Shown here: piece by piece, positions 1-64,000 of the stretch | How the letters are laid out: every line of letters begins with the position of its first letter | How positions within the stretch are numbered: position 1 is the first letter of the stretch | The notes under the pieces: generated by a model | What the model was told of the DNA's origin: nothing | The model's input: the letters and a program-made list of their open reading frames with translations, nothing else | The model's database searches: none | NCBI GenBank assembly: GCA_945875865.1 | Contig: CAMCMF010000001.1 | Coordinates: 1,395 to 65,394, forward strand | From: Rhizobium sp. Q54 | GTDB taxonomy: Bacteria; Pseudomonadota; Alphaproteobacteria; Rickettsiales; UBA1997 | Direction: 5' to 3' | Length of the DNA stretch: 64,000 bases | Position numbers and translations under genes: made by a program

Positions 1-404
1 AATTCGCATTCAATTTTAACAGAGTCTTTTTTGTCGAGTTTTTGAGTAAAATTTGCGTCATATTCTAGGGCACTTTGGTTTTCTTTATGAGGCAGTGAAG
101 GAAGACTTTCCTGAGAAAATTGGATGTCTTTGCCGTGTCTATTTGCTAGTTCGAGAAACCCACGTTCTCTATCTTCTAATTTATAAAATCTGTTTGCGAG
201 TTCGTAAAATTTGCGTTGTTTATCCGCTAGTTCGTAAAACCTGCGGTATGTGTACGGAAGGGTGGCTATATTAATTTTATCCGCCTTTTCGCGCATCATT
301 CTCAATTCATCAGAATTGATCAGTCGTTTAAATGATTCTTGGATATGATCAAGCTTTGACAAGGTTCTTTCATCAATGAAATGGCTGAGGTTGATGGTTT
401 TCAT
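1..404 (-). CDS. hypothetical protein, N-terminal part only (runs off left window edge)
   Basis: Own translation of the minus strand. ATG at 404..402 directly follows the integrase stop (407..405) and the frame is open to position 1 (MKTINLSHFIDERTLSKLDHIQESF...). Absent from the ORF track because there is no stop in the window. Contains three FYELA/FLELA-type repeats. No family recognised. Confidence 0.4.
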   Translation of the reverse strand, partial: MKTINLSHFIDERTLSKLDHIQESFKRLINSDELRMMREKADKINIATLPYTYRRFYELADKQRKFYELANRFYKLEDRERGFLELANRHGKDIQFSQESLPSLPHKENQSALEYDANFTQKLDKKDSVKIECE

Positions 405-1592
405 TTATACTCCAAGTTTTTCCAAATAATCCGCCCACCACTGCATCATTACTCTGCGTTCCGGCAAATATTGAGCGCTGTTGTAAGAAGCTCGAACTTT
501 GTTTTTTTCTCCATGTGCAAGTTGTCTTTCAATCACATCAGGGCGGAAATTATTTTCGTTTAAGATTGTTGAGGCTGTACCGCGAAAACCGTGTACCGTT
601 GCTTGTCCGTGGTAACCCATGCGATACATGGCGAAGAGTAGGGTGTTTTCGCTGATGAATTTGTTTGGGTTTTGGCGATTTGGAAAAACAAATTCGCGGT
701 TGCCGTTTATTAATTGAAGATCTCTGAAGGCTTTAATTACTTGCTTTGCGAGGGGAACAATATGCTTCACTCTCATCTTCATTCTCTCTGCAGGAATGTG
801 CCATTCGGCTTTTTCAAAATCTATTTCTTCCCACTTTGCGCCTCGCATTTCTGTGGTTCTGACGAAGGTGAGGGAGGTTAATTTTAAGCCAAGTTTTGTT
901 TGGTAATCGCCTTTGAAATCAGTGTCATATTTTTCGAGTTTGCGTAAAAACTCAGGCAAATCTTTTTCATCAAATTTATTGAAATGCTTTCTCTTGATTG
1001 GCTTGAGAGCGCCTTGCAAATCTGACGTAATGTCGCGCTCTGCCTTTCCTGTTGCGATCGCATATCTAAAAACCTGTCCGCAAGTTTGGCGCATTTTCTT
1101 CGCAATATCTAACGCGTCACGATCTTCAATTTTTCTGAGCGCAACCAACAATTCAGGCGGAGTGATTTGACTGATTGGGCGAAAGCCAATTATTGGAAAA
1201 ATATCTTTCGCTAAATTGCGCAAAACTGTCTCACAATATCTTTTTGACCAAATCGCTGCTTGCTTCGCATGCCATTCACGCGCTACGGATTCGAAGGAAT
1301 TTTCAGCGTTAATTGCACGAGTGATTTTTGCTAATTTCTTTTCTTGAGAGGGATCAACGCCTTCTTGTATCTTCTTCCGCGCCTCATCTCTTTTGTTGCG
1401 CGCTTCTTTTAAAGATGTTTCGGGATAAGTTCCAAAGGAGAGTAGTTTTTCTTTGCCGTCAAATCTGTATTTCATGCGCCAATATCTGCCACCACTTGGA
1501 AGAACCAGCAAAAATAATCCTCTTTCGTCAGATAATTTGTACTGAGTTTTTTGAGGTTTTGCGTTCTTAGCAATAATATCGGTAAGCGGCAT
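405..1592 (-). CDS. int: tyrosine recombinase/integrase, P4-like (DUF4102-type N-terminal domain)
   Basis: 395-aa ORF. The N-terminus (AKNAKP..Y.LSDERGLFLLVLPSGGRYWRMKYRFDGKEKLLSFGTYPETSLKEAR) is typical of P4-family integrases. C-terminal catalytic signatures are present: RGAKWEEID, HGFRGTAST, LAHGE..VRASYN..Y. Confidence 0.9.
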   Translation of the reverse strand: MPLTDIIAKNAKPQKTQYKLSDERGLFLLVLPSGGRYWRMKYRFDGKEKLLSFGTYPETSLKEARNKRDEARKKIQEGVDPSQEKKLAKITRAINAENSFESVAREWHAKQAAIWSKRYCETVLRNLAKDIFPIIGFRPISQITPPELLVALRKIEDRDALDIAKKMRQTCGQVFRYAIATGKAERDITSDLQGALKPIKRKHFNKFDEKDLPEFLRKLEKYDTDFKGDYQTKLGLKLTSLTFVRTTEMRGAKWEEIDFEKAEWHIPAERMKMRVKHIVPLAKQVIKAFRDLQLINGNREFVFPNRQNPNKFISENTLLFAMYRMGYHGQATVHGFRGTASTILNENNFRPDVIERQLAHGEKNKVRASYNSAQYLPERRVMMQWWADYLEKLGV

Positions 1593-1916
1593 GTTTGGGG
1601 GTATAAACTTTTTGTTGTAGTTTTATACCCCGACTTCTACCCCCAGAATTATCTGGATGTCAACGGATTTCACCGGACGTCTTAAAACAAAAAAGTCCGG
1701 CAGATTCCTTATTTCTAAGGTCTTACCGGACTTCATTGGTTTCTACTAGAATGTAGAACTGGCGGTGGATGGGTGGTAGTTTGCGAACTTAGTCGTATTT
1801 TTCTGGAACCAGTAAAATAAAGGCTCCAAAGCCATTTTCATCCATACCGAAAAGTTCGATAAAAATCAGATGCCTTCACCTCAACCGCTTTGCGAAATTT
1901 CGTAAGGATTTTTGCC

Positions 1917-1941
1917 GTGAGTTCGAATCTTACTCGCTACA
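1917..1941 (+). other. tRNA 3'-end-like fragment (T-arm plus acceptor strand), possible att-core remnant
   Basis: GTGAG-TTCGAAT-CTTAC (5-bp stem with one G.T pair, canonical T-loop) followed by TCGCTAC+A. No complementary 5' acceptor strand is found about 70 nt upstream, so this is not a complete tRNA. Confidence 0.3.
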
Positions 1942-2034
1942 ATAATTAGACATAATTGGACATTTTTATGGACATTTAGTGATTGCTGGTCTATGATGAT
2001 TTGGTTAATTTTAACCGTAATATAAAGCCATTTT

Positions 2035-3081
2035 ATGACCGACTACCAAGTCACTATTACCAACGAGATACTGAACCTCATCAGTGAAATTGATGAGTTT
2101 AAAGGTAAGTGGCAAGCAATTAACACGCTTTCGCCTGATCGCTTGAAGATGCTTAAAAAATCAGCAACCATTGAATCGATTGCCTCAAGCACTCGTATTG
2201 AAGGCGTTAAACTGACTGATGCACAAGTTGAGACCCTTCTATCTAACATAAGAAAAACATCTTTTAAAAACAGAGACGAAGAGGAAGTTGCTGGTTATTC
2301 CGATGCCATGGATTTGATCCTGGAAAGCTTTGAAGACTTAAAAATAACTGAGAATCACCTTAAGCAACTCCACTCAGTCCTTCTCAAGCACAGCTCAAAA
2401 GATATCCGTCACAGAGGTGAATACAAAAAGCTGGATAATCATGTCGTGGCTTTTGATGCAAATGGCAAAGAAATCGGCATTGTTTTTAAAACTGCTACAC
2501 CCTTTGAAACGCCAATGAAAATGGCTGATTTGCTTTCATGGACGAACAAGGCATTTGAATTAAAATCAACTCACCCCCTGATCACTACTGGAATTTTCAT
2601 CGTAGTTTTTTTGGCGATTCATCCGTTCCAAGATGGCAATGGAAGATTATCCAGAATCCTTACTAATCTGCTTTTGTTAAAGCTCGGCTACAATTACATC
2701 CAATACAGCTCACTTGAGAGCATCATCGAAGATAACAAAGACCTCTACTACAAAAATCTGCGTGACTGCCAAACCACTTTGGAAACCAAGAAAATCAAAT
2801 TCGAAAACTGGATTTTGTTTTTCCTAAAGTCCCTCAAGAAGCAAAAAGACAACCTAGAGAAAAAGGTCAAAGCTGAAAAAATTCTGCAGGAAAACTTTGG
2901 TGAGCTGCATTTAGAAATTTTGAAGGTTCTTAAGAATCACAAACGTTTGGCGATCTCTGATATTCAAAGACTTACAGAAGCTAATCGAAGCACTTTAAAA
3001 GCAAAATTACGGGATTTGATCGAAATGAAAAAGATTAAAACTTTTGGCAAAGGACGAGGCGTGGTTTATGAAATTTTTTAA
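2035..3081 (+). CDS. Fic/DOC family protein (class II, with N-terminal auto-inhibitory motif and C-terminal wHTH-like tail)
   Basis: HPFQDGNGRLSR matches the Fic core HxFx(D/E)GNGRxxR. The upstream STRIEG matches the inhibitory (S/T)xxxE(G/N) motif. Confidence 0.9.
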   Translation: MTDYQVTITNEILNLISEIDEFKGKWQAINTLSPDRLKMLKKSATIESIASSTRIEGVKLTDAQVETLLSNIRKTSFKNRDEEEVAGYSDAMDLILESFEDLKITENHLKQLHSVLLKHSSKDIRHRGEYKKLDNHVVAFDANGKEIGIVFKTATPFETPMKMADLLSWTNKAFELKSTHPLITTGIFIVVFLAIHPFQDGNGRLSRILTNLLLLKLGYNYIQYSSLESIIEDNKDLYYKNLRDCQTTLETKKIKFENWILFFLKSLKKQKDNLEKKVKAEKILQENFGELHLEILKVLKNHKRLAISDIQRLTEANRSTLKAKLRDLIEMKKIKTFGKGRGVVYEIF

Positions 3082-3122
3082 AAATCTTACACGAATCACA
3101 TATTAATTTTGATGATAAAAAT

Positions 3123-3992
3123 ATGAAAAAATCGCTCAAACATCTTCCACAAAACAAGCAGGACGAATTGCAAAAAATTGTTTCCGCAATTCAAAAAAGC
3201 TGCAAGGATGTTGAAAAAATTATCTTGTTTGGTTCTTATGCGCGTGGCGATTACAAAGAGAAAAAGGATTTAAAACCTCAGCAGAAAACCGGTCATATTT
3301 CTGATTATGATGTGCTGGTCGTAACTGAGAAAAAAGAAACCACCGATGAATTTGTTTCCTGGAGCGGCGCAGGAAAATTGAAATTAAGTGCTCCAGTTAG
3401 AGTTATAGCTCACGATATTCAAAGCCTAAACATCAGCCTTGCTGAAGGGCAATATCTCTTCACCGACATCAAAAAAGAAGGCGTCACACTTTATGATTCC
3501 AAAAAATACAAACTCGCCAATAAGAGAAAACTAAAGCCGGAAGAGAAGCAAAGAATTGCCAAAGATTACTTCGAACATTGGTTTAAAAAATCTCGCTTAT
3601 TTTTTAGGGATTATGTTTCAAATCTTAAAGAATCTTCAAAAGATAGAAGCTTTTTGGCGCAAGCGGCATTCCATCTACATCAAGCTGCAGAGCATTCCTA
3701 CAAAACCACTCTCCTGGTTTTTACCAACTACAATCCGCAAGAGCATTATCTTGGGATTCTGGGTCGCACGACTGCCAAATATCATTCTGAATTAGTAAAT
3801 CTTTTTCCGAAAAAAACTCAAAAAGAAAAAGATCGTTTCAAACTCTTAGAATATGCGTATATTGGCGGTAGGTATGATGCCAGCTATCGTATATCAAAAG
3901 AAGATTTAGAGATTTTGGCTAGGGATGTGAAGAAACTTATGGAGCTTACTGAAGAAATTTGTGAAGCAAAAATAGTAGGTTTTGACACTTAA
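3123..3992 (+). CDS. fused minimal nucleotidyltransferase (MNT) - HEPN domain protein
   Basis: The N-terminus has LFGSYARGDY...SDYDVLVV (GSx..D.D NTase signature). The C-terminal helical domain has AAEHSYKTTLL...EHYLGIL...YAYIGGRYDASY, resembling HEPN (PF05168-like). Confidence 0.8.
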   Translation: MKKSLKHLPQNKQDELQKIVSAIQKSCKDVEKIILFGSYARGDYKEKKDLKPQQKTGHISDYDVLVVTEKKETTDEFVSWSGAGKLKLSAPVRVIAHDIQSLNISLAEGQYLFTDIKKEGVTLYDSKKYKLANKRKLKPEEKQRIAKDYFEHWFKKSRLFFRDYVSNLKESSKDRSFLAQAAFHLHQAAEHSYKTTLLVFTNYNPQEHYLGILGRTTAKYHSELVNLFPKKTQKEKDRFKLLEYAYIGGRYDASYRISKEDLEILARDVKKLMELTEEICEAKIVGFDT

Positions 3993-4006
3993 TTAAAATC
4001 ACCAAT

Positions 4007-4969
4007 ATGACCGAAAATCTAATAACAAAAATAATTGATGATATACGCAGAGGTGAAGCCAGCAGTCTTGATGCTTATCTAAAAACTGTTGAGCATGCAG
4101 TTGACTTGGAAGAAACGCAGACAAAGTTTTATGCTCACATGATCCAGCTTGATGGCAATGGAGGAGTTAGATCGAAGGATTTTATAGAGTTTATCGCTCG
4201 CCATATTATCCAATATGTTATTCCAAGAAGTAAAATCCTCGAAGCAGATGAGAGGGATAAAAAAGCAAAAATGAGCACTCATTTGATGAGATTGCGGTCA
4301 GATGCGGCAAAACTTTTTACACCACTAAAAAAGACTGGTGAAGGCGGAGAAATGCTACTTTTCATTCTTGGAGAAGTTTTATTGGGACTCCCCCAGTTAT
4401 TTTGTAAAATGAGCGTAAAAACAAGTGGAGGCGTTCATTATCATGGAGCGGATGGTGTTCATGCGGGAGTTAATCAAGAAGGAAAGTTGGAACTATATTG
4501 GGGAGAATCAAAGCTACATAAGAGCTATTCTGGCGCATTAGATGATTGTGTTGGAAGTATTTCCCCAATTTTAAAGCGGGAAAATGATGCGGATCATGAA
4601 GATTTATTATTGCTTACAACTCATTTAAATCTTGCGAATTCAACTTACACCGAAGCTGTAAAAAATATTTTGAACAAAGACAATCCTGAGTTTAATGGCG
4701 TTATTTATTGTGGCTTGTGCTTAATTGGTTTTGATAAAGATTTGTATGCAAAAGAAACTTCCAAAGAAGCGATAGATAAGCATTGCAAAAAATGGAAAGA
4801 AGACATCGCTGCAAAGCTTAAAAATAAAGGATTGTCCGAATTTAAAATTCACTTTTTTTGCCTACCGTTTGTTTCAGTCCAAGATTTCAGGGATGAGTTT
4901 TTGAGAGTGATGGGTTTATCTGATGTGCAGGTGGCGGAAATAATTAAAAAAAATACGGCAGATGAGTGA
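4007..4969 (+). CDS. hamA: Hachiman HamA-like protein (DUF1837, PD-(D/E)xK-type nuclease)
   Basis: 320 aa. Contains TGEGGEMLLFILGEVLL, then HYHGADGVH...LYWGESKLHK (D...ExK). Overlaps the downstream SF2 helicase gene by 8 nt, which is the HamAB operon arrangement. Family call is from memory. Confidence 0.65.
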   Translation: MTENLITKIIDDIRRGEASSLDAYLKTVEHAVDLEETQTKFYAHMIQLDGNGGVRSKDFIEFIARHIIQYVIPRSKILEADERDKKAKMSTHLMRLRSDAAKLFTPLKKTGEGGEMLLFILGEVLLGLPQLFCKMSVKTSGGVHYHGADGVHAGVNQEGKLELYWGESKLHKSYSGALDDCVGSISPILKRENDADHEDLLLLTTHLNLANSTYTEAVKNILNKDNPEFNGVIYCGLCLIGFDKDLYAKETSKEAIDKHCKKWKEDIAAKLKNKGLSEFKIHFFCLPFVSVQDFRDEFLRVMGLSDVQVAEIIKKNTADE

Positions 4970-7514
4970 GGAAATTTTAGATTGGCTAATTAACCAAAAT
5001 ACCTTCAGAAAAGAATACGAAAATTTACTTCTAGCTTCCGTATCATCTCAATTCGCCGCTCTAAATAATTGGCAATCATCCTCTAAAAATCATCAATCTT
5101 GTAACTGGGATTATTTGCTGCAGTGCGCGAGTTTTCTCTCTCATTCTAAAAATTCTAATAGACAGGATATTGCATTAAGAATTTCTCAATTTTGTCTTCA
5201 AAAAAAAGATGCCACTACTTCTTCCCAAAAGAATTCTGCGCAGTTTATTTTAAACACGCTTTCTAACAGAAGAACAATTTCTTTAGCTCAGGAAAGAGGA
5301 TTGTTAAAGGATGGGGACAGTGATTGGCAAAATAGTTTTCTGGGAAATAGAAGCTGGATAAAGCAAGAAATTGAAAACTCTATTTGGTTAAAAAATGGAG
5401 ATCGTATTGATGCGAATATTTTTCAAAAATCATTTTGGGATGCGTTAAATAATTTTCAAAAAATTAGCATTTCAGCGCCAACTTCGGCTGGAAAATCCTA
5501 CTTGGTGAAGCAATGGTTATTAGAAAAAATATCAGAAAAAGAATCGATATCCATTGTATATTTAGTACCAACAAGAGCTCTGATCTCAGAAGTGGAGTTA
5601 GATTTTCAAAGAGCTTTGAGTGAAGACATAAAGGCTTCTAGTGTTGTAGTTACCTCGTTTCCTTTTACTCAGTCCGATAAAAATAAATCGCATGTCTATA
5701 TTTTTACGCAAGAAAGGCTGCAGTTACTTTTATCGCGCACCCAAAATTCTATCGATATTCTTATAGTTGATGAAGCTTACAAATTAGCGGATAATGATAG
5801 AGGAATTTTGCTTCAACATGTGGTTGAAAAAGCAATCTTAGCTAATCCATTAATGAAGTTGGTATTCATCTCTCCAACCGCAAGCAATCCGGAAGTATTA
5901 GTTGACGAAGATGAATTAAGTTACAGCAAAAAATTTGATGATATAACGGTTAATCAGAATCTTATTTGGGCGACTCAAAAAAGAGGTGAAAAATGGTTAT
6001 TGGAGCTATGCCATTTTCAAGGAAAGACCCCTATTGGAGAGATTAAACTTTCTGCTATTCCAGACCCAGCCAGCCTACGTTTGCCTATGATGGCTTTTGC
6101 ACTTGGACAAGAAGGGGGAAATATAATCTATGTTAACGGAGCAGCTGATGCAGAAAAAACTGCGCAGCAATTATGCCAGCTTATTGGTCATGATAATGTA
6201 GTTAACGATAAGAGATTATTGGATTTAATAGAGTTGTGCGAGAAGGTTATTCATAAAGACTACAGGTTGGTAGGTGTATTGAAATATGGCGTGGCATTTC
6301 ATTATGGAAACATACCGCTTCTGATCAAAGAAGAGGTAGAATCTCTTTTTAGAGATGGGGTAATCAAATTTTTGGTTTGCACCTCTACGCTTATTGAAGG
6401 GGTGAATTTACCTTGTAAAAATATATTCATTCGCTCGCCAAAAAAAGGACGGGGCAATCCAATGTCTCACGCAGATTTTTGGAATCTCGCTGGCCGTGCA
6501 GGAAGATGGGGGAAAGAATTCCAGGGAAATATAATCTGCCTTGATCCTTCTACGTGGAATGCTCCGGAAGAAAAAAAGCTTATCGAAATAGGTAGAGCGA
6601 CTGAAGAGGTATTAAAAACTCAACATGAACTTGTAGATTTTATAGAAAAAGGTACGCCACGAGATGTTGCTGCAAGCAAAACTACGCTAGAATCAATGGC
6701 GTCGTATTTGGCAATAAACTATAGAACTTTTGGGTCAGTTAAAAATATACCTTGGATGCAAAAGATTGATAACGAAAAGGTAGAAGAGCTAGACAGAGTA
6801 GTAGGTAATTATCTGATAATATCTGATGTTCCAGAAGCGGTGGTGGCAAAACATCCTGGCATTAGTCCTTTGGCAATGAGGGATATGCTAATTTATTTTG
6901 AAAAATATGAGGAGAAGGAGCGCGAAAATCTTTTGGTTCCTTTTGCATCAGACACTGACTCTGTTAAAAAATATGTACAAGTGCTTCAAAGAATATTTAA
7001 TCGTTTAACTAATCAACTTGGTAAAGATGGCGCAGCTTTTAGAGCCGCTATTGTAACTGTTCACTGGATGCAAGGAAGATCAATTAGCCGCATCATACAA
7101 GAGCGTCAAAAAGCTCTAAAAAAAGCAGAAGAAGTGCATATAACAATACGAAGTGTGCTAGAAGATATAGAATCTATTGCGCGCTACAAAGCCCCAAAGT
7201 TTCTTTCGTGCTACAATGATCTTCTGAAGTACTTCTTTTTAAAAGTCGGTAACACGCAACTTGCGAATGAAATCGTAGATGACATTGCTCTATATCTTGA
7301 AATGGGGGTTAACACCAAGACTCAGCTTTCACTTTTAAACTTAGGTTTATCAAGAACTTCAGCAGTAGAAGTTAAAGAGTTTATTATTTCGAACGATCTA
7401 TCCGAAATGGAATGTATTAACTGGTTTACCAAACCACTTAATGACTGGCGCTCACTTGCAATGCCAGAAATAGTGAAAAGGGAAATAGAAAAAATATTAA
7501 AAATACATACATAA
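4962..7514 (+). CDS. hamB: Hachiman HamB-like SF2 (Ski2-like) helicase
   Basis: 850 aa. Motif I APTSAGKSY, motif II VDEAYKL, motif V VCTSTLIEGVNLP, motif VI LAGRAGRWG. Translationally coupled to the DUF1837-like gene. Confidence 0.7.
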   Translation: MSEEILDWLINQNTFRKEYENLLLASVSSQFAALNNWQSSSKNHQSCNWDYLLQCASFLSHSKNSNRQDIALRISQFCLQKKDATTSSQKNSAQFILNTLSNRRTISLAQERGLLKDGDSDWQNSFLGNRSWIKQEIENSIWLKNGDRIDANIFQKSFWDALNNFQKISISAPTSAGKSYLVKQWLLEKISEKESISIVYLVPTRALISEVELDFQRALSEDIKASSVVVTSFPFTQSDKNKSHVYIFTQERLQLLLSRTQNSIDILIVDEAYKLADNDRGILLQHVVEKAILANPLMKLVFISPTASNPEVLVDEDELSYSKKFDDITVNQNLIWATQKRGEKWLLELCHFQGKTPIGEIKLSAIPDPASLRLPMMAFALGQEGGNIIYVNGAADAEKTAQQLCQLIGHDNVVNDKRLLDLIELCEKVIHKDYRLVGVLKYGVAFHYGNIPLLIKEEVESLFRDGVIKFLVCTSTLIEGVNLPCKNIFIRSPKKGRGNPMSHADFWNLAGRAGRWGKEFQGNIICLDPSTWNAPEEKKLIEIGRATEEVLKTQHELVDFIEKGTPRDVAASKTTLESMASYLAINYRTFGSVKNIPWMQKIDNEKVEELDRVVGNYLIISDVPEAVVAKHPGISPLAMRDMLIYFEKYEEKERENLLVPFASDTDSVKKYVQVLQRIFNRLTNQLGKDGAAFRAAIVTVHWMQGRSISRIIQERQKALKKAEEVHITIRSVLEDIESIARYKAPKFLSCYNDLLKYFFLKVGNTQLANEIVDDIALYLEMGVNTKTQLSLLNLGLSRTSAVEVKEFIISNDLSEMECINWFTKPLNDWRSLAMPEIVKREIEKILKIHT

Positions 7515-7563
7515 GTGAAGTGTACCTGGCCGCTATTTTTTATTAACAACAAAGCAGTAAAAA

Positions 7564-8508
7564 ATGTTAGGAAAATTAGAAAAAGTTGATCTTCGCCAAA
7601 TATGGCAAACTGAAGGGCAAGATTTTACGCCGTGGCTTGCGCGTGAGGAAAATTTGGAGATGTTGGGAGAAGTAATAGGAATTGAGATAGAACTTGAAGC
7701 TCAAGAAAAAGATGTGGGTCCGTTTAGAGCAGATATTTTATGCAAGAACACCGAAGATAACAGCTTAGTTTTGATCGAAAACCAAATCGAAAGAACTGAT
7801 CACAAACATCTTGGTCAGCTTTTAACTTACGCTGCTGGATTGCAGTCAGTGACGATTGTTTGGGTTGCGGCAAAATTTACCGAAGAACATCGTGCTGCAC
7901 TTGATTGGCTTAACGAAATTACCGATAAAAAATTCCGTTTCTTTGGTTTGGAAGTTGAATTATGGAAAATTGGCAATTCTGCCGCAGCACCAAAATTCAA
8001 TGTAATTTCTAAACCAAATAATTGGAGTAAAACAGTTTCTGACGCAGCAAAAGAAATTGAGAATCAAACCACTTCTGAAACCAAAAAATTGCAATATCGC
8101 TATTGGTTGGGGTTGGTTGATTATCTTGAAGAGGTAAAATCAAAAATTCGTCCGCAAGAGCCAAGACCACAACATTGGTTAACTTTTACAATTGGTCGCA
8201 GTGGCTTTCATTTAAACACGCTTCTTAACACTCGTGAAAACAAAATTGGTGTTGAACTTGTGATTACCGATAAAGATGAGGCAAAGGCTTTTTATCACCT
8301 TCTTTTGAAGGATAAGGAAGTAATTGAGAGGGAAATGGGATGTGCTTTAGAGTGGAAGGAAAATCCTGAAAAAACTCAGTCAAAAGTTGCACTATTTAAA
8401 AATGGCAACATCGCTGATGAGAAAGACAGATCTGTGCAGCAAGAGTGGATCAAAAATACTTTGGAAAAATTTGATTCTGTTTTTAGGAAAAGAATTAGAA
8501 ACCTTTAG
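7564..8508 (+). CDS. DUF4268-like protein with N-terminal PD-(D/E)xK (NucS-like) nuclease fold
   Basis: RADILCK...LVLIENQIERTDHKHLGQLLTYAAG is typical of the D..ExQ nuclease core of this family. Function unknown. Confidence 0.55.
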   Translation: MLGKLEKVDLRQIWQTEGQDFTPWLAREENLEMLGEVIGIEIELEAQEKDVGPFRADILCKNTEDNSLVLIENQIERTDHKHLGQLLTYAAGLQSVTIVWVAAKFTEEHRAALDWLNEITDKKFRFFGLEVELWKIGNSAAAPKFNVISKPNNWSKTVSDAAKEIENQTTSETKKLQYRYWLGLVDYLEEVKSKIRPQEPRPQHWLTFTIGRSGFHLNTLLNTRENKIGVELVITDKDEAKAFYHLLLKDKEVIEREMGCALEWKENPEKTQSKVALFKNGNIADEKDRSVQQEWIKNTLEKFDSVFRKRIRNL

Positions 8509-8825
8509 TCTGAGCTTAGTGTTACTGCTGTAAATTCACCGCGAGTTGCAACAACTTTTAGATTCTTTTTTCCGCATTCAAAATAGCCGGTGTATTTTTC
8601 ATAATTTCTAATTGGCTCGCGTTCAAGGTTCAGAGTAAAAAGATTAATGCCAGAGCACTCAGCTCCTTTAAAATCTTTCAAATCATAAAATGATTTTTTG
8701 GCAGAAGTTGCCGCCATTGAGTTAACAGCTTCTTCAAAAACATCGATCAGTTTTTCAATTTCTTGGTCTGTGCATTTTTCATTTCTGACGTCCTCAATAA
8801 ATCCTTTGTAAATTAATCGGTTCAT
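8505..8825 (-). CDS. hypothetical protein
   Basis: 106-aa ORF. Its stop overlaps the stop of the convergent 7564..8508 gene by 4 nt. No motif recognised. Confidence 0.4.
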   Translation of the reverse strand: MNRLIYKGFIEDVRNEKCTDQEIEKLIDVFEEAVNSMAATSAKKSFYDLKDFKGAECSGINLFTLNLEREPIRNYEKYTGYFECGKKNLKVVATRGEFTAVTLSSD

Positions 8826-8910
8826 AAACTTTTTTAAAAATTGCTAAAGTGCCACGACACCAATGAACGCTTCGTTTTAAACACTTATCAAGTGGAATGA
8901 TTGAGAATCT

Positions 8911-9123
8911 TTACTTAGTGCAATGTTCCTCAAATTCCTGATTAAAATTGTCGATTTGGCGGAGAGTTTCTTCGGAGATCGTGTTGTATTCTTCTTGACT
9001 CAAAGTGATGGGTTTTGCCCACAAACAGAAGCTATTTGCGGATGTATTTTTGCATCCGGCGCTTAACAGCAGAAATATCGTCACCACGGCGATTTTCTTG
9101 GCGTTTTTTTGATTCAGTTGCAT
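8911..9123 (-). CDS. o-spanin (Rz1-like outer-membrane lipoprotein)
   Basis: From internal Met21 of ORF 8911..9183: MQLNQKNAKKIAVVTIFLLLSAGC has the lipobox LSAGC. It starts inside the i-spanin ORF in another frame and extends beyond it (overlapped architecture). Confidence 0.6.
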   Translation of the reverse strand: MQLNQKNAKKIAVVTIFLLLSAGCKNTSANSFCLWAKPITLSQEEYNTISEETLRQIDNFNQEFEEHCTK

Positions 9124-9247
9124 CTGTAAAATCTTCTTCGAGCTGTTTGGTTTTTTGTGATTTTTTGCCGTAAAAATTTCCAAGAGTAAAAATGGCGATT
9201 ATCGCACCAGCAATTGCTGCGAATCTTGTCAGTAAATTTTGGATCAT
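9032..9247 (-). CDS. i-spanin (Rz-like, N-terminal TMD plus charged periplasmic segment)
   Basis: 71 aa. TMD FAAIAGAIIAIFTLGNF is followed by a highly charged sequence. Sits immediately downstream of holin/endolysin and overlaps the lipoprotein ORF. Confidence 0.55.
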   Translation of the reverse strand: MIQNLLTRFAAIAGAIIAIFTLGNFYGKKSQKTKQLEEDFTDATESKKRQENRRGDDISAVKRRMQKYIRK

Positions 9248-9480
9248 TTTTTGTTTTGCCTTAAAAGTTCGAGTAATCCTGAGCCAATCAAAGCTGCGCC
9301 AACATAAATTAAGCTATCTGCGCATCCATCAAGACGATCAAAAGGTGTTGCTGTGACATGACGCAAGCCGTAAAGAAACAGGATAAACTTCATCAAAGAA
9401 CCGGTGACTAAACAAAAAGCCCCTGCAAGTCTTTTTGACGATTTATTGCCGTTAAAATCTTCTAAAAATTTACAAGCCAT
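9244..9480 (-). CDS. putative holin (two predicted TM segments)
   Basis: 78 aa with hydrophobic stretches LAGAFCLVTGSLMKFILFLYGL and LIYVGAALIGSGLLELL. Sits between the endolysin and the spanins. Confidence 0.5.
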   Translation of the reverse strand: MACKFLEDFNGNKSSKRLAGAFCLVTGSLMKFILFLYGLRHVTATPFDRLDGCADSLIYVGAALIGSGLLELLRQNKK

Positions 9481-9482
9481 GT

Positions 9483-9875
9483 TTAATCAGTTACTAATTC
9501 AAAATGTGGTAAGTCGTAAAAGTTTTGATCTTTCAAATCGTTGTCAGAATCCCAATCTCCACCCCATCTGATTTTAATATTTAGCATCTGTGCAATTCCC
9601 TGAACTCTGCCAGCGAAGTGGTAAAAACGATTTTTATCATTCCAATCAACTGGCCATGGCGCAACATCAACTGCGAGTGATGGTGTTTTGTTGTGCATAC
9701 CGCCTGATTTTATTTTTGATTTGCCGGCGTTGAATGCTTTTAGCTGATCTTCATCTGATCTGTGACCTTCAATGATAGTGCAGTCGTAATGCTTAATCAC
9801 CTCATTGAAGAGTTTCTGTAAATCTGGGTGGCAAGTTGATAATTTCGTTAATGAATCTTTTCCGAATTGCGGCAT
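9483..9875 (-). CDS. endolysin, peptidase M15 (VanY / L-alanyl-D-glutamate peptidase-like)
   Basis: EGHRSDEDQ (H-x6-D) and DLPHFE (His) form the Zn ligand pattern of the M15 family. Also has GGMHNK and AVDVAPW. Located in the lysis cassette. Confidence 0.8.
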   Translation of the reverse strand: MPQFGKDSLTKLSTCHPDLQKLFNEVIKHYDCTIIEGHRSDEDQLKAFNAGKSKIKSGGMHNKTPSLAVDVAPWPVDWNDKNRFYHFAGRVQGIAQMLNIKIRWGGDWDSDNDLKDQNFYDLPHFELVTD

Positions 9876-9882
9876 AAATTTT

Positions 9883-10179
9883 TTATTTGAGTTTTATATG
9901 ATCACCAAGAAGAGAAATAAATCCGGCGGTTAGAATGGTTACGAAGCCGATGACGATGCATTTAACCAGAATTCTGAAGCTGTCCTTCTTCGCCATACGA
10001 AATGCCTTTAGAAGCTCGCGCAAATCACGGATATCAGTTGGTGCGTTTTCATCATGAAGACCCAGTTCTGTTAAAGCCTGTTTAGCTCCTTCTTTTGAAG
10101 CCTGCTCAAGCAGTAATTCCAATTCGCATTTGGTGATGATGAATTCTCCATCGTCAGATTTTTTGATTTTACTCCACAT
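9883..10179 (-). CDS. small membrane-anchored protein (possible holin/antiholin partner)
   Basis: 98 aa with a single C-terminal TMD, CIVIGFVTILTAGFISLL. Located between tail gene D and the endolysin. Confidence 0.35.
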   Translation of the reverse strand: MWSKIKKSDDGEFIITKCELELLLEQASKEGAKQALTELGLHDENAPTDIRDLRELLKAFRMAKKDSFRILVKCIVIGFVTILTAGFISLLGDHIKLK

Positions 10180-11170
10180 TGGATAGTTTGATGATTGCGG
10201 TTACTTGGGTTGTGAATCCTTGGTCAGTAAGCGAGTGGTTAACACTCGTGATGATCCAATTTTTGTTTTTGAGATATTTGATATCGGTGAAAGTGATCTT
10301 GTTTTCAGCGCTGAGTTTTGGATTTCCTGTAGTGGAAAAATTTAAGTTTTCTGCGCCGCGTTTAAATTCAGAGAGTTTTGCTTTTGCTGCGGCAAGCGCT
10401 CTGTCAGAGCTAACAAATTTATATCGCATCGTGTAAGCTGGATCGCCGGTTCCAGCAAAAACATCTTCTTCTTTTCCGGTGGCGAAGTTGTGCCATTTGG
10501 CAATCACTTTGCCAAATTTTTCCATGTCAGAAACGCGAAGTTTCCAATCACTGATTTGTGAAGCAGAAAATTTTGTCGTAGGAAGTTCTTTGCCGTTTTC
10601 TGAAACGCTTACTCCTCTTCTAAAAAAGAGCAGCCTTCCAAGTGACAGCTTTGCAAAAGCACCATAACTTTGCGCCAGAGTGTTAAGAAAAGAGATGTCA
10701 CTTTCGTCAGTTTGATCTAAATGCGAGATGTAGATTTGTTTAAAATAGTCATCTATCGCCGCCTTGAAACCATGGTTGTTGGCAATCGCAGTAATGATTC
10801 CAACCAGCGTGTATCCGTGCCAAGATTTGCTCTTCGGAGCTTTGATTTTTTTGCTTAAATTTTTGTCGAGAGTGTTGCTTGCCTTGCCAGTAATTCGCAT
10901 CTGCAAAGGTGGCGATGAGACTTCGACATCATCAACAATGTAGCTTCCCATCTTTGTTAGAGGCTTGTCTTCATAACCAAGAGAAACTTCCAAGACAGCA
11001 CCGCGTGGCGGTATTTCCAATTTCTCATCGCGGTTGTCTAAAAGGATTTCACAAGTGTCGGAAACCAAACCAGTTTCGTCAGTGATGTTTATCGAAACTA
11101 ATCTTTGCGCGATTAACGCTGTAACATCTTTCTTATCGGCAGTAATTTTGAATGCTGGATTCACGACCAA
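10169..11170 (-). CDS. gpD: phage late control gene D protein (P2 gpD-like tail/baseplate hub)
   Basis: 333 aa. Position after gpU/gpX matches P2 order. N-terminus PAFKITADKKDVTALI..RLVSINITDETG is typical of gpD. Confidence 0.8.
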   Translation of the reverse strand: MVVNPAFKITADKKDVTALIAQRLVSINITDETGLVSDTCEILLDNRDEKLEIPPRGAVLEVSLGYEDKPLTKMGSYIVDDVEVSSPPLQMRITGKASNTLDKNLSKKIKAPKSKSWHGYTLVGIITAIANNHGFKAAIDDYFKQIYISHLDQTDESDISFLNTLAQSYGAFAKLSLGRLLFFRRGVSVSENGKELPTTKFSASQISDWKLRVSDMEKFGKVIAKWHNFATGKEEDVFAGTGDPAYTMRYKFVSSDRALAAAKAKLSEFKRGAENLNFSTTGNPKLSAENKITFTDIKYLKNKNWIITSVNHSLTDQGFTTQVTAIIKLSNVE

Positions 11171-11367
11171 AGTTTAACGCTTTCTGTTTCTTCTTCCTGA
11201 GCCAAATCTGGTAAAACAATTTTTACGCCGGCACTAAATATCGCGCCGAGTTCTGCAAGGTGACGATTGGCTTCTAAAACTTTTTCAACTGTTCCCGAAG
11301 CGCTTCCATAATACTTCCAGCAAATTGCATCAAGCACATCACCATCTTTTGTGACATAAGTAATCAT
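11161..11367 (-). CDS. gpX: phage tail protein X (P2 gpX, LysM-like)
   Basis: 68 aa. GDVLDAICWKYYG....VEKVLEANRHLAELG..F.AGV.I.LPD is the gpX signature. Confidence 0.8.
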   Translation of the reverse strand: MITYVTKDGDVLDAICWKYYGSASGTVEKVLEANRHLAELGAIFSAGVKIVLPDLAQEEETESVKLWS

Positions 11368-11858
11368 ATTGCTTTAACGATGTTTTGAATGATTCCTTTA
11401 ACGCCTGGTTTTGCATCTTCGCCATAACGCTTAAGACTGATTGAAAATTCGATTTTAAGTGGTGCGCCATCTTTCATGAAAACACTTTGGTTTTCTGAAA
11501 TTTTTACGATGCACCATTTACCAAAAGCATTGCCGTTTCCCGAAATCAAATACAGCGGTTTGCCAATTCCGGCTTCAGCGCGCATCAACGTAACCTGACG
11601 CAAACCTCCTTTAAAGTGCGGATAAATCACGCCATCAAGATCAATTGTTTCCACACCAAATCCTGTGAATTGCAAAGCTGGATCAGCACCAATTCTGTTA
11701 ACTTCCTGCCAGCGATATTCGCTTTGTCTTTTTAGACTTTGAAAAGCGGCGGAGCTGATTGCGAAACGATAAGCACCAAGAATCATCATCATGTTGATTC
11801 CAAGCGCGCTGTTTAAATTCAGCTTGCCACCAAGGTTTTTAAAGGAATCGAAAATCAT
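11364..11858 (-). CDS. gpU: phage tail protein U (P2 gpU-like)
   Basis: MMMILGAYRF...YRWQEVNRIG..PALQFTG.G.ETIDLDGVIYP..KGG aligns with P2 gpU from memory. Confidence 0.75.
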   Translation of the reverse strand: MIFDSFKNLGGKLNLNSALGINMMMILGAYRFAISSAAFQSLKRQSEYRWQEVNRIGADPALQFTGFGVETIDLDGVIYPHFKGGLRQVTLMRAEAGIGKPLYLISGNGNAFGKWCIVKISENQSVFMKDGAPLKIEFSISLKRYGEDAKPGVKGIIQNIVKAI

Positions 11859-14179
11859 TGATCGTAGTTCAAAGCGAGTTTTCTTGCGGATAATTTTCTA
11901 AAAGTTTCATCAATGGCGATTCGCACCTGATCAGCAATTTTTTTCTCATCCATATTGCCTCCAGCGTTTATTGTGATCGGCGCAGAAATTGAAATTTGCT
12001 GTGCTGAATTTCCGCTTGTCGGGGCTGTAATATTTGGCATTTCGAAGGATGGAATTTTTCCAATATCGCTTTTGTTTGATTCAAGATTGCTCACAACATT
12101 TCCAACTGTTGAAGAGCTTGAATTTTTTGCATCAGAATTTCCGCTGACAAAATTCCACGCTTTTCCGGCAACATTTGTGATTGAGCCAACAACTGATTTT
12201 AAAGGCTCAACCAGTTTCATCACCCAATCAAAAGCACTTTTCACCCATCCAATAATTCCGCTAAAAATATTCTTAAAAAATTCTCCAACCGGCGTCCAAT
12301 TTGCAATTAGCAAAGTTGCAGCAAGTGCGATTCCTGCAATTATAAGTCCAATTGGATTGCTGATCAAAGCCAAGCCCATTGCACGAATTGCAGTGGTGAT
12401 AACTGGCATTGCCAGACCAACTAAAGTAACAGTTGTTCTGAAAGCCAGCAACACGCCTTGTGCTGTTAAGAAAGCACCTCTTACAAAAGTAAAAGCATAA
12501 CCAAGAGCGATAGTGGCAATTTTCAAGCCAATGATGCTAACAACAGTCAGTCCGATATATTTGGTTAATACCGGGAATTTCTCTGAAAAATTACTGACCT
12601 TCAAAGCCATACCTGCAATTTCTCTGGCAGTTGTTGAAATGGTTGGAAGCAATGTATTTCCAAGTGAAATGCCAATTGATTCAATTGCAGAATCAAGCTC
12701 AAGAAACGAACCGCGAGTGGTATTGCTTAATCTATCCGCCATCGCTTTTGCAGTGCCGTCAGCGTGATTGACTTTGTTTAAAACCTCATCAACCGAACCG
12801 GTTTCAAATCCTTTGAATATTGCTAAAGCGCCGGAGGTTGAATAAGTGCCAAAGATGTCTTTGATGACGCTAAGTTTTTTATCGTCAGAAAGATTCTTTG
12901 TTGCGTTGTGTAGGTCGCGTAAAATATCGACCATTGATCGCATTTTGCCTTTATCAAAAATCTTTACACCAAGACCTTTAAGCCTGTTTTGAGCAAGCAA
13001 TGCTTCTTTGGCAACGTCCGGCATTTCTTCGGCGCTGATCTTCATTTCATCACGCATTTGACCCAAAGCCTTCGAACCAGCTCTTGCCGGAGCAGCAAGG
13101 CGCAAATATGCTGATCTCAACATAGTTCCCGCCATTGTCGCCTGGATACCAGCGTTACTTAAAACACCTGCGAGTGCTGTAGTTTCCTTTAAACTTCCGC
13201 CAACTGCCGCTGCCGCAGGTGCAACGAATTTCATCGTTTCACCAAGCATTTTGACATCGGTGTTGGTGGCAATTGCGGCTTGCGCCAAAACATCCGCCGC
13301 TTCTCCAGCTTGTTCAGCTTTCATGGCAAAGCCGTTTAGGATGTTTGAAACAATCTCTGCGGATTGCCCTAACTCCATATTGTCGGCAATTGCTAGATTC
13401 AGAATCGCCGGAGTCGCTGCCAAAATCTGATTGGTGTTAAAGCCAGCCATGCCCAGAAATTTCATGCCTTGGGCAGCTTGAGCAGAAGTAAATTGAGTGG
13501 TATTTCCTAACTCTCTTGCTTTAGCAGTGAGCTTTTTAAATCCTTCAGAATTTGCCGCTTCCTCAGTTACAGCTCCTACCTGAGCCATTGCATATTCAAA
13601 ATCTACCGCTGGTTTAACTACAGAATAAAGAACTGCTCCAAGTGCAACCGCATCTCCCATCTGCGCGCGATAATTAGCGCGGTTAGAAAGATTTTGTGAT
13701 TTGGCATCGGCATTTGCTTGAAGGGCTGCCTGTCTCTTTTTTAAAGTTTCGAGAGTCTTTCCTAAAACCTGTTGCTGCTGATTGAGATTTTTGAAATCAA
13801 CGCCAGCGGCACTTAAGGCTTTGCCCATTTCGCGAGTAGCTTGCGCTGACTCCATGAAAGCGGTTTTTGCTCTTTGTGCAGCCGTCTCTGCCTTACGAAA
13901 ATTGTTCTGAAGCTCTTTAGAAGGTTTGTCGGTTTTGCTGATTTCCGCGCTTAAAAGATTCAGCTTTTGCTTCGCTTCCTGATATGCTAGAGACGCTTCT
14001 TTTGTGGCGCGCGATGATTTTCTGAAAGCCTCAATTTCTCCCGCTTTATCATTTACCTTTTTGATTGCATCGCCAAGAGCAGAGAGCTGTTTATTCGCTC
14101 CGCTGAAAGAATCTCGGAATGATTTTCCCAAATCAGCACCGATTAAAATCGATACGGCAGCGTGAGTTGAGTTGGTCAT
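11855..14179 (-). CDS. gpT: tail tape measure protein
   Basis: 774 aa, Ala/Gly/Lys-rich coiled N-terminus with central hydrophobic segments. Lies between gpE/E' and gpU. Confidence 0.9.
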   Translation of the reverse strand: MTNSTHAAVSILIGADLGKSFRDSFSGANKQLSALGDAIKKVNDKAGEIEAFRKSSRATKEASLAYQEAKQKLNLLSAEISKTDKPSKELQNNFRKAETAAQRAKTAFMESAQATREMGKALSAAGVDFKNLNQQQQVLGKTLETLKKRQAALQANADAKSQNLSNRANYRAQMGDAVALGAVLYSVVKPAVDFEYAMAQVGAVTEEAANSEGFKKLTAKARELGNTTQFTSAQAAQGMKFLGMAGFNTNQILAATPAILNLAIADNMELGQSAEIVSNILNGFAMKAEQAGEAADVLAQAAIATNTDVKMLGETMKFVAPAAAAVGGSLKETTALAGVLSNAGIQATMAGTMLRSAYLRLAAPARAGSKALGQMRDEMKISAEEMPDVAKEALLAQNRLKGLGVKIFDKGKMRSMVDILRDLHNATKNLSDDKKLSVIKDIFGTYSTSGALAIFKGFETGSVDEVLNKVNHADGTAKAMADRLSNTTRGSFLELDSAIESIGISLGNTLLPTISTTAREIAGMALKVSNFSEKFPVLTKYIGLTVVSIIGLKIATIALGYAFTFVRGAFLTAQGVLLAFRTTVTLVGLAMPVITTAIRAMGLALISNPIGLIIAGIALAATLLIANWTPVGEFFKNIFSGIIGWVKSAFDWVMKLVEPLKSVVGSITNVAGKAWNFVSGNSDAKNSSSSTVGNVVSNLESNKSDIGKIPSFEMPNITAPTSGNSAQQISISAPITINAGGNMDEKKIADQVRIAIDETFRKLSARKLALNYDQ

Positions 14180-14567
14180 GTTTTTATTTCGGAGTATTCT
14201 TTTTGAACATCAATTGCGGCATCGAAAAAAAGAGAAAAATCTTCTTCAGTCATTTCTGAGATTTCAGAAAGTTGCCAGTTGGTTATTTTCGAGAGGATGA
14301 TGATGGCTCTTGTGACATCCCCTCGGAATTGAAAAAACCCAAATAAACTTTTTGCAGATTTGAGTAATCAGCTTCGTCAAGCTCTTCAATTACCTTTGGT
14401 TCTACTTCACAAAGATTGGCAAAAAGTCTGATTTCTTTTTCTTCGTCAGAGGCGGTTTTCATTTTGGCGACCAAAAGACGATCTTTTATTTTTGATCGTC
14501 TCATGGTTAAATTGGTGAAAGTTTCACCAGTTGCTTCAACTGGATATTTAAGTTCAACTGTGTGCAT
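14176..14567 (-). CDS. tail assembly chaperone frameshift product (gpE+E')
   Basis: A -1 shift at T_TTT_TTC (14337..14331) opens a 53-codon frame (QFRGDVTRAIIILSKITNWQLSEISEMTEEDFSLFFDAAIDVQKEYSEIKT). It ends at a TGA overlapping the tape-measure ATG (ACATGACC). Confidence 0.7.
14283..14567 (-). CDS. gpE: tail assembly chaperone (P2 gpE-like)
   Basis: Taken from the internal ATG at 14567 (MHTVELKYPVE...). The longer ORF-track start at 14618 would overlap the divergent DUF167 gene. Contains the slippery heptamer near its 3' end. Confidence 0.75.
   Translation of the reverse strand: MHTVELKYPVEATGETFTNLTMRRSKIKDRLLVAKMKTASDEEKEIRLFANLCEVEPKVIEELDEADYSNLQKVYLGFFNSEGMSQEPSSSSRK
14331..14337 (-). 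promoter_or_regulatory. programmed -1 ribosomal frameshift slippery site T_TTT_TTC
   Basis: The zero frame reads GGT TTT TTC, checked against the gpE stop at 14285..14283. Confidence 0.7.
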
Positions 14568-14579
14568 ATTTTTTGTTAA

Positions 14580-14819
14580 ATGAAGATTTCTATAAAAGTG
14601 ATTCCCAACGCCAAACAAAACGAAATTGCTGAAGGTGGTTTTGATGAATCGGGCGCAAGAATATTAAAGATAAGAGTCAACCAACCACCAGAAGATGGAA
14701 AAGCCAACAAGGCGGCAATTGAGCTGTTAGCAAAATATTTAAAAGTGAAGAAAAGCGCGGTTTCTATAATCTCTGGCGAAACTTCGCGAAATAAAATTAT
14801 AGAAATTAAATTGGATTAA
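14580..14819 (+). CDS. DUF167 (YggU/UPF0235) family protein, antisense insert in tail operon
   Basis: 79 aa. IKVIPNAKQNEI....LKIRVNQPPEDGKANKAAIELLAKYLKVKKSAVSIISGETSRNKIIEI aligns with E. coli YggU (..PKASRD.I...VKVAITAPPVDGQAN..LVKFL...VAKSQVVIEKGELGRHKQI) from memory. Confidence 0.7.
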   Translation: MKISIKVIPNAKQNEIAEGGFDESGARILKIRVNQPPEDGKANKAAIELLAKYLKVKKSAVSIISGETSRNKIIEIKLD

Positions 14820-15316
14820 ATTCCTAGCGCCTTGCGAACATCAACCAACTTGTCCTGACCACCAATTTTTCTAGTCATGTTGTCGATATCGATTTCGATG
14901 AGTTGCTGCCCATCAATTTCAAGTGAGTAATAACGGCAAGCGATGGTGCATTGCAGCGTTCCTTTTTCTCCTGCTGATATTTTCCCCATGTCCATTTCGG
15001 TATACATACCGCGCAGTTTGATTATGATCGGTGAAACTGTGGTGTCGTCTTGCAAAGCACCACGAAGTGTCACCTGAACTGCATTACCACTGACCAGACC
15101 AAATTGCTTTAGAACATCTTTGTCATATTCAAGAAGTGTGAATGAGCCTTCGAGTTTTTCGACACCCATATCAACCATCACTGGAGAGTCCATGCCACCG
15201 GCACGGAACTCTTCAGTTTTGATGTTTAATTTTGGCGGATTTACTTCTTCAACTTTGCCCACATAGCCACGGCCATCAATAAACAAGTTGAAGTTCTTTA
15301 AAATTTTAGGAATCAT
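14816..15316 (-). CDS. gpFII: tail tube protein (P2 FII-like)
   Basis: 166 aa, directly downstream of the sheath gene. N-terminus IPKILKNFNLFIDGRGYVGKV.EV.PPKL is typical of contractile-tail tube proteins. Confidence 0.85.
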   Translation of the reverse strand: MIPKILKNFNLFIDGRGYVGKVEEVNPPKLNIKTEEFRAGGMDSPVMVDMGVEKLEGSFTLLEYDKDVLKQFGLVSGNAVQVTLRGALQDDTTVSPIIIKLRGMYTEMDMGKISAGEKGTLQCTIACRYYSLEIDGQQLIEIDIDNMTRKIGGQDKLVDVRKALGI

Positions 15317-15330
15317 ATTTGCTTGTTGTT

Positions 15331-16557
15331 TTAGTTAGAAAAAAGCTCTTCGAGATATTCATCAGTCATTCTTGAGCGGAATGTGATGTGCTCTGCCGGA
15401 TAAGGTGGAGTAAAGTCAAAATCGAAAGTGATTTTGCCTTGAGCGATTTGATCAGGAGTGTTTAACTCTGGATTGACAAAAGCATTACCATCAATGATTG
15501 CGCCGATGCTTTTCAGATAACGCAGGTAGTTATTAACTCCTTCCAAAACATCTTCGATATAAGTTTTGGTGATGTTACGATCTACCGCCCACAAGTGAGC
15601 TTTTAAAAGTGAATCGTTGATCATATCTGCTGTTCTTCTGCTTTGTAAGAACATCCATTTTGGATCAGCTGAAGCCGTTCTATTTCCCCACAACCTGAAA
15701 CCATCTTGCTGAATGATGGTGGCAATATCGTTTTCGTTTAAGAAGTTGGCGGTGCAGTTGGTATCGCCCAAAGCAAAATCAATCGGCTTAGAAATTCCAA
15801 CTATTCCGTTGATCACCATATTTGATGGTGACCACCAAAAACCCCGCTCATTATCTGACTTAGCAATAAGACCGGCTATTCTTGCAGACGATGGTTTTTC
15901 AGCGATGGTATTATTTGCTGTGTTTAAAATTTTCACCCACGGAAAAGCAGGATAAATTCTTGAGCTTCCCCAATCTTCACGATAATGAACCGCATCGGTT
16001 TTGTTGGTGTTTGGACAGTCAGCGACAATTATCGCCCTTAATCTTTCGGCAACAGTTAGAAGCTCGGCAACAACTGGATTTGCAACTGGTTCTTCGTCTT
16101 CATCAAGAGGTGTTTGGTGAGTAAATCCTGGTGCGATCAAAATTCTTGGAGTGACAGCAACTTCTGACTGTGCAGCAAGAAGTGCTGAAACGCCTTTGTA
16201 TTTGCCAGTAGTTCCATCAACGCCGCCAATAATATCGCTTAGAGTGATTTTGGTTGGATCAAGAACGCCGGAAGTTTTGTGAGCTGAATTATCAGGATCG
16301 GCAACATTGATCACAACAACCATTGCGCCAGTCTGTTTAAAGATCGCATCAAGTGCCGATGGAATGCTGAAATTGGCATCAGAGCCAAAAATCGTAACCG
16401 CTTCTGCTGGCGAACCTAGAATTAAAGTTGGTGTATTTACTGGTCCTTTGGAAGCTGTTCCAACCAGTCCAATTACACTTGATTTAACTGTTTGTATAGG
16501 GCGCGCACCATCATCTATTTCGATGATTTCTACGCCGTGTAGAAATTGCTCGGTCAT
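15331..16557 (-). CDS. gpFI: tail sheath protein (P2 FI-like)
   Basis: 408 aa. N-terminus FLHGVEIIEIDDGARPIQTVKSSVIGLVGTA is typical of sheath proteins. Confidence 0.9.
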   Translation of the reverse strand: MTEQFLHGVEIIEIDDGARPIQTVKSSVIGLVGTASKGPVNTPTLILGSPAEAVTIFGSDANFSIPSALDAIFKQTGAMVVVINVADPDNSAHKTSGVLDPTKITLSDIIGGVDGTTGKYKGVSALLAAQSEVAVTPRILIAPGFTHQTPLDEDEEPVANPVVAELLTVAERLRAIIVADCPNTNKTDAVHYREDWGSSRIYPAFPWVKILNTANNTIAEKPSSARIAGLIAKSDNERGFWWSPSNMVINGIVGISKPIDFALGDTNCTANFLNENDIATIIQQDGFRLWGNRTASADPKWMFLQSRRTADMINDSLLKAHLWAVDRNITKTYIEDVLEGVNNYLRYLKSIGAIIDGNAFVNPELNTPDQIAQGKITFDFDFTPPYPAEHITFRSRMTDEYLEELFSN

Positions 16558-16605
16558 AAGTTTTATTTTTTTGTTATTAGGAAAAAGTTATTCAGAAGGT
16601 CGTAA

Positions 16606-18306
16606 TCATAATTCAGCATCAGCTACCCAATGTAATCTTGCATAAACTCCAGCCGTCATGCCACTGGTAGCATAGACGCGTCCTATTCCTTTCGTGCCTC
16701 CTACCACTGTAGAAACATTCTTGGATGTAGAGCCTGCGATAAATGATCCCGCAGCACCAGTTGATGTGTTGTAAGCTGTGACGCTTGGTGTCGTTCGTTT
16801 GATGGATTTGAAATCAACATTTACACAAAGCAGAGTGGTATCAGCAGAATTAACATTTCCCCACGCCGCCTGATTTTCTTCTACAGTTCCGGTCGGAGTT
16901 TCTATGTTGTAGCTTCTTTCAAAATATCTCTGGCAAAGTTGTAACTCGTGTTGAATTGATCTTTGCTCAAAGGGTGTAGCAACGCTTCCGGACTCCAATT
17001 GAACGCCACAAATTCTAAAATTATTTGCAGCATTGTCGCAGGAATTGACCTGATTTGAAGTAGCTGAAAAATCTCCATTTTGCCAGGCATTTGGTGTGGT
17101 TTGATAATTGGAGCCAGCAGCCAAGCAAAATACCGCATTCAATGCAGTGCCGTTGGTATAGTTCCAAGCTCCAGCGCTAGGTGTGGCAGGAACGATGATC
17201 TTTTTATATTCCCAAGTGTCTGAGGCGTTTATGGTGTATTCAGCAACATAGCCATAATCTCCAGCGCCACTGGTAAAAGAAACGCAGTAGATACCAGTCT
17301 TGGTGGCTTTTACCCAAAATCCGAAAGTGAAAGTTTTTTGTGCAATCGCTAAAAAATTGTAGCCCTCGATTCTTTGAAAAAAGACCACTATATCGGACGA
17401 GCTGATAGAGGCATCAATCGTCTGGCAATCAATTAAAACTGAGTAATTAAATTTTCTTCCAGCTTGCGCGACAGTTGGAACATCCGTTGATCGTGAAATA
17501 TCATGAACGGCAGTGGTGTTTATTTTTCTGTAAACCCATCTGTCCGCGGTATATTGCTGATCAACAACACTTACAAAAGAAGTGCCTCGTTGCCAAATAT
17601 TAAAATCACCGTTGATGAGAATATTTCTGTTGGAAAACAAATCGGCTAATGCCAACTGGCCAGCGCCGGTAAAATAAGGAATTTTATTGATTGCACCAAC
17701 GAGTGCGGCAAAAGCAGCTAAGTTTGCAGCAAATGCTTGAACATCAGCACCAATTTCTAATCCAAGATTATTTCTGGCTTCGGAGGCATCTTCTACATCG
17801 GCAAGATTTTGTGCTTTAGCAAGTTTTTGTGCCAAAGCATCAAAAACATTTTCAGAAAAATTCGGGTCGTAATTCAGATTGTCGGATAACACCAAATTGA
17901 CTTGCGGTGTTCCACTAAATCCAAGAATCATCCGAACATACAATCTTTTTCCCGATCCGCTTGGAAGAGCTGGCTTAAAAGTTACCGGAAATTTTCCGAT
18001 TGCGAACAAATCTCCATCAGAATCAAAAATCCCAACTTCACGAACATAAAACGATCCAACTCCTTCATCAATTATTGCTTCAACAATTACCTGATTTGGA
18101 TTTTCTTCATCTATTTCAACATAAGTAAGAGTGGTTCTGTGAAGCTCATTTTGTAGGGCGGTTGCTGTTGCAAGCGGATTGTAAGAAGTTCCGTTTGAAT
18201 CACCAATTGCAAGATGAGTTAAATCAATTGGCGCACCTCCAAGGCTCGCAGCAGCATTTTTTGCCAAGCCTGTGTTGGTTATTATGCTGTAGTATTCTTG
18301 GGTCAT
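16606..18306 (-). CDS. gpH: tail fibre protein, paralogue 4 (P2 gpH-type N-terminal domain)
   Basis: 566 aa. The N-terminal ~225 aa is near-collinear with ORFs 20832..22535, 22561..24255 and 18815..20263. C-terminal domain is of the NGDFNIWQRG...QLESGSVATPFE...LCQRYFE type. Confidence 0.8.
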   Translation of the reverse strand: MTQEYYSIITNTGLAKNAAASLGGAPIDLTHLAIGDSNGTSYNPLATATALQNELHRTTLTYVEIDEENPNQVIVEAIIDEGVGSFYVREVGIFDSDGDLFAIGKFPVTFKPALPSGSGKRLYVRMILGFSGTPQVNLVLSDNLNYDPNFSENVFDALAQKLAKAQNLADVEDASEARNNLGLEIGADVQAFAANLAAFAALVGAINKIPYFTGAGQLALADLFSNRNILINGDFNIWQRGTSFVSVVDQQYTADRWVYRKINTTAVHDISRSTDVPTVAQAGRKFNYSVLIDCQTIDASISSSDIVVFFQRIEGYNFLAIAQKTFTFGFWVKATKTGIYCVSFTSGAGDYGYVAEYTINASDTWEYKKIIVPATPSAGAWNYTNGTALNAVFCLAAGSNYQTTPNAWQNGDFSATSNQVNSCDNAANNFRICGVQLESGSVATPFEQRSIQHELQLCQRYFERSYNIETPTGTVEENQAAWGNVNSADTTLLCVNVDFKSIKRTTPSVTAYNTSTGAAGSFIAGSTSKNVSTVVGGTKGIGRVYATSGMTAGVYARLHWVADAEL

Positions 18307-18809
18307 TCAATTGCTTCTATTTCTTCAACAGTTTTTGCGTTCTTTATTGCAGCTTCGGCTTCATTGCTGCGCTTGAAATTTTCATCGTTCCTTTCGGTTA
18401 TTTTTTGGTGTAAGACTTTAACAATTTCCGAAGTGAGTTCGACTGTGATTTTATTTCCTTTTCTATCTTTCGTAAAATAAGGCATGGAGCCTAAATTCAT
18501 TACTCTGGAAATTATTGAATCAGGGTCGGATGAAGGGTTTGATGGATGTCTGTTTGTGTAGAAAAGAAAATATGAACTCTTTTTAGTTTTCTTACCTGCT
18601 TTGCCGATGACAAAGGCTTTGCAATCAATAATTGGTTCAACGTTTTTTTTGTCACGAATAGCTTTTATTTCACAAATTTTTTTGAATCTAAGACCTTCTA
18701 TTTTGAAATTCTGAGCTTCTTTTTTGTTAGCTTTAACCCAAGATTTATCTGGTGTCCCACCAAATTCTGCAAAATTTCCAGTATGAATGTTTTTATAGGT
18801 GATAGTCAT
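18303..18809 (-). CDS. putative tail fibre assembly/chaperone protein, paralogue 2
   Basis: 168 aa. Paralogous to 20281..20835 (shared FYTNRHP.NP.SDPDSIISR.M.LG..PYFTKD..GN...LT.E....L.Q.ITERN). Position after a fibre gene is the only functional evidence. Confidence 0.45.
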   Translation of the reverse strand: MTITYKNIHTGNFAEFGGTPDKSWVKANKKEAQNFKIEGLRFKKICEIKAIRDKKNVEPIIDCKAFVIGKAGKKTKKSSYFLFYTNRHPSNPSSDPDSIISRVMNLGSMPYFTKDRKGNKITVELTSEIVKVLHQKITERNDENFKRSNEAEAAIKNAKTVEEIEAIE

Positions 18810-18814
18810 TTAGC

Positions 18815-20263
18815 TTAAACATTGGAGTTGTCAGTTACCGCCATCAACGAGACTCGGATCGGATTAACACCGCCAGCAATTTCAAGATTTTGAAAAAATA
18901 GAACGCCATTATCATTAAAGATTAGCCCCGTGCCTGTTACTCCAAAGCCATTGTTAGTTCCTACACTGGAAGCTCTTAAGCCAGAAACAGAAGGAGATGC
19001 AGCTGACGGAACTGATTGTAAATTTCCCCAAACTGTAAAACTTGAAAATCCAGCTCCTGTTGTTCCCATCTCAAGCTCAACTGTTGCAACATTGGCAACG
19101 GCTGGAAATGCTCCTGACACCGTACCAGTTGCACCAGCTTGTGATGTTGCCGAAACCAATACTTGTTCTCCGGCTGTGGCAGTCTTATTGATCCAAGTCC
19201 GGTTAATTAAGTTAAAAACAATGATGGCAGCGCTTCCATTGGTCTTAAAGAAACCAGGTAGTCTTCGGTATTTGGTGTAGCCAGCAGGAAGTGTTGGAGA
19301 AGTCGGCGAAGCAGAAGTTAAATAATCCGTAGCTCCACTGGTTGGGTTGTAAATCGTGTAAACATAGTACCAAGTATTGTTAGCAACAGTTCCGGCATCT
19401 AAAGAGCCATTTCCTGTTCCCGCTGCCCAAGAGGACATGGTTTTAGTTCCGCTGTAGGAATTTACAGCTTGTCCGGAACCATCTGAAAAGGTAAAAATCC
19501 CTGCATTTACATTGATGCTATTTCCTGAATTGTAGCTAAAAGTTGGAGCAGAGCCTATGTAAGATGCACCCTTGCTAGAATTTGATGCATACAAATCAGA
19601 CAAGCCCATTTGTCCTGGTGCTGTAAAGTATGGAACTTTTTTTGCTGCACCAACCAATCCAGCCAAAGCTACAAGATTTGCTGCAAATGCCTGTATATCA
19701 GTGCCAATTTTTAGACCAAGATTTTCTCTTGCCTCTTCAACATCTTCAACATCGGAAAGGTTTTCTGCTTTTGCTAATTTTTCTGATAAGAAAACAATAA
19801 CATTCGCATTAAAATTCGGATCGTTATTGAGATCTTCAAAAAGAATAATCTCAACCTGCGGGGCATTTGCAAAGCCCAGAATCATTCGGATATAGAGCCG
19901 TTTTCCTGAACCGATCGATGAGGTAGATTTTAAAGTTTCCGGATATTTTCCGATTGCAAAAAGTTGTCCTTCAGAATCAAAAATCCCAACTTCCCGAATT
20001 GTGAATGGTCCTATTTCTTCACTAATAACTCCTTCAACAATCAGCTGATTTGGATTATCGCCATCAATTGCTACATGAGTTAAAGTGGTGCGATATAATT
20101 CATGCGCTAGAGAAGTCTCAGTGCCATTCGGATTATAACTTGTGCCATTAGCATCTCCAACTGCGATGTGAGTTAATTCTATCAGCGACCCGCCAGGGCT
20201 ACTGGCGGCGGTTTGTTTAACCAGACCTGCATTTGTTATAATACTGTAATATTGCTGGGTCAT
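18815..20263 (-). CDS. gpH: tail fibre protein, paralogue 3 (distinct Gly/Ser/Thr-rich C-terminal domain)
   Basis: 482 aa. Same gpH-type N-terminus (MTQQYYSIITNAGL...). After ~aa 225 it is unrelated to the other three copies. Confidence 0.8.
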   Translation of the reverse strand: MTQQYYSIITNAGLVKQTAASSPGGSLIELTHIAVGDANGTSYNPNGTETSLAHELYRTTLTHVAIDGDNPNQLIVEGVISEEIGPFTIREVGIFDSEGQLFAIGKYPETLKSTSSIGSGKRLYIRMILGFANAPQVEIILFEDLNNDPNFNANVIVFLSEKLAKAENLSDVEDVEEARENLGLKIGTDIQAFAANLVALAGLVGAAKKVPYFTAPGQMGLSDLYASNSSKGASYIGSAPTFSYNSGNSINVNAGIFTFSDGSGQAVNSYSGTKTMSSWAAGTGNGSLDAGTVANNTWYYVYTIYNPTSGATDYLTSASPTSPTLPAGYTKYRRLPGFFKTNGSAAIIVFNLINRTWINKTATAGEQVLVSATSQAGATGTVSGAFPAVANVATVELEMGTTGAGFSSFTVWGNLQSVPSAASPSVSGLRASSVGTNNGFGVTGTGLIFNDNGVLFFQNLEIAGGVNPIRVSLMAVTDNSNV

Positions 20264-20280
20264 TGACCATTGGCATTTCG

Positions 20281-20835
20281 TTATGTTTCAAGATTAATTG
20301 CTTCGATTTCTTCTTGGCTTTGCGCGCTATTTATTTCAGCTTCAAGCATGCTGCTGAGTTTGTAATTATTGTTATTTCTTTCGGTTATTCTTTGGCGTAA
20401 AGAGGTTGCCAGTTCAGCAGTAAGTTGAATTGTGAGCTGATTTCCAGCGGGGTCTTTGGTAAAATATGGTATCGTTCCTAAATCCATAGCTCTTGAAATG
20501 ATTGAGTCTGGATCGGAAGCGGGATTTGTTGGATGACGATTTGTGTAAAATACAAAAAACGATTCCTGTTCCGATACATTGCCTTCTGCATCAATAACAA
20601 ATCCTTGATAATCGCCAATCGGTTCAATGTTTTTCTGATCGCGGATTGATTTAATTTTTGCTATTTTTTCTAGCTTTGCTTTCGCCAACACATCTTCTTG
20701 TTCAACAATCCCGCCATTTTCAATCCATTGTTGGATTTTCTGATAATCAGAATTTTCAGAATTTTTTGGAACAGAAATGCAGTTGTTAACAATGTAACAA
20801 TACTGCATCTCTTTAACTGTTTCTATCGTTGTCAT
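20281..20835 (-). CDS. putative tail fibre assembly/chaperone protein, paralogue 1
   Basis: Start set at the internal ATG 20835, which forms an ATGA overlap with the stop of the upstream fibre gene. Paralogue of 18303..18809. Confidence 0.45.
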   Translation of the reverse strand: MTTIETVKEMQYCYIVNNCISVPKNSENSDYQKIQQWIENGGIVEQEDVLAKAKLEKIAKIKSIRDQKNIEPIGDYQGFVIDAEGNVSEQESFFVFYTNRHPTNPASDPDSIISRAMDLGTIPYFTKDPAGNQLTIQLTAELATSLRQRITERNNNNYKLSSMLEAEINSAQSQEEIEAINLET

Positions 20836-22535
20836 AATTCTGCATTTAAAGTTAAACAATTTGAGTTGTTCTCAACGGTGGGGCATGAGCAAGCAATGCT
20901 GTTTGTTTGTCCTGAAGTATTAAAATTTCCTACTGTTACATAGCATGAATCATTGCTTCCATATGCTGCAGTTATCAGTGGCGAAGATTGCGCAGTATTA
21001 AATCCAGTTCCATTTTGAGCATTAAGAATACCAGTTTGTCCTATTGTGGGTATCGTTCTCATCTGCTGTCTGAAATTTGCTTTAATAGCTATAGTTCCCG
21101 CAGAGGCATGAATATTTGATATGAACGATGAGCCAGAATAAACGAACTGATAATACCTCTGGCACAGCATTAATTCATGCTGGAAAGACCTTTGTTCAAA
21201 AGGAGTGGCAATTGATCCTGCTTCTAGTTGAACCCCGCACAATCTGAAATTATTAGATGCGCTGTCACAGGCATTAACCTGATTTGAGGTGGCAAAATAA
21301 TTAGCATTTTGCCATGCATCCGCTGTTGCCTGATAAGAAGAACCGGCGGCAAGACATATACTGACTCTTATTCCTATGCCGTTGGTAAAATCCCATGTTC
21401 CTGATGCAGGACTTGCTGGAAAAGTTATCGTTTTATATTCCCAAGTATCAGAGGCATTAATTGTGAATTCTTTTACTATCGATTTGTCGAAGGGCGAACC
21501 ATTACCAAGAGAAGCGCAATATTTGCCAGTTTTTGTAGCCTTAATCCAAAATGATAAGGTAACTGGTTTCTGCGCCAAAGGCAGCCAATTGTAGCCTTCG
21601 ACTCTTTGCTGTATTACACAAAAATCAGATGATCCAATTGAGGAATCTATGGTTTGGCAATCTATCAGCAGTGAGTAATTAAATAATCTTCCCGCCTGAG
21701 CTAAAGACGGAACATCAGTTGAACGACTGATGTCATGAACCATCGTGCCGCTTTTGTAGTAAGTCCATCTGTCGGCACAGTAAGCACCATCTGCAAAGTT
21801 GGTAAAGGAAGTGTTTCTTTGCCAAATATTGAAATCGCCATTGATGATGACATTTTTGTTTGAAAACAAATCTGTCAAACCCATCTGGCCAGCGCCAGTA
21901 AAGTAAGGAAGTTTATTGTTAGCTCCAACCAATGCCGCAAGTGCAGCAAGATTTGCCGCAAAAGCCTGCACATTCACACCAATTGCTAATCCAAGATTTG
22001 CGCGAGCTTCTTCTTCATCTTCAACATCAGACAGATTAGCTGCCTTGGCGAGTTTTTGTGCTAAAGCAGCAAAAACATTTTCAGAAAAATTTGGATCATA
22101 ATTCAGATTTTCAGACTGAACGAGATTGACCTGTGGAGTGCTGGCAAAGCCAAGAATCATCCGCACATACAATCTTTTTCCTGAACCACTTGGAAGATTT
22201 GCTTTGAATGTTTCGGGGAATTTTCCGATGGCAAAAAGATTACCATCACTATCAAAAATTCCTACCTCGCGCACATAAAACGGACCGACAGTTTCATCAA
22301 TAATTGCTTCAACAATTACTTGGTTTGGATTGCTTTCGTCAATTTCAACATAAGTTAAAGTTGTTCTATAGCGTTCATTTTGCAGAGCTGTTGCAGTTGC
22401 AATCGGATTGTATGAAGTGCCGTTTGAATCTCCAACCGCAAGATGGGTTAGATCAATCGGATCTCCACCAAGGCTTGCAGCAGCGTGTTTTGTCAAGCCG
22501 CTGTTGGTTATAATGCTGTAATATTCTTGGGTCAT
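20832..22535 (-). CDS. gpH: tail fibre protein, paralogue 2
   Basis: 567 aa. N-terminus closest to paralogue 4 (MTQEYYSIITN.GL.K.AAASLGG.PIDLTHLA.GDSNGTSYNP). Shares the C-terminal domain family with paralogues 1 and 4. Confidence 0.8.
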   Translation of the reverse strand: MTQEYYSIITNSGLTKHAAASLGGDPIDLTHLAVGDSNGTSYNPIATATALQNERYRTTLTYVEIDESNPNQVIVEAIIDETVGPFYVREVGIFDSDGNLFAIGKFPETFKANLPSGSGKRLYVRMILGFASTPQVNLVQSENLNYDPNFSENVFAALAQKLAKAANLSDVEDEEEARANLGLAIGVNVQAFAANLAALAALVGANNKLPYFTGAGQMGLTDLFSNKNVIINGDFNIWQRNTSFTNFADGAYCADRWTYYKSGTMVHDISRSTDVPSLAQAGRLFNYSLLIDCQTIDSSIGSSDFCVIQQRVEGYNWLPLAQKPVTLSFWIKATKTGKYCASLGNGSPFDKSIVKEFTINASDTWEYKTITFPASPASGTWDFTNGIGIRVSICLAAGSSYQATADAWQNANYFATSNQVNACDSASNNFRLCGVQLEAGSIATPFEQRSFQHELMLCQRYYQFVYSGSSFISNIHASAGTIAIKANFRQQMRTIPTIGQTGILNAQNGTGFNTAQSSPLITAAYGSNDSCYVTVGNFNTSGQTNSIACSCPTVENNSNCLTLNAEL

Positions 22536-22560
22536 TGATCACTAATCAGTGATTTTTTTG

Positions 22561-24255
22561 TTAAAGTTCACAATCAGCAACATAATGCCATGATAGCTTT
22601 TGAGCATTTGATAAAGCGCCTTTAGCAAGATTGTATCCACTTTCTCCTATAAAAAATGCTCCTAAACCTGTATTAGTTCCAGCGCTGTCATTTCTTGCTT
22701 CACCTGCAGCTCCAGTTACGGGATTGTAGTTTGTAACAGAAGGAATGGTTCTTTTTCTAACCTTAAAAGGGACATTGATGTCTATATCGCTACCTATTGC
22801 TCTTGAGGAAATAAAACCATTAGTGGTGGATGCTGTTCCGGCAACAGTTCCAAGATCATAACTTTTTTCATAATATCTTTGGCATAGGGCTAACTCATTT
22901 TGAAAAAGTCGATGCTCAAATGATGTAGCAACACTTCCCGCTTCTAATTGAATTCCACAAATCCTGAAATTATTCGAAGTGCTATCGTAATGATTGATTT
23001 GATTTGCTGATCCGTAGTATTCTCCATTCGAATAAACACCAGCAGTAGCTTGATAAGTAGAGCCACAAATCAGAGTGAATCCAACTCTTGCTCCAATGCC
23101 ATTTGTGTAATTCCAGTTTCCATCTGAAGGAGATGCAGGAAATGTAATAACCTTAAATTCCCATGTGTCGCTTGCGTTTATTGCAAATTCTTTAACGCAT
23201 GTTCTGTCGTTGCCATTGTTGGTTATAAAAATACAAGAAGTGCCAACCTTTGTTGATTTAACCCAAAATGAGAGGGTGATTTGCTTCTGAGCTAAGTTTG
23301 CAAAATTATAGCCTTCGATTCTTTGTTCAATGAAGGCAACATCACCAGCAGCTACAGAGTTATCTGCAGTTTGACAATCAACTAAAAGTGAGTAGTTAAA
23401 TATTCTTCCAGCTTGAGCAAAAGTTGGAACATCAGTTGATCGACTAATGTCGATAACCCCCGAAGTTCCAGCTTTGCCAAACCTCCATCGATCAGCAGAA
23501 TATCCGCTGGCTATACTGACAAAAGAAGTTCCGTATTGCCAGATATGGAAGTTGCCATTGATGATTGCATTTTTGTTAGAAAATAAATCTGCCAATCCCA
23601 TCTGACCGGAGCCAGTGAAATAAGGAATTTTTTTTGCTGCACCAGTTAGACCCGCTAGAGCTGCAAGATTTGCAGCGAATGCTTGAACATTAACACCAAT
23701 TTCCAAACCTAGATTAGCTCTAGCTTCTTCTTCATCTTCAACATCCGAAAGATTTGCTGCCTTGGCTAATTTTTGCGCCAAAGAAATCAGAACATTGGCG
23801 TTAAAATTTGGATCGTTATTAAGATCTTCTGACATAACCAGATTGACCTGCGGGGCATTTGTGAACCCCAAAATCATTCTGATATAAAGTCTTTTTCCTG
23901 AACCGCTTTCCGAAGTGGATTTGTAAGTTTCAGGATATTTGCCAATTGCAAAAAGCTGACCTTCTGAGTCGAAAATTCCAACTTCGCGAATATAGAACGG
24001 TCCAATTTCTTCGTTGATTACTCCTTCAACGATTAACTGATTTGAGTTATTTTCATCAATCGCAACGTGAGTTAAAGTGGTGCGATAAACTTCATGTACC
24101 AAAGCAGTTTGTGCGCCAGTCGGATTGTAGCTTGTGCCGTTAGCATCGCCAACCGCAATGTGCGTTAAATCTATTGCCGATCCTCCTGGTGCATTTGCTT
24201 CCGCTTCTTTCAACAGACCATTATTTGTGATAAGGCTGTAGTATTGTTGCGTCAT
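22561..24255 (-). CDS. gpH: tail fibre protein, paralogue 1
   Basis: 564 aa. N-terminus closest to paralogue 3 (MTQQYYS.ITN.GL...). Overlaps the gpI stop by 4 nt. Confidence 0.8.
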   Translation of the reverse strand: MTQQYYSLITNNGLLKEAEANAPGGSAIDLTHIAVGDANGTSYNPTGAQTALVHEVYRTTLTHVAIDENNSNQLIVEGVINEEIGPFYIREVGIFDSEGQLFAIGKYPETYKSTSESGSGKRLYIRMILGFTNAPQVNLVMSEDLNNDPNFNANVLISLAQKLAKAANLSDVEDEEEARANLGLEIGVNVQAFAANLAALAGLTGAAKKIPYFTGSGQMGLADLFSNKNAIINGNFHIWQYGTSFVSIASGYSADRWRFGKAGTSGVIDISRSTDVPTFAQAGRIFNYSLLVDCQTADNSVAAGDVAFIEQRIEGYNFANLAQKQITLSFWVKSTKVGTSCIFITNNGNDRTCVKEFAINASDTWEFKVITFPASPSDGNWNYTNGIGARVGFTLICGSTYQATAGVYSNGEYYGSANQINHYDSTSNNFRICGIQLEAGSVATSFEHRLFQNELALCQRYYEKSYDLGTVAGTASTTNGFISSRAIGSDIDINVPFKVRKRTIPSVTNYNPVTGAAGEARNDSAGTNTGLGAFFIGESGYNLAKGALSNAQKLSWHYVADCEL

Positions 24256-24899
24256 GTTAGAGGATAGATCGTAGTAATTTCTTTAGTGATAAAAAATGTT
24301 CCCAAAGTTGGTGCGGGAGATTCGTTTTCTAGTTCATCATCATGATCAAAAATAACCGGATTCAGAGCGGTAACTTCTTTTGAAATAATAAGACTTCCAA
24401 TGCTTATCAAACCCATCTCTGCTGATAAATAGGCTCTCAGGCTTTCAAGATGCGATCTGGCGTTCTTGGTGCTCTCAATAACTTTTTGAACCTGTGGCAA
24501 AATATTCACATCAAAGCCAGGTTCTCTGACATCAAAAAACACTCTGAAAAAATATGGGTCATCACCATATTCAAACCATTCTTCAACTTTGACATTCGTG
24601 TAGTTGAAGGCTTGTAATGCTTTCTTTAAAGCTCCGATTGTTCCTTTTTTTCTATGAACCTCAACACTTGCTTTGATTACATTTCTGCGAACTTGCTCTG
24701 ACCAGCTATCGCTCCAATCATCAACTGATAAAGCCCAAGCAAGCCACGGCAGAATATGAACTGGCGCAAGATCAGGATTTACCACATAACGATTTAGCGT
24801 TGGCAGATCAAAAGAATCGCCAAATACACTTTCCAAATCTCTCAGCAATTGGCTCGCATTTGGCGGCAATAAGGATTGATTAATTTCGTCACTCATCAA
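24252..24899 (-). CDS. gpI: baseplate/tail protein I (P2 gpI-like)
   Basis: LLPPNASQLLRDLE...ILPWLAWALSVDDWSDSW...HRKKGTIGAL aligns with P2 gpI from memory. Confidence 0.8.
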   Translation of the reverse strand: MMSDEINQSLLPPNASQLLRDLESVFGDSFDLPTLNRYVVNPDLAPVHILPWLAWALSVDDWSDSWSEQVRRNVIKASVEVHRKKGTIGALKKALQAFNYTNVKVEEWFEYGDDPYFFRVFFDVREPGFDVNILPQVQKVIESTKNARSHLESLRAYLSAEMGLISIGSLIISKEVTALNPVIFDHDDELENESPAPTLGTFFITKEITTIYPLT

Positions 24900-25737
24900 C
24901 TACGATCGAGATTGTTTTACTGTTGCAATAAGCTGCTTGTTCATCGGTTGTCACAACATCGGATGTTGGATGAATAAGCTGAACTTTCTTTACGCCATCA
25001 ACATGAAGAGCGTCATAAATTCCAGACACTGCCACCAATTTTTCAATTGCATGTCTTTCATCTAAAAATTTATCCAGAGCAGCTCGTGCTTCTGTTTCAA
25101 CCACTGCGGAAGATGGTCCCGAATAAACTGTGATTACTGCTTCAACTGCGTAATTAACTATTGCAGCGCTTTGCACGGAAACCTGATCGGTAAGCGGCCT
25201 AACATCTTCCTCACTTAATTTTTCTAAAACGGCATCAATCAACTCTTCCGAGGCAACCCCATTTCCGGTTTTAGAAAGAATTGTCACCAACACTTCACCA
25301 GGATTCGGGCTTTTAACCGAAACTGATTTGATGTCGCTTGATGCAGAAAGTGCATGAAATGTGTAAGCACCAACTGATCCAGCATTGGTAAATGCTTCTG
25401 GCGCAAGCTGGATTCTTTGTCTTAACTGATCATCGCTTTCACCTTCAAGTTTTTGCACACCAAGAGGAGCACCTAAATTTTCTAGGTCGCTTCCAGTTGC
25501 ATAAGCGAGCATTGTTGCTTTTGCTGCTTCATTGATGCGATTGCGTAGAAGCAATTCGCGATAAGCGCAAACCTCCAACATGATCATTGCCGGATCACTC
25601 TCAAGCAATGTTGAGTAAGTTGGATTTTTTTCTAAAAAATCACTTAAAATATCCTGAAAAATTTCTTCATAACTTAAGCTCTCAATCACCTTCGGTGCAG
25701 GTAATTTTGATAAATCAATTGCGGTAAAATTTCCCAT
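24889..25737 (-). CDS. gpJ: baseplate protein J (P2 gpJ-like)
   Basis: 282 aa between gpW and gpI. N-terminus DLSKLPAPKVIE.LSYEEI is typical of baseplate J. Confidence 0.8.
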   Translation of the reverse strand: MGNFTAIDLSKLPAPKVIESLSYEEIFQDILSDFLEKNPTYSTLLESDPAMIMLEVCAYRELLLRNRINEAAKATMLAYATGSDLENLGAPLGVQKLEGESDDQLRQRIQLAPEAFTNAGSVGAYTFHALSASSDIKSVSVKSPNPGEVLVTILSKTGNGVASEELIDAVLEKLSEEDVRPLTDQVSVQSAAIVNYAVEAVITVYSGPSSAVVETEARAALDKFLDERHAIEKLVAVSGIYDALHVDGVKKVQLIHPTSDVVTTDEQAAYCNSKTISIVVDE

Positions 25738-26072
25738 CAGCTGCTGGTAATCGAAATATTTTCTAAAACTATTTTTTGTCCGTCTTTTACAAAACTGCCT
25801 TCAAGATCGATGACGATTTTTCCTTTATCGATGCTTTGCAGAGTTACTTGCTCAACTTCAAAGCGTGGCTCCCAAGTTGAAATTGCCTCAACAATGTCTG
25901 AGTAAATTTCTGCAATCAGTTCGCCGTTAATTGGTTGATCAATTCTTTCAAAAAGTCGTGAACCATAATCTCGGCGCATCACTCTTGAACCAATTGGCGT
26001 GCTCAAAATATTTGCAATCGACTGCTTGATGTGTGCGATCTCTGAAATTGTTTTGCCGGTATTTACATTCAT
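25737..26072 (-). CDS. gpW: baseplate wedge protein (P2 gpW / GPW_gp25-like)
   Basis: Start set at the internal ATG 26072 (ATGA overlap with the gpV stop). IKQSIANILSTPIGSRVMRRDYGSRL is the gp25/gpW signature. Confidence 0.8.
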   Translation of the reverse strand: MNVNTGKTISEIAHIKQSIANILSTPIGSRVMRRDYGSRLFERIDQPINGELIAEIYSDIVEAISTWEPRFEVEQVTLQSIDKGKIVIDLEGSFVKDGQKIVLENISITSS

Positions 26073-26641
26073 GTTGCTTTGACTTTGCTTGATCCGCCAA
26101 TGATCGGCCATTCACCAGCAGAAGAGCCGGAATCAATTTTTACTTTATCGCCAACTCGCGCGACTGCATTTCCACCGCTGCCGCCAAGATCAACATTTCC
26201 TTTTAGAGTGATATTTGCGGCTTCAATTTGTGCGTTTCCTGCAACTTTGATATTGGCGCTGCCTTTGATATCGAGAGTCAAATTTCCACCAGCACGATCG
26301 AAGGAAATTTTCGAACCATCGGCAAAAGTTATACTTTGAATATTGCCGGAATTTTCGGGAGCTGATCCGCGATAAAGTGATGGAAAAATCACTCCCTGAT
26401 TTAACTCTCCACAAGGAGATAAAATCATCACTTGCTCGTCAATTTCGGGGGGATTCCAGTCTTTGTTGTTGCCACTGTTTGAAGTAATCCATGGCAACCA
26501 ATCGGTTTCAAGATCACCGATTTTTACTCGTGCTTTTGCTGTTTCATAATTGATGGCAAATATCTGTCCTAAACGAATGATATTTGCGAGTCTTCGTGCA
26601 AGATCGTTTAAATTAAATCCGTCTTTTTCATCGAAGTTCAT
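26069..26641 (-). CDS. gpV: baseplate assembly/spike protein V (P2 gpV-like)
   Basis: 190 aa. Has an OB-fold-type N-terminus (RLGQIFAINYETAKARVKIGDLETDWLPW) and a beta-helical C-terminus. Confidence 0.8.
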   Translation of the reverse strand: MNFDEKDGFNLNDLARRLANIIRLGQIFAINYETAKARVKIGDLETDWLPWITSNSGNNKDWNPPEIDEQVMILSPCGELNQGVIFPSLYRGSAPENSGNIQSITFADGSKISFDRAGGNLTLDIKGSANIKVAGNAQIEAANITLKGNVDLGGSGGNAVARVGDKVKIDSGSSAGEWPIIGGSSKVKAT

Positions 26642-26862
26642 TGATCATTTTTCTTGGATTTTTTGTTTCCTTTGTCGCTGTTTTTTTCTTCAGAATTTTC
26701 TTCAGTTTTTTCTGCTACGGCATCATCTTTTTTGCGGTGAATTTTTAACGCTTTTCCGTTAGTTAAAAAGTTGATTGCCTGCTTTTCTTCAAGATCAACG
26801 ATCTGTCCTTTTTTGTAGTCTTGATGGTCAGTGACCATTTGAATTTTTACTAATTTGCTCAT
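26638..26862 (-). CDS. hypothetical small protein with Lys/Glu-rich tail
   Basis: 74-aa ORF, translationally coupled on both sides. Confidence 0.4.
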   Translation of the reverse strand: MSKLVKIQMVTDHQDYKKGQIVDLEEKQAINFLTNGKALKIHRKKDDAVAEKTEENSEEKNSDKGNKKSKKNDQ

Positions 26863-27359
26863 GGGAAATTTGCCTCAATTTCAGTTGGTATTGTTCCTGA
26901 ATTATCAGGTTCTTTGCTTGTTGTGTAATAGGTAATCGTGTAGGTAAGCCTTATAGCGCCATAGATTTTGCTGCCATCAATAGAGATATCGATTTCGGTA
27001 GATTTCAATTTCAAAACATCTGCTTTTCTTGTCGGCATTTCCCAGCCATCAAAAGCATTTTCAATTTGCTCGGCGATTTTATCGAGGGCGGTATCAACTT
27101 CTTCATTGCCTAAAACTACAGCTTCGAAAGCTATATCTAATTCTCTTTTTGTCGGACCAAAACCATCACTCGCAAATCTTTCTTCAATGACATTTTCATT
27201 TCGCGCATAAACTAAAATCGCCGGCAGAAACTGATCAAATAAAGGCTTCGATCTGCTGCCGTAAATTTTGTCTCCTGCATCGGTTAGAAAAACATCATCG
27301 ACTTTTGTCTTCAATCTATCGACCAAAGCATCTCTAATCGCTGTTCGCGGGTGACTCAT
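26859..27359 (-). CDS. putative neck/tail-completion protein
   Basis: 166 aa. Called from its position between the head-tail joining gene and the baseplate genes. No firm motif. Confidence 0.4.
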   Translation of the reverse strand: MSHPRTAIRDALVDRLKTKVDDVFLTDAGDKIYGSRSKPLFDQFLPAILVYARNENVIEERFASDGFGPTKRELDIAFEAVVLGNEEVDTALDKIAEQIENAFDGWEMPTRKADVLKLKSTEIDISIDGSKIYGAIRLTYTITYYTTSKEPDNSGTIPTEIEANFP

Positions 27360-27675
27360 GTAAAATTAATTTTTTGCTTCCTGGTATGTGCTGCTGAATG
27401 TCGATGATTTGATATCGGATGTTTTCCACTTCGACAAAATCGCCTTGATTTGCTTTGGGATAATCTGGTGGCATCGAAACATCACGGACGAATAAAACGA
27501 TTTCGTTAGAGCTGATTTCCACTTCAGAAGAGTCAGCTTTTACGCCTTTGTAATCCTTGTGAAAATCACCTTTGATTACAAAGGAATCGAAATCGTTATT
27601 CGCCGGAATGTAAGTTGTTTCTCGTCCAAAAATTTCAACGCAGGGCTTATTGATAAAGTTGTCGAAATCTAACAT
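27334..27675 (-). CDS. putative head-tail joining (attachment) protein
   Basis: 113 aa. Pattern ...F.G...Y.....V.GDF....GDFVEV.N..Y.I.D resembles the phage head-tail attachment family. Low certainty. Confidence 0.4.
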   Translation of the reverse strand: MLDFDNFINKPCVEIFGRETTYIPANNDFDSFVIKGDFHKDYKGVKADSSEVEISSNEIVLFVRDVSMPPDYPKANQGDFVEVENIRYQIIDIQQHIPGSKKLILHESPANSD

Positions 27676-27684
27676 TGATCTTCT

Positions 27685-28164
27685 TTAAGCACCATTATTC
27701 GCGCTGTTCTCAGATTGTTTTGTCTCTGAATTTTTCTCGTCTTCGTTTGTGCTATCATCAGATTCATTTTTCTTCGAAAGTTCCGTAAATATTTTTTCAG
27801 CTTCATCTTTTTTAATCGGTTTTGGAGTTAATAAATTTTTCTCCGCATCGTAGACATTGTATTTGCCAAAGCCTGTGTGCTGGATGCAGGGATATTCTGT
27901 CGGTACTTCAATTTTATTGCTGTTGCCGTCAGGTTTTTTGTCAGAAATTTCTTTGAGATTTTCCAAAAGAGATTTTGTCAAAGACTCCGGCGAGATGGTG
28001 ATTTTCTCGCCGCGTTTGAATTGCACTGGTTCAACAACTTCAAAAATGTCTTTGGTTTTCTTTTTTAAAGAAGTGGCACGGCTCTCAACCTGACTTTCAG
28101 AAAGTTTTAGTTCAGTGCCGATACCAAAAGTTATATGCTTTCCGATTACTTCATAAGTTTGCAT
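27685..28164 (-). CDS. hypothetical phage protein with acidic C-terminal tail
   Basis: 159-aa ORF directly downstream of the capsid gene. Confidence 0.4.
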   Translation of the reverse strand: MQTYEVIGKHITFGIGTELKLSESQVESRATSLKKKTKDIFEVVEPVQFKRGEKITISPESLTKSLLENLKEISDKKPDGNSNKIEVPTEYPCIQHTGFGKYNVYDAEKNLLTPKPIKKDEAEKIFTELSKKNESDDSTNEDEKNSETKQSENSANNGA

Positions 28165-28177
28165 GATTCACCTCCAT

Positions 28178-29143
28178 TTAAGATTTGATCAATTTCACTT
28201 GGCAGGCATGTTGCCAATATCCATAGCCAACATTTCGCCAGGTATCCACGCCGTATTGATGCTTGTCGTGAGTGAATTCCAACTCTGAACCTTCAGCGAT
28301 TGCCTTGACTTTAACGCCTTCTTCTTCCTGACGGATGAAAGGTTTGATCGCACTATCAGTTCTGAAAATTGCAAACTTGTCAGTCCAAGGAAGGCGAGGA
28401 TTTTGCGCCACAGTGATATTAAGCTCGTTCATCACTTTAAGTGAGTTAGTGCTACCACCAACAGTTAGAGGAACAGCAACTGCAGCTTGAGCAATGAACC
28501 ACATTGGAGTTGGAACCACGATTAAAAAATTAGTGGCATTTTCGTTCATCGGTTCACCTTGATCATCTTTAAAAGATAAAATTTGCTGAATGCCTTTTAA
28601 AGCTGCTAAACGAAATGCAGCCTCACTCGGAGATACTGCAACGCCAACTTTTCCACCATCAATCTGATCAGCAAAGCCAGTCAAATCGACTTGGATTTTA
28701 TTGCTTTGAGCGCCGCTTTTTCCCTCTGCGTGATCAGTATCGAAAAAATATTGTCCATCGTAGCAAACTGTGCTTTCCGCGTTATTGATCAACTTAGAAA
28801 GAATCTGCGCCCAATGTGCATTTGTACGGTCAGCAAATTCATTAATTCTAACTTTGATTTGTCCGGTTTTATCACGGCGTAAATCCTTAACATTAATTTC
28901 TAAAGTGCCTTCAAAGTGCTTGTTTTCGATAGTTAAGCCGTTGGTTAAAAAACCTTTTGCTTGTCTGCCGCCGACCCATTCACGCATCACTGGTGATTGT
29001 CCTAGCCATTTGTAAGTTTCACTTTCCTGATCAGAAGTGAAGTAATTTGAAATCGCATCGATCCAATCCATACCAGATTTTTGTTCGAGACGCTTGTAGT
29101 AAAGGCCAATAATAGCCCTTGATGATAATTCGTTTAGAGGCAT
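28178..29143 (-). CDS. major capsid protein, Mu gpT-like family
   Basis: TYKWLGQSPVMREWVGGRQAKGF..NGLTIENKHFEGTLEI...CYDGQYFFDTDH aligns with Mu gpT (TYGWLGKFPTLKEWVGKR...IANKTFEGTVGI...CYDGQNFFDKEH) from memory. Confidence 0.85.
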   Translation of the reverse strand: MPLNELSSRAIIGLYYKRLEQKSGMDWIDAISNYFTSDQESETYKWLGQSPVMREWVGGRQAKGFLTNGLTIENKHFEGTLEINVKDLRRDKTGQIKVRINEFADRTNAHWAQILSKLINNAESTVCYDGQYFFDTDHAEGKSGAQSNKIQVDLTGFADQIDGGKVGVAVSPSEAAFRLAALKGIQQILSFKDDQGEPMNENATNFLIVVPTPMWFIAQAAVAVPLTVGGSTNSLKVMNELNITVAQNPRLPWTDKFAIFRTDSAIKPFIRQEEEGVKVKAIAEGSELEFTHDKHQYGVDTWRNVGYGYWQHACQVKLIKS

Positions 29144-29176
29144 AAAAATTTTTTGATTTTAAGTTGTTAAAGTTAC

Positions 29177-29596
29177 CTAAGCGGCTACAGGAGGAAGTGC
29201 GGCGACATCAAATTCAACTAGAGCTACGCCACTTGAATCGATGCGTGAAATTTGACCGATATAAACTGCATTTGTGTCGGATAGTGTGAATGTGTTGTCG
29301 TCAGTCGCATAAACTGATTTGCCGATATCGCCAAGTGCGACTCCAGAAATATCTAACAATATTGCGCCACGCTTACGCACACGCACAGTTTTGAGACCAT
29401 CTCCGCCACCTGAATTGTCGATGTGCTCATCGGCAAAACCGAGGAACTTGTCACCATTCGCAATTGATCTGGCATAACCGGAAGAGTGTCCGCCAACTGC
29501 AGCGCCTTGATAAATGATTGATGAACCTTTAACCGGAACTTGGTTAATATCACCTAACTCGTAGATACGATTTGAGTCTGTTGCTAATGCTGTCAT
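29177..29596 (-). CDS. putative head decoration/cement protein
   Basis: 139 aa between the protease/scaffold gene and the capsid gene, the lambda gpD position. Gly-rich beta-type sequence. Confidence 0.45.
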   Translation of the reverse strand: MTALATDSNRIYELGDINQVPVKGSSIIYQGAAVGGHSSGYARSIANGDKFLGFADEHIDNSGGGDGLKTVRVRKRGAILLDISGVALGDIGKSVYATDDNTFTLSDTNAVYIGQISRIDSSGVALVEFDVAALPPVAA

Positions 29597-29599
29597 GTT

Positions 29600-30982
29600 T
29601 TACCTCTTAGAATTTTGGGTTGATAAAATTTTTACCTGATTGTTTTCGCTCGCTTTTTTGAACGATAAGAAAGCGTCATAGTCATTGCCGAATTCAGATC
29701 TGAGTCTGGAATCATTTTGCCATTCGGCTTTGGCGCGATCTTCAAGCGGTGCGTCCTTATCAACTTTTGTTTTTTCCTGAGAGGTGCTTTCAAAACTCGG
29801 ATCAACTTTAGGCATTTCTTTTTCTGCCTCTTTTTGTGACTCGACATATTTTGTGCCGCGTTGTTTCTCTCTGGCCACAATTTGCAGAGCGAGTTTTTCA
29901 GCGGTCATGCCACCATCTTGTTTAGCTTTTGCTGTCAGGTCTTCATGACCTGCTAAAGCTGCTTCCTCAATTGCTAAAATCCTTTTTCGCTCGGCTTCAA
30001 TTCCTTCATTAAAACCAGCTTTTTTTCCTTCCGCAAAAGAGCTTTCTTTTGTTTCACTTCTAATTTTTTCAGAATTTTCCTTTGCCAATTTTTCAGAAAT
30101 TTCAGGAAACTCTGACTTGATGAAATCTGCAGTAATTGCAGATCTCTCGATTGTTTCTTTGCTCATAAATTTATTTTGTTTGTTGGTTGAAATTTTTTGA
30201 TTTAACTCGGCCAAGACCTCTTCATAATTTCCAAGTGAATCAGCCATACCGCTTGCAACTGCGTTTTTTCCAATCAGCACTCCGCCTTGTCCGAAATCAT
30301 TTTTTACTGTGTTAACAGTGACATTTCGGTAACGCGCAATCGCTTCAATAAACTGCGACTCAAGATCGTTGAGTTCGCGTTTTATCTCAGACATTCCTTC
30401 CTCTGTTCGTGGATCGGGTCGTTTTTGTTTGGCGTTGCTCGAAACAATTTCGATGTTTTTGTAGCCTTCAGAATCAGGCTGCTCTTGCACCGGAATTGTT
30501 GTGACGACACCAATGCTTCCCAAAAGTGCGGAAGGGTTGGCGATGATTTTTTCTGTTGCGGAGGTGATCCAATAAGCTGCTGAGGAACAGTTTCTGCCGA
30601 CATAACTCCAAATCGGTTTTTTGCCTCGTGCCTTAAAAATAGCGTCCGCCATTTCAGATGGTCCGAGTGCAACGCCACCAGGAGAATCAACATCAAACAA
30701 AATTGCTTTCACCTGATCGTCATCAAGTGCGGTCTGAAAATCTTTTGCGAGATCGGCAAGAGAAGTGCCTCCAAAAAAGAAGCTGAAGAGATCGCTTCGG
30801 GCAGTGATTGGTCCGTAAAGCGGAATTATTGCCGTGCCGTCTCGAATCAGAACTGATCTGGTATTGCTTAATCGTCTTTCTGACTGAAATGAGAGTGATT
30901 TAATTTCGTCCACGCGACATAAACTCTTCAAAATATCAGGCTCGATCGCCCAATATTTCGCGATTTTTAATAGGTCATGCAT
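29600..30982 (-). CDS. head maturation protease, S49 (SppA/ClpP-like) with C-terminal scaffold-like region
   Basis: DSPGGVALG...GRNCSSAAYWITSA...LLGSIGV is the S49 signature. The C-terminal ~200 aa is charged and helical. Confidence 0.8.
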   Translation of the reverse strand: MHDLLKIAKYWAIEPDILKSLCRVDEIKSLSFQSERRLSNTRSVLIRDGTAIIPLYGPITARSDLFSFFFGGTSLADLAKDFQTALDDDQVKAILFDVDSPGGVALGPSEMADAIFKARGKKPIWSYVGRNCSSAAYWITSATEKIIANPSALLGSIGVVTTIPVQEQPDSEGYKNIEIVSSNAKQKRPDPRTEEGMSEIKRELNDLESQFIEAIARYRNVTVNTVKNDFGQGGVLIGKNAVASGMADSLGNYEEVLAELNQKISTNKQNKFMSKETIERSAITADFIKSEFPEISEKLAKENSEKIRSETKESSFAEGKKAGFNEGIEAERKRILAIEEAALAGHEDLTAKAKQDGGMTAEKLALQIVAREKQRGTKYVESQKEAEKEMPKVDPSFESTSQEKTKVDKDAPLEDRAKAEWQNDSRLRSEFGNDYDAFLSFKKASENNQVKILSTQNSKR

Positions 30983-30984
30983 CG

Positions 30985-32544
30985 TTATTTTTTAGTTGGT
31001 TGCTGCGTTTGAATAACTTCCTTTGGAATGATTCCAGCTTCTTGTTTGAGGCGATATTCCTTAAGGATTTGCGGATATTTTCTCTCGAAATCACCACCAG
31101 TTAAAATTGCTGTTTCTTCAGCGAGTGTACTGACACCAATTTCAATTCTGGTTTGTGCCGCTCTTACTTCTTTGAGCTGATCAATTTGCCCGCGTGGTGG
31201 TCCAATCCATTCAGCTCCCAAGTAAGCATTTTTTATTGTTGGATTGGCAAAAAAGTTCGGTGCGTTTAATTCGCCTCTTGCTACCGCTTCGGTGATTACC
31301 ATTTCGTAAATTGGCTGACAGAGCTGGATTGATAGCCATTTGCGTCTGCTTGAGAAAAACTTCCACGCTTCAACTAAAGCTGCTTGAGCCGCTGAATAAC
31401 TGGCTGTGAAATGTTTTATTAAAATTTCAAACGGCAATTCCAACGCCACACCAACTTGACGAAGCACGGCTTGCACAAAAGGATCAAAGGCTTGGTTCGG
31501 TCTTTTTGGATCGGCGATTTCAATATTTTCATTGGGCTGCAAATCAAGAATTGCGCCTGGTCCTAGCTTGTAATCTCCATCATCTCTTGCACCACTTTCA
31601 GGAGGAGTCATTGATGCGAGTCCTTCTTCATCTTCTGATTTTACAAAAACAGTAAACATTGCTGACACCACAGCAGCCATAATTTCTGCCTCAGTGTAGC
31701 GATCGAGTTGTTTAAGGCTTTCAATTACTGGTGCTAAATATGGAATGCCTCGTGTAAGTCCTGGTCTGGTTCTGCTGAAAACATGAAAGACCTGACGATT
31801 TCCATATTTATCAAAAGCTGGAACTTTGACAAATTTTTTCTCTTTCTGGTTTTGGTAATCAGTTGGATGTTGATTGCAAATTGAGTAAGAAATCGGTGCG
31901 CCGTCAGAGTCCATTTCAACGCCACCAGCAAGAGTTGCGCAGTCAGCTTTAAAATCAGTATTAGCAACGCGATCAGCTTCAACAATTTGTAGAGCAAGAT
32001 TGATGCTCCTGTTTGGTCGCTGGGCATAACGTTTAAGAATAAAAACATCGCCACTTTCAAGAACTGAGCGCAAAACCAAATTTTGAATTTCGCTAAAAGT
32101 TTGGCAGCGAGTAATGTCGCAATCCTGATTTTCAGCCCAGTTGCGAAATATTCGTTCAGCGTTTCGTTCAAAAATATCAAACTCATCTTCGCTTTTGAAA
32201 TAATCCTTAAGCACGTCGCGATCCAAATGCGACTGAACTTTAAGACCAGTTCCAACAACATTCGTGACTACAGTATTTACCGCACCACAAGCAAGCGGAG
32301 CATTGCGAAGTAAATCGCGTGATCTTTGGCGTAAATCCGGAAGATCGGAAAGCGTAACATTATCGGCAGAGCCATCAGTTGTATTCCAACTTGAAGTTTG
32401 TCTGCGATCGCGTCTTGCACCAGTATAACCACCGGCAATTGCTAATCTGGTTTTGGCTTCAAATCTTTTTAAACCCGCTTGCGGATTGACATAAGAGATA
32501 GCTTTATCCAACCAGTTTTCAGAAATTTTAGGAAATTTTCTCAT
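30985..32544 (-). CDS. portal protein, lambda family
   Basis: 519 aa between gpW-like and the S49 protease. The N-terminus (..GGYTGA.RDRR.TS.W......ADN) is typical of the lambda-family portal. Confidence 0.85.
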   Translation of the reverse strand: MRKFPKISENWLDKAISYVNPQAGLKRFEAKTRLAIAGGYTGARRDRRQTSSWNTTDGSADNVTLSDLPDLRQRSRDLLRNAPLACGAVNTVVTNVVGTGLKVQSHLDRDVLKDYFKSEDEFDIFERNAERIFRNWAENQDCDITRCQTFSEIQNLVLRSVLESGDVFILKRYAQRPNRSINLALQIVEADRVANTDFKADCATLAGGVEMDSDGAPISYSICNQHPTDYQNQKEKKFVKVPAFDKYGNRQVFHVFSRTRPGLTRGIPYLAPVIESLKQLDRYTEAEIMAAVVSAMFTVFVKSEDEEGLASMTPPESGARDDGDYKLGPGAILDLQPNENIEIADPKRPNQAFDPFVQAVLRQVGVALELPFEILIKHFTASYSAAQAALVEAWKFFSSRRKWLSIQLCQPIYEMVITEAVARGELNAPNFFANPTIKNAYLGAEWIGPPRGQIDQLKEVRAAQTRIEIGVSTLAEETAILTGGDFERKYPQILKEYRLKQEAGIIPKEVIQTQQPTKK

Positions 32545-32744
32545 ACTGGAGTAACGCCTCTAACTCTGATTCCGCCGCGATTTTTTCTTTTGATTTGCAC
32601 CAATAATCTTTTTTCGCGTTGCTCAAGTGTAGCAAGATCAGCTTTTCTGACTTTTTGTCCGTTATACCACGCTTCTTGGGCGTTTAACAAAATGTCAGAA
32701 ATTGCCTGTTGGACTTCTGTTAATTGTTCTTCAAGCGTTTTCAA
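32541..32744 (-). CDS. head-tail joining protein (lambda gpW-like)
   Basis: 67 aa between terminase and portal. The helical N-terminus and basic C-terminus (RGGIRVRGVTPV) resemble lambda gpW. Confidence 0.65.
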   Translation of the reverse strand: MKTLEEQLTEVQQAISDILLNAQEAWYNGQKVRKADLATLEQREKRLLVQIKRKNRGGIRVRGVTPV

Positions 32745-32746
32745 TT

Positions 32747-34615
32747 TTAGTAAATTCCTTTGCTTCTTACTCTTCTAACCCTTTGAGGCGATGTTGGTTG
32801 AATATTTTGAACCTGCTTATTTTCTGGTCGCAGCACAGTTTCTTTTATTCGCTGGGCAGCTTTATTTAAATCAAATTTCCAGTTACGAACTAACCCACGC
32901 AATGCTGCAAAAGCATAAACTCTGCAATCAAGCGCTTCAGTTTTTGCTCCTTCTCGGCGCGGTGTCCATTCTCGGACAGGCCTGCCTTTGGCATATCTGG
33001 TTTTGACAATTTCTGAAGTAAGTTGTGTAAACCATTCTGCATCACGCTCCATTGGAAAGTGCCAGTAACCAGCGCCTTCTTCGGCAATGCGAAGTCTTTG
33101 CATCAGAGTTTCTTTGGCATCGTTAACACCGATGACATAAACTGGTTTTTTTAATCTTTTGTTTTGGCTGGCGCGAGGCGGCCAGATTGGAACTCCAGCT
33201 CCACTTGAACTTCCTTTGATGGCAAAAACTTTTTTGTGTCTACGCGCATCGCAGTAGTTGATAACATGATCCGTATAGTGACCGCCGCTATCGATACAAA
33301 CTGCTGCAATCGGAAAATTTGGTAATTCTCTTTGATGCTCAAAAGTTGTTTCCAAAATTTTATCAAGATCATTCCAAAGATGCGGAGTTGATGGGTCGCC
33401 ATAAATCACTTGGTAATCAAGCGACCAACTTTCTTCATCTTTTCCCCAGCCAACAATTTCGATCTCAAGACGATTGTCTTGCACATCCACGCCAGCGGTA
33501 ATGATGGCGATGTTTTTGAATAATCTGGTGCCAAAATTTTCGCGGCGCTTCATTAATCCGGTTGGATCAATAACTTCTCCAGCCATGTCTTCCCAAGTTT
33601 CAGCAAGTTTGGTATTAGTCCAAACCTGAAGCCTTGGCGGGTCTTTGTGAACCTCGCTAAATTCCTGCGCTATATCACCAAAACTTGTCCAGCCGTGCGG
33701 GCTGTAAAGTGATGAGAGATGAAAAGAAATTGTTTTGCTGTTAGAGCTTGGGTTGGTTGCTACCCATTTACCTTGTCGTAAAATTTCTGCTTTTTGGTGA
33801 TCTTCCCAAACGCTTCCGCATTTTTCACAGGCGTAATAAGCGGCTTCCGGTTTTCCTTTAGGCCATTTTATTTGCGCCCATTTAAGAGTTTGAAACTCGC
33901 CACAATCAGGGCATGGCACAAAGTAATAACGCTGATCACCTTCCAAAAATGCAGTTTCAATTCTGCTAAAATTTTTGATTGTCGGAGTTGAGATCATGAA
34001 AATTTTGCGATTGCTGAACGTTGCCGTTCTTTGAATCGCAAGATTTACCGGATCACCTTCACCAGCGGCATCATCAGGGTAGCCGTCAACTTCATCTAAA
34101 AATAAATATCGAATCGGCATGGAGCGAAGACCAACAGCAGAATTTGCGCCAGTCATCACCAGAACTCCGCCAGGAAATTCCTTCATCAAAATTGTATTAC
34201 CGCTATCTCTGGCGCGAGGGTCTTTTACTTTTTCCTTTAGTGCCGGACAATTTTCTATCGCCGGATCAATCCGCATTTTTGAGGTGCGCTTGGCAGTCTC
34301 AACAGTCGGATTTACTATCAACATTGGTCCTGGTGCGTGATGGATTATAAAACCCATCCAGTTGTTGCCACACTCCGTTCCGCCAATTTGTGCGCCTTTC
34401 ATGAAGACGACTTTTTCGCAAGGATTGCTTGGCGATAAGCAATCCATTATTTCTTTCAAATAAGGAGTGCGATCCGTTCTCCACGGTCCAGGTTCTGCTG
34501 AAGAAATACTGCTTAAAATGCGGTGATTATCTGCCCAGGATGATACTGTAAAATTCGGGTCCGGCTTTAGCCCATCGCAGAAATTCTGAAAATAAATGTC
34601 GTCATAATTTCTCAT
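32747..34615 (-). CDS. terminase large subunit (lambda GpA-like)
   Basis: SSWADNHRIL....AEPGPWRTDRTPYLKEIMDCLS.....KVVFMKGAQIGGTE is the GpA N-terminal signature. 622 aa. Confidence 0.9.
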   Translation of the reverse strand: MRNYDDIYFQNFCDGLKPDPNFTVSSWADNHRILSSISSAEPGPWRTDRTPYLKEIMDCLSPSNPCEKVVFMKGAQIGGTECGNNWMGFIIHHAPGPMLIVNPTVETAKRTSKMRIDPAIENCPALKEKVKDPRARDSGNTILMKEFPGGVLVMTGANSAVGLRSMPIRYLFLDEVDGYPDDAAGEGDPVNLAIQRTATFSNRKIFMISTPTIKNFSRIETAFLEGDQRYYFVPCPDCGEFQTLKWAQIKWPKGKPEAAYYACEKCGSVWEDHQKAEILRQGKWVATNPSSNSKTISFHLSSLYSPHGWTSFGDIAQEFSEVHKDPPRLQVWTNTKLAETWEDMAGEVIDPTGLMKRRENFGTRLFKNIAIITAGVDVQDNRLEIEIVGWGKDEESWSLDYQVIYGDPSTPHLWNDLDKILETTFEHQRELPNFPIAAVCIDSGGHYTDHVINYCDARRHKKVFAIKGSSSGAGVPIWPPRASQNKRLKKPVYVIGVNDAKETLMQRLRIAEEGAGYWHFPMERDAEWFTQLTSEIVKTRYAKGRPVREWTPRREGAKTEALDCRVYAFAALRGLVRNWKFDLNKAAQRIKETVLRPENKQVQNIQPTSPQRVRRVRSKGIY

Positions 34616-35108
34616 TAATTTTTGATAACTCTTCGAGCGCTTTGATCAGTTCGGCTTTCAAAATTTCTTTCATCTCAAAAATGTTGGTCTTGCCAACAAG
34701 CTGAGGAATAACGCGATCAGGAATGTTTAAAATACGATCTCTGGTCATTCGTGCAGCGTTGAACGCTGACACTTTAACATCATCTATCGAAATCAGTTTT
34801 TTTGATTCCTTTTCAAATTGAAGCCTGAGCAGCTTTGCGCCGTAAGCCTCTTTAATCGCTCGGCTTTGCTGATAACTTGGTCCGTTTGCTGAATTTGGTA
34901 TTGAATTCTGGCTGTAATCGGGCTTTTCCTCAGTAAATACTGCCTTTATTTGCGCCGGATCGGTGTTTTGACCCCATTCTTTATCAGCAGTTTTAGGATT
35001 TATTTTGCCATTTTTACCTTTGCTGACTCTTCCTTGTCTGATTGCTTTTCTAACCGCCGCCTCGGTAACGCCGCGATGTCTGGCATATGCTCGAATCGAG
35101 AGTTCCAT
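34602..35108 (-). CDS. terminase small subunit
   Basis: 168 aa. N-terminal HTH (YARHRGVTEAAVRKAIRQGRV). Overlaps the large-subunit start. Confidence 0.7.
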   Translation of the reverse strand: MELSIRAYARHRGVTEAAVRKAIRQGRVSKGKNGKINPKTADKEWGQNTDPAQIKAVFTEEKPDYSQNSIPNSANGPSYQQSRAIKEAYGAKLLRLQFEKESKKLISIDDVKVSAFNAARMTRDRILNIPDRVIPQLVGKTNIFEMKEILKAELIKALEELSKINEKL

Positions 35109-35169
35109 GTTTATTTGCCATCGTTTTGGTATTTCAAAACTTTTTTAAAAATTGTTCAAAAAATCATCT

Positions 35170-35206
35170 TAATTGACTTGATAGTGATGCTTCGCCGAGC
35201 CATACT
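35170..35206 (+). promoter_or_regulatory. putative sigma70-type promoter, copy A of a repeated promoter module
   Basis: Contains the 16-mer TAATTGACTTGATAGT, which is identical at 36767..36782. TTGATA (35178..35183) - 17 nt - CATACT (35201..35206). Lies upstream of the small plus-strand gene. Confidence 0.35.
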
Positions 35207-35254
35207 GGATAAGCCTCTATGAGGTTTTTCTTTTTAATCAAAACAAGGAGTAGA

Positions 35255-35452
35255 ATGCCAAAATATCCAAATATCGAAGTTAATCTTACCAACGAGGACG
35301 GAAACGCTTTTGCAATATTAGCTAGATGCAGAGTTGCAGCAAAAAAAGCAGGTCTGACAAAAGAAGAAATCGAAAACTTCACAAATGAAGCGGAAGAAGA
35401 CGATTACGATCATCTTTTACAAGTTTGCCAGCGTTGGTTTAACTGCATTTAG
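35255..35452 (+). CDS. small phage protein of unknown function
   Basis: From the internal ATG (MPKYPNIEVNLTNEDGNAFAILARCR..AKKAGLTKEEIENF..EAEEDDYDHLLQVCQRWF). Resembles a recurrent small phage protein from memory. No function known. Confidence 0.5.
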   Translation: MPKYPNIEVNLTNEDGNAFAILARCRVAAKKAGLTKEEIENFTNEAEEDDYDHLLQVCQRWFNCI

Positions 35453-35641
35453 TCAATCTAATTATTAATCAAAATTTCTTAAAATTTATGCCTAAAAAAA
35501 GTTCAAAAACTGTTGTCAAAAAAGTAGCTAAAAAAGTGGTTGCCGAAGTTAAAGAAAATCCAATCAAAGAATTGGAAGTTCAGAAAACTGAAAACCCTAA
35601 AACTACCACTAAAAATTCTCAATTAATCGAGATGATTAAAG

Positions 35642-36582
35642 TGTAAGAATTGGTCGCGTTGTTTACATGATTAATTTGGATTCGCCCTCAATTAACCATG
35701 TAAACTTTGTCTCTCATGAAAATTCACAAAAGAACGCGATTAACTCTAACCGATCGGGAAGAGCTTTGGAAATTGCATTGCACTCGCAAACACAGCCAAT
35801 CTGAGTTGGCAGAGATATTTCGAGTTTCTCGTCAAACAATTTCCAAAATTCTTCAGCGATGTCGAGGGAGAGAATTTGTCCCTCGAAGCAGTATTAACAA
35901 GCGATTTAGAAGTTTACAATATGGTCTCAAACGACTCAAAAAAGTTGAGTTTGAGATTGAAAAAAAGAAAAAGTCAGAGGCGAAGAGATACAATAAATCC
36001 TATCCTGGAGAGCTTGTTCACTTTGATACTAAAAGGCTTCCACTCATCAAGGGAGAAAACAAATTCTCTGCTCGAGAATATCTCTTTGTTGCCATTGATG
36101 ACTTCTCTCGTGAGCTTTACGCCGCAATACTTCCCGACAAAACACAATTCTCTGCTGCTAACTTTCTGAGTCAGGTGATTGATGAATGTCCTTACACCGT
36201 TGAATGTGCTTATTCTGACAATGGCACGGAATACAAAGGAACAAGTAATCACGCCTTCGTTTCTTTTCTACACGATCACAAAATAGGACAAAAATTTACC
36301 AAAGTAAAACGCCCTCAAACCAACGGTAAGGCTGAGAGAGTGATTCGAACATTGATGGAAATGTGGCATCAGAAAACTGAGTTCACTTCACGAGAACACA
36401 GAAATTTGGAGCTCATCAGATTTATCAATTTCTACAATACCGTTAAGCCCCACAAGGGAATTGACGGCAAAACACCTTACGAAAAATTGCTTGAATACTT
36501 TTGATCCAAAAACCAAAAACACCACCACGTAAATTCGCGTGAAAACATTTTGGTTGTGTAAACAACGCGACCAATTCTTACA
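35642..36582 (+). mobile_element. IS481-family insertion sequence (941 bp), intact
   Basis: Perfect 26-bp terminal inverted repeats: TGTAAGAATTGGTCGCGTTGTTTACA (35642..35667) and its reverse complement (36557..36582). Flanked by a 7-bp direct repeat ATTAAAG (35635..35641 and 36583..36589). Carries a single DDE transposase ORF. Confidence 0.85.
35707..36504 (+). CDS. IS481-family DDE transposase (rve integrase core)
   Basis: N-terminal HTH (SQSELAEIFRVSRQTISKIL). DDE residues in HFDTK, YSDNGTEY, TNGKAER. The likely start is ATG 35716. Confidence 0.85.
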   Translation: MSLMKIHKRTRLTLTDREELWKLHCTRKHSQSELAEIFRVSRQTISKILQRCRGREFVPRSSINKRFRSLQYGLKRLKKVEFEIEKKKKSEAKRYNKSYPGELVHFDTKRLPLIKGENKFSAREYLFVAIDDFSRELYAAILPDKTQFSAANFLSQVIDECPYTVECAYSDNGTEYKGTSNHAFVSFLHDHKIGQKFTKVKRPQTNGKAERVIRTLMEMWHQKTEFTSREHRNLELIRFINFYNTVKPHKGIDGKTPYEKLLEYF

Positions 36583-36766
36583 ATTAAAGTAGCCGAAGAG
36601 GGAGTTAGCCTTAAACAAATTTGTGAAAATTTGAAATGGCAACCACACACCGCAAGATCGGCAATTTCTCGCCTAAATAAAAATCAAAATCTTGGCATCA
36701 TAAACGATAAAATTGCGGGTGGGAACAGGGTTTACAAACTGCCAAAAAAAGATTAAAAAATTGCTC

Positions 36767-36803
36767 TAATTGACTTGATAGTAATTATTGTCGAAGGCAT
36801 GCT
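36767..36803 (+). promoter_or_regulatory. putative sigma70-type promoter, copy B of repeated promoter module
   Basis: Same 16-mer TAATTGACTTGATAGT. TTGATA (36775..36780) - 17 nt - CATGCT (36798..36803). Lies upstream of the small ORF 36853..37017. Confidence 0.3.
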
Positions 36804-36852
36804 ACATAAGGCTTTGGGGCTTATTTATTAATCTTAAATTTTATTAAAAAAA

Positions 36853-37017
36853 ATGAGCAAAATAGAAAATATTTTAGAAAAATTAGGGCAAAATATCAAA
36901 AATCATGAACTAAGATTAAAACATGAGTTTAATCACTATAAGGTCATTTCTTTATTAAACGAAATAACTCGCCTAAAGCAGTATGAAAGAAAGCTTAGAA
37001 TGCAAATCGATATTTAA
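36853..37017 (+). CDS. small hypothetical protein (54 aa, coiled-coil-like)
   Basis: Own translation: MSKIENILEKLGQNIKNHELRLKHEFNHYKVISLLNEITRLKQYERKLRMQIDI. Below the ORF-track length cutoff. Preceded by promoter copy B. Confidence 0.3.
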   Translation: MSKIENILEKLGQNIKNHELRLKHEFNHYKVISLLNEITRLKQYERKLRMQIDI

Positions 37018-37037
37018 TAATTTTACTTCATTTTAAA

Positions 37038-37343
37038 ATGGGAACTTGGGCATTACCGCAAACTGTTAAACAAGCTAAAGAATTACAAAAATTGGTGGCA
37101 AAACCTTTGTCACCAAAAATTGCTGAAGAAAAACTTTATAATCTGCTTGGTGACGATGATCTTTTTGATAACATTCTGGAAGCCAAAGAAAAAGGCGACT
37201 CAGATGTCAGAATTTTAGTTGAGTCATCGCTCAGTAAATTTTTAAACGAAAAAGAAAATGCCGTTAAGGCTTGGAATAAAGAGGCTTTCAAAATTTGCCA
37301 AAATATCTGCAAATCACTTGAGGAGCTTTATATCCCTTACTAA
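37038..37343 (+). CDS. hypothetical acidic protein
   Basis: 101-aa ORF, last gene of the plus-strand moron cluster. Convergent with 37340..37525. Confidence 0.4.
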   Translation: MGTWALPQTVKQAKELQKLVAKPLSPKIAEEKLYNLLGDDDLFDNILEAKEKGDSDVRILVESSLSKFLNEKENAVKAWNKEAFKICQNICKSLEELYIPY

Positions 37344-37525
37344 GAAAGATTCTCTGCCAGCTTTTCAACTTCGGTAAGAAGCATTAATGCGGAATCCTTT
37401 TCACGACAATCTTTTTGAAAAGCATTGGCTTTTCTTTTAGCGATTTCTATCGCACCTTTTCCGTGCTTTTCCAGCAGCTCTTTTGCTCTATTTTTTAGCT
37501 CTTCATTACTCAGATTTTCCGTCAT
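37340..37525 (-). CDS. small helical hypothetical protein
   Basis: From internal Met15 of ORF 37340..37567 (MTENLSNEELKNRAKELLEKHGKG...). Overlaps the methylase stop. Confidence 0.35.
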   Translation of the reverse strand: MTENLSNEELKNRAKELLEKHGKGAIEIAKRKANAFQKDCREKDSALMLLTEVEKLAENLS

Positions 37526-38780
37526 TTTCTCTCTTAAAAATTTCATTAAAACTCTCACCGGTTTCAAAAAGAATCGCGTCTTTACCAGTTAAATTTTGCC
37601 ACCTTTTTACGATTACGTCGACATATTTCTGATCGAGTTCAATCATTCTGCATCTTCGGTTGGTCTGCTCGGAGGCGATAAGCGTTGAGCCGGAGCCGCC
37701 AAAACAATCCAAAATAATATCGTCAGTTTTACTTGAGTTGAGAATGGCGCGCTTGCAAAGCTCAACTGGCTTCATTGTTGGATGGAGGTCGCTTTTTGTT
37801 GGTTTGTTGTAGTACCAAACATCACCTTGATTGCGGTCGCCACACCAATAATGATCATTACTTTGCTTCCATCCGTAGAGGATTGGTTCGTATTGCCGTT
37901 GATAATCTGATCGGCCAAGCGTGAAATGATTCTTTGCCCAGATGATGAAAGTTGACCATTTGCCGCCGGCATCAATGAAAGATTTTTGCAAAGTGTGAAG
38001 CTCCGAGGAACTCATGCAAACATAACATGCACCCTTGGTGACCTCTAAAGCGTTTTTGCAGAAATCAAAAAGGAACTTTCCAAAATTTTCGCCAAGATTG
38101 TCGTTGAGGATTTTTGCGTTATTGCCTCTGGCTTTGTCTTTCATGGTGTTGCCGTAATCCACGTTGTAAGGTGGATCAGTGAAAAGCATGTCGGCAAGCT
38201 CTTCGCCAAGAAGTGTTTGGTAAGTTTCTGTTTTACAGGAATCGCCGCAAATCAATTTGTGCTTTCCAAGCAGCCAAACATCTCCTGATTTTGAGATTGG
38301 TTTTTCTGTGGCTTCAGGAATTTCTTCTGTTTCTTGCTCTTCGTTTTTGTCATAAAGATTGGCAAAAATCTTTTCGAGTTCTTGATCTTCAAAGCCAATC
38401 AAATCGAGGTTAAAATCCTCATTTTTTAAATCCGCCAATTCGCTTGCCAAAATTTCTTCATCCCATCCGGCATTTTCTGCGAGTTTGTTGTCGGCGATGA
38501 TGTAGGCTTTTTTTTGCGTTTCACTTAGGTGATCGAGAACAACAACCGGAACTTCTTTTAAGCCAAGTTTCTTTGCTGCCATCAATCTTCCGTGGCCGGC
38601 AATAATTCCTTTTTCACCATCAATCAAAACTGGGTTGGTAAATCCAAATTCGATTATGCTGGCAGCAATTTGCGCAACTTGCGCTTCCGAGTGCAGCCGT
38701 GCATTTTTGCTGTAAGGAATCAATTCATCGACTTTTTTAAGCTCGATGTGATCCGCCATTTTTGGTGCAAAATCATCCAT
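37506..38780 (-). CDS. ParB-like nuclease domain fused to beta-class N6A/N4C DNA methyltransferase
   Basis: Start set at ATG 38780, just after the stops of both upstream frames. ParBc signature: LIPYSKNARLH...IIAGHGRLMAAKKLG. MTase motif IV is TDPPYNVDY and motif I is ILDCFGGSGST (IV before I). Confidence 0.85.
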   Translation of the reverse strand: MDDFAPKMADHIELKKVDELIPYSKNARLHSEAQVAQIAASIIEFGFTNPVLIDGEKGIIAGHGRLMAAKKLGLKEVPVVVLDHLSETQKKAYIIADNKLAENAGWDEEILASELADLKNEDFNLDLIGFEDQELEKIFANLYDKNEEQETEEIPEATEKPISKSGDVWLLGKHKLICGDSCKTETYQTLLGEELADMLFTDPPYNVDYGNTMKDKARGNNAKILNDNLGENFGKFLFDFCKNALEVTKGACYVCMSSSELHTLQKSFIDAGGKWSTFIIWAKNHFTLGRSDYQRQYEPILYGWKQSNDHYWCGDRNQGDVWYYNKPTKSDLHPTMKPVELCKRAILNSSKTDDIILDCFGGSGSTLIASEQTNRRCRMIELDQKYVDVIVKRWQNLTGKDAILFETGESFNEIFKRENDGKSE

Positions 38781-38781
38781 A

Positions 38782-40005
38782 TCAGTTAATTGTTTTTTGT
38801 AAGACACATTCCATTCGTAAGAGTTCGCCACGCATACGCTGCAACCAGTGGAACCACTCCGTTTCCGCAAGCTCGAATTCTGTCCACGCGATCGGCCATC
38901 CCATCAGCCATTCGGTGAAGCGCGGGTTTAAGGTGATTTGGGACTCTGTTCCATCCTTCATGATCTGAGGGGCTTGGCGGCCAAGCAGGGAGTTCACCGG
39001 AACATTGGCATTGGCGGTGTCTTTCCAATCTCTCGTTGTTGGGGTTGCCCAGTTCGCTATCATCACTTCCAGCCTTTGCTTCGGATTTCCCGCTTCCACT
39101 TCTTTGCTGCTCGCACCATTTGCAGAAGAAGTTCTGACAGTTGGCCAGGTCTGTTTTGTTTGGTAAGGCAAACCCTGATTCATGTTTTGCAGGTCTTCCT
39201 TGCTCTTCGGAAAATTCACAGGTTGCAAAATCGTTTCCGCCAGCGATGGATTCCTTAACGTGTTGCGACCATCTTTCCTGATCATCTTTTCCGGCGGTCT
39301 TGCTTTCATTACTGAAGCATCGGTCACTGTTATTGTCGGCCATGCTTCCTGAGCAACAATTCTCAGCGGTTTGTGCAAATTGATTCCTTCCATTTTCTTC
39401 TCTTGCGCTCTTTCTTTCCAGCGCTGTGGCGTTTCTGTCTCGTTGCAAAGATGATCCGAAACTATCACTGTAGGCCAGGATAAAAAGTCTTTCTCTTTGG
39501 TGAGGAGCACCAACTTCCTGCGCTGTAAACAAGCCTGCCTTAATTTTGTAACCCAGTTGTCGTAGGTCATTTGCGACTTCTTCAAATCCAACTCGTAAAT
39601 GGTTGGAGACATTTTCAAAGAAGCAGATTGGTGGCTGGATTTCTTTGATGAGTCTTTTGATGTCGGGCCAGAGATGTCTTGGGTCTTTATCTCCAAGTTT
39701 TTTTCCAGCAACACTAAACGGCTGGCAGGGATATCCGCCAGTGATACAATCCACTTTTCCACGCCAAGGTCTGCCATCGAAGGTTTTAAGATTCGTCCAA
39801 ATAGGCGCTGCATCCAATCTTTTTTCTTCCATGCGGCGAGCCAAGATTTCGCACGCAAAGGCTTCGATCTCGACATAACAAACTGTTCGAGAAGTTGGCT
39901 CTGCGAGTTTAAATCCAAGCTCGATTCCGCCAACTCCTGAGCAGAGGGATAAAATTCTGAAGGGATGTAAATCCACACGTAATCTTTCGTAAAAATTTCA
40001 CGCAA
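38782..40005 (-). CDS. alternative-frame ORF co-extensive with dcm (frame B): W-P-T repeat protein with LNPRFTEWLMGWP..W motif
   Basis: 407-codon ORF offset 1 nt from dcm. Four spaced modules (SWPTVIVSD, AWPTITVTD, TWPTVRTSS, NWATPTTRDWKD), then NVPVNSLLGRQ and LNPRFTEWLMGWPIAWTE. The first ATG is at codon 44, and the nominal TTG start lies in a terminator U-tract. Coding status is unproven. Confidence 0.4.
   Translation of the reverse strand: MREIFTKDYVWIYIPSEFYPSAQELAESSLDLNSQSQLLEQFVMSRSKPLRAKSWLAAWKKKDWMQRLFGRILKPSMADLGVEKWIVSLADIPASRLVLLEKNLEIKTQDISGPTSKDSSKKSSHQSASLKMSPTIYELDLKKSQMTYDNWVTKLRQACLQRRKLVLLTKEKDFLSWPTVIVSDHLCNETETPQRWKERAQEKKMEGINLHKPLRIVAQEAWPTITVTDASVMKARPPEKMIRKDGRNTLRNPSLAETILQPVNFPKSKEDLQNMNQGLPYQTKQTWPTVRTSSANGASSKEVEAGNPKQRLEVMIANWATPTTRDWKDTANANVPVNSLLGRQAPQIMKDGTESQITLNPRFTEWLMGWPIAWTEFELAETEWFHWLQRMRGELLRMECVLQKTIN
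38786..39976 (-). CDS. dcm: DNA (cytosine-5)-methyltransferase (frame A of dual-frame locus)
   Basis: Motifs: I LCSGVGG, IV GGYPCQPFS, VI FFENV, VIII QRERLFILA, C-terminal DRVDRIRACGNGVVPLVAAYAW. GTG start. The middle ~160 aa is low-complexity. Confidence 0.85.
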   Translation of the reverse strand: MDLHPFRILSLCSGVGGIELGFKLAEPTSRTVCYVEIEAFACEILARRMEEKRLDAAPIWTNLKTFDGRPWRGKVDCITGGYPCQPFSVAGKKLGDKDPRHLWPDIKRLIKEIQPPICFFENVSNHLRVGFEEVANDLRQLGYKIKAGLFTAQEVGAPHQRERLFILAYSDSFGSSLQRDRNATALERKSAREENGRNQFAQTAENCCSGSMADNNSDRCFSNESKTAGKDDQERWSQHVKESIAGGNDFATCEFSEEQGRPAKHESGFALPNKTDLANCQNFFCKWCEQQRSGSGKSEAKAGSDDSELGNPNNERLERHRQCQCSGELPAWPPSPSDHEGWNRVPNHLKPALHRMADGMADRVDRIRACGNGVVPLVAAYAWRTLTNGMCLTKNN

Positions 40006-40041
40006 AAAAAATGCGCACCTAAATTGCTTCAGGTGCGCACC
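40004..40041 (-). terminator. intrinsic terminator-like hairpin directly upstream of the methylase locus
   Basis: Minus strand reads AGGTGCGCA-(10-nt loop)-TGCGCACCT followed by T8. Stem arms at 40012..40020 and 40031..40039. Confidence 0.55.
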
Positions 40042-40073
40042 TTGCGAATGCTGTTATTTATTGGTTCTAACTT

Positions 40074-40102
40074 AAAAATGCGCACCAAGTGCGCACCCTT
40101 TT
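40074..40102. terminator. bidirectional terminator-like hairpin sharing the TGCGCAC stem
   Basis: TGCGCAC-CAA-GTGCGCA (40079..40095), flanked by A5 on one side and CCCTTTT on the other. Confidence 0.5.
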
Positions 40103-40160
40103 AAAAATTCTGTCGGTAGAAAAGGCCTGGGGTCGCGCGTTACCCGCGAAAAAAAGTGCG

Positions 40161-40751
40161 TCACAGTACCTTTTGATTTAATAGCTCGCTCACATTGCCC
40201 TTTAGCTGCGCATCAAAGCGGTCTTTTACTGTGTTTGTTGTTATCTCAATCATATCCAATCTCTTGTCGATGTCAGCGCTCTTACGCAAGAAGAAGAGGA
40301 TTTTAAATTCCTTACCTTTGCGTTGTGCAATAGCCTCTGCACCTGATTTTGTTTTAATTTTAAATGCGTCTCCCGCGAGATAAGACGATGGACTGTTTGA
40401 ATCTGTTCTCTTCTTTACTTGACTGATTGCTTGATAAGAGGGGATTGCAAGCCGTCCATCTTTTGCTTGTTTAACACCTCCTGTTTGTTGTAATGCTGCG
40501 AAGGCAGCCATTGTGTAAACTTCAGAGGTTAATTTTGTTTTTGTTGCTGGCTTGATGCGGATGCTACTTTCAAAGCCACCAGACTTTTTTCTGATAAAGA
40601 ATTTTTCTTTGATGCTTTTTCTAACTTCCTGCTGACTTTGCTGCGCTACTTGTGTCAGCGTCTTTGCAACTGCGAAGGGGATATGCTTTGATGCAATAGC
40701 GGCAAGTTCCTCACTTGCCTTGCTCTTAATTTGAAGGCTGATGATTGCCAT
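40161..40751 (-). CDS. hypothetical phage protein
   Basis: 196-aa ORF, no motif recognised. Confidence 0.45.
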   Translation of the reverse strand: MAIISLQIKSKASEELAAIASKHIPFAVAKTLTQVAQQSQQEVRKSIKEKFFIRKKSGGFESSIRIKPATKTKLTSEVYTMAAFAALQQTGGVKQAKDGRLAIPSYQAISQVKKRTDSNSPSSYLAGDAFKIKTKSGAEAIAQRKGKEFKILFFLRKSADIDKRLDMIEITTNTVKDRFDAQLKGNVSELLNQKVL

Positions 40752-40858
40752 TTTTTAAGTGAATTTTTTCAGACACACTTTTCGACTATTGCAAAGCATT
40801 AACCCCGATTTTGTCTCAAATGTCTAACGCTTTTTTGTCTCATGGTGAACAAACTAGT

Positions 40859-41281
40859 TCAGTCTAGTTGTGTTGTAATCAGTCGTATAGAATTTTTCCA
40901 TTTTCGATTGGCGGTTGCTCGTGAGATGCCAAATTCACCACACACCAATTTCCACGGAGTTCTTGCTGCGCGAAGCCAGACAATTTTACGCTCTTCGACT
41001 TCTTTCAAAAACAAAATCCACTGACAAACTTTTTCCATTCTTGAAATTGCTTCTGGTGTTGCCGGCCATTTCTTTGGTCTTTGATCCATGCGAATAATTT
41101 CTATTTCGCTGTAAACCACTTGAGGCCAGCTTGTGAAATAATCGCGCAGCTTTGCTGATGGTAGTTTCTTGATGGTTCTGATTGCTTCTTCAAAGGCAGC
41201 GACAACCAATTCTTCAGTCCAGATTTTTTCTTTATTTTGCATGTTTTTCTCCATTTTTATTTTTGTAAATTTTGTCACCAA
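40859..41281 (-). CDS. putative transcriptional regulator (C-terminal sigma70-region-4/LuxR-like HTH)
   Basis: The C-terminus (WKLVCGEFGISRATANRKWKNSIRLI) looks like an HTH. Start uncertain; internal Met10 and Met14 are alternatives. Confidence 0.4.
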   Translation of the reverse strand: MVTKFTKIKMEKNMQNKEKIWTEELVVAAFEEAIRTIKKLPSAKLRDYFTSWPQVVYSEIEIIRMDQRPKKWPATPEAISRMEKVCQWILFLKEVEERKIVWLRAARTPWKLVCGEFGISRATANRKWKNSIRLITTQLD

Positions 41282-41444
41282 TCTGCTTGATTAGTTCTTT
41301 CTCAGGCCAGCTCAGTCTTTCATCATCAACTTTGACGACCAAAATTCCGTCATTGTTGAAAGCTTCGCGTTTGATTTTCTCAGCATCAATTTGCTTTGGT
41401 TGCATGCGTCCAAGATTGCATTTCAAAGGGTTTTTGCTGGTCAT
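41232..41444 (-). CDS. small hypothetical protein
   Basis: 70-aa ORF coupled to the RuvC-like gene. Confidence 0.35.
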   Translation of the reverse strand: MTSKNPLKCNLGRMQPKQIDAEKIKREAFNNDGILVVKVDDERLSWPEKELIKQIGDKIYKNKNGEKHAK

Positions 41445-41914
41445 AACAAACCTCCTTCATTCATCACCAAATGCAGGAGTGCCAACGCATCTGCTTCGTT
41501 GTCATCTTTAGGATTAAATCCGAGCTTCTTTACCGCTTCGATAACCACTTCTTTTTTGCTATTTCCATTGCCAGTAATGTGCTTTTTTATCGCTTTGACT
41601 GGAATGCCCAGATAAGGAATTTTTGGATTTTTTTCTTCACACCATCCTGTTAAATAGGCTAAAAATCCTCCATAGGCATGCGATGCATCAACTCCCAAAT
41701 GCCTTCTCACTTCTTCAAAATAAACTAGATCAATGCCGCCTGTGAGTTGATTAATTTCTCCAAGCCATTTCTGAAAACGCAGATAACGCATTCCACCGCC
41801 TTCAAATCTGCTTGGTTTGAATTCGATAGTGCCGCTGGTAATTTGATTTTGCGATTTGATTGCCCATCCGGTTTTTGTTCCGAGATCGAGAGCTAAAATT
41901 TTTTTGTTGTTCAT
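41441..41914 (-). CDS. RuvC-like Holliday junction resolvase (phage type)
   Basis: The N-terminus KILALDLGTKTGWAI (first catalytic Asp), an acidic residue in YFEEV, and a C-terminal DDNEADALALL are typical of the RNase H-fold resolvase. Confidence 0.6.
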   Translation of the reverse strand: MNNKKILALDLGTKTGWAIKSQNQITSGTIEFKPSRFEGGGMRYLRFQKWLGEINQLTGGIDLVYFEEVRRHLGVDASHAYGGFLAYLTGWCEEKNPKIPYLGIPVKAIKKHITGNGNSKKEVVIEAVKKLGFNPKDDNEADALALLHLVMNEGGLL

Positions 41915-41939
41915 TGGTTCCTCATTTGTTGTTTAGAAA

Positions 41940-42299
41940 TCTGAGGAGATAACCGAAGCTGATCACCTCCATATATACTTGGAGGGTTATTACCCTCCAT
42001 AGTATATGGAGGGGGTGCAGTTACTATTTTTAGAAAAAGCCAGCGAAGATAAGCAGGTAAAGAGTTGAGACGCTCCAAAACATAAATTTTTTTCTGTAAA
42101 TATTTTAAAATTTTGGATTCTTGGCAAATCCCTTGCCACATAAGGTTCTGGAGAGATTTTATCGTTCTTTTATTTTTTAGTTTTGGATTCTTGGTGGATT
42201 CTTGAACGGATTCTTGGCGATTGGCTTGTGAGTAAGTTCCATCGCTTAGAATTTGGATTTTTAGATTCTTAATTTTTTTGATTTGGATTCTTGAAATTT
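41940..42299. repeat. putative phage replication origin: two CCTCCA/TGGAGG hairpins plus five GGATTCTTG iterons
   Basis: Hairpins at 41966..41985 and 41993..42013 (9-bp perfect stem). Perfect GGATTCTTG copies at 42115, 42185, 42196, 42208 and 42285 (three of them at 11-12-nt phasing), plus degenerate copies at about 42255 and 42264. Lies immediately 3' of the primase-helicase gene. Confidence 0.6.
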
Positions 42300-44414
42300 T
42301 CATTGCGAAACCTCCTCATTTTGCAAAATCCAGATGGAAGGATTTTCAACGGGAAGGACGGCTCCAGTATTTGGACATTTAAAGTGAGTAGGAAAAACAG
42401 GAATCATCTGCTCATCTTTTTTGAACATCATGCCTTCAACACAGATAACGCCGTATTTTGACTTAACTTTCTGTAGTGAAAATTCAGAGAGATTGCGATT
42501 GAATTTGATGTAGCCTTTGGTGGCTAAGACAGAAATTCTATCATCAATGGTTGTTTTGCAGCCCAAGCCTGCTTCATTTTCAAATTTTTCAGAGAATTGA
42601 TTTCCTACATAAACATTTCCTTTAAGTGCCTCGTCAGCGATGAGTTGTAAAATAACATCAGCTTTACGATCTCTTTCGGCATCTAATTTTTGACCATAAT
42701 TTTGCTGAATAATTCTTTCTGAAAAAGGACTTAACTCGGTCCATGTCCCTTCGAATTTTTCGATGATTTTTTTTGGAATAGCAGTGCCATTTCTTAGCTC
42801 AAAATAAAGATTAATCTTTGAATCAAGCTCGTTCGGGCGGTGTAATATTAGACCGCTGGTGTAAAAACTTCTTAAACTTCCGGCGCCAGAAAATGCTTGA
42901 AATGGATCGTCTTCCAAATCCTTCTTTTTTATTTTTTTGGTGTGGTGACAAAGAATAATGCCCATGTCTGGATTGAGCATTGATCTCAATTTCTCAACTC
43001 TGTTTTGCAGGAAAAACAGCATCGCATTATTGTCGTTCTCACCACCATTATCATTTCCGCCGTCAAAAACATTTCGGATTGGATCAATACAAAGTATGTC
43101 AGGTGGTTGGTCAGGAAAATAATGCCTTATTGTTCGGTAAGCCGCATCAACACCTTGATCATTCAAAATCATCTGAATCCGTGATGTGACAATCAGATTT
43201 TGTGAAGATCTAAAAATTGTATCTTTGCTGATATTTAGCTTCTTTATGCGTTCACGGACATAGTGATAACTGATTTCTGCCTGAAGATAAAAAATTCTGA
43301 GAGGTCTTGGCGGTTTTAGCCCTAGAAAACTTTCACCAGCAGCAAGATGAATAAGAAAATTGATTAGAAAGTCGCTTTTACCGACTTTTGGTGCGCCACC
43401 AATTAGCAACATTCCAGATGGAGTCAAAAGCCTTGGAGTTATCAAATCATCCGGCATCGGACTATTGTCAGAGAGAAAGTCACTGATTGAATAGCTTGGT
43501 AATTTTGAATCGACTCCTTTTGCAGTTTCAAGAAAGTGATGAATGTTGAAGTTCTCTTTTACAGCATCTGCACCATCCCATTTTTCTGGTTTCTCTTTTG
43601 CAGGATTTGCGATTGATACAAATGAAGCCACCTTAACCAAATGTTGTGCAACTTTCTGCGCGTATTCTTTTCCAGCTTCGTCATTGTCTGGCCAGATGAT
43701 TACTTCTTTGCCAATTAGTGGTGACCAATCAGTTTTATTGATTGGAGCGTTTGCGCCAAACATTGCGGTTGTGGCGGTAAGACCATAAGCAATTAAACTG
43801 TCAGCGGATTTTTCACCTTCGACAAGAATGATTTTTTTAGCAGTAGTAATTGCTGGGATATTGTAAAGCGGCCGTGGATCAGGTGATTTAGCTTTTCTGT
43901 TTTTTACATCCCAGACTCTGAATTCCTTTCCATCTTCGGTATCATAGCGATAAACGCAGGCAATCAGCTTATTGCTTTTGTCAAAATAATCCCATTTTGC
44001 CGTTGGTTTTCCAAGATCATCAGTAAAGTTACGCTTAACTGTTTTTTGCTGAATTTCAGGAGGTATTGGACTGCCAAGCCACTGACTGATTTCTAAAAGC
44101 AGTTTGTTAAATTCTGACTTGTGATAACCTCTGACTTCTTCCCATAAAGCAAAAATATCGCCGCCTTGGTTTGTTGCAAAGTCAAACCAGTGACCTTGTT
44201 TTTCACCAGCAAGTTGAACGATTAAACTTTTCCCCGCTTCACCTTTAATACTGCCAATATGAAAGCAGCTATTTTTGATGTGACCGCTTGGAAGAAGATA
44301 AAACAAAACATCTTCAATTCTGCTTAAAAGTGCCTGCCTGATTAGCTCAACATCAACTCTTTCTTTTTCTTTTGGTTGGTTGTTGGCATCGTTAAAATCG
44401 AGAGTGTGATTCAT
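42300..44414 (-). CDS. bifunctional primase-helicase (TOPRIM + RepA/DnaB-like P-loop ATPase)
   Basis: Start at Met13 (ATGA overlap with the upstream stop). TOPRIM motifs: IILVEGEKSADSL and IIWPDNDEAGKEYA. Walker A: LIGGAPKVGKSDF. Confidence 0.85.
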   Translation of the reverse strand: MNHTLDFNDANNQPKEKERVDVELIRQALLSRIEDVLFYLLPSGHIKNSCFHIGSIKGEAGKSLIVQLAGEKQGHWFDFATNQGGDIFALWEEVRGYHKSEFNKLLLEISQWLGSPIPPEIQQKTVKRNFTDDLGKPTAKWDYFDKSNKLIACVYRYDTEDGKEFRVWDVKNRKAKSPDPRPLYNIPAITTAKKIILVEGEKSADSLIAYGLTATTAMFGANAPINKTDWSPLIGKEVIIWPDNDEAGKEYAQKVAQHLVKVASFVSIANPAKEKPEKWDGADAVKENFNIHHFLETAKGVDSKLPSYSISDFLSDNSPMPDDLITPRLLTPSGMLLIGGAPKVGKSDFLINFLIHLAAGESFLGLKPPRPLRIFYLQAEISYHYVRERIKKLNISKDTIFRSSQNLIVTSRIQMILNDQGVDAAYRTIRHYFPDQPPDILCIDPIRNVFDGGNDNGGENDNNAMLFFLQNRVEKLRSMLNPDMGIILCHHTKKIKKKDLEDDPFQAFSGAGSLRSFYTSGLILHRPNELDSKINLYFELRNGTAIPKKIIEKFEGTWTELSPFSERIIQQNYGQKLDAERDRKADVILQLIADEALKGNVYVGNQFSEKFENEAGLGCKTTIDDRISVLATKGYIKFNRNLSEFSLQKVKSKYGVICVEGMMFKKDEQMIPVFPTHFKCPNTGAVLPVENPSIWILQNEEVSQ

Positions 44415-45169
44415 AATTTTAACCCCCAGCAACGTTGCTGCCACGGACAAAATTTACACTCAAAGTGCGTTGAATCAGTTGCGATTCTTGGCAGCAATTC
44501 GTGAGCTTCTGTGGCGCATAAAATTTTTACTGCTTTGTCGCTGGTTTTTTGTGCGAGCTCTTGATCAAAGTCGATTAGTTCAAAATGAATTTCGGCGGTG
44601 TCTTTGTTGATTGCAGTAAAGAGCGCAGGATTTTTACAAATGCCTTCGATCTGGTTTTCCATGTAAGCCTGATAGATTGCGACCTGAGCGGCATAGATTG
44701 GCTTAGAAACAGCGAGACCTTTTTTAACAACGTCTTTCCATGATTTATCATTAAGCGATTTGCATTCCCAAAGCATCGGGAATTTGAAATCCAAATCTTC
44801 AGGGGCATCAATAATAACGCCGTCAATATGACCTTTAACTTTTCCGCCTGCGACAGCAAATCCGAACTGATTTCCGTTTTGTTTTTGAGTGATAAGGTTA
44901 ATGCCAGCAAGCCTTAACCATTTGATCATCAACTCTTCAAAAACATGTCCGGCTTGAAAAATTTTTAAAGTTCTGCCAGTGAAATTTTGATCTTCATCTT
45001 TTGGCGTGTCAGTATATTCAAACTGCAAAGCGCGGTTACATGAAACGCCAAGACGAGATGCGCCAAGATAATCTCTGGAGGTTTGTTTTGAATGTTCTGA
45101 CGTTAAGGCCTTGTCAATCAGCAGATTTATTTTATCAGAAAGTTTTGGTCGGTGATTAAAATCTAGCAT
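44411..45169 (-). CDS. PD-(D/E)xK exonuclease (YqaJ/Cas4-like, C-terminal Cys cluster)
   Basis: GHIDGVI...MLWECKS (D...ExK) and C-terminal CKFCPWQQRC. Confidence 0.65.
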   Translation of the reverse strand: MLDFNHRPKLSDKINLLIDKALTSEHSKQTSRDYLGASRLGVSCNRALQFEYTDTPKDEDQNFTGRTLKIFQAGHVFEELMIKWLRLAGINLITQKQNGNQFGFAVAGGKVKGHIDGVIIDAPEDLDFKFPMLWECKSLNDKSWKDVVKKGLAVSKPIYAAQVAIYQAYMENQIEGICKNPALFTAINKDTAEIHFELIDFDQELAQKTSDKAVKILCATEAHELLPRIATDSTHFECKFCPWQQRCWGLKL

Positions 45170-45528
45170 GGCACCTCCGACATTTCTGATTCAGATTCTT
45201 TGCCTTGCATAAAGTCGAAATAAGCACCAAGCGCCACTTCAATTAAGCATAAAACTTCTTCTCTTGAATAACTTGAGAGTGGGCGATCCATGCCGATTTC
45301 TGCCACATATTCACCGACTGGTTTTAATGCAGATTCAATGGCTTCTTTTTCGTTTTTGGTTAGGTCTATCATATTTTTTTCTTTGTAAATTTTGCTAAAA
45401 ATTTCCTGACAATTCATCGAGCAGAAATGCTTATGTCTCTTGCGATTATTTGGATTGCTGGCGCGCAGCGGTGGTGGAATAAAACCAAATCCGCGTGATT
45501 CTCTTTTGCAGATGGCGCAAATTTTCAT
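45163..45528 (-). CDS. hypothetical protein with N-terminal Cys4 zinc-ribbon-like motif
   Basis: CAICKRE...CSMNC. 121 aa. Confidence 0.4.
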   Translation of the reverse strand: MKICAICKRESRGFGFIPPPLRASNPNNRKRHKHFCSMNCQEIFSKIYKEKNMIDLTKNEKEAIESALKPVGEYVAEIGMDRPLSSYSREEVLCLIEVALGAYFDFMQGKESESEMSEVPC

Positions 45529-47258
45529 GAGCCACCTCCCACGCGTGAATTTTCAACTTGTGGACACAAACCAGTCCCCACGGCTCTTTTGGCATCAGCT
45601 TCAAACAGAAGTTTTTGGATGGAGGATTTGTTGAAGTAGAATTTTAGAAGATTGGCAGCCTTATATTTTGTGATGCTGTAATCGTTGCGGTATGCTAAAG
45701 GCAGGCATTGCAGCTGCCTTGTTGACGCAGTTTGTTTTAACCAACTTTTTGATTTGTGGGCGTTGTCAGCAGTTTCATTTTCATTGAGAAAATCATCAGC
45801 TTGTGCGAGGCAAATTTCCTGTGATCCAAAGCTCAGAATTTTAATGCCCAAATCAGTTCCACCAAGGCAATACCAGTGATCGTTTAAGAAGAAAATTCCG
45901 GCAAAAGCATTAAACCCTGAAGCCATCAAAGCAGCGCTATCACCAAAAATATCGCACCATTCGAAATTTGATCTTTGAGTCAGCAGATCAATTTCTGACA
46001 TGATAAATCCTGACAGTTCTCCAGGCGAATCAGCTTCCCCTCCTGAAGCAAACTCGTAATCGCAAAGCGGGCAACTGTTTGACGCGGACGGGACAAGTAT
46101 CGAACATGACGGGCATTCTTTTTGAAATCGGACTTCAGCTTTCTTTTTCGGTTGTTTTGCTTTCTCAAGATCAACATCCACCTCAAGCGAGCCGTGGATC
46201 AAACTTGAAGTTCCAAAATCAAGAATGATGCAATCTTCTTTTGTCACCTCTGGATAAAGGTTGTTATCAACCACGCGCAGTCCACGCCCAATCATCTGAA
46301 TCATGGTTGATTTAAATGAACTTGGACGAAGCAAAACCACACAGGAAGTTGGTTGGTAATCCCAACCTTCAGTAAGAACAGCCACATTAACAATTACCTG
46401 AGCATCACCTTGCTCAAACTCTGACAAAGCGTTCTTTCTTTCTACTTCCGATAAATCACCACTGATAAAAACTGTTTTGATTCCGTGAGTGTTAAAAACT
46501 CCTGCAACCGATTTGCCATGAGCAACAGTTGAGCAAAAAATCACAGTTTTGCGATTGCCTGCAAGCTCTTGCCATTTGGCGAAAACTTCTTCGGTGATCG
46601 GCAATTTATTCATGATTTTTTCAACTGCCGCCATGTCAAAATCACCAGCGGTTTTCTTGACACTCTTCAACTCACTTTGAGTCCCAACATCAATGATATA
46701 GGTTCGTGGACGAACTAAATGACCAGATGCGACCAATTCAGAAATTTTTATCTGATCAGCAACATTGGAAAAAATATCTCCCAAATCTTTTTTATCACCG
46801 CGACTTGGTGTGGCAGTCACGCCGTAAATCAGAACTGACGGATTTTTTTCTTTTACCTCGTTGATGATGTTGCGATAGCTCGGTGAAACGCAGTGGTGTC
46901 CTTCATCAATTGCCAAAATATCAATTACTGGAATCAGACTTAAATTTTCTTTGCGCGATAAGGTTTGCACCATCGCAAAGACTGCCTGACCAGTAAAGGA
47001 CTTGCTTTTGGCATCAAAAACAGAAGTTCTCACTCTTGGATTTATCCGCAAAAACTTTTCCTGATTTTGCGAAGTCAGTTCATCACGATGAGCAAGAATT
47101 AAGGCTTTGCTATCAGCTCCAAGAAACTCGCCAACAACAGCGGAAAACATTAGGGTTTTTCCTGCTCCTGTTGGCGCGATGCCAAGAGTGTTGCCGTGCT
47201 GTTTTAGCGCGGTAACACTCTTTTCTACGAACTCCTGTTGTCTTTTGCGAAGTATCAT
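45525..47258 (-). CDS. SF2 DEAD/DEAH-box helicase (ResIII-type)
   Basis: Motif I GIAPTGAGKT, motif II AIDEGHH, motif III VTATPSR, motif VI QMIGRGLR. Has a C-terminal Cys4 (CPSCS...CPLC). Confidence 0.85.
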   Translation of the reverse strand: MILRKRQQEFVEKSVTALKQHGNTLGIAPTGAGKTLMFSAVVGEFLGADSKALILAHRDELTSQNQEKFLRINPRVRTSVFDAKSKSFTGQAVFAMVQTLSRKENLSLIPVIDILAIDEGHHCVSPSYRNIINEVKEKNPSVLIYGVTATPSRGDKKDLGDIFSNVADQIKISELVASGHLVRPRTYIIDVGTQSELKSVKKTAGDFDMAAVEKIMNKLPITEEVFAKWQELAGNRKTVIFCSTVAHGKSVAGVFNTHGIKTVFISGDLSEVERKNALSEFEQGDAQVIVNVAVLTEGWDYQPTSCVVLLRPSSFKSTMIQMIGRGLRVVDNNLYPEVTKEDCIILDFGTSSLIHGSLEVDVDLEKAKQPKKKAEVRFQKECPSCSILVPSASNSCPLCDYEFASGGEADSPGELSGFIMSEIDLLTQRSNFEWCDIFGDSAALMASGFNAFAGIFFLNDHWYCLGGTDLGIKILSFGSQEICLAQADDFLNENETADNAHKSKSWLKQTASTRQLQCLPLAYRNDYSITKYKAANLLKFYFNKSSIQKLLFEADAKRAVGTGLCPQVENSRVGGGS

Positions 47259-47272
47259 GGCTGCTCCTTAAT

Positions 47273-47845
47273 CTATCTAGCCCAAGCTGGACGATTGTTA
47301 GCAGCTGGTGCTGCAGGAGTTGAAGCTTTGACAGCAGCCTGTGCAATACTTCCCATGAATGCCTGATAATCCTTGTGATCAGGAGTTATGGCAAAACGGA
47401 TTTCATTTCTTAGCTCTTCGTTTTGATCTTTTTTGGTTGTGATTTTGGCAACAAACTCAATGCCATCTAAATCAGAAAAGCCGTTAATTTTTCTGGCGTT
47501 TTGTGCAGCTGGTGAGTTGTCATTTTCAGAGACGCCGCGAGCAGAATTAAGAATCGCTTTGATGAATGAGCGACCCATATTTCCCCATTCTGCGCCTTTG
47601 TTGCTGTAAAGACCAATCAACCCCCAGACTTTGCGCCGCGCATATTCACCTTCAAGAATTACAAATTCGCAGGACAGATAAATTGAGCCGGTATTTTCAT
47701 TTCTTGTTGCGTAACCGCCAACCCAGCCTTGGTTTTGATCATCATAGCCACCTGGCTTGATTGACATTCTGACTTTTGCCAGAGTGTTATTTGGAATGAG
47801 GTCAAAATTTGATTGGTTTTCGCTGTTGTTAAAATCCATAGACAT
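47273..47845 (-). CDS. DUF669-like phage protein
   Basis: 190 aa. Called from the AAA_24 - DUF669 - helicase synteny and general sequence pattern. Weak call. Confidence 0.45.
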   Translation of the reverse strand: MSMDFNNSENQSNFDLIPNNTLAKVRMSIKPGGYDDQNQGWVGGYATRNENTGSIYLSCEFVILEGEYARRKVWGLIGLYSNKGAEWGNMGRSFIKAILNSARGVSENDNSPAAQNARKINGFSDLDGIEFVAKITTKKDQNEELRNEIRFAITPDHKDYQAFMGSIAQAAVKASTPAAPAANNRPAWAR

Positions 47846-47863
47846 AAAATCTCCTTGTTGTTT

Positions 47864-48703
47864 TTAGTTATTATTAAAAATGAGTTGTTCGTTGATTGGC
47901 TTGGCTTCAGACCGTATTTTCTCCATCAGATTGCCGAGGTGCGGTTCCTCTATTTGCTCGAGTCTTCGTGATCGATCTTTAGCCGGATAATTGAACTGAT
48001 TGATGGTATGACAGATGAAGGCGCGATAGGATTGCCCTTTGTCTTCGGGTTGGATTTCTGCCATTGTGATCACCTGATCGACAATGCCTGGAAGCTCCAA
48101 TCCAGTTTTGCTGCCTTCGATTTGCGGCTGGTAATATTTGCGATTAAAGTCATCGAGTTTTTCATCCAAGATGCCGACAAACCAAATATTTTTGCTGCGA
48201 GTATGTTGAAGGTGAGTTAACCAAGATATCATCTCACGACCATGCAAACCATAGGCTCCACGAGTATCCGGCTTTCCTGACTTCTCGCTAAATGCTTCAG
48301 GTTGACCTTGGCAATATCCAAAACACAAACGACCTGCGACCGTTATGCTGTCGATGAAGATGGTCTCGTATTTATCGAGGAAAGAAGGATCACCATACTT
48401 TTGACAAACCTCGTCAAAGTGGCGCTGACTAAACTTTTGATCAGGACGCAAGGCGCGATTCGGTCCGCCGATAAAGACTGCAAAGTCACAACATTCCTGC
48501 CAAGTTTTCGGTCGGATTGTATCACCTTGCCAGCCTTCAACAGCGAGGTCGCCAGCTTCAAGATCAAAAAATAAGGTGGTTTTTGGATTGAGAGTCCAAA
48601 GCAGAGAAGTTTTGCCGATGCCGGATTTTCCGAAGATGCAGCCTTTAATTCCCCGCGTTTCTTTTAAGCGCTCATCCGCGCTGATGATTGGTAGATTACT
48701 CAT
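47864..48703 (-). CDS. AAA_24 / Sak4-like RecA-fold ATPase
   Basis: Walker A is CIFGKSGIGKTSLL, followed by TLFFDLEAG. 279 aa. Confidence 0.7.
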   Translation of the reverse strand: MSNLPIISADERLKETRGIKGCIFGKSGIGKTSLLWTLNPKTTLFFDLEAGDLAVEGWQGDTIRPKTWQECCDFAVFIGGPNRALRPDQKFSQRHFDEVCQKYGDPSFLDKYETIFIDSITVAGRLCFGYCQGQPEAFSEKSGKPDTRGAYGLHGREMISWLTHLQHTRSKNIWFVGILDEKLDDFNRKYYQPQIEGSKTGLELPGIVDQVITMAEIQPEDKGQSYRAFICHTINQFNYPAKDRSRRLEQIEEPHLGNLMEKIRSEAKPINEQLIFNNN

Positions 48704-49187
48704 TTCTACCTCCTTCAGCGAGAGGCTGAATCTTAAAAGTTTCGGCGCCGGTTTTTAAAACACGTGCTGGCTTGAAGATGTTTTTGATATGCTCTGGCCA
48801 CGCGGTGTATTTGGTTTCAGAGATTTTGTAGGAGCTCTCAACATATTCGTCAGGGTTGTCGCCATGCTTTCTGATAGCGGATACAACATCTTTTAATCTA
48901 TCCTGATTCCATTCGACTTTTTTTGTTAAAACCGAAGTTACTTTGAAATCGCCATCTGTAAAATGGACAGTTCCAGTATCTTTGGAATCAAGCCTTCGAA
49001 TGTTCGATGCAACATCGCGATATTTTAATGCGATGCTGTTATCGAGCCAATCCTTAAGCATTTTAGCTTTTTGCAGATGCTGCAATGCTTGTTCTTGAAG
49101 GCAGAGCAATTGCTCTGGTGACATTTTTGATAATGTTCCTATTGGAATATTTGGAACATCGGTTAAATTAATTTTATCGAGATTCAT
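48696..49187 (-). CDS. hypothetical early protein
   Basis: 163-aa ORF, no motif recognised. Confidence 0.4.
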   Translation of the reverse strand: MNLDKINLTDVPNIPIGTLSKMSPEQLLCLQEQALQHLQKAKMLKDWLDNSIALKYRDVASNIRRLDSKDTGTVHFTDGDFKVTSVLTKKVEWNQDRLKDVVSAIRKHGDNPDEYVESSYKISETKYTAWPEHIKNIFKPARVLKTGAETFKIQPLAEGGRNE

Positions 49188-49190
49188 AAT

Positions 49191-49418
49191 TTATTTCTTT
49201 GTTGTTGAAGAAGTTTTGTTGTGAGAAAAACGGCGATTATTTGTCGCTGAGTGCATGTGCTCTTTTTCGAATTTCTTGATGCTTTGAGGCGTGTACCTGA
49301 CAGCGATACCTATTTTGATGAATGGCGGTCCTATTCCTTGGCAGCGCCATTTTTGAAGAGTTCTGAAGTCGATGCCCCATCTTTTGGCGAGGGCTTTTTC
49401 TGAGAGATATTCTACCAT
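49191..49418 (-). CDS. small HTH DNA-binding protein (Cro/excisionase/AlpA-like), first gene of leftward early operon
   Basis: From ATG 49418: MVEYLSEKALAKRWGIDFRTLQKWRCQGIGPPFIKIG..VRY is an MerR/AlpA-type HTH. Confidence 0.6.
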   Translation of the reverse strand: MVEYLSEKALAKRWGIDFRTLQKWRCQGIGPPFIKIGIAVRYTPQSIKKFEKEHMHSATNNRRFSHNKTSSTTKK

Positions 49419-49485
49419 TGGCACTTTGCATTGATTGATAAAATCAAAGCCTCCTAAGCCCAAAATGGACTTGGTGATTTGACTC

Positions 49486-49562
49486 GTGCAAAGTTAGAAA
49501 GTGGGGCGTATGGAAATCGGTATGGCTGCCGTATTAAAATCGGTATTATTTTACCTATACGG
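49486..49562. promoter_or_regulatory. left arm of ~78-bp inverted repeat (phased GTAT-core operator-like array)
   Basis: Reverse-complement match to 51646..51724 with a 29-bp perfect core (49520..49548 = rc of 51660..51688). GTAT cores start at 49508, 49520, 49531 and 49543, with an inverted TATACGG at 49556..49562. Confidence 0.6.
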
Positions 49563-49591
49563 CCAGATTCGATTGAGGAAAAGTTGTTGGA

Positions 49592-50527
49592 TTAATTGAG
49601 GTTCAACCAGTAATATCCTTTGCTGTCGTGCTGCAAAATATTATTGCGGATGTTTTTTGAGTCTGAGCTTCTGAATAATGTTCTTAACTCGGTGCTGCTT
49701 TCTGTGACTTCTACCATTATTTCATCTTTATGTACTGGTTTTCCTGCCTTGTGTAAACATTCAAGCACATCAGCTTCTTGTTTGGTAAATCTGAAATACT
49801 CACCATTAAAACAGGCGCTGCGATAACCAGTGGTAAAACCATCTTTCTTGGTTTTTAGTATTGCTGATTTCAGAGCATTTTTATCGATATAAAAATCACT
49901 CCTATCTGCAGATAAACAATTTCTGAGAGAAATAATTTTATTGCCGGCAATTTTTGAACTAAAGTAACTGGGAATATTGCTGTGACTGGTTAGAATGGCA
50001 CCTTCAAAATCTGATCTACGCTTCTTTAAAGCCTTGTTAATCTTATCAAAGATTTCTTCTTCTTTTATCTTTCTGGCAAAGAAAATCGGAACTTCCACAT
50101 CAAGATTGGCAAACCCAACGCGCCACAACAAATTTGGTAGAATTTCTTCATAATCTTTGTTGATGCCAAGAACATTGCTTATGGATTTTACCATCCAATC
50201 CAGCTTCAGATTATACTTTGTGAAATTTTCAAAAGAGACGGGAACGAATTTATCGTTTTGATCGAAATATCCAGGTTGATTATCTTTGAAGCATAAATCT
50301 TCAGCATCTCCATCTTTGTTAACGCAATAGCTAAGGCTGTCCATTGCGAATGCACCATTGGACACAAGATTGGTCATCTCATCGGCAAAGTGAGTAGCTA
50401 TTCGGTGAGTTACGGATGGGTTATCATTTTCGCATATCTCGCAAGCAAACAGAAAAGATTCTCTGGAAATTTGATTGTTTATTGTAGTCATTTCGGGGAA
50501 CGAAAAGTTATTAACTACTAATAACAA
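49592..50527 (-). CDS. hypothetical protein with C-terminal OmpR/PhoB-type winged-helix-like domain
   Basis: 311 aa. The C-terminus (FTKQEADVLECLHKAGKPVHKDEIM...IRNNILQHDSKGYYWL) resembles Trans_reg_C (LT..E..LL..L....G.V.S...L.......I.T..G.GY.L). The N-terminal ~230 aa is unrecognised. Alternative start at Met13 (50491). Confidence 0.45.
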   Translation of the reverse strand: MLLVVNNFSFPEMTTINNQISRESFLFACEICENDNPSVTHRIATHFADEMTNLVSNGAFAMDSLSYCVNKDGDAEDLCFKDNQPGYFDQNDKFVPVSFENFTKYNLKLDWMVKSISNVLGINKDYEEILPNLLWRVGFANLDVEVPIFFARKIKEEEIFDKINKALKKRRSDFEGAILTSHSNIPSYFSSKIAGNKIISLRNCLSADRSDFYIDKNALKSAILKTKKDGFTTGYRSACFNGEYFRFTKQEADVLECLHKAGKPVHKDEIMVEVTESSTELRTLFRSSDSKNIRNNILQHDSKGYYWLNLN

Positions 50528-50531
50528 CTAT

Positions 50532-50942
50532 TCAAACACCCTGAGCCTCCAGCAGCCCCCAAGATTCCAGATATTTGTTGATAACAGGATTTTTAATCGT
50601 GGTTTTGATCTGACTGAAATATCTTATTTTGACTGGTATTCTGTTTTTCTTTTTATCAAGAAATCCCTCATAAAACAACACGTCGAGACCGATCTCTTTG
50701 ACAGCAAGGCACTTTGTAGAAATGTTTTTTGCCTTGATCGCATCAAATATGGCTTTTTTGTTATCGTTAACGGCAAAAGAAAAATCGTAACTTTCGCAAG
50801 GCGATACCACTGTCACGTCCTTAATTTTGACATCTTTTATTCCGTCTCTTGGATCTGTAGAAAACTTGAAACCATCTATCAACTTTTCAAAATTTTGCGA
50901 AATATTGAAAGATTTTCTAAATAAAACTTCATTTTTATGCAT
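50532..50942 (-). CDS. hypothetical protein (immunity-region cargo)
   Basis: 136-aa ORF, 4 nt upstream of the 311-aa gene. No motif recognised. Confidence 0.4.
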   Translation of the reverse strand: MHKNEVLFRKSFNISQNFEKLIDGFKFSTDPRDGIKDVKIKDVTVVSPCESYDFSFAVNDNKKAIFDAIKAKNISTKCLAVKEIGLDVLFYEGFLDKKKNRIPVKIRYFSQIKTTIKNPVINKYLESWGLLEAQGV

Positions 50943-51004
50943 TGTGATACTATTATTTGTTTAATAATAAGCCCCCAAACTATCTTTTGGGAGAGCATCA
51001 TAGC

Positions 51005-51043
51005 TACTTAACTTGATTTTTACCACACAAATCAAGTTAAGTA
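51005..51043. promoter_or_regulatory. 15-bp perfect inverted repeat in divergent promoter region (candidate operator)
   Basis: TACTTAACTTGATTT (51005..51019) - 9 nt - AAATCAAGTTAAGTA (51029..51043). Lies between divergent genes 50942<- and ->51087. Confidence 0.5.
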
Positions 51044-51086
51044 AAACTTTTATGAAAAATAGTGTATCATTTTAGGACAACTACCG

Positions 51087-51632
51087 ATGAGATCTGATGA
51101 AAAAAGTAACCATGGAGGATATAGAGCTGGAGCAGGAAGAAAGCTGGAAGTAGGTAAGACAAAATCTAGGCGCATCCCAGAAGAAATCACAAGTGATGAT
51201 ATCAGGCTTTTAAGCGCATATAAAAAACACGAACTCCCATTTTACGAGATGAAATCTGAAGGCGGAGTTGCCTCCATCGCAGATAAAGAGCAATACGAAA
51301 GCCGCAAACCAACTGAAAAGCTGCTGATAAACAATATTCAGAATCACTTTTTTGTTAAAATGTCCGGATGCCACTTGAAGGAAGAAGGCATATTGGAAAA
51401 TGATCTTTTACTGGTTAACCAAACAAAAGACCTTCGAGACAACAACATCGTAATTGCAACATCCGACACTGGTAAAGCTGTTATTAAAAAACTAACCAAA
51501 GAAGGTGATAAGATGAAGCTCACTTGCGGCAACGATAATTGTCCTGACATGGAAATTGATGATAGTTCTCTTGATAGAATCTGGGGAGTGGTGACCAGAG
51601 TCATCAGAGATTACAACCCAGTTGCTGCTTAA
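51087..51632 (+). CDS. LexA/CI-like S24 domain protein with non-canonical active site
   Basis: FFVKMSGCHLKEEGILENDLLLVNQ...NNIVIATSDTGKAVIKKL...IWGVVTRVIRD aligns with LexA [25 protein letters not shown]...GQVVVARIDDEVTVKRL...GLAVGVIRN. His96 occupies the Ser119 position. Confidence 0.65.
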   Translation: MRSDEKSNHGGYRAGAGRKLEVGKTKSRRIPEEITSDDIRLLSAYKKHELPFYEMKSEGGVASIADKEQYESRKPTEKLLINNIQNHFFVKMSGCHLKEEGILENDLLLVNQTKDLRDNNIVIATSDTGKAVIKKLTKEGDKMKLTCGNDNCPDMEIDDSSLDRIWGVVTRVIRDYNPVAA

Positions 51633-51645
51633 AGCTCACATCCCC

Positions 51646-51724
51646 CCGTATAGTCAAATTAATACCGATTTTAATACGGCAGCCATACGGATTTCTATAC
51701 GCCCCCCATTTTAAGTTTGGCTCA
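51646..51724. promoter_or_regulatory. right arm of ~78-bp inverted repeat
   Basis: See the left arm. Followed by an 8-bp inverted repeat, GCTCACAA (51720..51727) / TTGTGAGC (51740..51747), that spans the nominal GTG start of the next ORF. Confidence 0.6.
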
Positions 51725-51753
51725 CAATTTCAACAACCATTGTGAGCAAACAA

Positions 51754-51954
51754 ATGACATCAAAAAAAGAAGAAAACGGATCAGCAAAACAGGCGCAAAA
51801 GCGAATTGCCGAAATTGCTAGGATTTTATGCGCTGGAATCAAGCGCCTCAATGATCGGGAATCATCACAAAATAGTCTCAATCAACTTGACTACAAAACC
51901 AGCGGAAGCCTTCATAGCATTGATTCTAACCCCAATCAACAATTCATGCTATGA
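51754..51954 (+). CDS. small hypothetical protein
   Basis: ATG at 51754 within ORF 51742..51954 (MTSKKEENGSAKQAQKRIAEIARIL...). Its stop overlaps the start of the DUF2924 gene. Confidence 0.4.
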   Translation: MTSKKEENGSAKQAQKRIAEIARILCAGIKRLNDRESSQNSLNQLDYKTSGSLHSIDSNPNQQFML

Positions 51955-52373
51955 GCAAAAGTATTATTCGTCAGGTAATTGATTTAGATGGAAAAACGCC
52001 AGCCGATTTACGGCAGATTTATAATGAAATTATGCCGAAAAAATGTGCCGCTAATTCTGGTAAAGAATTTTTACGACCAAGGATTGCTTACCGCCTTCAA
52101 GAGTTAGTATTTGGTGGCTTAGCCGATGAAACCAAAAACAAGCTGTTAAAAATTGCAGACGGCATTTCAACCAATTCATTAAGACATCACAGCGACCTAA
52201 TGCCAGGCACAAAGATTTGCCGTGAGTGGAATGAAAAAACTTATCAAGTCGAAGTCCTCAAAGATGGTTTTGAATATGAAGGGCAGAAGTTCAAAAGCCT
52301 TTCCTCGATTGCTAGAAAAATTACCGGCACCAGATGGAACGGTCCGAAATTCTTTAAATTAAGAGCTGATTAA
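51951..52373 (+). CDS. DUF2924 domain protein (serine-recombinase-associated)
   Basis: GTKICREWNEKTYQVEVLKDGFEYEGQKFKSLSSIARKITGTRWNGPKFFKLR is the DUF2924 C-terminal signature, from memory. Confidence 0.7.
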   Translation: MSKSIIRQVIDLDGKTPADLRQIYNEIMPKKCAANSGKEFLRPRIAYRLQELVFGGLADETKNKLLKIADGISTNSLRHHSDLMPGTKICREWNEKTYQVEVLKDGFEYEGQKFKSLSSIARKITGTRWNGPKFFKLRAD

Positions 52374-52376
52374 AAT

Positions 52377-53744
52377 ATGAGAAACTTCCAACAAAATTCT
52401 AAAAATGATCAGTTAAAAAGTGACGGCGACTTAAATCAAAAACCGAAAGTTCGTTGCGCAATTTATACTAGAAAATCCAGCGAAGACGGATTGGAACAAG
52501 CCTTTAACTCTCTTGATGCCCAAAGGTCTGCCGCAGAAAATTATATTGCCTCACAGATTCATGAAGGATGGGTTTTAATTTCAACTGAATATAATGATGG
52601 CGGCTATTCCGGTGGTAGCATGGAAAGACCGGCTTTTAAGAAACTGCTTCAGGACATCAGGGAAGATAAAATTGACTGCGTAGTGGTTTACAAAGCAGAT
52701 CGCTTAAGCAGAAGGCTTTTTGATTTTACTCAGATTGTTGAGATTTTTGATCAACATAAAGTCAGCTTCATTTCGGTTACAGAGAGTTTTAACACCTCTA
52801 CTGCCGCGGGTAGATTGATGTTTGGAATGATTATGAGCTTCGCTCAGTATGAGCGCGAATTAACCTCAGAGCGCATCAGAGACAAGGTTGCCGCTTCAAA
52901 GAAAAAAGGGATGTGGATGGGTGGATCAGTTCCGCTGGGTTATGATGCTAAAGATGCGAAGCTTCTTCTTAACGAGGAAGAGGCAAAAATTATCAGAAAC
53001 ATTTTCAACATTTTTATTGAAAGCGAATCAATAACAGAAACTGCTAGAGAGCTAAATAAACACGGATTCATCACTAAAAGCTGGGTATCAAAAACAGGCA
53101 GAATTCAAAAAGGGAAAAAGTTCAACAAACAAAATGTCAGAAGGTTTTTAGAAAATAAAATTTATGCGGGAATGATTGAGCATAAAAACCAGTCATATGA
53201 AGGTTTGCACGAGGCAATAATTACTAAAGAAATTTGGGAAAAAGCTGATTCAATTCTTAACCGCAACCAACAAAATCAAATCATAATTCCGAAGTCGCGA
53301 ATAACCTCAGCACCACTTCTCAAAGGCATAATACACTGCGGAGTATGTGGTGCCAAAATGGTTCCAACTTACACCAAAAAACAAGGCAAGAGATATCGCT
53401 ATTACCTTTGCTCATCTAAAGCAGTGGGCAATAATGATTCTTGCAAGATAGCCAGAGTTTCGGCAAACGAGGCGGAAAATGTAATTACGAATCAGGTTTT
53501 AACTCTTTTAAGAAAACCGGAATTTATCGTTAACACCATAGGTCAAGCGGTAGGCAAAATCTCTGAAAATCTGATTATCAATTCTTTCAAGCAAATTGAA
53601 AAAGTCTGGGATGAGCTATTTCCACTTGAACAGGCCAGAATTATCAATTTGTTAGTAAAAGACATAGAGGTCAGACCAGATGGCTTAAATATCCGAATTT
53701 TTAAAGACGGACTTCACTCATTATCAAACGAACTCACAAATTGA
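52377..53744 (+). CDS. large serine recombinase (phage integrase type)
   Basis: Catalytic N-terminus VRCAIYTRKSSEDGLEQAFNSLDAQR. Resolvase core YKADRLSRR. Recombinase domain plus a zinc ribbon (CGVCGAKM...YRYYLC). 455 aa. Confidence 0.9.
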   Translation: MRNFQQNSKNDQLKSDGDLNQKPKVRCAIYTRKSSEDGLEQAFNSLDAQRSAAENYIASQIHEGWVLISTEYNDGGYSGGSMERPAFKKLLQDIREDKIDCVVVYKADRLSRRLFDFTQIVEIFDQHKVSFISVTESFNTSTAAGRLMFGMIMSFAQYERELTSERIRDKVAASKKKGMWMGGSVPLGYDAKDAKLLLNEEEAKIIRNIFNIFIESESITETARELNKHGFITKSWVSKTGRIQKGKKFNKQNVRRFLENKIYAGMIEHKNQSYEGLHEAIITKEIWEKADSILNRNQQNQIIIPKSRITSAPLLKGIIHCGVCGAKMVPTYTKKQGKRYRYYLCSSKAVGNNDSCKIARVSANEAENVITNQVLTLLRKPEFIVNTIGQAVGKISENLIINSFKQIEKVWDELFPLEQARIINLLVKDIEVRPDGLNIRIFKDGLHSLSNELTN

Positions 53745-53745
53745 C

Positions 53746-54186
53746 ATGAAATGGCAAAATATGATCACAGAGAGTGATAAATGCACCTCAATAGCAAATG
53801 ATGAAACAATTAGCATTTTTATCCCCATGGAAATTAAAAAGCGCGGCGGAACGGCAATGATAATTCTGCCAAAAAATGTTAGCCCCGAAGAAGGTCAAAA
53901 ATGTTTTGATGACACGATGATTAAATCAATCGCCAGAGCCTATAAATGGAAAATTATGATTGATAAGGAGGAAGTCGATTCACTCGCGGATATTGCCAGA
54001 AGAGAAAATCTCAGCACCGGTTTTGTAAGTAAAATTTTTAATCTGAATTTTTTAGCACCAAAAGTTGTGGAAAGAATTTTGAGCGGAACTCAGCCAAGAA
54101 GTCTGAAGTTACAGGATATTGTGACGAATGAAATTCCTGATTTATGGCAGGAGCAGCTGGAAAATTGGGGATTTGAGAAAAGTTAG
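53746..54186 (+). CDS. recombinase-operon third gene, HTH-like hypothetical protein
   Basis: 146 aa. The C-terminus (IARRENLSTGFVSKIFNLNFLAPKVVERILSGTQPRSLKLQDI) recurs downstream of such recombinases, from memory. Confidence 0.5.
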   Translation: MKWQNMITESDKCTSIANDETISIFIPMEIKKRGGTAMIILPKNVSPEEGQKCFDDTMIKSIARAYKWKIMIDKEEVDSLADIARRENLSTGFVSKIFNLNFLAPKVVERILSGTQPRSLKLQDIVTNEIPDLWQEQLENWGFEKS

Positions 54187-54298
54187 TTTTGATTTTTTAA
54201 GAGAGGATTTTTGAGGGCTTCTTTTGACATCTTTTGGTTTTTTTAAGAGAGCTATTCTGCTGTCGAGATTGCGGTATTTTTTTAAAGGATTTTTTGAT

Positions 54299-54502
54299 TT
54301 AGGTATTTTTATCCAATCTTCTTTCCAACTCCTTTTTCACGTTCGCCATATTATCTCGGATGTGATCACAATAGGACACGATTCCAAGAAGTTGTTCATC
54401 AGAAAAAGTGTGAACATCTTGAGCAAAATGCCTTAAATCCGCTGCAAATTTTTCTGCTGAAGCCCGTAAAAAATAATATTCGATTTTGTTTTCAGTCGAC
54501 AT
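54299..54502 (-). CDS. small hypothetical protein
   Basis: 67-aa ORF. Competes with the antisense ORF 54224..54436. Neither is recognised. Confidence 0.3.
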   Translation of the reverse strand: MSTENKIEYYFLRASAEKFAADLRHFAQDVHTFSDEQLLGIVSYCDHIRDNMANVKKELERRLDKNT

Positions 54503-54528
54503 AAAAATTCCTTAAAAGATTAAAAAAT

Positions 54529-54581
54529 AAAAACCGTGCAGAGCCAATAAATACAAGGCTTTACACGGTTTTTATTTTACC
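54529..54581. terminator. long-loop hairpin with flanking T/A runs (possible bidirectional terminator)
   Basis: AAAAACCGTG (54529..54538) pairs with CACGGTTTTT (54564..54573). The 25-nt loop is unusually long. Followed by TTTATTTT. Confidence 0.35.
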
Positions 54582-54758
54582 TCAAAAAAGGTGTCTATCA
54601 AGTCGAAAGAAGGGAAGATAAACAGAAAGATCGGGAGCCACCACCACAGAACCCATCTGTGTTGCAGCCTATTTCCTGAAAAGGTATTTTATTCAGTGCA
54701 ACTCCCGACATGAGCAGTTTTTTAGAAAAAAGAATTTTTAACAAGAAAAAGTTTTAAG

Positions 54759-55082
54759 TCACATTTTCTGTGCGAACAGAATAATAGCAGCGCCAATCAG
54801 GCAGACAGATGCACCTAACAGGTCAATTTTAGTGGGAGAGTTATTTTCAACGACCCACATCCAGGCAATTGATGCGCAAATATAAATCGCCCCATATGCA
54901 GCGTAAGATCTGCCGGCATAGTCAGATTCAACCAATGTCAAAAGATAGGCAAACAGGGCTAATGAAAGCATTCCTGGCGCAGTCCACCAGAAAGATTTAT
55001 GAAGCCTAATCCACATCCAGAAGGAAAAGCATCCCGCTATTTCAAATATAGCAGCACCGAGAAAGAGTAAAAGATTCATCAT
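54759..55082 (-). CDS. ynfA: YnfA family (UPF0060) small membrane protein
   Basis: 107 aa with four TM segments. FEIAGCFSFWMW.RL.KS.WW..PG..SLALFAYLLTL.......GR.YAAYG..YI matches YnfA. Confidence 0.8.
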   Translation of the reverse strand: MMNLLLFLGAAIFEIAGCFSFWMWIRLHKSFWWTAPGMLSLALFAYLLTLVESDYAGRSYAAYGAIYICASIAWMWVVENNSPTKIDLLGASVCLIGAAIILFAQKM

Positions 55083-55161
55083 AATTTTAATTATTTGTGA
55101 TTCGTATCTCAGAAAAAAGATACCACATTATTATTAAAATAAAAGTAAGTTTCATTTGACT

Positions 55162-55180
55162 TATCCCTCCCTAGGGGATA
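55162..55180. promoter_or_regulatory. candidate CsoR/RcnR-type operator
   Basis: TATCCC-N7-GGGATA with a central C/G tract (TATCCCTCCCTAGGGGATA), 38 nt upstream of the repressor start. Confidence 0.5.
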
Positions 55181-55217
55181 GGATTACATAATCATTAGCT
55201 AACTTTTAAAATTAAAC

Positions 55218-55484
55218 ATGAGTCAACATTCCTCACATCCAGAAATCGTAAAACGCCTCAAAAGAGCCAAAGGTCATTTAGAAAGTGTCATAAAGATGAT
55301 TGAAGACGAGCAGCCTTGTCTGGAAGTTGCTCAGCAAATGTATGCTGTGGAAAGCGCCATCAGTAAAGCTAAGAAAACTCTGATACATGATCATCTTGAC
55401 CATTGTCTTGAGCATGCTCTGGAAGATAAAAAATCTTCTGCGAAAGCGGTTAAAGAATTTAAAGAAATCACAAAATATTTATAA
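55218..55484 (+). CDS. CsoR/RcnR/FrmR-family metal-sensing repressor
   Basis: 88 aa. KRLKRAKGHLESV..MIEDE.PC..V.QQ..AV..A........I.DHL.HC. The ligand positions read Cys34-His59-Cys63, with His4/His7 near the N-terminus. Confidence 0.85.
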   Translation: MSQHSSHPEIVKRLKRAKGHLESVIKMIEDEQPCLEVAQQMYAVESAISKAKKTLIHDHLDHCLEHALEDKKSSAKAVKEFKEITKYL

Positions 55485-55486
55485 TC

Positions 55487-56599
55487 ATGCCAGACATCGT
55501 AAGCCTGATACAACAAGGCAGCTCAAATCTTTTTATCTTCATACCGATTTCAATCTTACTTGGAGCTTTGCATGGCTTGGAACCAGGTCATTCTAAAACC
55601 ATGATGGCAGCTTTCATTGTGGCAATTCGTGGAACAGTTAAACAGGCGGCATTGCTTGGACTTTCTGTGACAATTTCTCACACCGCGGTTGTATGGCTTG
55701 TTGTATTGACGGGAATGTATTTCATGAATGGCAAGGTTGATAGTGAAGCCACTGAGCCATATTTTCAAATGGTCTCAGGTGTTTTGATGGTGATAATTGC
55801 CCTCTGGATGATGCGTCGTAGTTTTAAGCACCATCAGAATTTTAAAAAAGAAAGTGCGCATGGTCATGGTGAATCCCATGTGATAGATACCGGACACGGT
55901 TTGATAAAATTACAGATTTTTGAGAAAAATCAGCCACCGCGCTTTCGCTTATCTTCCGAGTCTAACAATGCTTTGTCTGATTATACGCTGAACAACTTAT
56001 GGATAGAAATAAAGCGACCTGATGGTTCTCTACAAAAATTTACCTTCATCAAGAAAGACGGGTTTTTGGAATCCAAGCAGGATATAGCAGAGCCACATGA
56101 ATTTATGGCGAGGCTAAGTCTTGTTCACGGCGATCATGCTCACAATTACGATATAGAGTTTGTTGAACATGGACACAAACATGATTCAGCACTTAAAGCA
56201 TTGGATGTCGTTTCGCCAGAATATCAAGATGCTCACGAGCTCGCTCATGCCAATGATCTACGTAATCGCTTTAATAGTCAAAATGTTACCACCGGACAGC
56301 TCGTGATGTTTGGTTTGACAGGAGGGTTATTGCCATGCCCCGCTTCGATAACAGTTTTATTGCTATGCTTGCAGCTTAAGAAAATTGCGATGGGCGCTTT
56401 GCTGGTCTTTTGTTTCAGTATTGGTTTAGCACTTGTTCTGGTTGCATCGGGAATAGTTGCTTCTCTTAGCGTTAGGCAAGTTGGTAAACGCTGGTCAGGA
56501 TTTAGTAAGTTAGCGAAGCGAGCACCTTACTTGTCTGGCGCTCTTATAGCCACAATTGGACTTTATGTTTTCTATCATGGTTTAACCGCGATTCATTAG
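55487..56599 (+). CDS. NicO/RcnA-like nickel/cobalt efflux permease with large His-rich cytoplasmic insert
   Basis: Signature LHGLEPGHSKT in TM2. His-rich segments HGHGESH and HGDHAHNYDIEFVEHGHKHD flank a ~100-aa non-repetitive insert. Confidence 0.75.
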   Translation: MPDIVSLIQQGSSNLFIFIPISILLGALHGLEPGHSKTMMAAFIVAIRGTVKQAALLGLSVTISHTAVVWLVVLTGMYFMNGKVDSEATEPYFQMVSGVLMVIIALWMMRRSFKHHQNFKKESAHGHGESHVIDTGHGLIKLQIFEKNQPPRFRLSSESNNALSDYTLNNLWIEIKRPDGSLQKFTFIKKDGFLESKQDIAEPHEFMARLSLVHGDHAHNYDIEFVEHGHKHDSALKALDVVSPEYQDAHELAHANDLRNRFNSQNVTTGQLVMFGLTGGLLPCPASITVLLLCLQLKKIAMGALLVFCFSIGLALVLVASGIVASLSVRQVGKRWSGFSKLAKRAPYLSGALIATIGLYVFYHGLTAIH

Positions 56600-56679
56600 A
56601 TAAAAGTTTTTTCTGAGATTGTTTTTTAAAAAAATTCTCATAATATTCGTATAATATTTTTGATAAATTTTTTTAGTTA

Positions 56680-57003
56680 ATGACCAAGTTTCTTCGTATC
56701 ATATTTTTAACAATTTTTTGCCTTTCTCTGTCTGGCAAGGCGTTGCTTAAAGATACCTGTGCGGAAGAAGCGCTGTCAAAAACTAAATCAGTTATTTCTT
56801 ACGATAATTCTGGTGATCTTGCAGATTCATCTGATTGCAAAGATTGCAGCTGCCATTGCCATCACAGCCATTTTGATTTTGCTTCTCTTGCCAAATCTTT
56901 TGCCGTAGAGCCCGTAACAATTGAAAAATTTTCTTTCGATTTAGCTTCTTCTCTTTCCCCTCAAATCGCCTCTCCCAAAAAGCCGCCAAAAATAGTTTCT
57001 TAA
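56680..57003 (+). CDS. secreted Cys/His-rich small protein (putative periplasmic metal-binding)
   Basis: Has a signal-peptide-like N-terminus and the cluster CKDCSCHCHHSH. 107 aa. First gene before the OMF/RND pair. Confidence 0.45.
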   Translation: MTKFLRIIFLTIFCLSLSGKALLKDTCAEEALSKTKSVISYDNSGDLADSSDCKDCSCHCHHSHFDFASLAKSFAVEPVTIEKFSFDLASSLSPQIASPKKPPKIVS

Positions 57004-57067
57004 CTTACGTAAAGTCATTGGTCTCAAGCATTGAGATCATTTGTTAAGAACTATTTATTTGGATAAA

Positions 57068-58306
57068 ATGGCAAAATTTTTTCTCGTATTTCTCTCACTT
57101 ATTTTTTTAAGTTTCTCGGCTTTTTGTAAGGATTACAAAATCGAAGAGCTGATAAATATCGCTGAGCAAAACAGTGCTAATATTAGGGCGGCGCAATATT
57201 CTGCTTTGGCGCAACAGCGCCTCGCTAATCAGCAAAAATATTGGAGCAATCCGGTGGTGAGTGCTGGTAGAATTGGCGGACAAGATTCTTACAGCGTCAG
57301 TCAAACCGTCCCATTTTATAATAAGCTGCAAAGCAAATATGATATTGAGGAAGCAGAGTTTCGCGTGCTTGATGTCAGAAAAAATAATCTGTCGCTATTC
57401 GTTAAGTCAGAAGTTTTTAGTCTGCTTTATCAATACCAGGCGCTTCGATCAAAAATTGAGCTGGCGCAGAAGCGTTTAGATCGACTTACTTTGGTTGATA
57501 AATACCTCGCCACAATCGTTCTCAGCTCACCAACTAAAAAGGCGCAATGGCACATCACAAAAGATAGAATCAGGCTGGTTGAGCGTGATTTGATTAAATA
57601 TCGTAATGAACTTTACCAGACTTGGAATGCGGCGAATGTTTATCTGAATCTGGAAAGTGAGCCGACAAACGTTGCTTTTGAGTGGCTTGATGACAACAAC
57701 TACAAAGGAAAAAATTTCTTCATCAATGCTGCGATTGAAAATAACCTTGAGCTAAAAGAGCAAAAAATTCTCGTCAGCAAATACAGATCAGAATTGTCAT
57801 TTGCAAAAGTTGAACAAATGCCTGATGTCGCTGTTTCTGCTACCAGACAAAATGGTGGTTCCGCATCTCTTGCTGGCTCTGGCAGAGATTCTACGGGAAT
57901 TGGTCTTTCTGCTTCTATCCCTTTGTTTAACCGCAATCAGGAAAAAATCGCTTCATCGGAATCGAAAATAAGAGCGCAGGAGCAGGAAGTTGAATTCCGT
58001 CGCAATCAGTTGGTTCAACTCATCAGCAACGATATTAGCGAATATGAAACTTCGCTAAAATTGGCGAAGAATTTTCCTGTCTCAAATATCAAAACCATCC
58101 TTTCTCGCCTTTCAGAAGCCAACTCCGATTTCAAAAAAGGTGTACTCGATTTTATTACTTACATCGAACTCGATTCACAAGAATATCAAACAATCGATAC
58201 CATCATCGACACACAAGTTGAGTTGGCCGCTTCTTACGCACAGATGATGATAAAAGTCGGCAGCTTCACTTTACCTAATTCTATTGTAGCCAAAAATGAT
58301 AAATAA
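57068..58306 (+). CDS. TolC/CzcC-like outer membrane efflux protein
   Basis: Start at ATG 57068 (signal peptide MAKFFLVFLSLIFLSFSAFC). OEP-type repeats. Overlaps the RND gene by 11 nt. Confidence 0.75.
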   Translation: MAKFFLVFLSLIFLSFSAFCKDYKIEELINIAEQNSANIRAAQYSALAQQRLANQQKYWSNPVVSAGRIGGQDSYSVSQTVPFYNKLQSKYDIEEAEFRVLDVRKNNLSLFVKSEVFSLLYQYQALRSKIELAQKRLDRLTLVDKYLATIVLSSPTKKAQWHITKDRIRLVERDLIKYRNELYQTWNAANVYLNLESEPTNVAFEWLDDNNYKGKNFFINAAIENNLELKEQKILVSKYRSELSFAKVEQMPDVAVSATRQNGGSASLAGSGRDSTGIGLSASIPLFNRNQEKIASSESKIRAQEQEVEFRRNQLVQLISNDISEYETSLKLAKNFPVSNIKTILSRLSEANSDFKKGVLDFITYIELDSQEYQTIDTIIDTQVELAASYAQMMIKVGSFTLPNSIVAKNDK

Positions 58307-61300
58307 ATTTTTTACAAAAATAATCGAGTTGAGATGGTATGTTCTCGTTCTATTTGGACTCATTTCTCTGTGCGGATTTTACTCTTTAAGCAAAGTTAAA
58401 ATTGATGCCATTCCAGACATCACCAACAAGCAGGTGATTGTGAATACGAAGACCTTTGGAATGGACCCAGCTAAAATCGAAAAGTCTGTTACTTATCCGG
58501 TTGAAGCTGAACTCTATGGAATTCCTGGGCTTTCAGAAATGCGCTCAATTTCCAAATTTGGCCTGTCACAGGTTATTCTGATTTTCCGTGATGATGTTGA
58601 TATTTACTTCGCCAGAAATCAGGTGTTGCAACGAATCTCTGGTCTTCGTGATCAAATTCCAAACGGCATGTCTCCAGAGATTGCGCCTTTAACCACCGGC
58701 ATTGGCGAGATCATCATCTATCGCGTTTATAATCCAAACGGCGCAGACGACCTAATGGAGCTTCGCACCATCCAGCAATATCAATTTGCCCGCGAATTAA
58801 AAAAGATCAGAGGTGTTGCGGAAATTGACACGATTGGTGGTTTTGAGCGCGAGCTGCATTTAAATATCACGCCAGAAAAAATCGCAAAATATGGTATGAC
58901 GCCGGAGCGATTAATTGCCCAGATTCAAACCATCGGTGAAAATTTTGGCGGTGGTTATATTGAGCAGGATGGTCAGCAAAAAGTGGTTCGAACTTTCGCC
59001 AACATCAATAATTTTGAAGATGTGATGGATGTTCCGGTGAAGATCGATTACAGCGGAAAGGAACTACCACTTAGACACATTGTTGAGGTAAGTCCAAACT
59101 ACTCACAAAGGCTGGGATCTGCAACTTATGGCGGCAAAGAAGCTGTGATTGGAACGGTGATGTTGCAATCAGGAGAAAACGCCAGAGAAGTTTTGGTCAA
59201 GGTAAAAGAAGAAATCGCAAAACTAAATCAGCGAAGTCTTAATGCTAAAATCGAAATCCTTTATGATCGCCAATTCCTGATTGATTCCACCATCAAGACC
59301 GTAATGAAAAATCTAGCAGAAGGAATTCTGCTGGTCGTTGGCGTATTATGTTTGCTGCTCGGCAACTTCAAAGTCGGCATGATCGTGGCTTCATCGCTGC
59401 TATTTTGCATTTTGATTCTTTCTGCCTGCATGAATTTTTTCGGCATCTCGGCAAATTTGATGAGTTTGGGAGCCATTGACTTCGGCTTGCTGGTTGATTC
59501 CTCGGTGGTGTTGGTGGAATACATCGTCAGCCATTTAATTATACGTAAAAGCAGAGAAGAAAAAGCACATTCAATTGCAAAACTTTCAGCACAAGTTGCG
59601 AAGCCAATTTTCATCGGCATCACCATCATCATTCTGGTTTATCTACCGATTTTGATGTTCACAGGAATTGAAGGAAAAACCTTCAAGCCAATGGCGATCA
59701 ATGTAATTATTGCCATGACAGCCAGCTTGTTTGTGGCATTCTTGCTGATGCCAATCCTGTCATACTTTTTGATTAACACGGGAATCACTCACGAAAAGCA
59801 CCGCTTCTTTGCAACAATCATCAAGGGTTATGAGAAGCTGTTAGACAAGGCTCTAGCAAATGTCAGGCTAGTAATTTTCTGCTGCGCTGGCTTTTTCATT
59901 TTCTCACTTTGCTTGTTGGCGGTGATGCCTTCCGACTTTTTACCGGAATTAAATGAGGGCGATGCTGTTTACACGGTAGTTACGAAAAATGGCATGAGCC
60001 TTTCTAAAACTGGTGAAATAATGCAGAGTCTTGAGCAAACAATTTCCGGTGAAAAAGAAATCGAAAAAACTTTTTCACGAGTTGGAATAAGTGAAGCTGG
60101 ACTTGACTTGATGCCACAAAACTCCGCTGATCTTTTTGTAATTTTTAAGAAGAAATACAAAAGCAATGCACCGGAAATTTCAGAAAGAATTCATCAAAAA
60201 ATCAAAGATAATTGCGTCGATTGTGAAGTGACGGAATCTCAGCCAATCAAGATGCGCTTTAATGAAATGCTTGAAGGAAGTAGAGCTGATCTGTCTCTAA
60301 AAATCTTCGGTGAAGATCTTGAAGAGCTAATGAAAATCACTGAGAAAATCAAAACCCTTCTCGCAGAAAAACCGGCGATAAAAGAGATTGAAGAGGATTT
60401 TATCAACTCGATCCGCAAAGGCTCATTCATTGATGTCATACCAAATTACACACAAATTGCCAAGCACCAGGTGACAATTTCCAATGTTAATAATGACCTT
60501 AAAGATGCGATGGCCGGAATTCAGGTTGGGAATTTTTATGCTACAGAATTTCCAATCTCAATCGTTCTGCATTTAAGCGAAAAGAGCCGCAACGATATGG
60601 GTGCAATTGGTAAAATTCCAGTGGGGCTATCAGACGGCGGAAGCTTTCCATTATCAAAAGTTACCAACTTGCGCGAAAGTGAAGACATCACGTCAATTCC
60701 ACGATTGTTTGGCAAAAGATATTCCAGTCTTTCAATCTATTTGAAAAACACCGATTACGCCGGATTCATCGAAAATGCCGAAGCAGAAATCACCAAAAAT
60801 AACATCGTGCCAGCCGGTTATTACCTTGAATGGGGCGGCAGATTTGAAAATCTTAACAGCGCTAAAAAACAAATCTTCATTATCATCCCGCTGATCTTGC
60901 TGATGATATTTTTTATGCTCTACAAAATGTTTGGCTCGCTGAAAAATGTTGCGGTGGTTTTCTCTTCGGTGCCTTTTGCCTTGAGTGGAGCGATTACGCT
61001 GCTGTTTATCTGTCACATTCCAATCACGATTTCGGTTTATATCGGCTTCATCGCGCTAATCGGGATTAGTCTTTTGAATTCGATAATTCTCATCGACACC
61101 TTCAAAAATAATAATGATTTGAGACTGACTTGTCTCTCAAGATTGCGACCAATTCTAATGACCGCAATCGTTGCCAGCCTTGGTTTCTTGCCAATGGCAT
61201 TTGGACATGGAATCGGCTCAGAAGTGCAACAACCAATCGCAATCACTGTGATCGGTGGTATCATCAGCTCAACAATTGCAACACTGATTCTAAGCCCTGT

Positions 61301-61337
61301 TTTGATTAAAAATTTTATCAACCAAAAAACCTTCTAA
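58296..61337 (+). CDS. czcA: heavy-metal efflux RND transporter (CzcA/CusA family)
   Basis: 1013 aa with a 12-TM RND architecture. The N-terminus (...IDAIPDITNKQVIVNT...G..P..IEK.VTYP.E) is typical of the HME-RND family. Confidence 0.85.
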   Translation: MINKFFTKIIELRWYVLVLFGLISLCGFYSLSKVKIDAIPDITNKQVIVNTKTFGMDPAKIEKSVTYPVEAELYGIPGLSEMRSISKFGLSQVILIFRDDVDIYFARNQVLQRISGLRDQIPNGMSPEIAPLTTGIGEIIIYRVYNPNGADDLMELRTIQQYQFARELKKIRGVAEIDTIGGFERELHLNITPEKIAKYGMTPERLIAQIQTIGENFGGGYIEQDGQQKVVRTFANINNFEDVMDVPVKIDYSGKELPLRHIVEVSPNYSQRLGSATYGGKEAVIGTVMLQSGENAREVLVKVKEEIAKLNQRSLNAKIEILYDRQFLIDSTIKTVMKNLAEGILLVVGVLCLLLGNFKVGMIVASSLLFCILILSACMNFFGISANLMSLGAIDFGLLVDSSVVLVEYIVSHLIIRKSREEKAHSIAKLSAQVAKPIFIGITIIILVYLPILMFTGIEGKTFKPMAINVIIAMTASLFVAFLLMPILSYFLINTGITHEKHRFFATIIKGYEKLLDKALANVRLVIFCCAGFFIFSLCLLAVMPSDFLPELNEGDAVYTVVTKNGMSLSKTGEIMQSLEQTISGEKEIEKTFSRVGISEAGLDLMPQNSADLFVIFKKKYKSNAPEISERIHQKIKDNCVDCEVTESQPIKMRFNEMLEGSRADLSLKIFGEDLEELMKITEKIKTLLAEKPAIKEIEEDFINSIRKGSFIDVIPNYTQIAKHQVTISNVNNDLKDAMAGIQVGNFYATEFPISIVLHLSEKSRNDMGAIGKIPVGLSDGGSFPLSKVTNLRESEDITSIPRLFGKRYSSLSIYLKNTDYAGFIENAEAEITKNNIVPAGYYLEWGGRFENLNSAKKQIFIIIPLILLMIFFMLYKMFGSLKNVAVVFSSVPFALSGAITLLFICHIPITISVYIGFIALIGISLLNSIILIDTFKNNNDLRLTCLSRLRPILMTAIVASLGFLPMAFGHGIGSEVQQPIAITVIGGIISSTIATLILSPVLIKNFINQKTF

Positions 61338-63313
61338 TGAAATTACCATTAAACGACAAAAAATTTATTTTCCTGCTTTCAGCAATTACCATCGTAATTA
61401 CGTTAGAGGTTTTATCGATCCTTGGAATCAATATTCCCATGCCTTACGCACCTTTTATTTTCGCGGCATTTATTTTTGGCATTGGTCATAATGTAATTTT
61501 GAGTGGGGTAAAATCCTTAATCAAATTTGATTTTAGTAGCATCAATTTATTGATGGTAATTGCGGCGATTGGTGCATTTTATTTGGGAGAATATCCGGAA
61601 GCGGCAGTTGTAATCGTGCTCTATGTTTTGGGCGAAAGGCTGGAAGATATTGGTATCGACAATAGCAAATCTGCTTTGGATGAGTTAGTAAACAGAGCTC
61701 CAAAAACAGCTACTTTAAAGGCTACAGGAGAAAGTGTCGTCATTGATAAAATTGCTATCGGAACGATAATTCAGATCAAGCCAGGCGAGTTAATTCCTTT
61801 AGATGGAAAAATTATCTCCGGAGAAACTTCGGTTGATGAGGCCGCAATCACCGGTGAACCAATTCCTAAAGACAAACGCGCTGGCGACAATTTATTTGCT
61901 GGAACCCTGAACCAATATGGTTTTGTTGAAATAGAAACCACCAAACTTTCCACCGATACAACTTTCTCAAAAATCATCCGCCTCACATTCGAAGCCTCTG
62001 CCAGCAAGTCCGATACTCAAAAATTTATTCAGAAATTTTCTACCTATTACACACCTGCCATCATTGCGATGTCGGTTTTACTTTTTCTGATTCCGGTTTT
62101 TGTTTTGGGTCTGGATTCAAATCATTGGCTACAGCAAGCCATTGCACTTTTGGTGATTGCCTGTCCGTGCGCTTTAGTAATTTCCACTCCAGTAGCGATT
62201 TATGCCGCTATTGGAAACGCTTCAGCAAAAGGAGCGTTGGTTAAAGGCGGTAAATTTATTGAAGCAATGGCGAGTATTAAAGCCATTGCACTCGACAAAA
62301 CCAGAACGATTACTTTTGGTAATCCGATTGTTTCCGATGTGATAGCGCTGAAAGGAACTAGTCGTGAAGAGTTGTTAGCTTGCGCTTCCGGAGCCGGAAT
62401 TCTTTCCGAGCATCCATTGTCGCAGGCAATAGTCAAAACCACTAAACAAGAAGGTTTTGAACCTCATAAAGTTGAAAACTTTAAAAGCGTAACAGGCAAA
62501 GGAGCGATTGCAAAATGTATGGTGTGCGAAGATGAAACTGTTTATTTGGGTAAACTTCCATTCATCAAAGAGCATCAACATGTATCAAATGAAGCAGAAG
62601 AAATTGTAGCACGACTTTCATCTCAAGGAAAAACAAGTGTAGTAGTAAGCTTCGGTGATGGAGTAGCTGGGATCATTGGCTTAATGGATGAAATTAAACC
62701 CGACAGTGCTAACGCATTAAAAGAAATAAAAGCGTTAGGAATTGAGCCTGTAATGCTTACTGGCGACAATCAACATTCCGCCCAATATATCGCTTCACAG
62801 GTAGGAATTGAAAAAATATTCGGTAATTTATTGCCCGAAGATAAGTCGGCAAGAATCACAGAATTATTGCAGCAATATCAGAATGTAGCAATGGTTGGTG
62901 ATGGAATAAATGACGCACCAGCACTTGCTCAAAGCACTGTTGGAATTGCAATGGGAGCAGCAGGAAGCGACACCGCAATTGAGACCGCAAACATCGCTTT
63001 GATGAATGACAAACTTTCTCTTATCCCTTTTTTAGTTCGCTTAAGCAGAGCAACTTTGCGACAAATCAAACTTAACACTGTCGGCGCGATACTCGTAAAA
63101 GTTATTTTTATTGCTCTGGCATTTCTCGGTCACAGCAATTTGGTGTTTGCCATTGCAGCTGATGTGGGAGTAACGCTAGTGGTAATTTTTAGAAGTTTGA
63201 ATCTGATGAAGTTTGAGAATTCTTCCGAGGAAATAGGTTTGCAAAAAATGAAGTTGGCAAATTTTCCTCAAGAAAAACACTCGCATAAAACTAAAAAATC
63301 TGATTGTTGTTAA
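61337..63313 (+). CDS. P1B-type heavy-metal ATPase (CPC type) lacking an N-terminal HMA domain
   Basis: TM6 has ACPCALVISTP. Also has TGEP, MLTGDN and GDGINDAPAL. The phosphorylation loop reads DKTRT instead of DKTGT. C-terminal HSHKTKKSDCC. Confidence 0.8.
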   Translation: MKLPLNDKKFIFLLSAITIVITLEVLSILGINIPMPYAPFIFAAFIFGIGHNVILSGVKSLIKFDFSSINLLMVIAAIGAFYLGEYPEAAVVIVLYVLGERLEDIGIDNSKSALDELVNRAPKTATLKATGESVVIDKIAIGTIIQIKPGELIPLDGKIISGETSVDEAAITGEPIPKDKRAGDNLFAGTLNQYGFVEIETTKLSTDTTFSKIIRLTFEASASKSDTQKFIQKFSTYYTPAIIAMSVLLFLIPVFVLGLDSNHWLQQAIALLVIACPCALVISTPVAIYAAIGNASAKGALVKGGKFIEAMASIKAIALDKTRTITFGNPIVSDVIALKGTSREELLACASGAGILSEHPLSQAIVKTTKQEGFEPHKVENFKSVTGKGAIAKCMVCEDETVYLGKLPFIKEHQHVSNEAEEIVARLSSQGKTSVVVSFGDGVAGIIGLMDEIKPDSANALKEIKALGIEPVMLTGDNQHSAQYIASQVGIEKIFGNLLPEDKSARITELLQQYQNVAMVGDGINDAPALAQSTVGIAMGAAGSDTAIETANIALMNDKLSLIPFLVRLSRATLRQIKLNTVGAILVKVIFIALAFLGHSNLVFAIAADVGVTLVVIFRSLNLMKFENSSEEIGLQKMKLANFPQEKHSHKTKKSDCC

Positions 63314-63344
63314 GAATAATTCATTTCACTCATTTGAAGAAATT

Positions 63345-64000
63345 ATGAAAAAAGTTTTATTTCTCTTAAGTTTTTTAATTACATTCCAAGCCTTACCAGT
63401 GCTGGCTAAAACCTATGATCTTGAGATCAAAAAACAGAATGTGTTTATCACTGGCAAGGCGGTTGAAGCGATCACAATAAATAATTCAATTCCTGGTCCA
63501 ACTTTACGCTGGCAAGAAGGGGAAGATGTTGTGATGCAGGTTAAAAACTCGATGAATGAAACAACTTCGATTCACTGGCACGGAATTTTGCTTGATGGAA
63601 AATTTGATGGAGTGCCTGGATTAAACGGATTTCACGGCATTGCACCGCACACAACTTTCACTTACAAATTCAAAATCAGGCAGAATGGAACTTACTGGTA
63701 TCACTCCCACTCCAATTTGCAGGAAGCTCAGGGTGTTTATGGTTCGATTGTTATTGAACCAAGCGAAACCAAAACTGATCGCGACTATGTCATCGTGCTT
63801 TCTGACTTCAGTGAAGAAAATCCAAATACCATTTTAAACAATCTCAAAATCGACTCCGGATATTACAACTACAACAAGCGCACGATTTTTACTTTTTTTA
63901 AAGATATAAAAAAGAACGGATTTTCTGACACGATACGCGATTATATGGATTGGGGCTCAATGCGTATGGACCCTACAGATTTATCTGATGTCACCAAATA
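63345..64000 (+). CDS. multicopper oxidase (CopA/PcoA-like), N-terminal part, truncated by window end
   Basis: Own translation from ATG 63345: signal peptide MKKVLFLLSFLITFQALPVLA, then copper-site motifs SIHWHGILL and GTYWYHSHS. No stop before the window end. Confidence 0.8.
   Translation, partial: MKKVLFLLSFLITFQALPVLAKTYDLEIKKQNVFITGKAVEAITINNSIPGPTLRWQEGEDVVMQVKNSMNETTSIHWHGILLDGKFDGVPGLNGFHGIAPHTTFTYKFKIRQNGTYWYHSHSNLQEAQGVYGSIVIEPSETKTDRDYVIVLSDFSEENPNTILNNLKIDSGYYNYNKRTIFTFFKDIKKNGFSDTIRDYMDWGSMRMDPTDLSDVTK

Follow-up and report, generated by a model that had tools for sequence, protein, structure and literature searches.

A phage-type DNA cytosine-5 methyltransferase locus whose two co-extensive reading frames probably encode the two chains of one enzyme

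The closest described counterpart of the locus analysed here is M.EcoHK31I of E. coli HK31. According to published descriptions (Lee, Kam & Shaw 1995, as related in PMC2836561 and PMC3404938), this cytosine-5 methyltransferase (C5-MTase) consists of two polypeptides, and the gene for alpha also encodes beta, in a different frame. Motifs I–VIII and X reside on alpha and motif IX on beta, and activity depends on both chains. In the same descriptions, beta is a protein of 176 aa with an internal start, lies wholly inside the gene for the 309-aa alpha chain and tolerates the loss of its first residues (PMC2836561), and the target-recognition domain (TRD) is assigned to alpha. M.AquI, also a natural C5-MTase of two chains, is divided within its variable region, with motifs I–VIII on alpha and the rest of the TRD and motifs IX–X on beta (PMC3404938). 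Split C5-MTases have also been engineered by fragment complementation of M.HhaI, M.BspRI, M.BsuRI and M.SssI, but these are artificial, are expressed from separate genes and have low activity (~4% for M.SssI) (PMC3404938). By analogy with these engineered enzymes, it is plausible that the chains of such a methylase can carry extra spacer sequence. In E. coli, finally, ribosomes can start in both frames at GUGUG or AUGUG (Kohl et al. 2022, PMC9841429).

The locus considered here lies on the minus strand of a 64,000-nucleotide stretch of DNA with a GC content of 39.8% (the window). ORF A (38786..39976), the proposed alpha chain, is 396 aa long with a GTG start and consists of a catalytic large domain (motifs I–VIII), an unconstrained spacer and a motif X helix. 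ORF B (38782..40005), the proposed beta chain, is in the +1 frame relative to ORF A, spans 407 codons from its first TTG or ~398 from the GTG at 39978, and consists of a conserved N-terminal peptide and further conserved blocks, four W-x-T modules and an LNP..GWT motif. Both are stop-free. An earlier sequence-only reading had described two minus-strand ORFs of 396 and 407 codons, stop-free and offset by 1 nt, and the ORF listing matches this exactly; the three antisense ORFs of 91–113 codons that it mentioned are found as well. The motifs that it named are all present, with the motif X string DRVDRIRACGNGVVP at aa 362–376, not 361–375. Motif X is in frame A and a putative motif IX-like element is in frame B, which would match the division of motifs described for M.EcoHK31I. 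We consider it fairly probable, judging from the sequences, that the locus encodes one DNA cytosine-5 methyltransferase of two chains, frame A giving alpha and frame B giving beta. Whether the same holds for a very large class of phage and prophage cytosine methylases, all of them obligate two-chain enzymes encoded in two frames over the whole gene from twin starts, we regard as an evenly balanced matter.

Under the proposed mechanism, one mRNA of 1.2 kb would be translated in two reading frames, with ribosomes binding a weak Shine–Dalgarno-like site and starting either at the GTG of frame B (39978) or, 2 nt later, at the GTG of frame A (39976). Alpha would comprise motifs I–VIII, a probably disordered spacer of ~190 residues and a motif X helix packing back onto the large domain. 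Beta would read over the catalytic-domain DNA, where its N-terminal peptide is conserved and two or more of its blocks are selected, and its W-x-T modules together with the LNP..GWT element, the putative equivalent of motif IX, would form the small domain. The two chains would associate into the active enzyme, with target recognition residing on beta, and the enzyme would methylate phage DNA, presumably protecting it against host restriction. The first model of the sequence-only reading, genuine dual coding, is thereby retained in one part and replaced in another: translation of both frames seems to begin at a twin start, and B would be the missing half of the enzyme, not an unrelated protein.

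The twin start, GTGTG (39974..39978, minus strand), contains the frame-B GTG (39978..39976) and the frame-A GTG (39976..39974). The pattern NTG-TG-G is kept in at least six lineages, as ATG, GTG or TTG, and the A and B start codons are at most 5 nt apart in 83 of 87 distinct loci. In five loci a B-frame stop directly precedes the twin start, which fits that codon as the start of B. The N-terminus of B is kept as M-x-W-L-Y-[LI]-P-P or VWIYIPSEF. An enterobacterial branch (Klebsiella phages and E. coli P2-like prophages) has no twin start, and B begins there ~25 codons inside A. Four nucleotides upstream of the twin start lies a purine tract, GAAAGA (39983..39988, minus strand), weakly Shine–Dalgarno-like and presumably acting as such; its equivalents in relatives, at the same place, are GGAGGA, GAGGA or AAGGA. 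Further upstream, directly before the gene, are two terminator-like hairpins with T runs (40008..40096, minus strand), which use all five GGTGCGCA copies of the window.

Two blocks over the catalytic domain of A are selected in frame B. Block B64–77 (W..LFGRILKPS; 39775..39816, minus strand) overlaps DNA in which the four-fold degenerate sites of A are nearly invariant among 26 lineages (P58 CCT in 24/25, G68 GGC in 17/17, and likewise T61 ACG, L63 CTT and T65 ACC); the held sites are second positions of B codons. Block B136–165 (IY..L.KS.MT...WV..LR..CL.R.K; 39511..39600, minus strand) overlaps the motif VI–VIII region of A, and A four-fold sites are again held (V134 GTC in 21/24, G142 GGT in 23/26, A152 GCG in 25/26), with T147, L155 and R162 invariant in B. 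The AF2 model of chain B alone is of low confidence (mean pLDDT 46) and places a helix at residues 136–172 (pLDDT 63–71). The bulk synonymous constraint in the N-terminal domain is strong in the clade of the window and weak in a GC-rich clade, where three sites are held against the GC3 bias. Since the GC-rich clade provides this weak bulk signal and three sites, we claim selection on frame B over the catalytic domain with moderate confidence. We also considered the N-terminal part of B as a mere untranslated-like spacer, a view contradicted by the constrained A four-fold sites in the window's clade.

These data bear on the possibility that the locus is strictly of the M.EcoHK31I type, with beta made only from an internal start and the upstream part of B untranslated or incidental. 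Internal ATG codons are indeed present in frame B, for example at Met132 and Met146. The internal start of M.EcoHK31I beta and its tolerance to truncation favour such an arrangement, as do the different start positions of A and B in the enterobacterial branch and the weak bulk N-terminal constraint in the GC-rich clade; moreover, because M.EcoHK31I beta starts internally, a co-extensive overlap is not obviously necessary. Nevertheless, we consider this arrangement unlikely. Chance openness was gauged with synonymous-codon and codon-permutation shuffles, and over the N-terminal domain of A, frame B has 0 stops where 3–5 are expected (P ~0.002–0.01; 0.0025–0.004 for the window), a stretch that is stop-free in essentially all lineages. 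Furthermore, the extreme 5′ end keeps both its start codon and the peptide M-x-W-L-Y-L-P-P, the fixed A four-fold sites preserve B residues 64–77, and the five loci with a B-frame stop right before the twin start are consistent with initiation there.

The two-chain reading also rests on what frame A has and lacks. Motifs I, IV, VI and VIII (LCSGVGG, GYPCQPFS, ENV and QRERLF) are all on chain A, and GNGVVP (motif X, a GNxxxP helix) is found at A371–376, at the C-terminus of the same chain. Frame A matches PF00145 over aa 6–251 (E 2e-38) and TIGR00675 with 110 bits (cut-off 100.65), and the alignments of phrog_363 and phrog_116 to ORF A extend to aa 387–391. In the AF2 model, residues 1–170 are folded, residues 192–332 have pLDDT of 24–35 and a helix is predicted at 374–387 (pLDDT 73–87). 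The A-dominant segment (39467..39952, minus strand; A codons 9–170), with motifs I, IV, VI and VIII, has the highest codon-position variability at A3 and the lowest at A2, and the invariant residues of the A alignment are located here too. The motif X segment RVDRIRACGNGVVP (38849..38890, minus strand; A363–376) falls within A codons 365–394 for most of its length, where variability is again highest at A3. Between them, the frame-A spacer (38894..39466, minus strand; A codons 171–361) is free of stops and is not selected at the amino-acid level; it is predicted to be disordered, with pLDDT of 24–35 and no secondary structure. Across this spacer, the four-fold sites of B show no conservation beyond the level seen in neighbouring genes. 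Because this variable region is unselected in frame A and predicted to be disordered, codons 171–361 hold no selected TRD or motif IX between motifs VIII and X.

The corresponding DNA is selected in frame B. The B-selected segment (38878..39480, minus strand; B codons 176–376) spans all four W-x-T modules as well as the motif IX-like element, and its codons vary most at B3 (=A1) and least at B2 (=A3). The W-x-T modules are presumed to be the target-recognition region, and the number of W-x-T-P modules ranges from 1 to 6 among relatives. The motif IX-like element LNPRFTEWLMGWPIAWT (38881..38931, minus strand; B359–375) has invariant L359, N360, P361, F363, M368, G369, W370 and W374. Its sole hhalign match to M.HhaI falls on motif IX of that enzyme and is weak (E 0.05), and profile searches gave no significant match identifying LNP..GWT as motif IX. 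When PDB sequences were searched with the mosaic of the relative L016, with a profile of the B family and with one of the L016 type, the N-terminal domain alone or nothing at all was matched, and no conventional single-chain enzyme with this presumed TRD was among the top hits of a further search. A profile scan of frame B, which the sequence-only reading had proposed, matched phage DNA-methyltransferase families (phrog_1008, E 4.5e-18; also phrog_27243 and phrog_26627) and no Pfam or NCBIfam model. ORF B has 311 homologs with coverage of 96–98%. B-type proteins comprise 33,133 cluster representatives, mostly aligning from their own residue 1, and clustering of the frame-B protein at 50% identity yields over 15,000 clusters, with members in E. 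coli P2-like prophages and Klebsiella phages.

In some relatives the elements are distributed differently. In about 73 of 80 loci the IX-like element is in B and motif X in A, whereas in L015–17, L088, L090, L110 and L111 motif X is on B. In the latter relatives frame A closes at most 7 codons past motif VIII and B is open over the whole catalytic domain; past motif VIII, frame A of the L016-type relatives contains 14 stops against 11.7 expected. The TRD, LNP..GWT and motif X are on one chain in L016-type relatives, with LNP..GWT 30 aa upstream of motif X in L016 and L017, and motif X switches chains inside one sub-lineage. Each frame thus stays open exactly up to its last functional element. 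Because the TRD, LNP..GWT and motif X share one chain in L016-type relatives, the frame-B segment can be assigned to the methylase.

A reading in which frame A by itself makes up a whole orphan methylase, its variable region being degenerate and of low complexity, and B is an unrelated overprinted protein with, for example, a DNA-binding or anti-defence role, is accordingly quite improbable. It has in its favour that frame A alone clears the Pfam and NCBIfam thresholds and is what annotation pipelines call, and that B has no Pfam or PDB relatives. However, the variable region of A is unselected and predicted to be disordered, and A of the L016-type relatives ends after motif VIII; since motif X, which is integral to the catalytic fold, sits on B in those relatives, B is not unrelated to the enzyme.

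The selected frame changes at two switch points. Codon-position variability indicates purifying selection in frame A over codons 9–175, in frame B over codons ~181–364 and in frame A again over codons 365–394, so that the switches lie near 39480 and near 38880. At junction 1 (39469..39487, minus strand), the motif VIII strand LFILAY of A (39470–39487) and SWPT, the first module of B (39469–39480), use the same nucleotides; xTG-GCC/TGG-CC is conserved in 21 of 22 loci and the adjacent third positions vary. At junction 2, G-W-T of B (within GWTE) shares nucleotides with R-V-D-R of A, the RVDR of the motif X segment. Nucleotide alignments of 19–22 loci revealed no conserved slippery heptamer at either junction; third positions vary freely, with variants such as CTT TTT, TTA TTC, CTC TTC and GTC TAT at the junctions. 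Because conserved motifs overlap at both junctions, one chain cannot hold both motifs of either pair.

Such a mosaic could also be produced by a single-chain methylase made by two programmed ribosomal frameshifts, one of +1 at about 39470–39480 and one of −1 at about 38880, which would yield A(1–~168)–B(~177–375)–A(~366–396). The selected frames do form exactly an A–B–A mosaic, the product would have the canonical order I–VIII, TRD, IX, X, and TRD, IX and X are already in one frame in L016-type relatives. We nonetheless find it very improbable. Apart from the overlapping motifs and the variable junction sequences, the alternative frames are open beyond what frameshifting would lead one to expect: B is open from its 5′ end, for 166–183 codons upstream of junction 1 in every lineage, and A over the whole middle segment, for 88–309 codons between the junctions. 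In the shuffles, frame A over the middle segment of B has 0 stops against 7–10 expected (P<0.0005). The conserved B-frame start codon and N-terminal peptide would be left unexplained as well, and the review of frameshifting that we consulted describes no DNA methyltransferase case. Of the second model of the sequence-only reading, one methylase decoded through two frame changes, the A–B–A geometry and the switch points near 39480 and 38880 are therefore borne out; decoding by frame changes is unsupported because there is no conserved slippery site, the motifs overlap and the unused parts of each frame stay open. With A–B–A mosaics, built for the window and for L016, the match to PF00145 still ended at motif VIII, although the sensitivity of Pfam makes this search uninformative here. 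Two hybrid A/B database proteins, P0188 and P0193, were considered and rejected as incidental indel products, because their frame switches fall at differing places, in one case ahead of motif VIII, and neither protein goes back to frame A.

The openness of both frames, which the sequence-only reading had suggested checking in homologous loci, is maintained in ~26 of 30 loci and in most of 80 further ones, roughly 100 related loci overall. It persists down to 35–45% identity and at 45–55% GC. The third frame always contains 10–32 stops in these loci, and ~35 in the locus of the window. The A/B stop-to-stop overlap of 403 codons is a clear outlier among the same-strand overlaps of the window, the runner-up having 177 codons. 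Both frames are lost only in a decayed copy, L030, where stops fill them. A megablast search of phages and of E. coli genomes with the locus gave no match. Although indel-made A/B hybrids such as P0188 and P0193 exist in databases and all frames of high-GC relatives can be open over long stretches, a compositional accident (the third model of the sequence-only reading), a compensating-indel sequencing artefact or a pseudogene is rejected as exceedingly improbable, given the outlying overlap in a window of 39.8% GC, the conserved openness in ~100 independent assemblies from differing sources, shuffle tests that reject chance, and the quite different appearance of L030, a true pseudogene relative.

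The product of the downstream gene (37506..38780, minus strand) is a fusion of a ParB-like domain with an N6/N4 DNA methyltransferase, and its ATG, at 38780, lies 1 nt after the stop codon of B. The surroundings are phage-like, and the two methylases follow each other in tandem. Should both frames be translated, as the sequences lead us to infer, ~1.2 kb of natural DNA would encode two full-length cooperating proteins and be partly selected in both frames. If this extends to the whole class of phage and prophage methylases, no same-strand dual coding known from prokaryotic viruses would be longer or more widely conserved. The DNA of a catalytic domain would then also encode selected parts of its partner subunit, motif X would be free to move between the chains by indels, and ambiguous GUGUG/AUGUG initiation would acquire a physiological role. 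Annotated ‘DNA cytosine methyltransferases’ of this kind would be incomplete alone, and thousands of ‘hypothetical proteins’ would be unrecognised beta subunits; the annotation of tens of thousands of genes, in which alpha is called complete and beta hypothetical or not called, would need correction. Moreover, predicting specificity would require the frame-B sequence and not the annotated protein, which bears on phage–host restriction evasion and on the interpretation of methylomes. The presence of relatives in E. coli prophages, such as the P2-like prophage gene L116 (NZ_CM143892.1, 1312235–1313137), makes the two-chain idea directly testable.

Several known systems share individual traits with the proposed enzyme. 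The C5-MTases of Bacillus phages SPR, phi3T and rho11s are orphan, multispecific enzymes with tandem target-recognising modules between motifs VIII and IX, on a single chain in one frame. The W-x-T-P modules of the present family, 1 to 6 in number, may be comparable in arrangement. The motif distribution of M.AquI recurs in the relatives with motif X on B, whereas motif X of the window accompanies motifs I–VIII in frame A, the proposed alpha. Furthermore, the M.AquI genes overlap only briefly, while beta of the L016-type relatives overlaps the entire alpha ORF. The start codons 2 nt apart, presumably served by one Shine–Dalgarno-like site and opening two overlapping frames, would correspond to ambiguous initiation, but the described E. 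coli cases give short or incidental second products and no conserved 400-codon partner subunit (Kohl et al. 2022, PMC9841429).

M.EcoHK31I remains the nearest parallel, since there too the second chain is encoded in an alternative frame of the first chain's gene, an arrangement seen here in ~100 loci. The differences are nevertheless substantial. The ORFs of the window are co-extensive (396 and ~398–407 codons) and have overlapping start codons; their selected target-recognition-like region is in frame B, the variable region of alpha being an unconstrained spacer; and M.EcoHK31I belongs to a restriction–modification system, whereas the window encodes a phage orphan methylase beside a second methylase. 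What is new with respect to M.EcoHK31I is that the frames overlap along their full length and have twinned starts, that the TRD would lie on beta, and that the family is so large, with over 15,000 clusters. If the two-chain reading is correct, M.EcoHK31I, so far an isolated curiosity, would come to represent the norm in a major family of phage methylases. That enzyme is the single precedent, from 1995, for a layout that here extends over the whole gene and is found in thousands of phage genomes.

Two minus-strand ORFs lying one nucleotide apart in the window are both stop-free, as the sequence-only reading described: A (38786..39976, 396 aa, GTG start), which carries the catalytic motifs, and B (38782..40005, 407 aa, TTG start), in the +1 frame relative to A. 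Their stop-to-stop overlap of 403 codons is an outlier among same-strand overlaps in this AT-rich window (39.8% GC), the next being 177 codons (30988-32559/31737-32267, minus strand), and the third sense frame over the stretch has ~35 stops. All motifs quoted in that reading were found, with motif X at aa 362-376, one residue off the position given. The three antisense ORFs of 91-113 codons are likewise present (plus strand, 38938-39258, 39599-39940 and 39603-39878) and are probably a side effect of two stop-depleted sense frames. Searches with frame A gave PF00145 (aa 6-251, E 2e-38) and TIGR00675. Frame B has no match among Pfam or NCBIfam models and matches PHROG families, including phrog_1008, annotated as DNA methyltransferase (E 4.5e-18).

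Database homologs number thousands for frame A and 311 for frame B, many of the latter at 96-98% coverage and 35-96% identity and nearly all unannotated; since homologs of both are deposited, gene callers choose either frame in relatives. We collected the DNA of 32 related loci (viral contigs and alphaproteobacterial MAGs) and then of 80 more. In ~26 of 30 first-set loci both frames are open over almost the entire gene (284-513 codons), even at 35-45% amino acid identity, and the third frame has 10-32 stops every time. The second set repeats the two-frame openness, although many of its loci are GC-rich, so that long open frames are less surprising there; it also holds for loci at 45-55% GC, and ~73 of the 80 have motif X in frame A together with an LNP..LMG motif in frame B. 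In synonymous-codon and codon-permutation shuffles, frame B would be expected to contain 3-5 stops across the N-terminal domain and contains none (P ~0.002-0.01 per locus, eight lineages), and frame A has none across the middle versus 6-20 expected (P<5e-4). L016-type loci serve as a control because frame A is not needed past motif VIII there, and beyond that motif it has 14 stops versus 11.7 expected; a second control, the decayed copy L030, has stops throughout both frames. This copy (Aestuariivita MAG, JAPORV010000067.1) also shows PCQ changed to LCQ, a stop in the motif VIII region and several frame breaks. The protein encoded in the selected frame does not account for the two-frame openness, and the shuffles and the related loci together rule against a compositional accident, one of three models proposed earlier.

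Codon-position variability in a 12-sequence codon alignment indicates which frame is selected where. The third position of A is the most variable in A codons 9-175, so frame A is selected there, and it is so again in codons 365-394. In codons 181-364, by contrast, the first position of A (B3) is the most variable and the third (B2) the least, so frame B is selected. The selected information is an A-B-A mosaic with switches near 39480 and 38880. In two relatives, L016 and L017, frame A ends 7 codons past motif VIII, and a single frame carries W-P-T modules followed by LNPDWVEKLMGVPTGWT and, 30 residues further on, RVDRIRMLGNGVVP (motif X); the frame-B segment thus belongs to the methylase. W-x-T-[PV]-x-x-x-[DE] modules occur in frame B in 1 to 6 copies per relative, ~23-65 residues apart (e.g. 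the window gene, L002, L111 and L009), and their number explains much of the variation in length. Multispecific Bacillus phage methylases have tandem target-recognising modules, of which this variable number is reminiscent.

Frame B is constrained in its N-terminal part as well, at least in the window clade. There, close pairs show four-fold-site identities of 0.86-0.94 over the N-terminal domain of frame A and distant pairs 0.57-0.69, versus 0.52-0.82 and 0.29-0.43, respectively, in two neighbouring genes from the identical genome pairs. Moreover, across 26 diverse lineages several A four-fold sites are nearly fixed (P58 CCT 24/25, G68 GGC 17/17, T79 ACT 19/20, G142 GGT 23/26, A152 GCG 25/26), and, apart from T79, for which no B residue was assigned, these sites fall on the second codon position of conserved residues of B in its blocks B64-77 and B136-165. 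Such fixed sites cannot be produced by stop avoidance alone, and in the window clade the N-terminal part of frame B is more than a spacer. Over the middle segment, conservation at B four-fold sites does not exceed that in neighbouring genes, so frame A behaves there as a stop-free spacer. In the GC-rich clade the bulk four-fold signal is weak, with only three sites held against GC3 bias, and constraint on the N-terminal domain is therefore patchy.

Gene starts are doubled. The window clade starts with GTGTGGAT and other lineages with TTGTGGAT, ATGTGGAT, ATGTGGGT or GTGTGGCT; in all of these the B start codon is followed 2 nt later by GTG in frame A, with a single purine tract ahead, and in five loci a B-frame stop directly precedes the B start. 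Starts in the GC-rich clade are ATGcATGa or xTGAATG. The two start codons lie ≤5 nt apart in 83 of 87 distinct loci. The enterobacterial branch departs from this, its first B ATG being ~25 codons inside A. The first residues of B are kept across clades (M-x-W-L-Y-[LI]-P-P or VWIYIPSEF). Furthermore, a B-family profile matched 33,133 clusters among 1.84 billion representatives (15,291 at E≤1e-10), most of which align their own residue 1 to profile position 1-2. In E. coli, GUGUG/AUGUG was shown to initiate in both frames (PMC9841429).

The earlier model of one methylase decoded through two frame changes has the observed A-B-A geometry; the decoding itself, as a single chain made by frameshifts at both junctions, is not supported. 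Nucleotide alignments reveal no conserved slippery sequence at either junction, and third positions vary freely. At the first junction, the motif VIII strand of A, R-x-R-[LV]-[FY]-I-[LM]-[AG], and the first W-[PRA]-T of B occupy identical nucleotides (xTG GCC/TGG CC), and at the second G TGG AC is common to G-W-T (B) and R-V-D-R (A); because the members share nucleotides, one chain cannot hold both members of either pair. Moreover, B ends inside motif X, directly past GWT, in several lineages, and frameshifting offers no reason for B being open upstream of the first junction or A between the two. Some deposited proteins do change frame: P0188 passes from A to B exactly at the A7 run in GGAAAAAAACTT (~39697-39703; frame A SVAGKKLG), and P0193 just ahead of motif VIII. 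With two open frames, one indel or assembly error is enough to create a hybrid ORF of full length, which then enters databases as a protein.

In the AlphaFold2 (AF2) model of frame A the N-terminal domain is folded (pLDDT 64-92), residues 192-332 lack features (24-35), and motif X forms a helix at 374-387 that is predicted with confidence. Frame B alone is predicted poorly (mean pLDDT 46; helices 136-172, 190-210 and 378-406), and B-type family profiles had no match among PDB sequences. With hhalign, the L016-type family gave one local match to M.HhaI, placing LNPDWVEKLMGVPTGWT onto KLHPRECARVMGYPDSY (motif IX) at E 0.05, which is at most suggestive of LNPDWVEKLMGVPTGWT being the motif IX equivalent.

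Directly downstream, a gene joining a ParB-like domain to an N6/N4 DNA methyltransferase (37506-38780, minus strand) has its ATG at 38780, 1 nt past the B stop, so that two methylases stand in tandem; a ParB-like gene also adjoins the methylase of phage KpV2811. All five copies of GGTGCGCA in the 64-kb window lie within 90 nt just upstream of the two-frame gene (40008-40097, minus strand), where they build two terminator-like hairpins with T runs behind them, and variant-octamer direct repeats occupy the corresponding place in two relatives (GTGCGTAC in L004, GTGCGGAC in L028). These repeats could be upstream-gene terminators, operator sites or the methylase's own target sites. Relatives are also carried by cultured Klebsiella phages and by 52 of 5,426 complete E. 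coli genomes. In E. coli P2-like prophages (e.g. strain E21, NZ_CM143892.1 1312235-1313137) and Klebsiella phages YMC16/01/N133 and KpV2811, a single 'DNA cytosine methyltransferase' or 'C-specific methylase' is annotated; its +1 frame stays free of stops over ~255-330 codons, with WPTP modules and L.P.HSRWLMGFP in its translation. The annotation of phiKX1 instead has the frame-B ORF, as a hypothetical protein.

Overall, the locus probably encodes a two-chain cytosine-5 methyltransferase. Alpha, from frame A, would comprise the large domain, a disordered spacer and motif X, and beta, from frame B, the conserved N-terminal part over catalytic-domain DNA, the W-x-T modules as presumed target-recognition region, and a candidate motif IX equivalent; both chains would start at GTGTG (39978-39974). 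The enzyme would be a phage orphan methylase, presumably one protecting against restriction. Genuine dual coding, as earlier proposed, thus agrees with two conserved frames and twin starts, except that B would be part of the same methylase instead of a separate protein. No description of this family's two-frame arrangement was found in the literature searched. M.EcoHK31I is a natural heterodimeric C5-methyltransferase in which a different frame of the alpha gene codes for beta; motifs I-VIII and X are on alpha and motif IX on beta, and removal of the beta start codons by alpha-silent changes abolished activity (PMC2836561; PMC3404938); M.AquI is split into alpha (I-VIII) and beta (IX-X) (PMC3404938). 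By motif distribution, with motif IX itself a candidate assignment, the window gene corresponds to M.EcoHK31I, and its L016-type relatives to M.AquI. In a sub-lineage with identical C-terminus GNGVVPATAAKAWTVLS, some members (P0357, P0352) have motif X on the A chain and others (P0242, P0248) on the B chain, a difference that makes ready sense if two chains build the enzyme in any case. Compared with M.EcoHK31I, the co-extensive overlap, the twin starts and a selected recognition region on beta would be new, and so would the breadth of the arrangement, which is typical of a very large family.

Follow-up and report, generated by a model that had tools for sequence, protein, structure and literature searches.

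A two-gene unit heading the early operon of an alphaproteobacterial prophage family as a candidate switch-on regulator

We analysed two adjacent genes, here called A and B, in a 64 kb stretch of DNA (64,000 nucleotides; hereafter the window), and find that the pair is part of the syntenic core of a phage family and not variable cargo. The evidence points to B as a switch-on regulator, acting early or at induction and held off in the lysogen, rather than as a lysogeny-expressed protein; this sign of regulation rests on a weak promoter reading (-10-like hexamers) and on LexA boxes of other lineages. The full reading that we favour, in which the pair constitutes an early activator cascade under repressor or SOS control, with a DNA-binding activator and its partner, has in our estimate an even chance of being correct.

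Both genes lie on the minus strand and diverge from a plus-strand S24/LexA-like gene (51087–51632, 181 aa; Peptidase_S24, PF00717, E = 7e-16), which confirms the coordinates and divergent arrangement given in an earlier note on this DNA that had described ORFs of 136 and 311 aa. Gene A (50532–50942) encodes 136 aa, hereafter A136. Gene B was listed as an ORF at 49592–50527 that reads 311 aa from a TTG codon; its homologues start at MTT..., and in one relative (L001) the TTG frame runs into a stop after three codons, so we place the true start at ATG 50491, which gives a protein of 299 aa (49592–50491). The 4-nt gap between the genes in the earlier note holds only with the TTG start, and the spacer is 40 nt with ATG 50491. 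Both are real genes under strong purifying selection (dN/dS 0.05–0.10 for A and 0.07–0.10 for B, against six relatives).

A 144-bp divergent control region (50943–51086), with a candidate operator inside, separates A from the S24-like gene, and the A-B pair comes first in the leftward early operon, in a cro-like position. A 74-nt inverted repeat, 88% complementary, encloses the S24-like gene, A and B, and so bears out the bracketed block that had been described earlier. Its left arm (49489–49562, minus strand) is a putative B-dependent promoter and faces the early operon headed by an HTH_17 gene (MerR/excisionase-like; 49191–49418, minus strand; Pfam HTH_17, E = 3.5e-5), whose likely start, judged from relatives, is ATG 49418. 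Its right arm (51646–51719, plus strand) faces an operon of p70, DUF2924 and a large serine recombinase (51742–53744, plus strand; Pfam DUF2924, E = 2e-40; recombinase with Resolvase, Recombinase and Zn_ribbon_recom domains). The phage also encodes a Toprim plus AAA_25 primase-helicase whose C-terminus is extended by about 200 aa. The ORF list of the window holds no histidine kinase beside A-B. We considered whether the 74-nt repeat bounds a segment flipped by the serine recombinase, and rejected this because its orientation is identical in every relative and promoter-like features are present in the arms.

The gene order S24 – A, B, HTH_17, AAA_24, helicase is kept in all 13 of the 13 close relatives, and in many alphaproteobacterial prophages this early operon begins with a diverged A/B pair. 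Together with a longer form of A (A-long), B heads an HTH_17 → AAA_24 → helicase → primase operon in IMG/VR phage contigs, and the same operon-head position is found in Bartonella, an Acanthamoeba endosymbiont, Magnetococcus and other genomes and contigs. A tblastn search of B and A-long against 50,697 GenBank phage records returned no match, and we found no published description of the A/B module in the literature. The plasmid search gave one informative match, a Tenderia plasmid on which A-long, B and CACAC boxes precede a Multi_ubiq–ThiF operon with no HTH_17 gene, all of its genes being annotated as hypothetical. One real moron slot of the family follows the S24-like gene and contains 7.6 kb of cargo in one relative (L005); another separates B from HTH_17. 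These slots adjoining A-B attract AbiE, PemK and HNH/methylase cargo.

This distribution does not fit the description of the pair as cargo or morons in the earlier note, given that it occupies the same place in 13/13 related loci and has diverged homologues in distant relatives. Nor does the likeness to rexAB drawn there hold beyond the setting of a two-gene unit between two operator-like repeat sets. The rexAB genes follow cI and share its strand; A-B lie on the opposite strand to the repressor-like gene, so that co-transcription with it is impossible, and they differ further in not varying among relatives (13/13) and in lacking similarity to defence proteins. A prophage defence or superinfection-exclusion system, which the same note had offered as one alternative, would suit the prophage location, the lack of an assigned function, the AbiE, PemK and HNH/methylase cargo in nearby slots and the homologous pair beside a ubiquitin-like Multi_ubiq–ThiF operon on a plasmid. 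We nevertheless hold it to be very improbable: A, B, three A-long proteins and one distant B-like protein have no match in PADLOC-DB 2.0 at E ≤ 1, Pfam detects neither an enzymatic nor a membrane effector domain in A/B or in family members, presence and position are invariant across relatives, unlike those of morons, and the pair has SOS or repressor control upstream and a predicted DNA-binding winged helix with co-varying candidate boxes.

As had been noted from the letters alone for A136 and the N-terminal part of B, no recognised family is matched: scans of Pfam, PHROG, PADLOC and NCBIfam assign neither A136 nor B to one. The B family comprises 229 representatives at E ≤ 1e-3, mostly of 300–320 aa, and Pfam gave no match for 55 of its members; Trans_reg_C (PF00486) in particular has no match in B even at E ≤ 1 and none in the 55. 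The sole sequence signal for a relation to OmpR/PhoB is a set of weak profile matches of the B C-terminus to the DNA-binding domains of VanR and DrrD (E = 0.035–0.12). The AF2 model of B, which is moderately confident (pLDDT 73, with four of the five models at about 52 and the winged-helix region at 55–81), has helices at 237–249, 255–262 and 276–284 followed by a hairpin at 286–296, that is, the three helices and C-terminal beta-hairpin wing of the OmpR-family fold. The best 35 Foldseek matches in the PDB are all OmpR-family regulators; against the isolated DNA-binding domains of CovR, ArlR, AdeR and PmrA the Foldseek probability is 0.96–1.0 (TMt 0.55–0.64), and B superposes on isolated OmpR-family DNA-binding domains at rmsd 3.2–4.5 Å with overall TM 0.5–0.64. 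By its model, then, B is predicted to end in an OmpR/PhoB-type winged-helix DNA-binding domain (residues ~225–299; 49595–49819, minus strand), and the likeness that had been seen in the last ~70 aa is supported over the last ~75 by Foldseek and the weak profile matches. Full-length response regulators superpose on B only at rmsd 15–18 Å, and Pfam finds no Response_reg receiver or phospho-acceptor signature in B; with no receiver domain, we rejected B as a two-component response regulator. The remote-homology and structure comparison suggested in the earlier note was informative for the winged helix of B, but the N-terminal ~215 aa of B and all of A came through it without a fold assignment.

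A136 has about 30 homologues at 57% identity or above and corresponds to the C-terminal domain of the ~390-aa A-long family, phrog_37634, encoded on its own. This relationship is seen in an hhalign comparison of the A4 and A6 profiles (probability 98%, E = 2e-13, 117 columns, A-long columns 276–401) and in the short A protein of L019, which matches phrog_37634 positions 268–407 (E = 6e-10); by itself, the window's A136 falls below detection by the PHROG model in the PHROGs scan. A136 is thus homologous to the C-terminal ~130 residues of that family and differs in lacking the N-terminal ~260. Because phrog_37634 has no assigned function, membership gives A136 no mechanism. Its AF2 model (pLDDT 72) has no fold match in the PDB; for A-long, Pfam and PADLOC scans gave nothing, PHROGs gave only phrog_37634, and a sequence search of the PDB returned nothing but a spurious interleukin-2 match. 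The name 'TatD' given by JGI to two A homologues was set aside, as the TatD family is absent from every A136 scan. In two loci (L073, L078) A and B are joined as one ORF of ~750 aa, and A136 is presumably the partner protein of B.

Candidate binding sites for B lie in the two arms. In the left arm, four ATAC(C/G)G boxes phased at 12/11/12 bp (16-mers at 49508–49523 and 49531–49546) are followed on their 3' side by CCCC and then by a -10-like TAACTT; the right arm has the identical four boxes (16-mers at 51662–51677 and 51685–51700) followed by TAAGTT. Perfect matches to the 16-mer number four, all inside the two arms, and at up to two mismatches there are six in 64 kb against 0.4 expected, the two outside the arms each having two mismatches. 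Both arms face outward and share the -10-like sequence, and the boxes occupy the place of a -35, which the arms lack; a simple consensus promoter scan found nothing convincing in the arms and was uninformative in the divergent region. From the outward orientation and the boxes in the -35 place, B would therefore be a PhoB-like class II activator of two operons, with putative OmpR/PhoB-like head-to-tail recognition of the phased boxes. The arms are conserved among relatives and co-vary with each other within each locus. Throughout the window clade the second, inverted array stands just upstream of the excision/integration operon, whatever the recombinase type, and in L002 and L004 the right arm precedes an AlpA-like excisionase gene instead. 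Four-box direct-repeat arrays phased at 10–13 bp precede the AAA_24 operon in 31/94 loci, and only nine comparable clusters occur in 228 kb of downstream coding sequence.

Box sequence follows the clade of the C-terminal winged helix of B, not that of A or HTH_17, with ATACCG, CACAC, CCCAC, CCTCCC and GGTCTAAC as the types found by B clade. A natural swap is provided by L075 and L044, whose A proteins are 83% identical while the 31% identity of their B proteins is confined to the N-terminal part, and whose boxes are CCTAAC and CCCAC respectively; L098 and L044, with B 72% identical, have the same boxes. On the Tenderia plasmid the boxes are present without HTH_17, and therefore travel with B. 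The co-variation could in part reflect linkage, the boxes and B being adjacent.

Phased direct repeats beside a gene for a winged-helix protein also recall plasmid replication. Winged-helix initiators of ~300 aa that bind phased direct repeats, such as RepE, pi and RepA, are well known, and B could be an iteron-binding initiator with the repeats as origin iterons and A as a loader or partner. The pair does head the replication module in every lineage, direct repeats adjoin the gene as in plasmid rep–iteron units (on the plasmid too), and two inverted arrays would resemble the ori/crr arrangement of P4. We think this unlikely all the same. No AT-rich unwinding element is evident beside the arrays, no Rep family of the Rep_3, RepA or TrfA type or other is matched in Pfam or NCBIfam, and the fold comparison points to OmpR-type transcription factors. 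The second array of the window clade is promoter-like, outward and always placed before the excision/integration operon, and in loci with cargo inserted after B the arrays remain by HTH_17, moving with the start of the downstream operon; the C-terminal ~200 aa of the Toprim plus AAA_25 primase-helicase could, moreover, bind the origin.

Upstream of the pair, the divergent region contains a perfect 15-bp inverted repeat (51005–51019 and 51029–51043, 9-nt spacer, 100% complementary) whose core, CTTGATT-N-AATCAAG, is conserved in 10 relatives; this palindrome is a candidate operator of the S24-like protein. That protein begins with a basic stretch, GGYRAGAGRK, for which Pfam gives no HTH family match, and alignment to E. 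coli LexA places a His at Ser119 with the Lys kept, the Ser119 position being H, E or N in all window-clade relatives with a readable motif. The Ser–Lys dyad and N-terminal HTH of a self-cleaving S24/LexA repressor are thus both lacking, and with neither a catalytic Ser nor a recognised DNA-binding domain the S24-like protein is only a putative repressor, as the route of induction through it is putative. The upstream slot is interchangeable and, in relatives, places damage-responsive repressors beside the A-B promoter: it holds an S24-like gene in the window, L019 and L042, XRE plus M78/ImmA genes in L044 and L098, and a WYL gene in L096. In L100 the slot has no repressor gene, and a perfect LexA box, CTGTATATATATACAG, lies beside TTGACA over the A promoter, which implies that the lysogen should not express A and B there. 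GAAC-N7-GAAC boxes occur upstream of A in four loci against 0.27 expected, these LexA boxes being found in lineages other than that of the window.

These features bear on a further alternative, in which the true repressor of maintenance or immunity would be B, together with A. The lysogen would express it, and by acting on arrays that overlap both outward -35 regions it would silence replication and excision, with the catalytically dead, HTH-less S24-like protein as an accessory sensor. The lack of a recognised HTH and of the Ser nucleophile in the S24-like protein favours it, as does the overlap of the boxes with the expected -35 on both flanks of the block, comparable to OL and OR of the lambda immunity region. 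One relative (L014) has flanks 88–95% identical to the window but a B only 23% identical, and such a mosaic is typical of immunity swaps. Terminator-like hairpins separate A-B from the box promoter in L100 (by scan) and in L064 and L094 (by eye); they count in favour of the activator reading but would also fit a constitutive repressor gene. The window has no terminator after B, a point against the activator reading, as read-through from A-B could express the early operon without activation. Against the repressor reading, the divergent slot of L044 and L098 already holds a complete XRE and ImmA-type repressor/antirepressor pair, the box promoters have no -35 and so would need no repressor, and the Tenderia module precedes a non-phage operon. 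The perfect LexA box at the A-B promoter of L100 and the alpha-type LexA boxes upstream of A in other lineages argue in the same direction, since a LexA-repressed gene cannot serve as the maintenance repressor. On balance we regard a repressor role for B as improbable, if somewhat less so than that of an initiator. Of the earlier proposal that the pair is the real lysogeny regulator, the regulator part gains from a winged helix with candidate boxes on both flanks; its expression in lysogeny does not, and a switch-on role is favoured.

In the activator cascade that we favour, the S24-like protein would keep the A-B promoter silent during lysogeny, probably by way of the perfect 15-bp palindrome, and once this block is lifted A and B would be made together. 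The winged helix of B would then bind the four ATAC(C/G)G boxes of each arm, probably as head-to-tail oligomers, each arm serving as an outward promoter with the boxes in the -35 place ahead of the -10-like TAACTT or TAAGTT. Leftward, B would drive HTH_17, the Sak4-like AAA_24 protein, helicase and primase, for replication and recombination; rightward, it would drive p70, DUF2924 and the serine integrase, for excision and integration. A136, as the minimal C-terminal domain of a larger partner, would probably bind and modulate B.

Known systems offer partial parallels. In the SXT/R391 ICEs, the LexA/CI-like (S24) repressor SetR holds off a divergent operon for the two-subunit activator SetCD, which turns on excision/integration and propagation genes from several dedicated promoters. 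The arrangement proposed for A-B is alike in its S24 repressor slot, its divergent two-protein regulator and its excision and propagation targets. However, SetCD belongs to the FlhDC family, whereas A and B have no FlhC/FlhD or other Pfam match and B has a predicted OmpR-type winged helix; neither an HTH nor the catalytic Ser is found in the window's S24-like protein, and SXT/R391 are ICEs whereas the window element is a tailed prophage. With OmpR/PhoB regulators, such as PhoB on the pho box (PDB 1GXP), B shares its predicted C-terminal winged-helix fold, and with PhoB-dependent promoters the arms share candidate boxes phased at ~11 bp in the -35 region before a -10-like hexamer; unlike these regulators, B has no receiver but a 215-aa N-terminal region of unassigned fold, and a co-encoded, sometimes fused partner A in place of a histidine kinase. 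Lambda CII is an early protein that binds direct repeats flanking the -35 and activates several promoters, including that of the integrase gene, and B is likewise proposed to act at direct repeats on several promoters including that of the integrase operon. CII nevertheless has no sequence or fold relationship to B, works alone as a tetramer where B has A, and directs the establishment of lysogeny, whereas the targets proposed for B include the replication operon.

A broader reading, which we put forward tentatively and with less confidence than the cascade itself, is that A/B and their own four-box promoter form a portable, previously undescribed 'master switch' cassette, in which a non-phosphorylated OmpR-type winged-helix activator and a novel-fold partner would trigger the lytic programme, with interchangeable damage sensors upstream, and which at least one plasmid may have co-opted for a ubiquitin-like conjugation/defence operon. 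If this is true, the switch would be in use across a large group of temperate phages of Alphaproteobacteria, among them prophages of Bartonella and of Rickettsiales-like endosymbionts, and the large N-terminal domain of A-long, which the window clade has lost, would provide a second signal input.

What we draw from these results for phage biology is computational inference, and no single result overturns current understanding. The map does aid the reading of prophages, as lysogeny-expressed cargo is to be sought in the slots downstream of S24 and between B and HTH_17, not at A/B. If true, the model would explain what two orphan protein families do (about 230 and at least 70 cluster representatives) and would supply orthogonal activator/box pairs in which five or more box specificities are represented and partners are readable from sequence. 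Should it hold, it would define the output stage of the lysis–lysogeny decision for a widespread, uncharacterised group of temperate phages whose hosts are freshwater Rickettsiales-like bacteria, Bartonella, Magnetococcus and amoeba endosymbionts.

The pair lies in a prophage of ~45 kb, roughly at 9-54 kb of the window, whose right end carries DUF2924, a large serine recombinase and a 146-aa ORF. Both minus-strand ORFs of the earlier note were found, at 50532-50942 (A, 136 aa) and 49592-50527 (B, listed as 311 aa from a TTG start). As described there, they diverge from an S24-like gene (Peptidase_S24; 51087-51632, plus strand; PF00717, E 7e-16) and lie inside an inverted repeat, whose 74-nt arms (49489-49562 and 51646-51719, 88% complementary) enclose exactly the S24-like gene, A and B. 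The 311-aa length of B and the 4-nt gap need correcting: the N-terminus of all B homologues is MTT..., and one relative (L001) has a stop three codons into the TTG frame, so we place the start of B at the ATG at 50491, giving 299 aa and a 40-nt spacer. Strong purifying selection acts on both genes: against six relatives, dN/dS is 0.05-0.10 for A and B and similar for the neighbouring AAA_24 gene. Elsewhere in the prophage, an rve-type transposase gene (35707-36504, plus strand, opposite in orientation) marks an IS element between the terminase region and a ParB-N6 methylase gene, where GC is low (36%).

Word-indexed protein searches returned ~30 close homologues each for A and B, all at least 50% identical, mainly on metagenome contigs and in one Rickettsiales MAG. 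We compared 13 loci from GTDB genomes (freshwater Rickettsiales-like and other alphaproteobacterial MAGs) and IMG/VR, and as far as the contigs reach all have the S24-like gene on the opposite strand, followed by A, B, HTH_17 (a MerR/excisionase-like gene), p163, AAA_24, p190 and a helicase. Unlike a moron, the pair is therefore not patchy, and the proposal that it is a two-gene cargo fails, the cargo slots being elsewhere. A rexAB-type position is likewise contradicted: rexAB lies downstream of cI on the same strand, whereas A and B occupy the strand opposite the S24-like gene and come first in the leftward early operon. One locus (L005, 1258-8880) carries 7.6 kb of metabolic and acetyltransferase cargo on the S24 strand, after the S24 stop and before the right arm (PhzF-like, creatinase-like, several GNAT acetyltransferases, an APH-like kinase and a 781-aa protein), and the true place of lysogeny-expressed morons in the phage family seems to be here. 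In more distant relatives an insertion hotspot lies between B and HTH_17, holding AbiEii/AbiEi (L044, 4211-5813), a PemK toxin-antitoxin pair (L095, 9110-9705) or a zf_CopZ protein (L096, 9155-9700), all on the opposite strand, or else HNH with a methyltransferase (L100, 5354-6942) or YjaZ (L098, 7044-7643). That A and B themselves form a superinfection-exclusion or defence system, as had also been suggested, drew no positive evidence from the analysis, and we regard it as very improbable.

An exhaustive profile search gathered 229 cluster representatives of the B family (E ≤ 1e-3), mostly of 300-320 aa, and none of the 55 members scanned contained a Pfam domain. Distant loci, collected via the highly conserved AAA_24 gene, show that in many phages the same slot is taken by diverged B proteins (21-39% identity); the gene ahead of them encodes ~390-425 aa rather than 136 aa, and its product is here called A-long. 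A is the C-terminal domain of A-long (profile-profile comparison: probability 98%, E 2e-13), which corresponds to phrog_37634, a PHROG family without assigned function; the 135-aa A of L019 matches positions 268-407 of that family. Translational coupling or overlap of A-long and B is usual, and in L073 (2337-4592) and L078 the two are fused in a single ORF of ~750 aa, classic evidence that the proteins act together. In L073, an ECF sigma-like gene (5018-5740) lies downstream of the fused ORF. Outside the window and its close relatives, A-long and B head an operon running HTH_17, AAA_24, helicase, DUF6511 and primase in Bartonella sp. DGB2, the Acanthamoeba endosymbiont UWC8, Magnetococcus and several metagenomic contigs. 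The Bartonella operon (L094, CP177325.1; ~2700-6700 and 8001-16783) adjoins an apparent rRNA operon with only junk ORFs, has no repressor or integrase called upstream, and could be what is left of a prophage or a replication module that has been domesticated.

For B, AF2 gives a model of only moderate confidence (mean pLDDT 73, reached by just one of five models). The best Foldseek matches of this model in the PDB are all OmpR/PhoB-family regulators, with residues ~225-299 aligning to the DNA-binding domains of CovR, ArlR, AdeR and PmrA (probability 0.96-1.0, TM 0.55-0.64), and the family profile weakly matches those of VanR and DrrD; model and profile together support the OmpR/PhoB-type winged helix that the earlier note had predicted at the C-terminus. 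A response regulator was considered and rejected, as a Pfam search of B found neither a receiver domain nor a match to Trans_reg_C.

Four ATAC(C/G)G boxes spaced 12/11/12 bp, putative binding sites of B, lie in each arm of the inverted repeat. After them come CCCC and a -10-like TAACTT (left) or TAAGTT (right), and both arms read outward. PhoB/OmpR-type domains bind direct repeats one helical turn apart over the -35 region, and PDB 1GXP is among the fold matches of B. The 16-mer ATACSGATTTYNATAC has four perfect matches, all within the arms, and six at up to two mismatches in the 64-kb window (0.4 expected). The left arm points towards HTH_17 and the operon for replication/recombination, the right arm towards p70-DUF2924-serine integrase or, in L002 and L004, an AlpA-like excisionase gene. 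This ties the right arm to the excision module, whatever type of recombination module comes next. Most close relatives have both arms, which co-vary within each locus. Outside the window clade, a strict automated search (a 5-mer four times at 10-13-bp steps, at most one mismatch) located arrays in 31 of 94 loci, upstream of the AAA_24 operon, and only nine array clusters in 228 kb of downstream coding sequence. Where cargo follows B, the array remains directly upstream of HTH_17.

Box sequence tracks the clade of the C-terminal domain of B (ATACCG in the window and L019; CACAC in L064, L093, Bartonella and UWC8 (L095); CCCAC in L044 and L098; CCTCCC in L096, L100 and L014; GGTCTAAC in L073 and L078), a co-variation whose apparent strength can be inflated by the adjacency of boxes and B. 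L075 and L044 have 83% identical A-long proteins, yet their B proteins are 31% identical in the N-terminal part only, their winged helices are unrelated and their boxes differ (CCTAAC versus CCCAC); L098 and L044, with B 72% identical, have the same boxes. On a Candidatus Tenderia electrophaga plasmid (L093, CP013100.1, 8001-12682), A-long, B and CACAC boxes are followed by an operon of Multi_ubiq/Multiubiquitin (PF14452), a 177-aa protein and ThiF/E1, the HTH_17 gene being absent. The boxes thus go with B rather than with A or HTH_17, and the plasmid suggests co-option of the cassette to regulate a ubiquitin-like conjugation or defence system. B could instead be an iteron-binding initiator, as it heads the replication module and is found on a plasmid; we think this unlikely, because the second array fronts an integrase or excisionase operon, the arms have promoter-like sequence in common and the fold is OmpR-type.

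Upstream of the A-B promoter is an interchangeable slot. It is filled by an S24-like protein (the window, L019, L042), by an XRE repressor together with an M78/ImmA-type protease (L044, L098) or by a WYL regulator (L096), and L100 has no repressor gene there. L100 has a perfect consensus LexA box, CTGTATATATATACAG (3073-3088), just downstream of TTGACA in the 213-bp divergent region between a p62-DUF2924-integrase operon and A-long; it is the sole such box in the contig. Four loci, from two independent lineages, have alpha-type LexA boxes (GAAC-N7-GAAC) no more than 300 nt upstream of A (0.27 expected); L073 has one ~24-38 nt upstream of the fused start and L082 one upstream of A-long. Between the A-B unit and the box promoter, L064, L094 and L100 have terminator-like hairpins. 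Together these features suggest that A-B is a transcription unit of its own, kept off by damage-responsive repressors and turned on at induction, the opposite of the lysogeny-expressed position first proposed; the sign of regulation is read from weak promoter signals and from lineages other than that of the window.

The S24-like protein of the window has His at the catalytic Ser119 position of LexA (motif FFVKMSGCHLKEEGI) and keeps the Lys; the nucleophile position is H, E or N in nine close relatives with a readable motif (L001-L013 set), while the more distant L019 and L042 keep Ser. An HTH is absent from its N-terminus, where a basic GGYRAGAGRK motif and a strand-like segment ('RRIPEE') are seen; in the window clade the protein looks like a pseudo-peptidase repressor. 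A perfect 15-bp palindrome lies at 51005-51043, in the region between the S24-like gene and A, its core conserved in relatives. A second conserved palindrome, TTGATTTTATCAATCAA within CTTTG...CAAAG (49424-49449, minus strand, just upstream of the HTH_17 start), has TTGAT/ATCAA half-sites in common with it and may be another operator for the protein presumed to act there. An S24-like protein lacking HTH and catalytic Ser, with an immunity-like mosaic in L014, could mean that B is itself the maintenance repressor; L100 with its LexA box, and L044 and L098 with complete ImmR/ImmA-type pairs, speak against this, and we consider it improbable, though less so than an initiator.

To B, with A as partner, acting as a derepressed activator of the replication/recombination and excision/integration promoters we assign about an even chance; what probability remains beyond this and its three rivals belongs to unforeseen functions. 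A repressor, in the window presumably the S24-like protein on the 51005-51043 palindrome, would hold the A-B promoter off; once derepressed, B, partnered by A, would form head-to-tail oligomers along the four boxes in each arm and activate both outward promoters. The nearest functional analogue is the SetR to SetCD cascade of SXT/R391 elements, PhoB resembles B in its proposed mode of DNA recognition, and lambda CII is a looser analogue; none is a sequence relative. No description of the four-box promoter cassette was found in the libraries and literature searched. The circuit type is already known but the proteins are not, namely a non-phosphorylated OmpR-type winged helix with an unassigned N-terminal domain and a partner without an assigned fold, and two orphan families gain a probable role.
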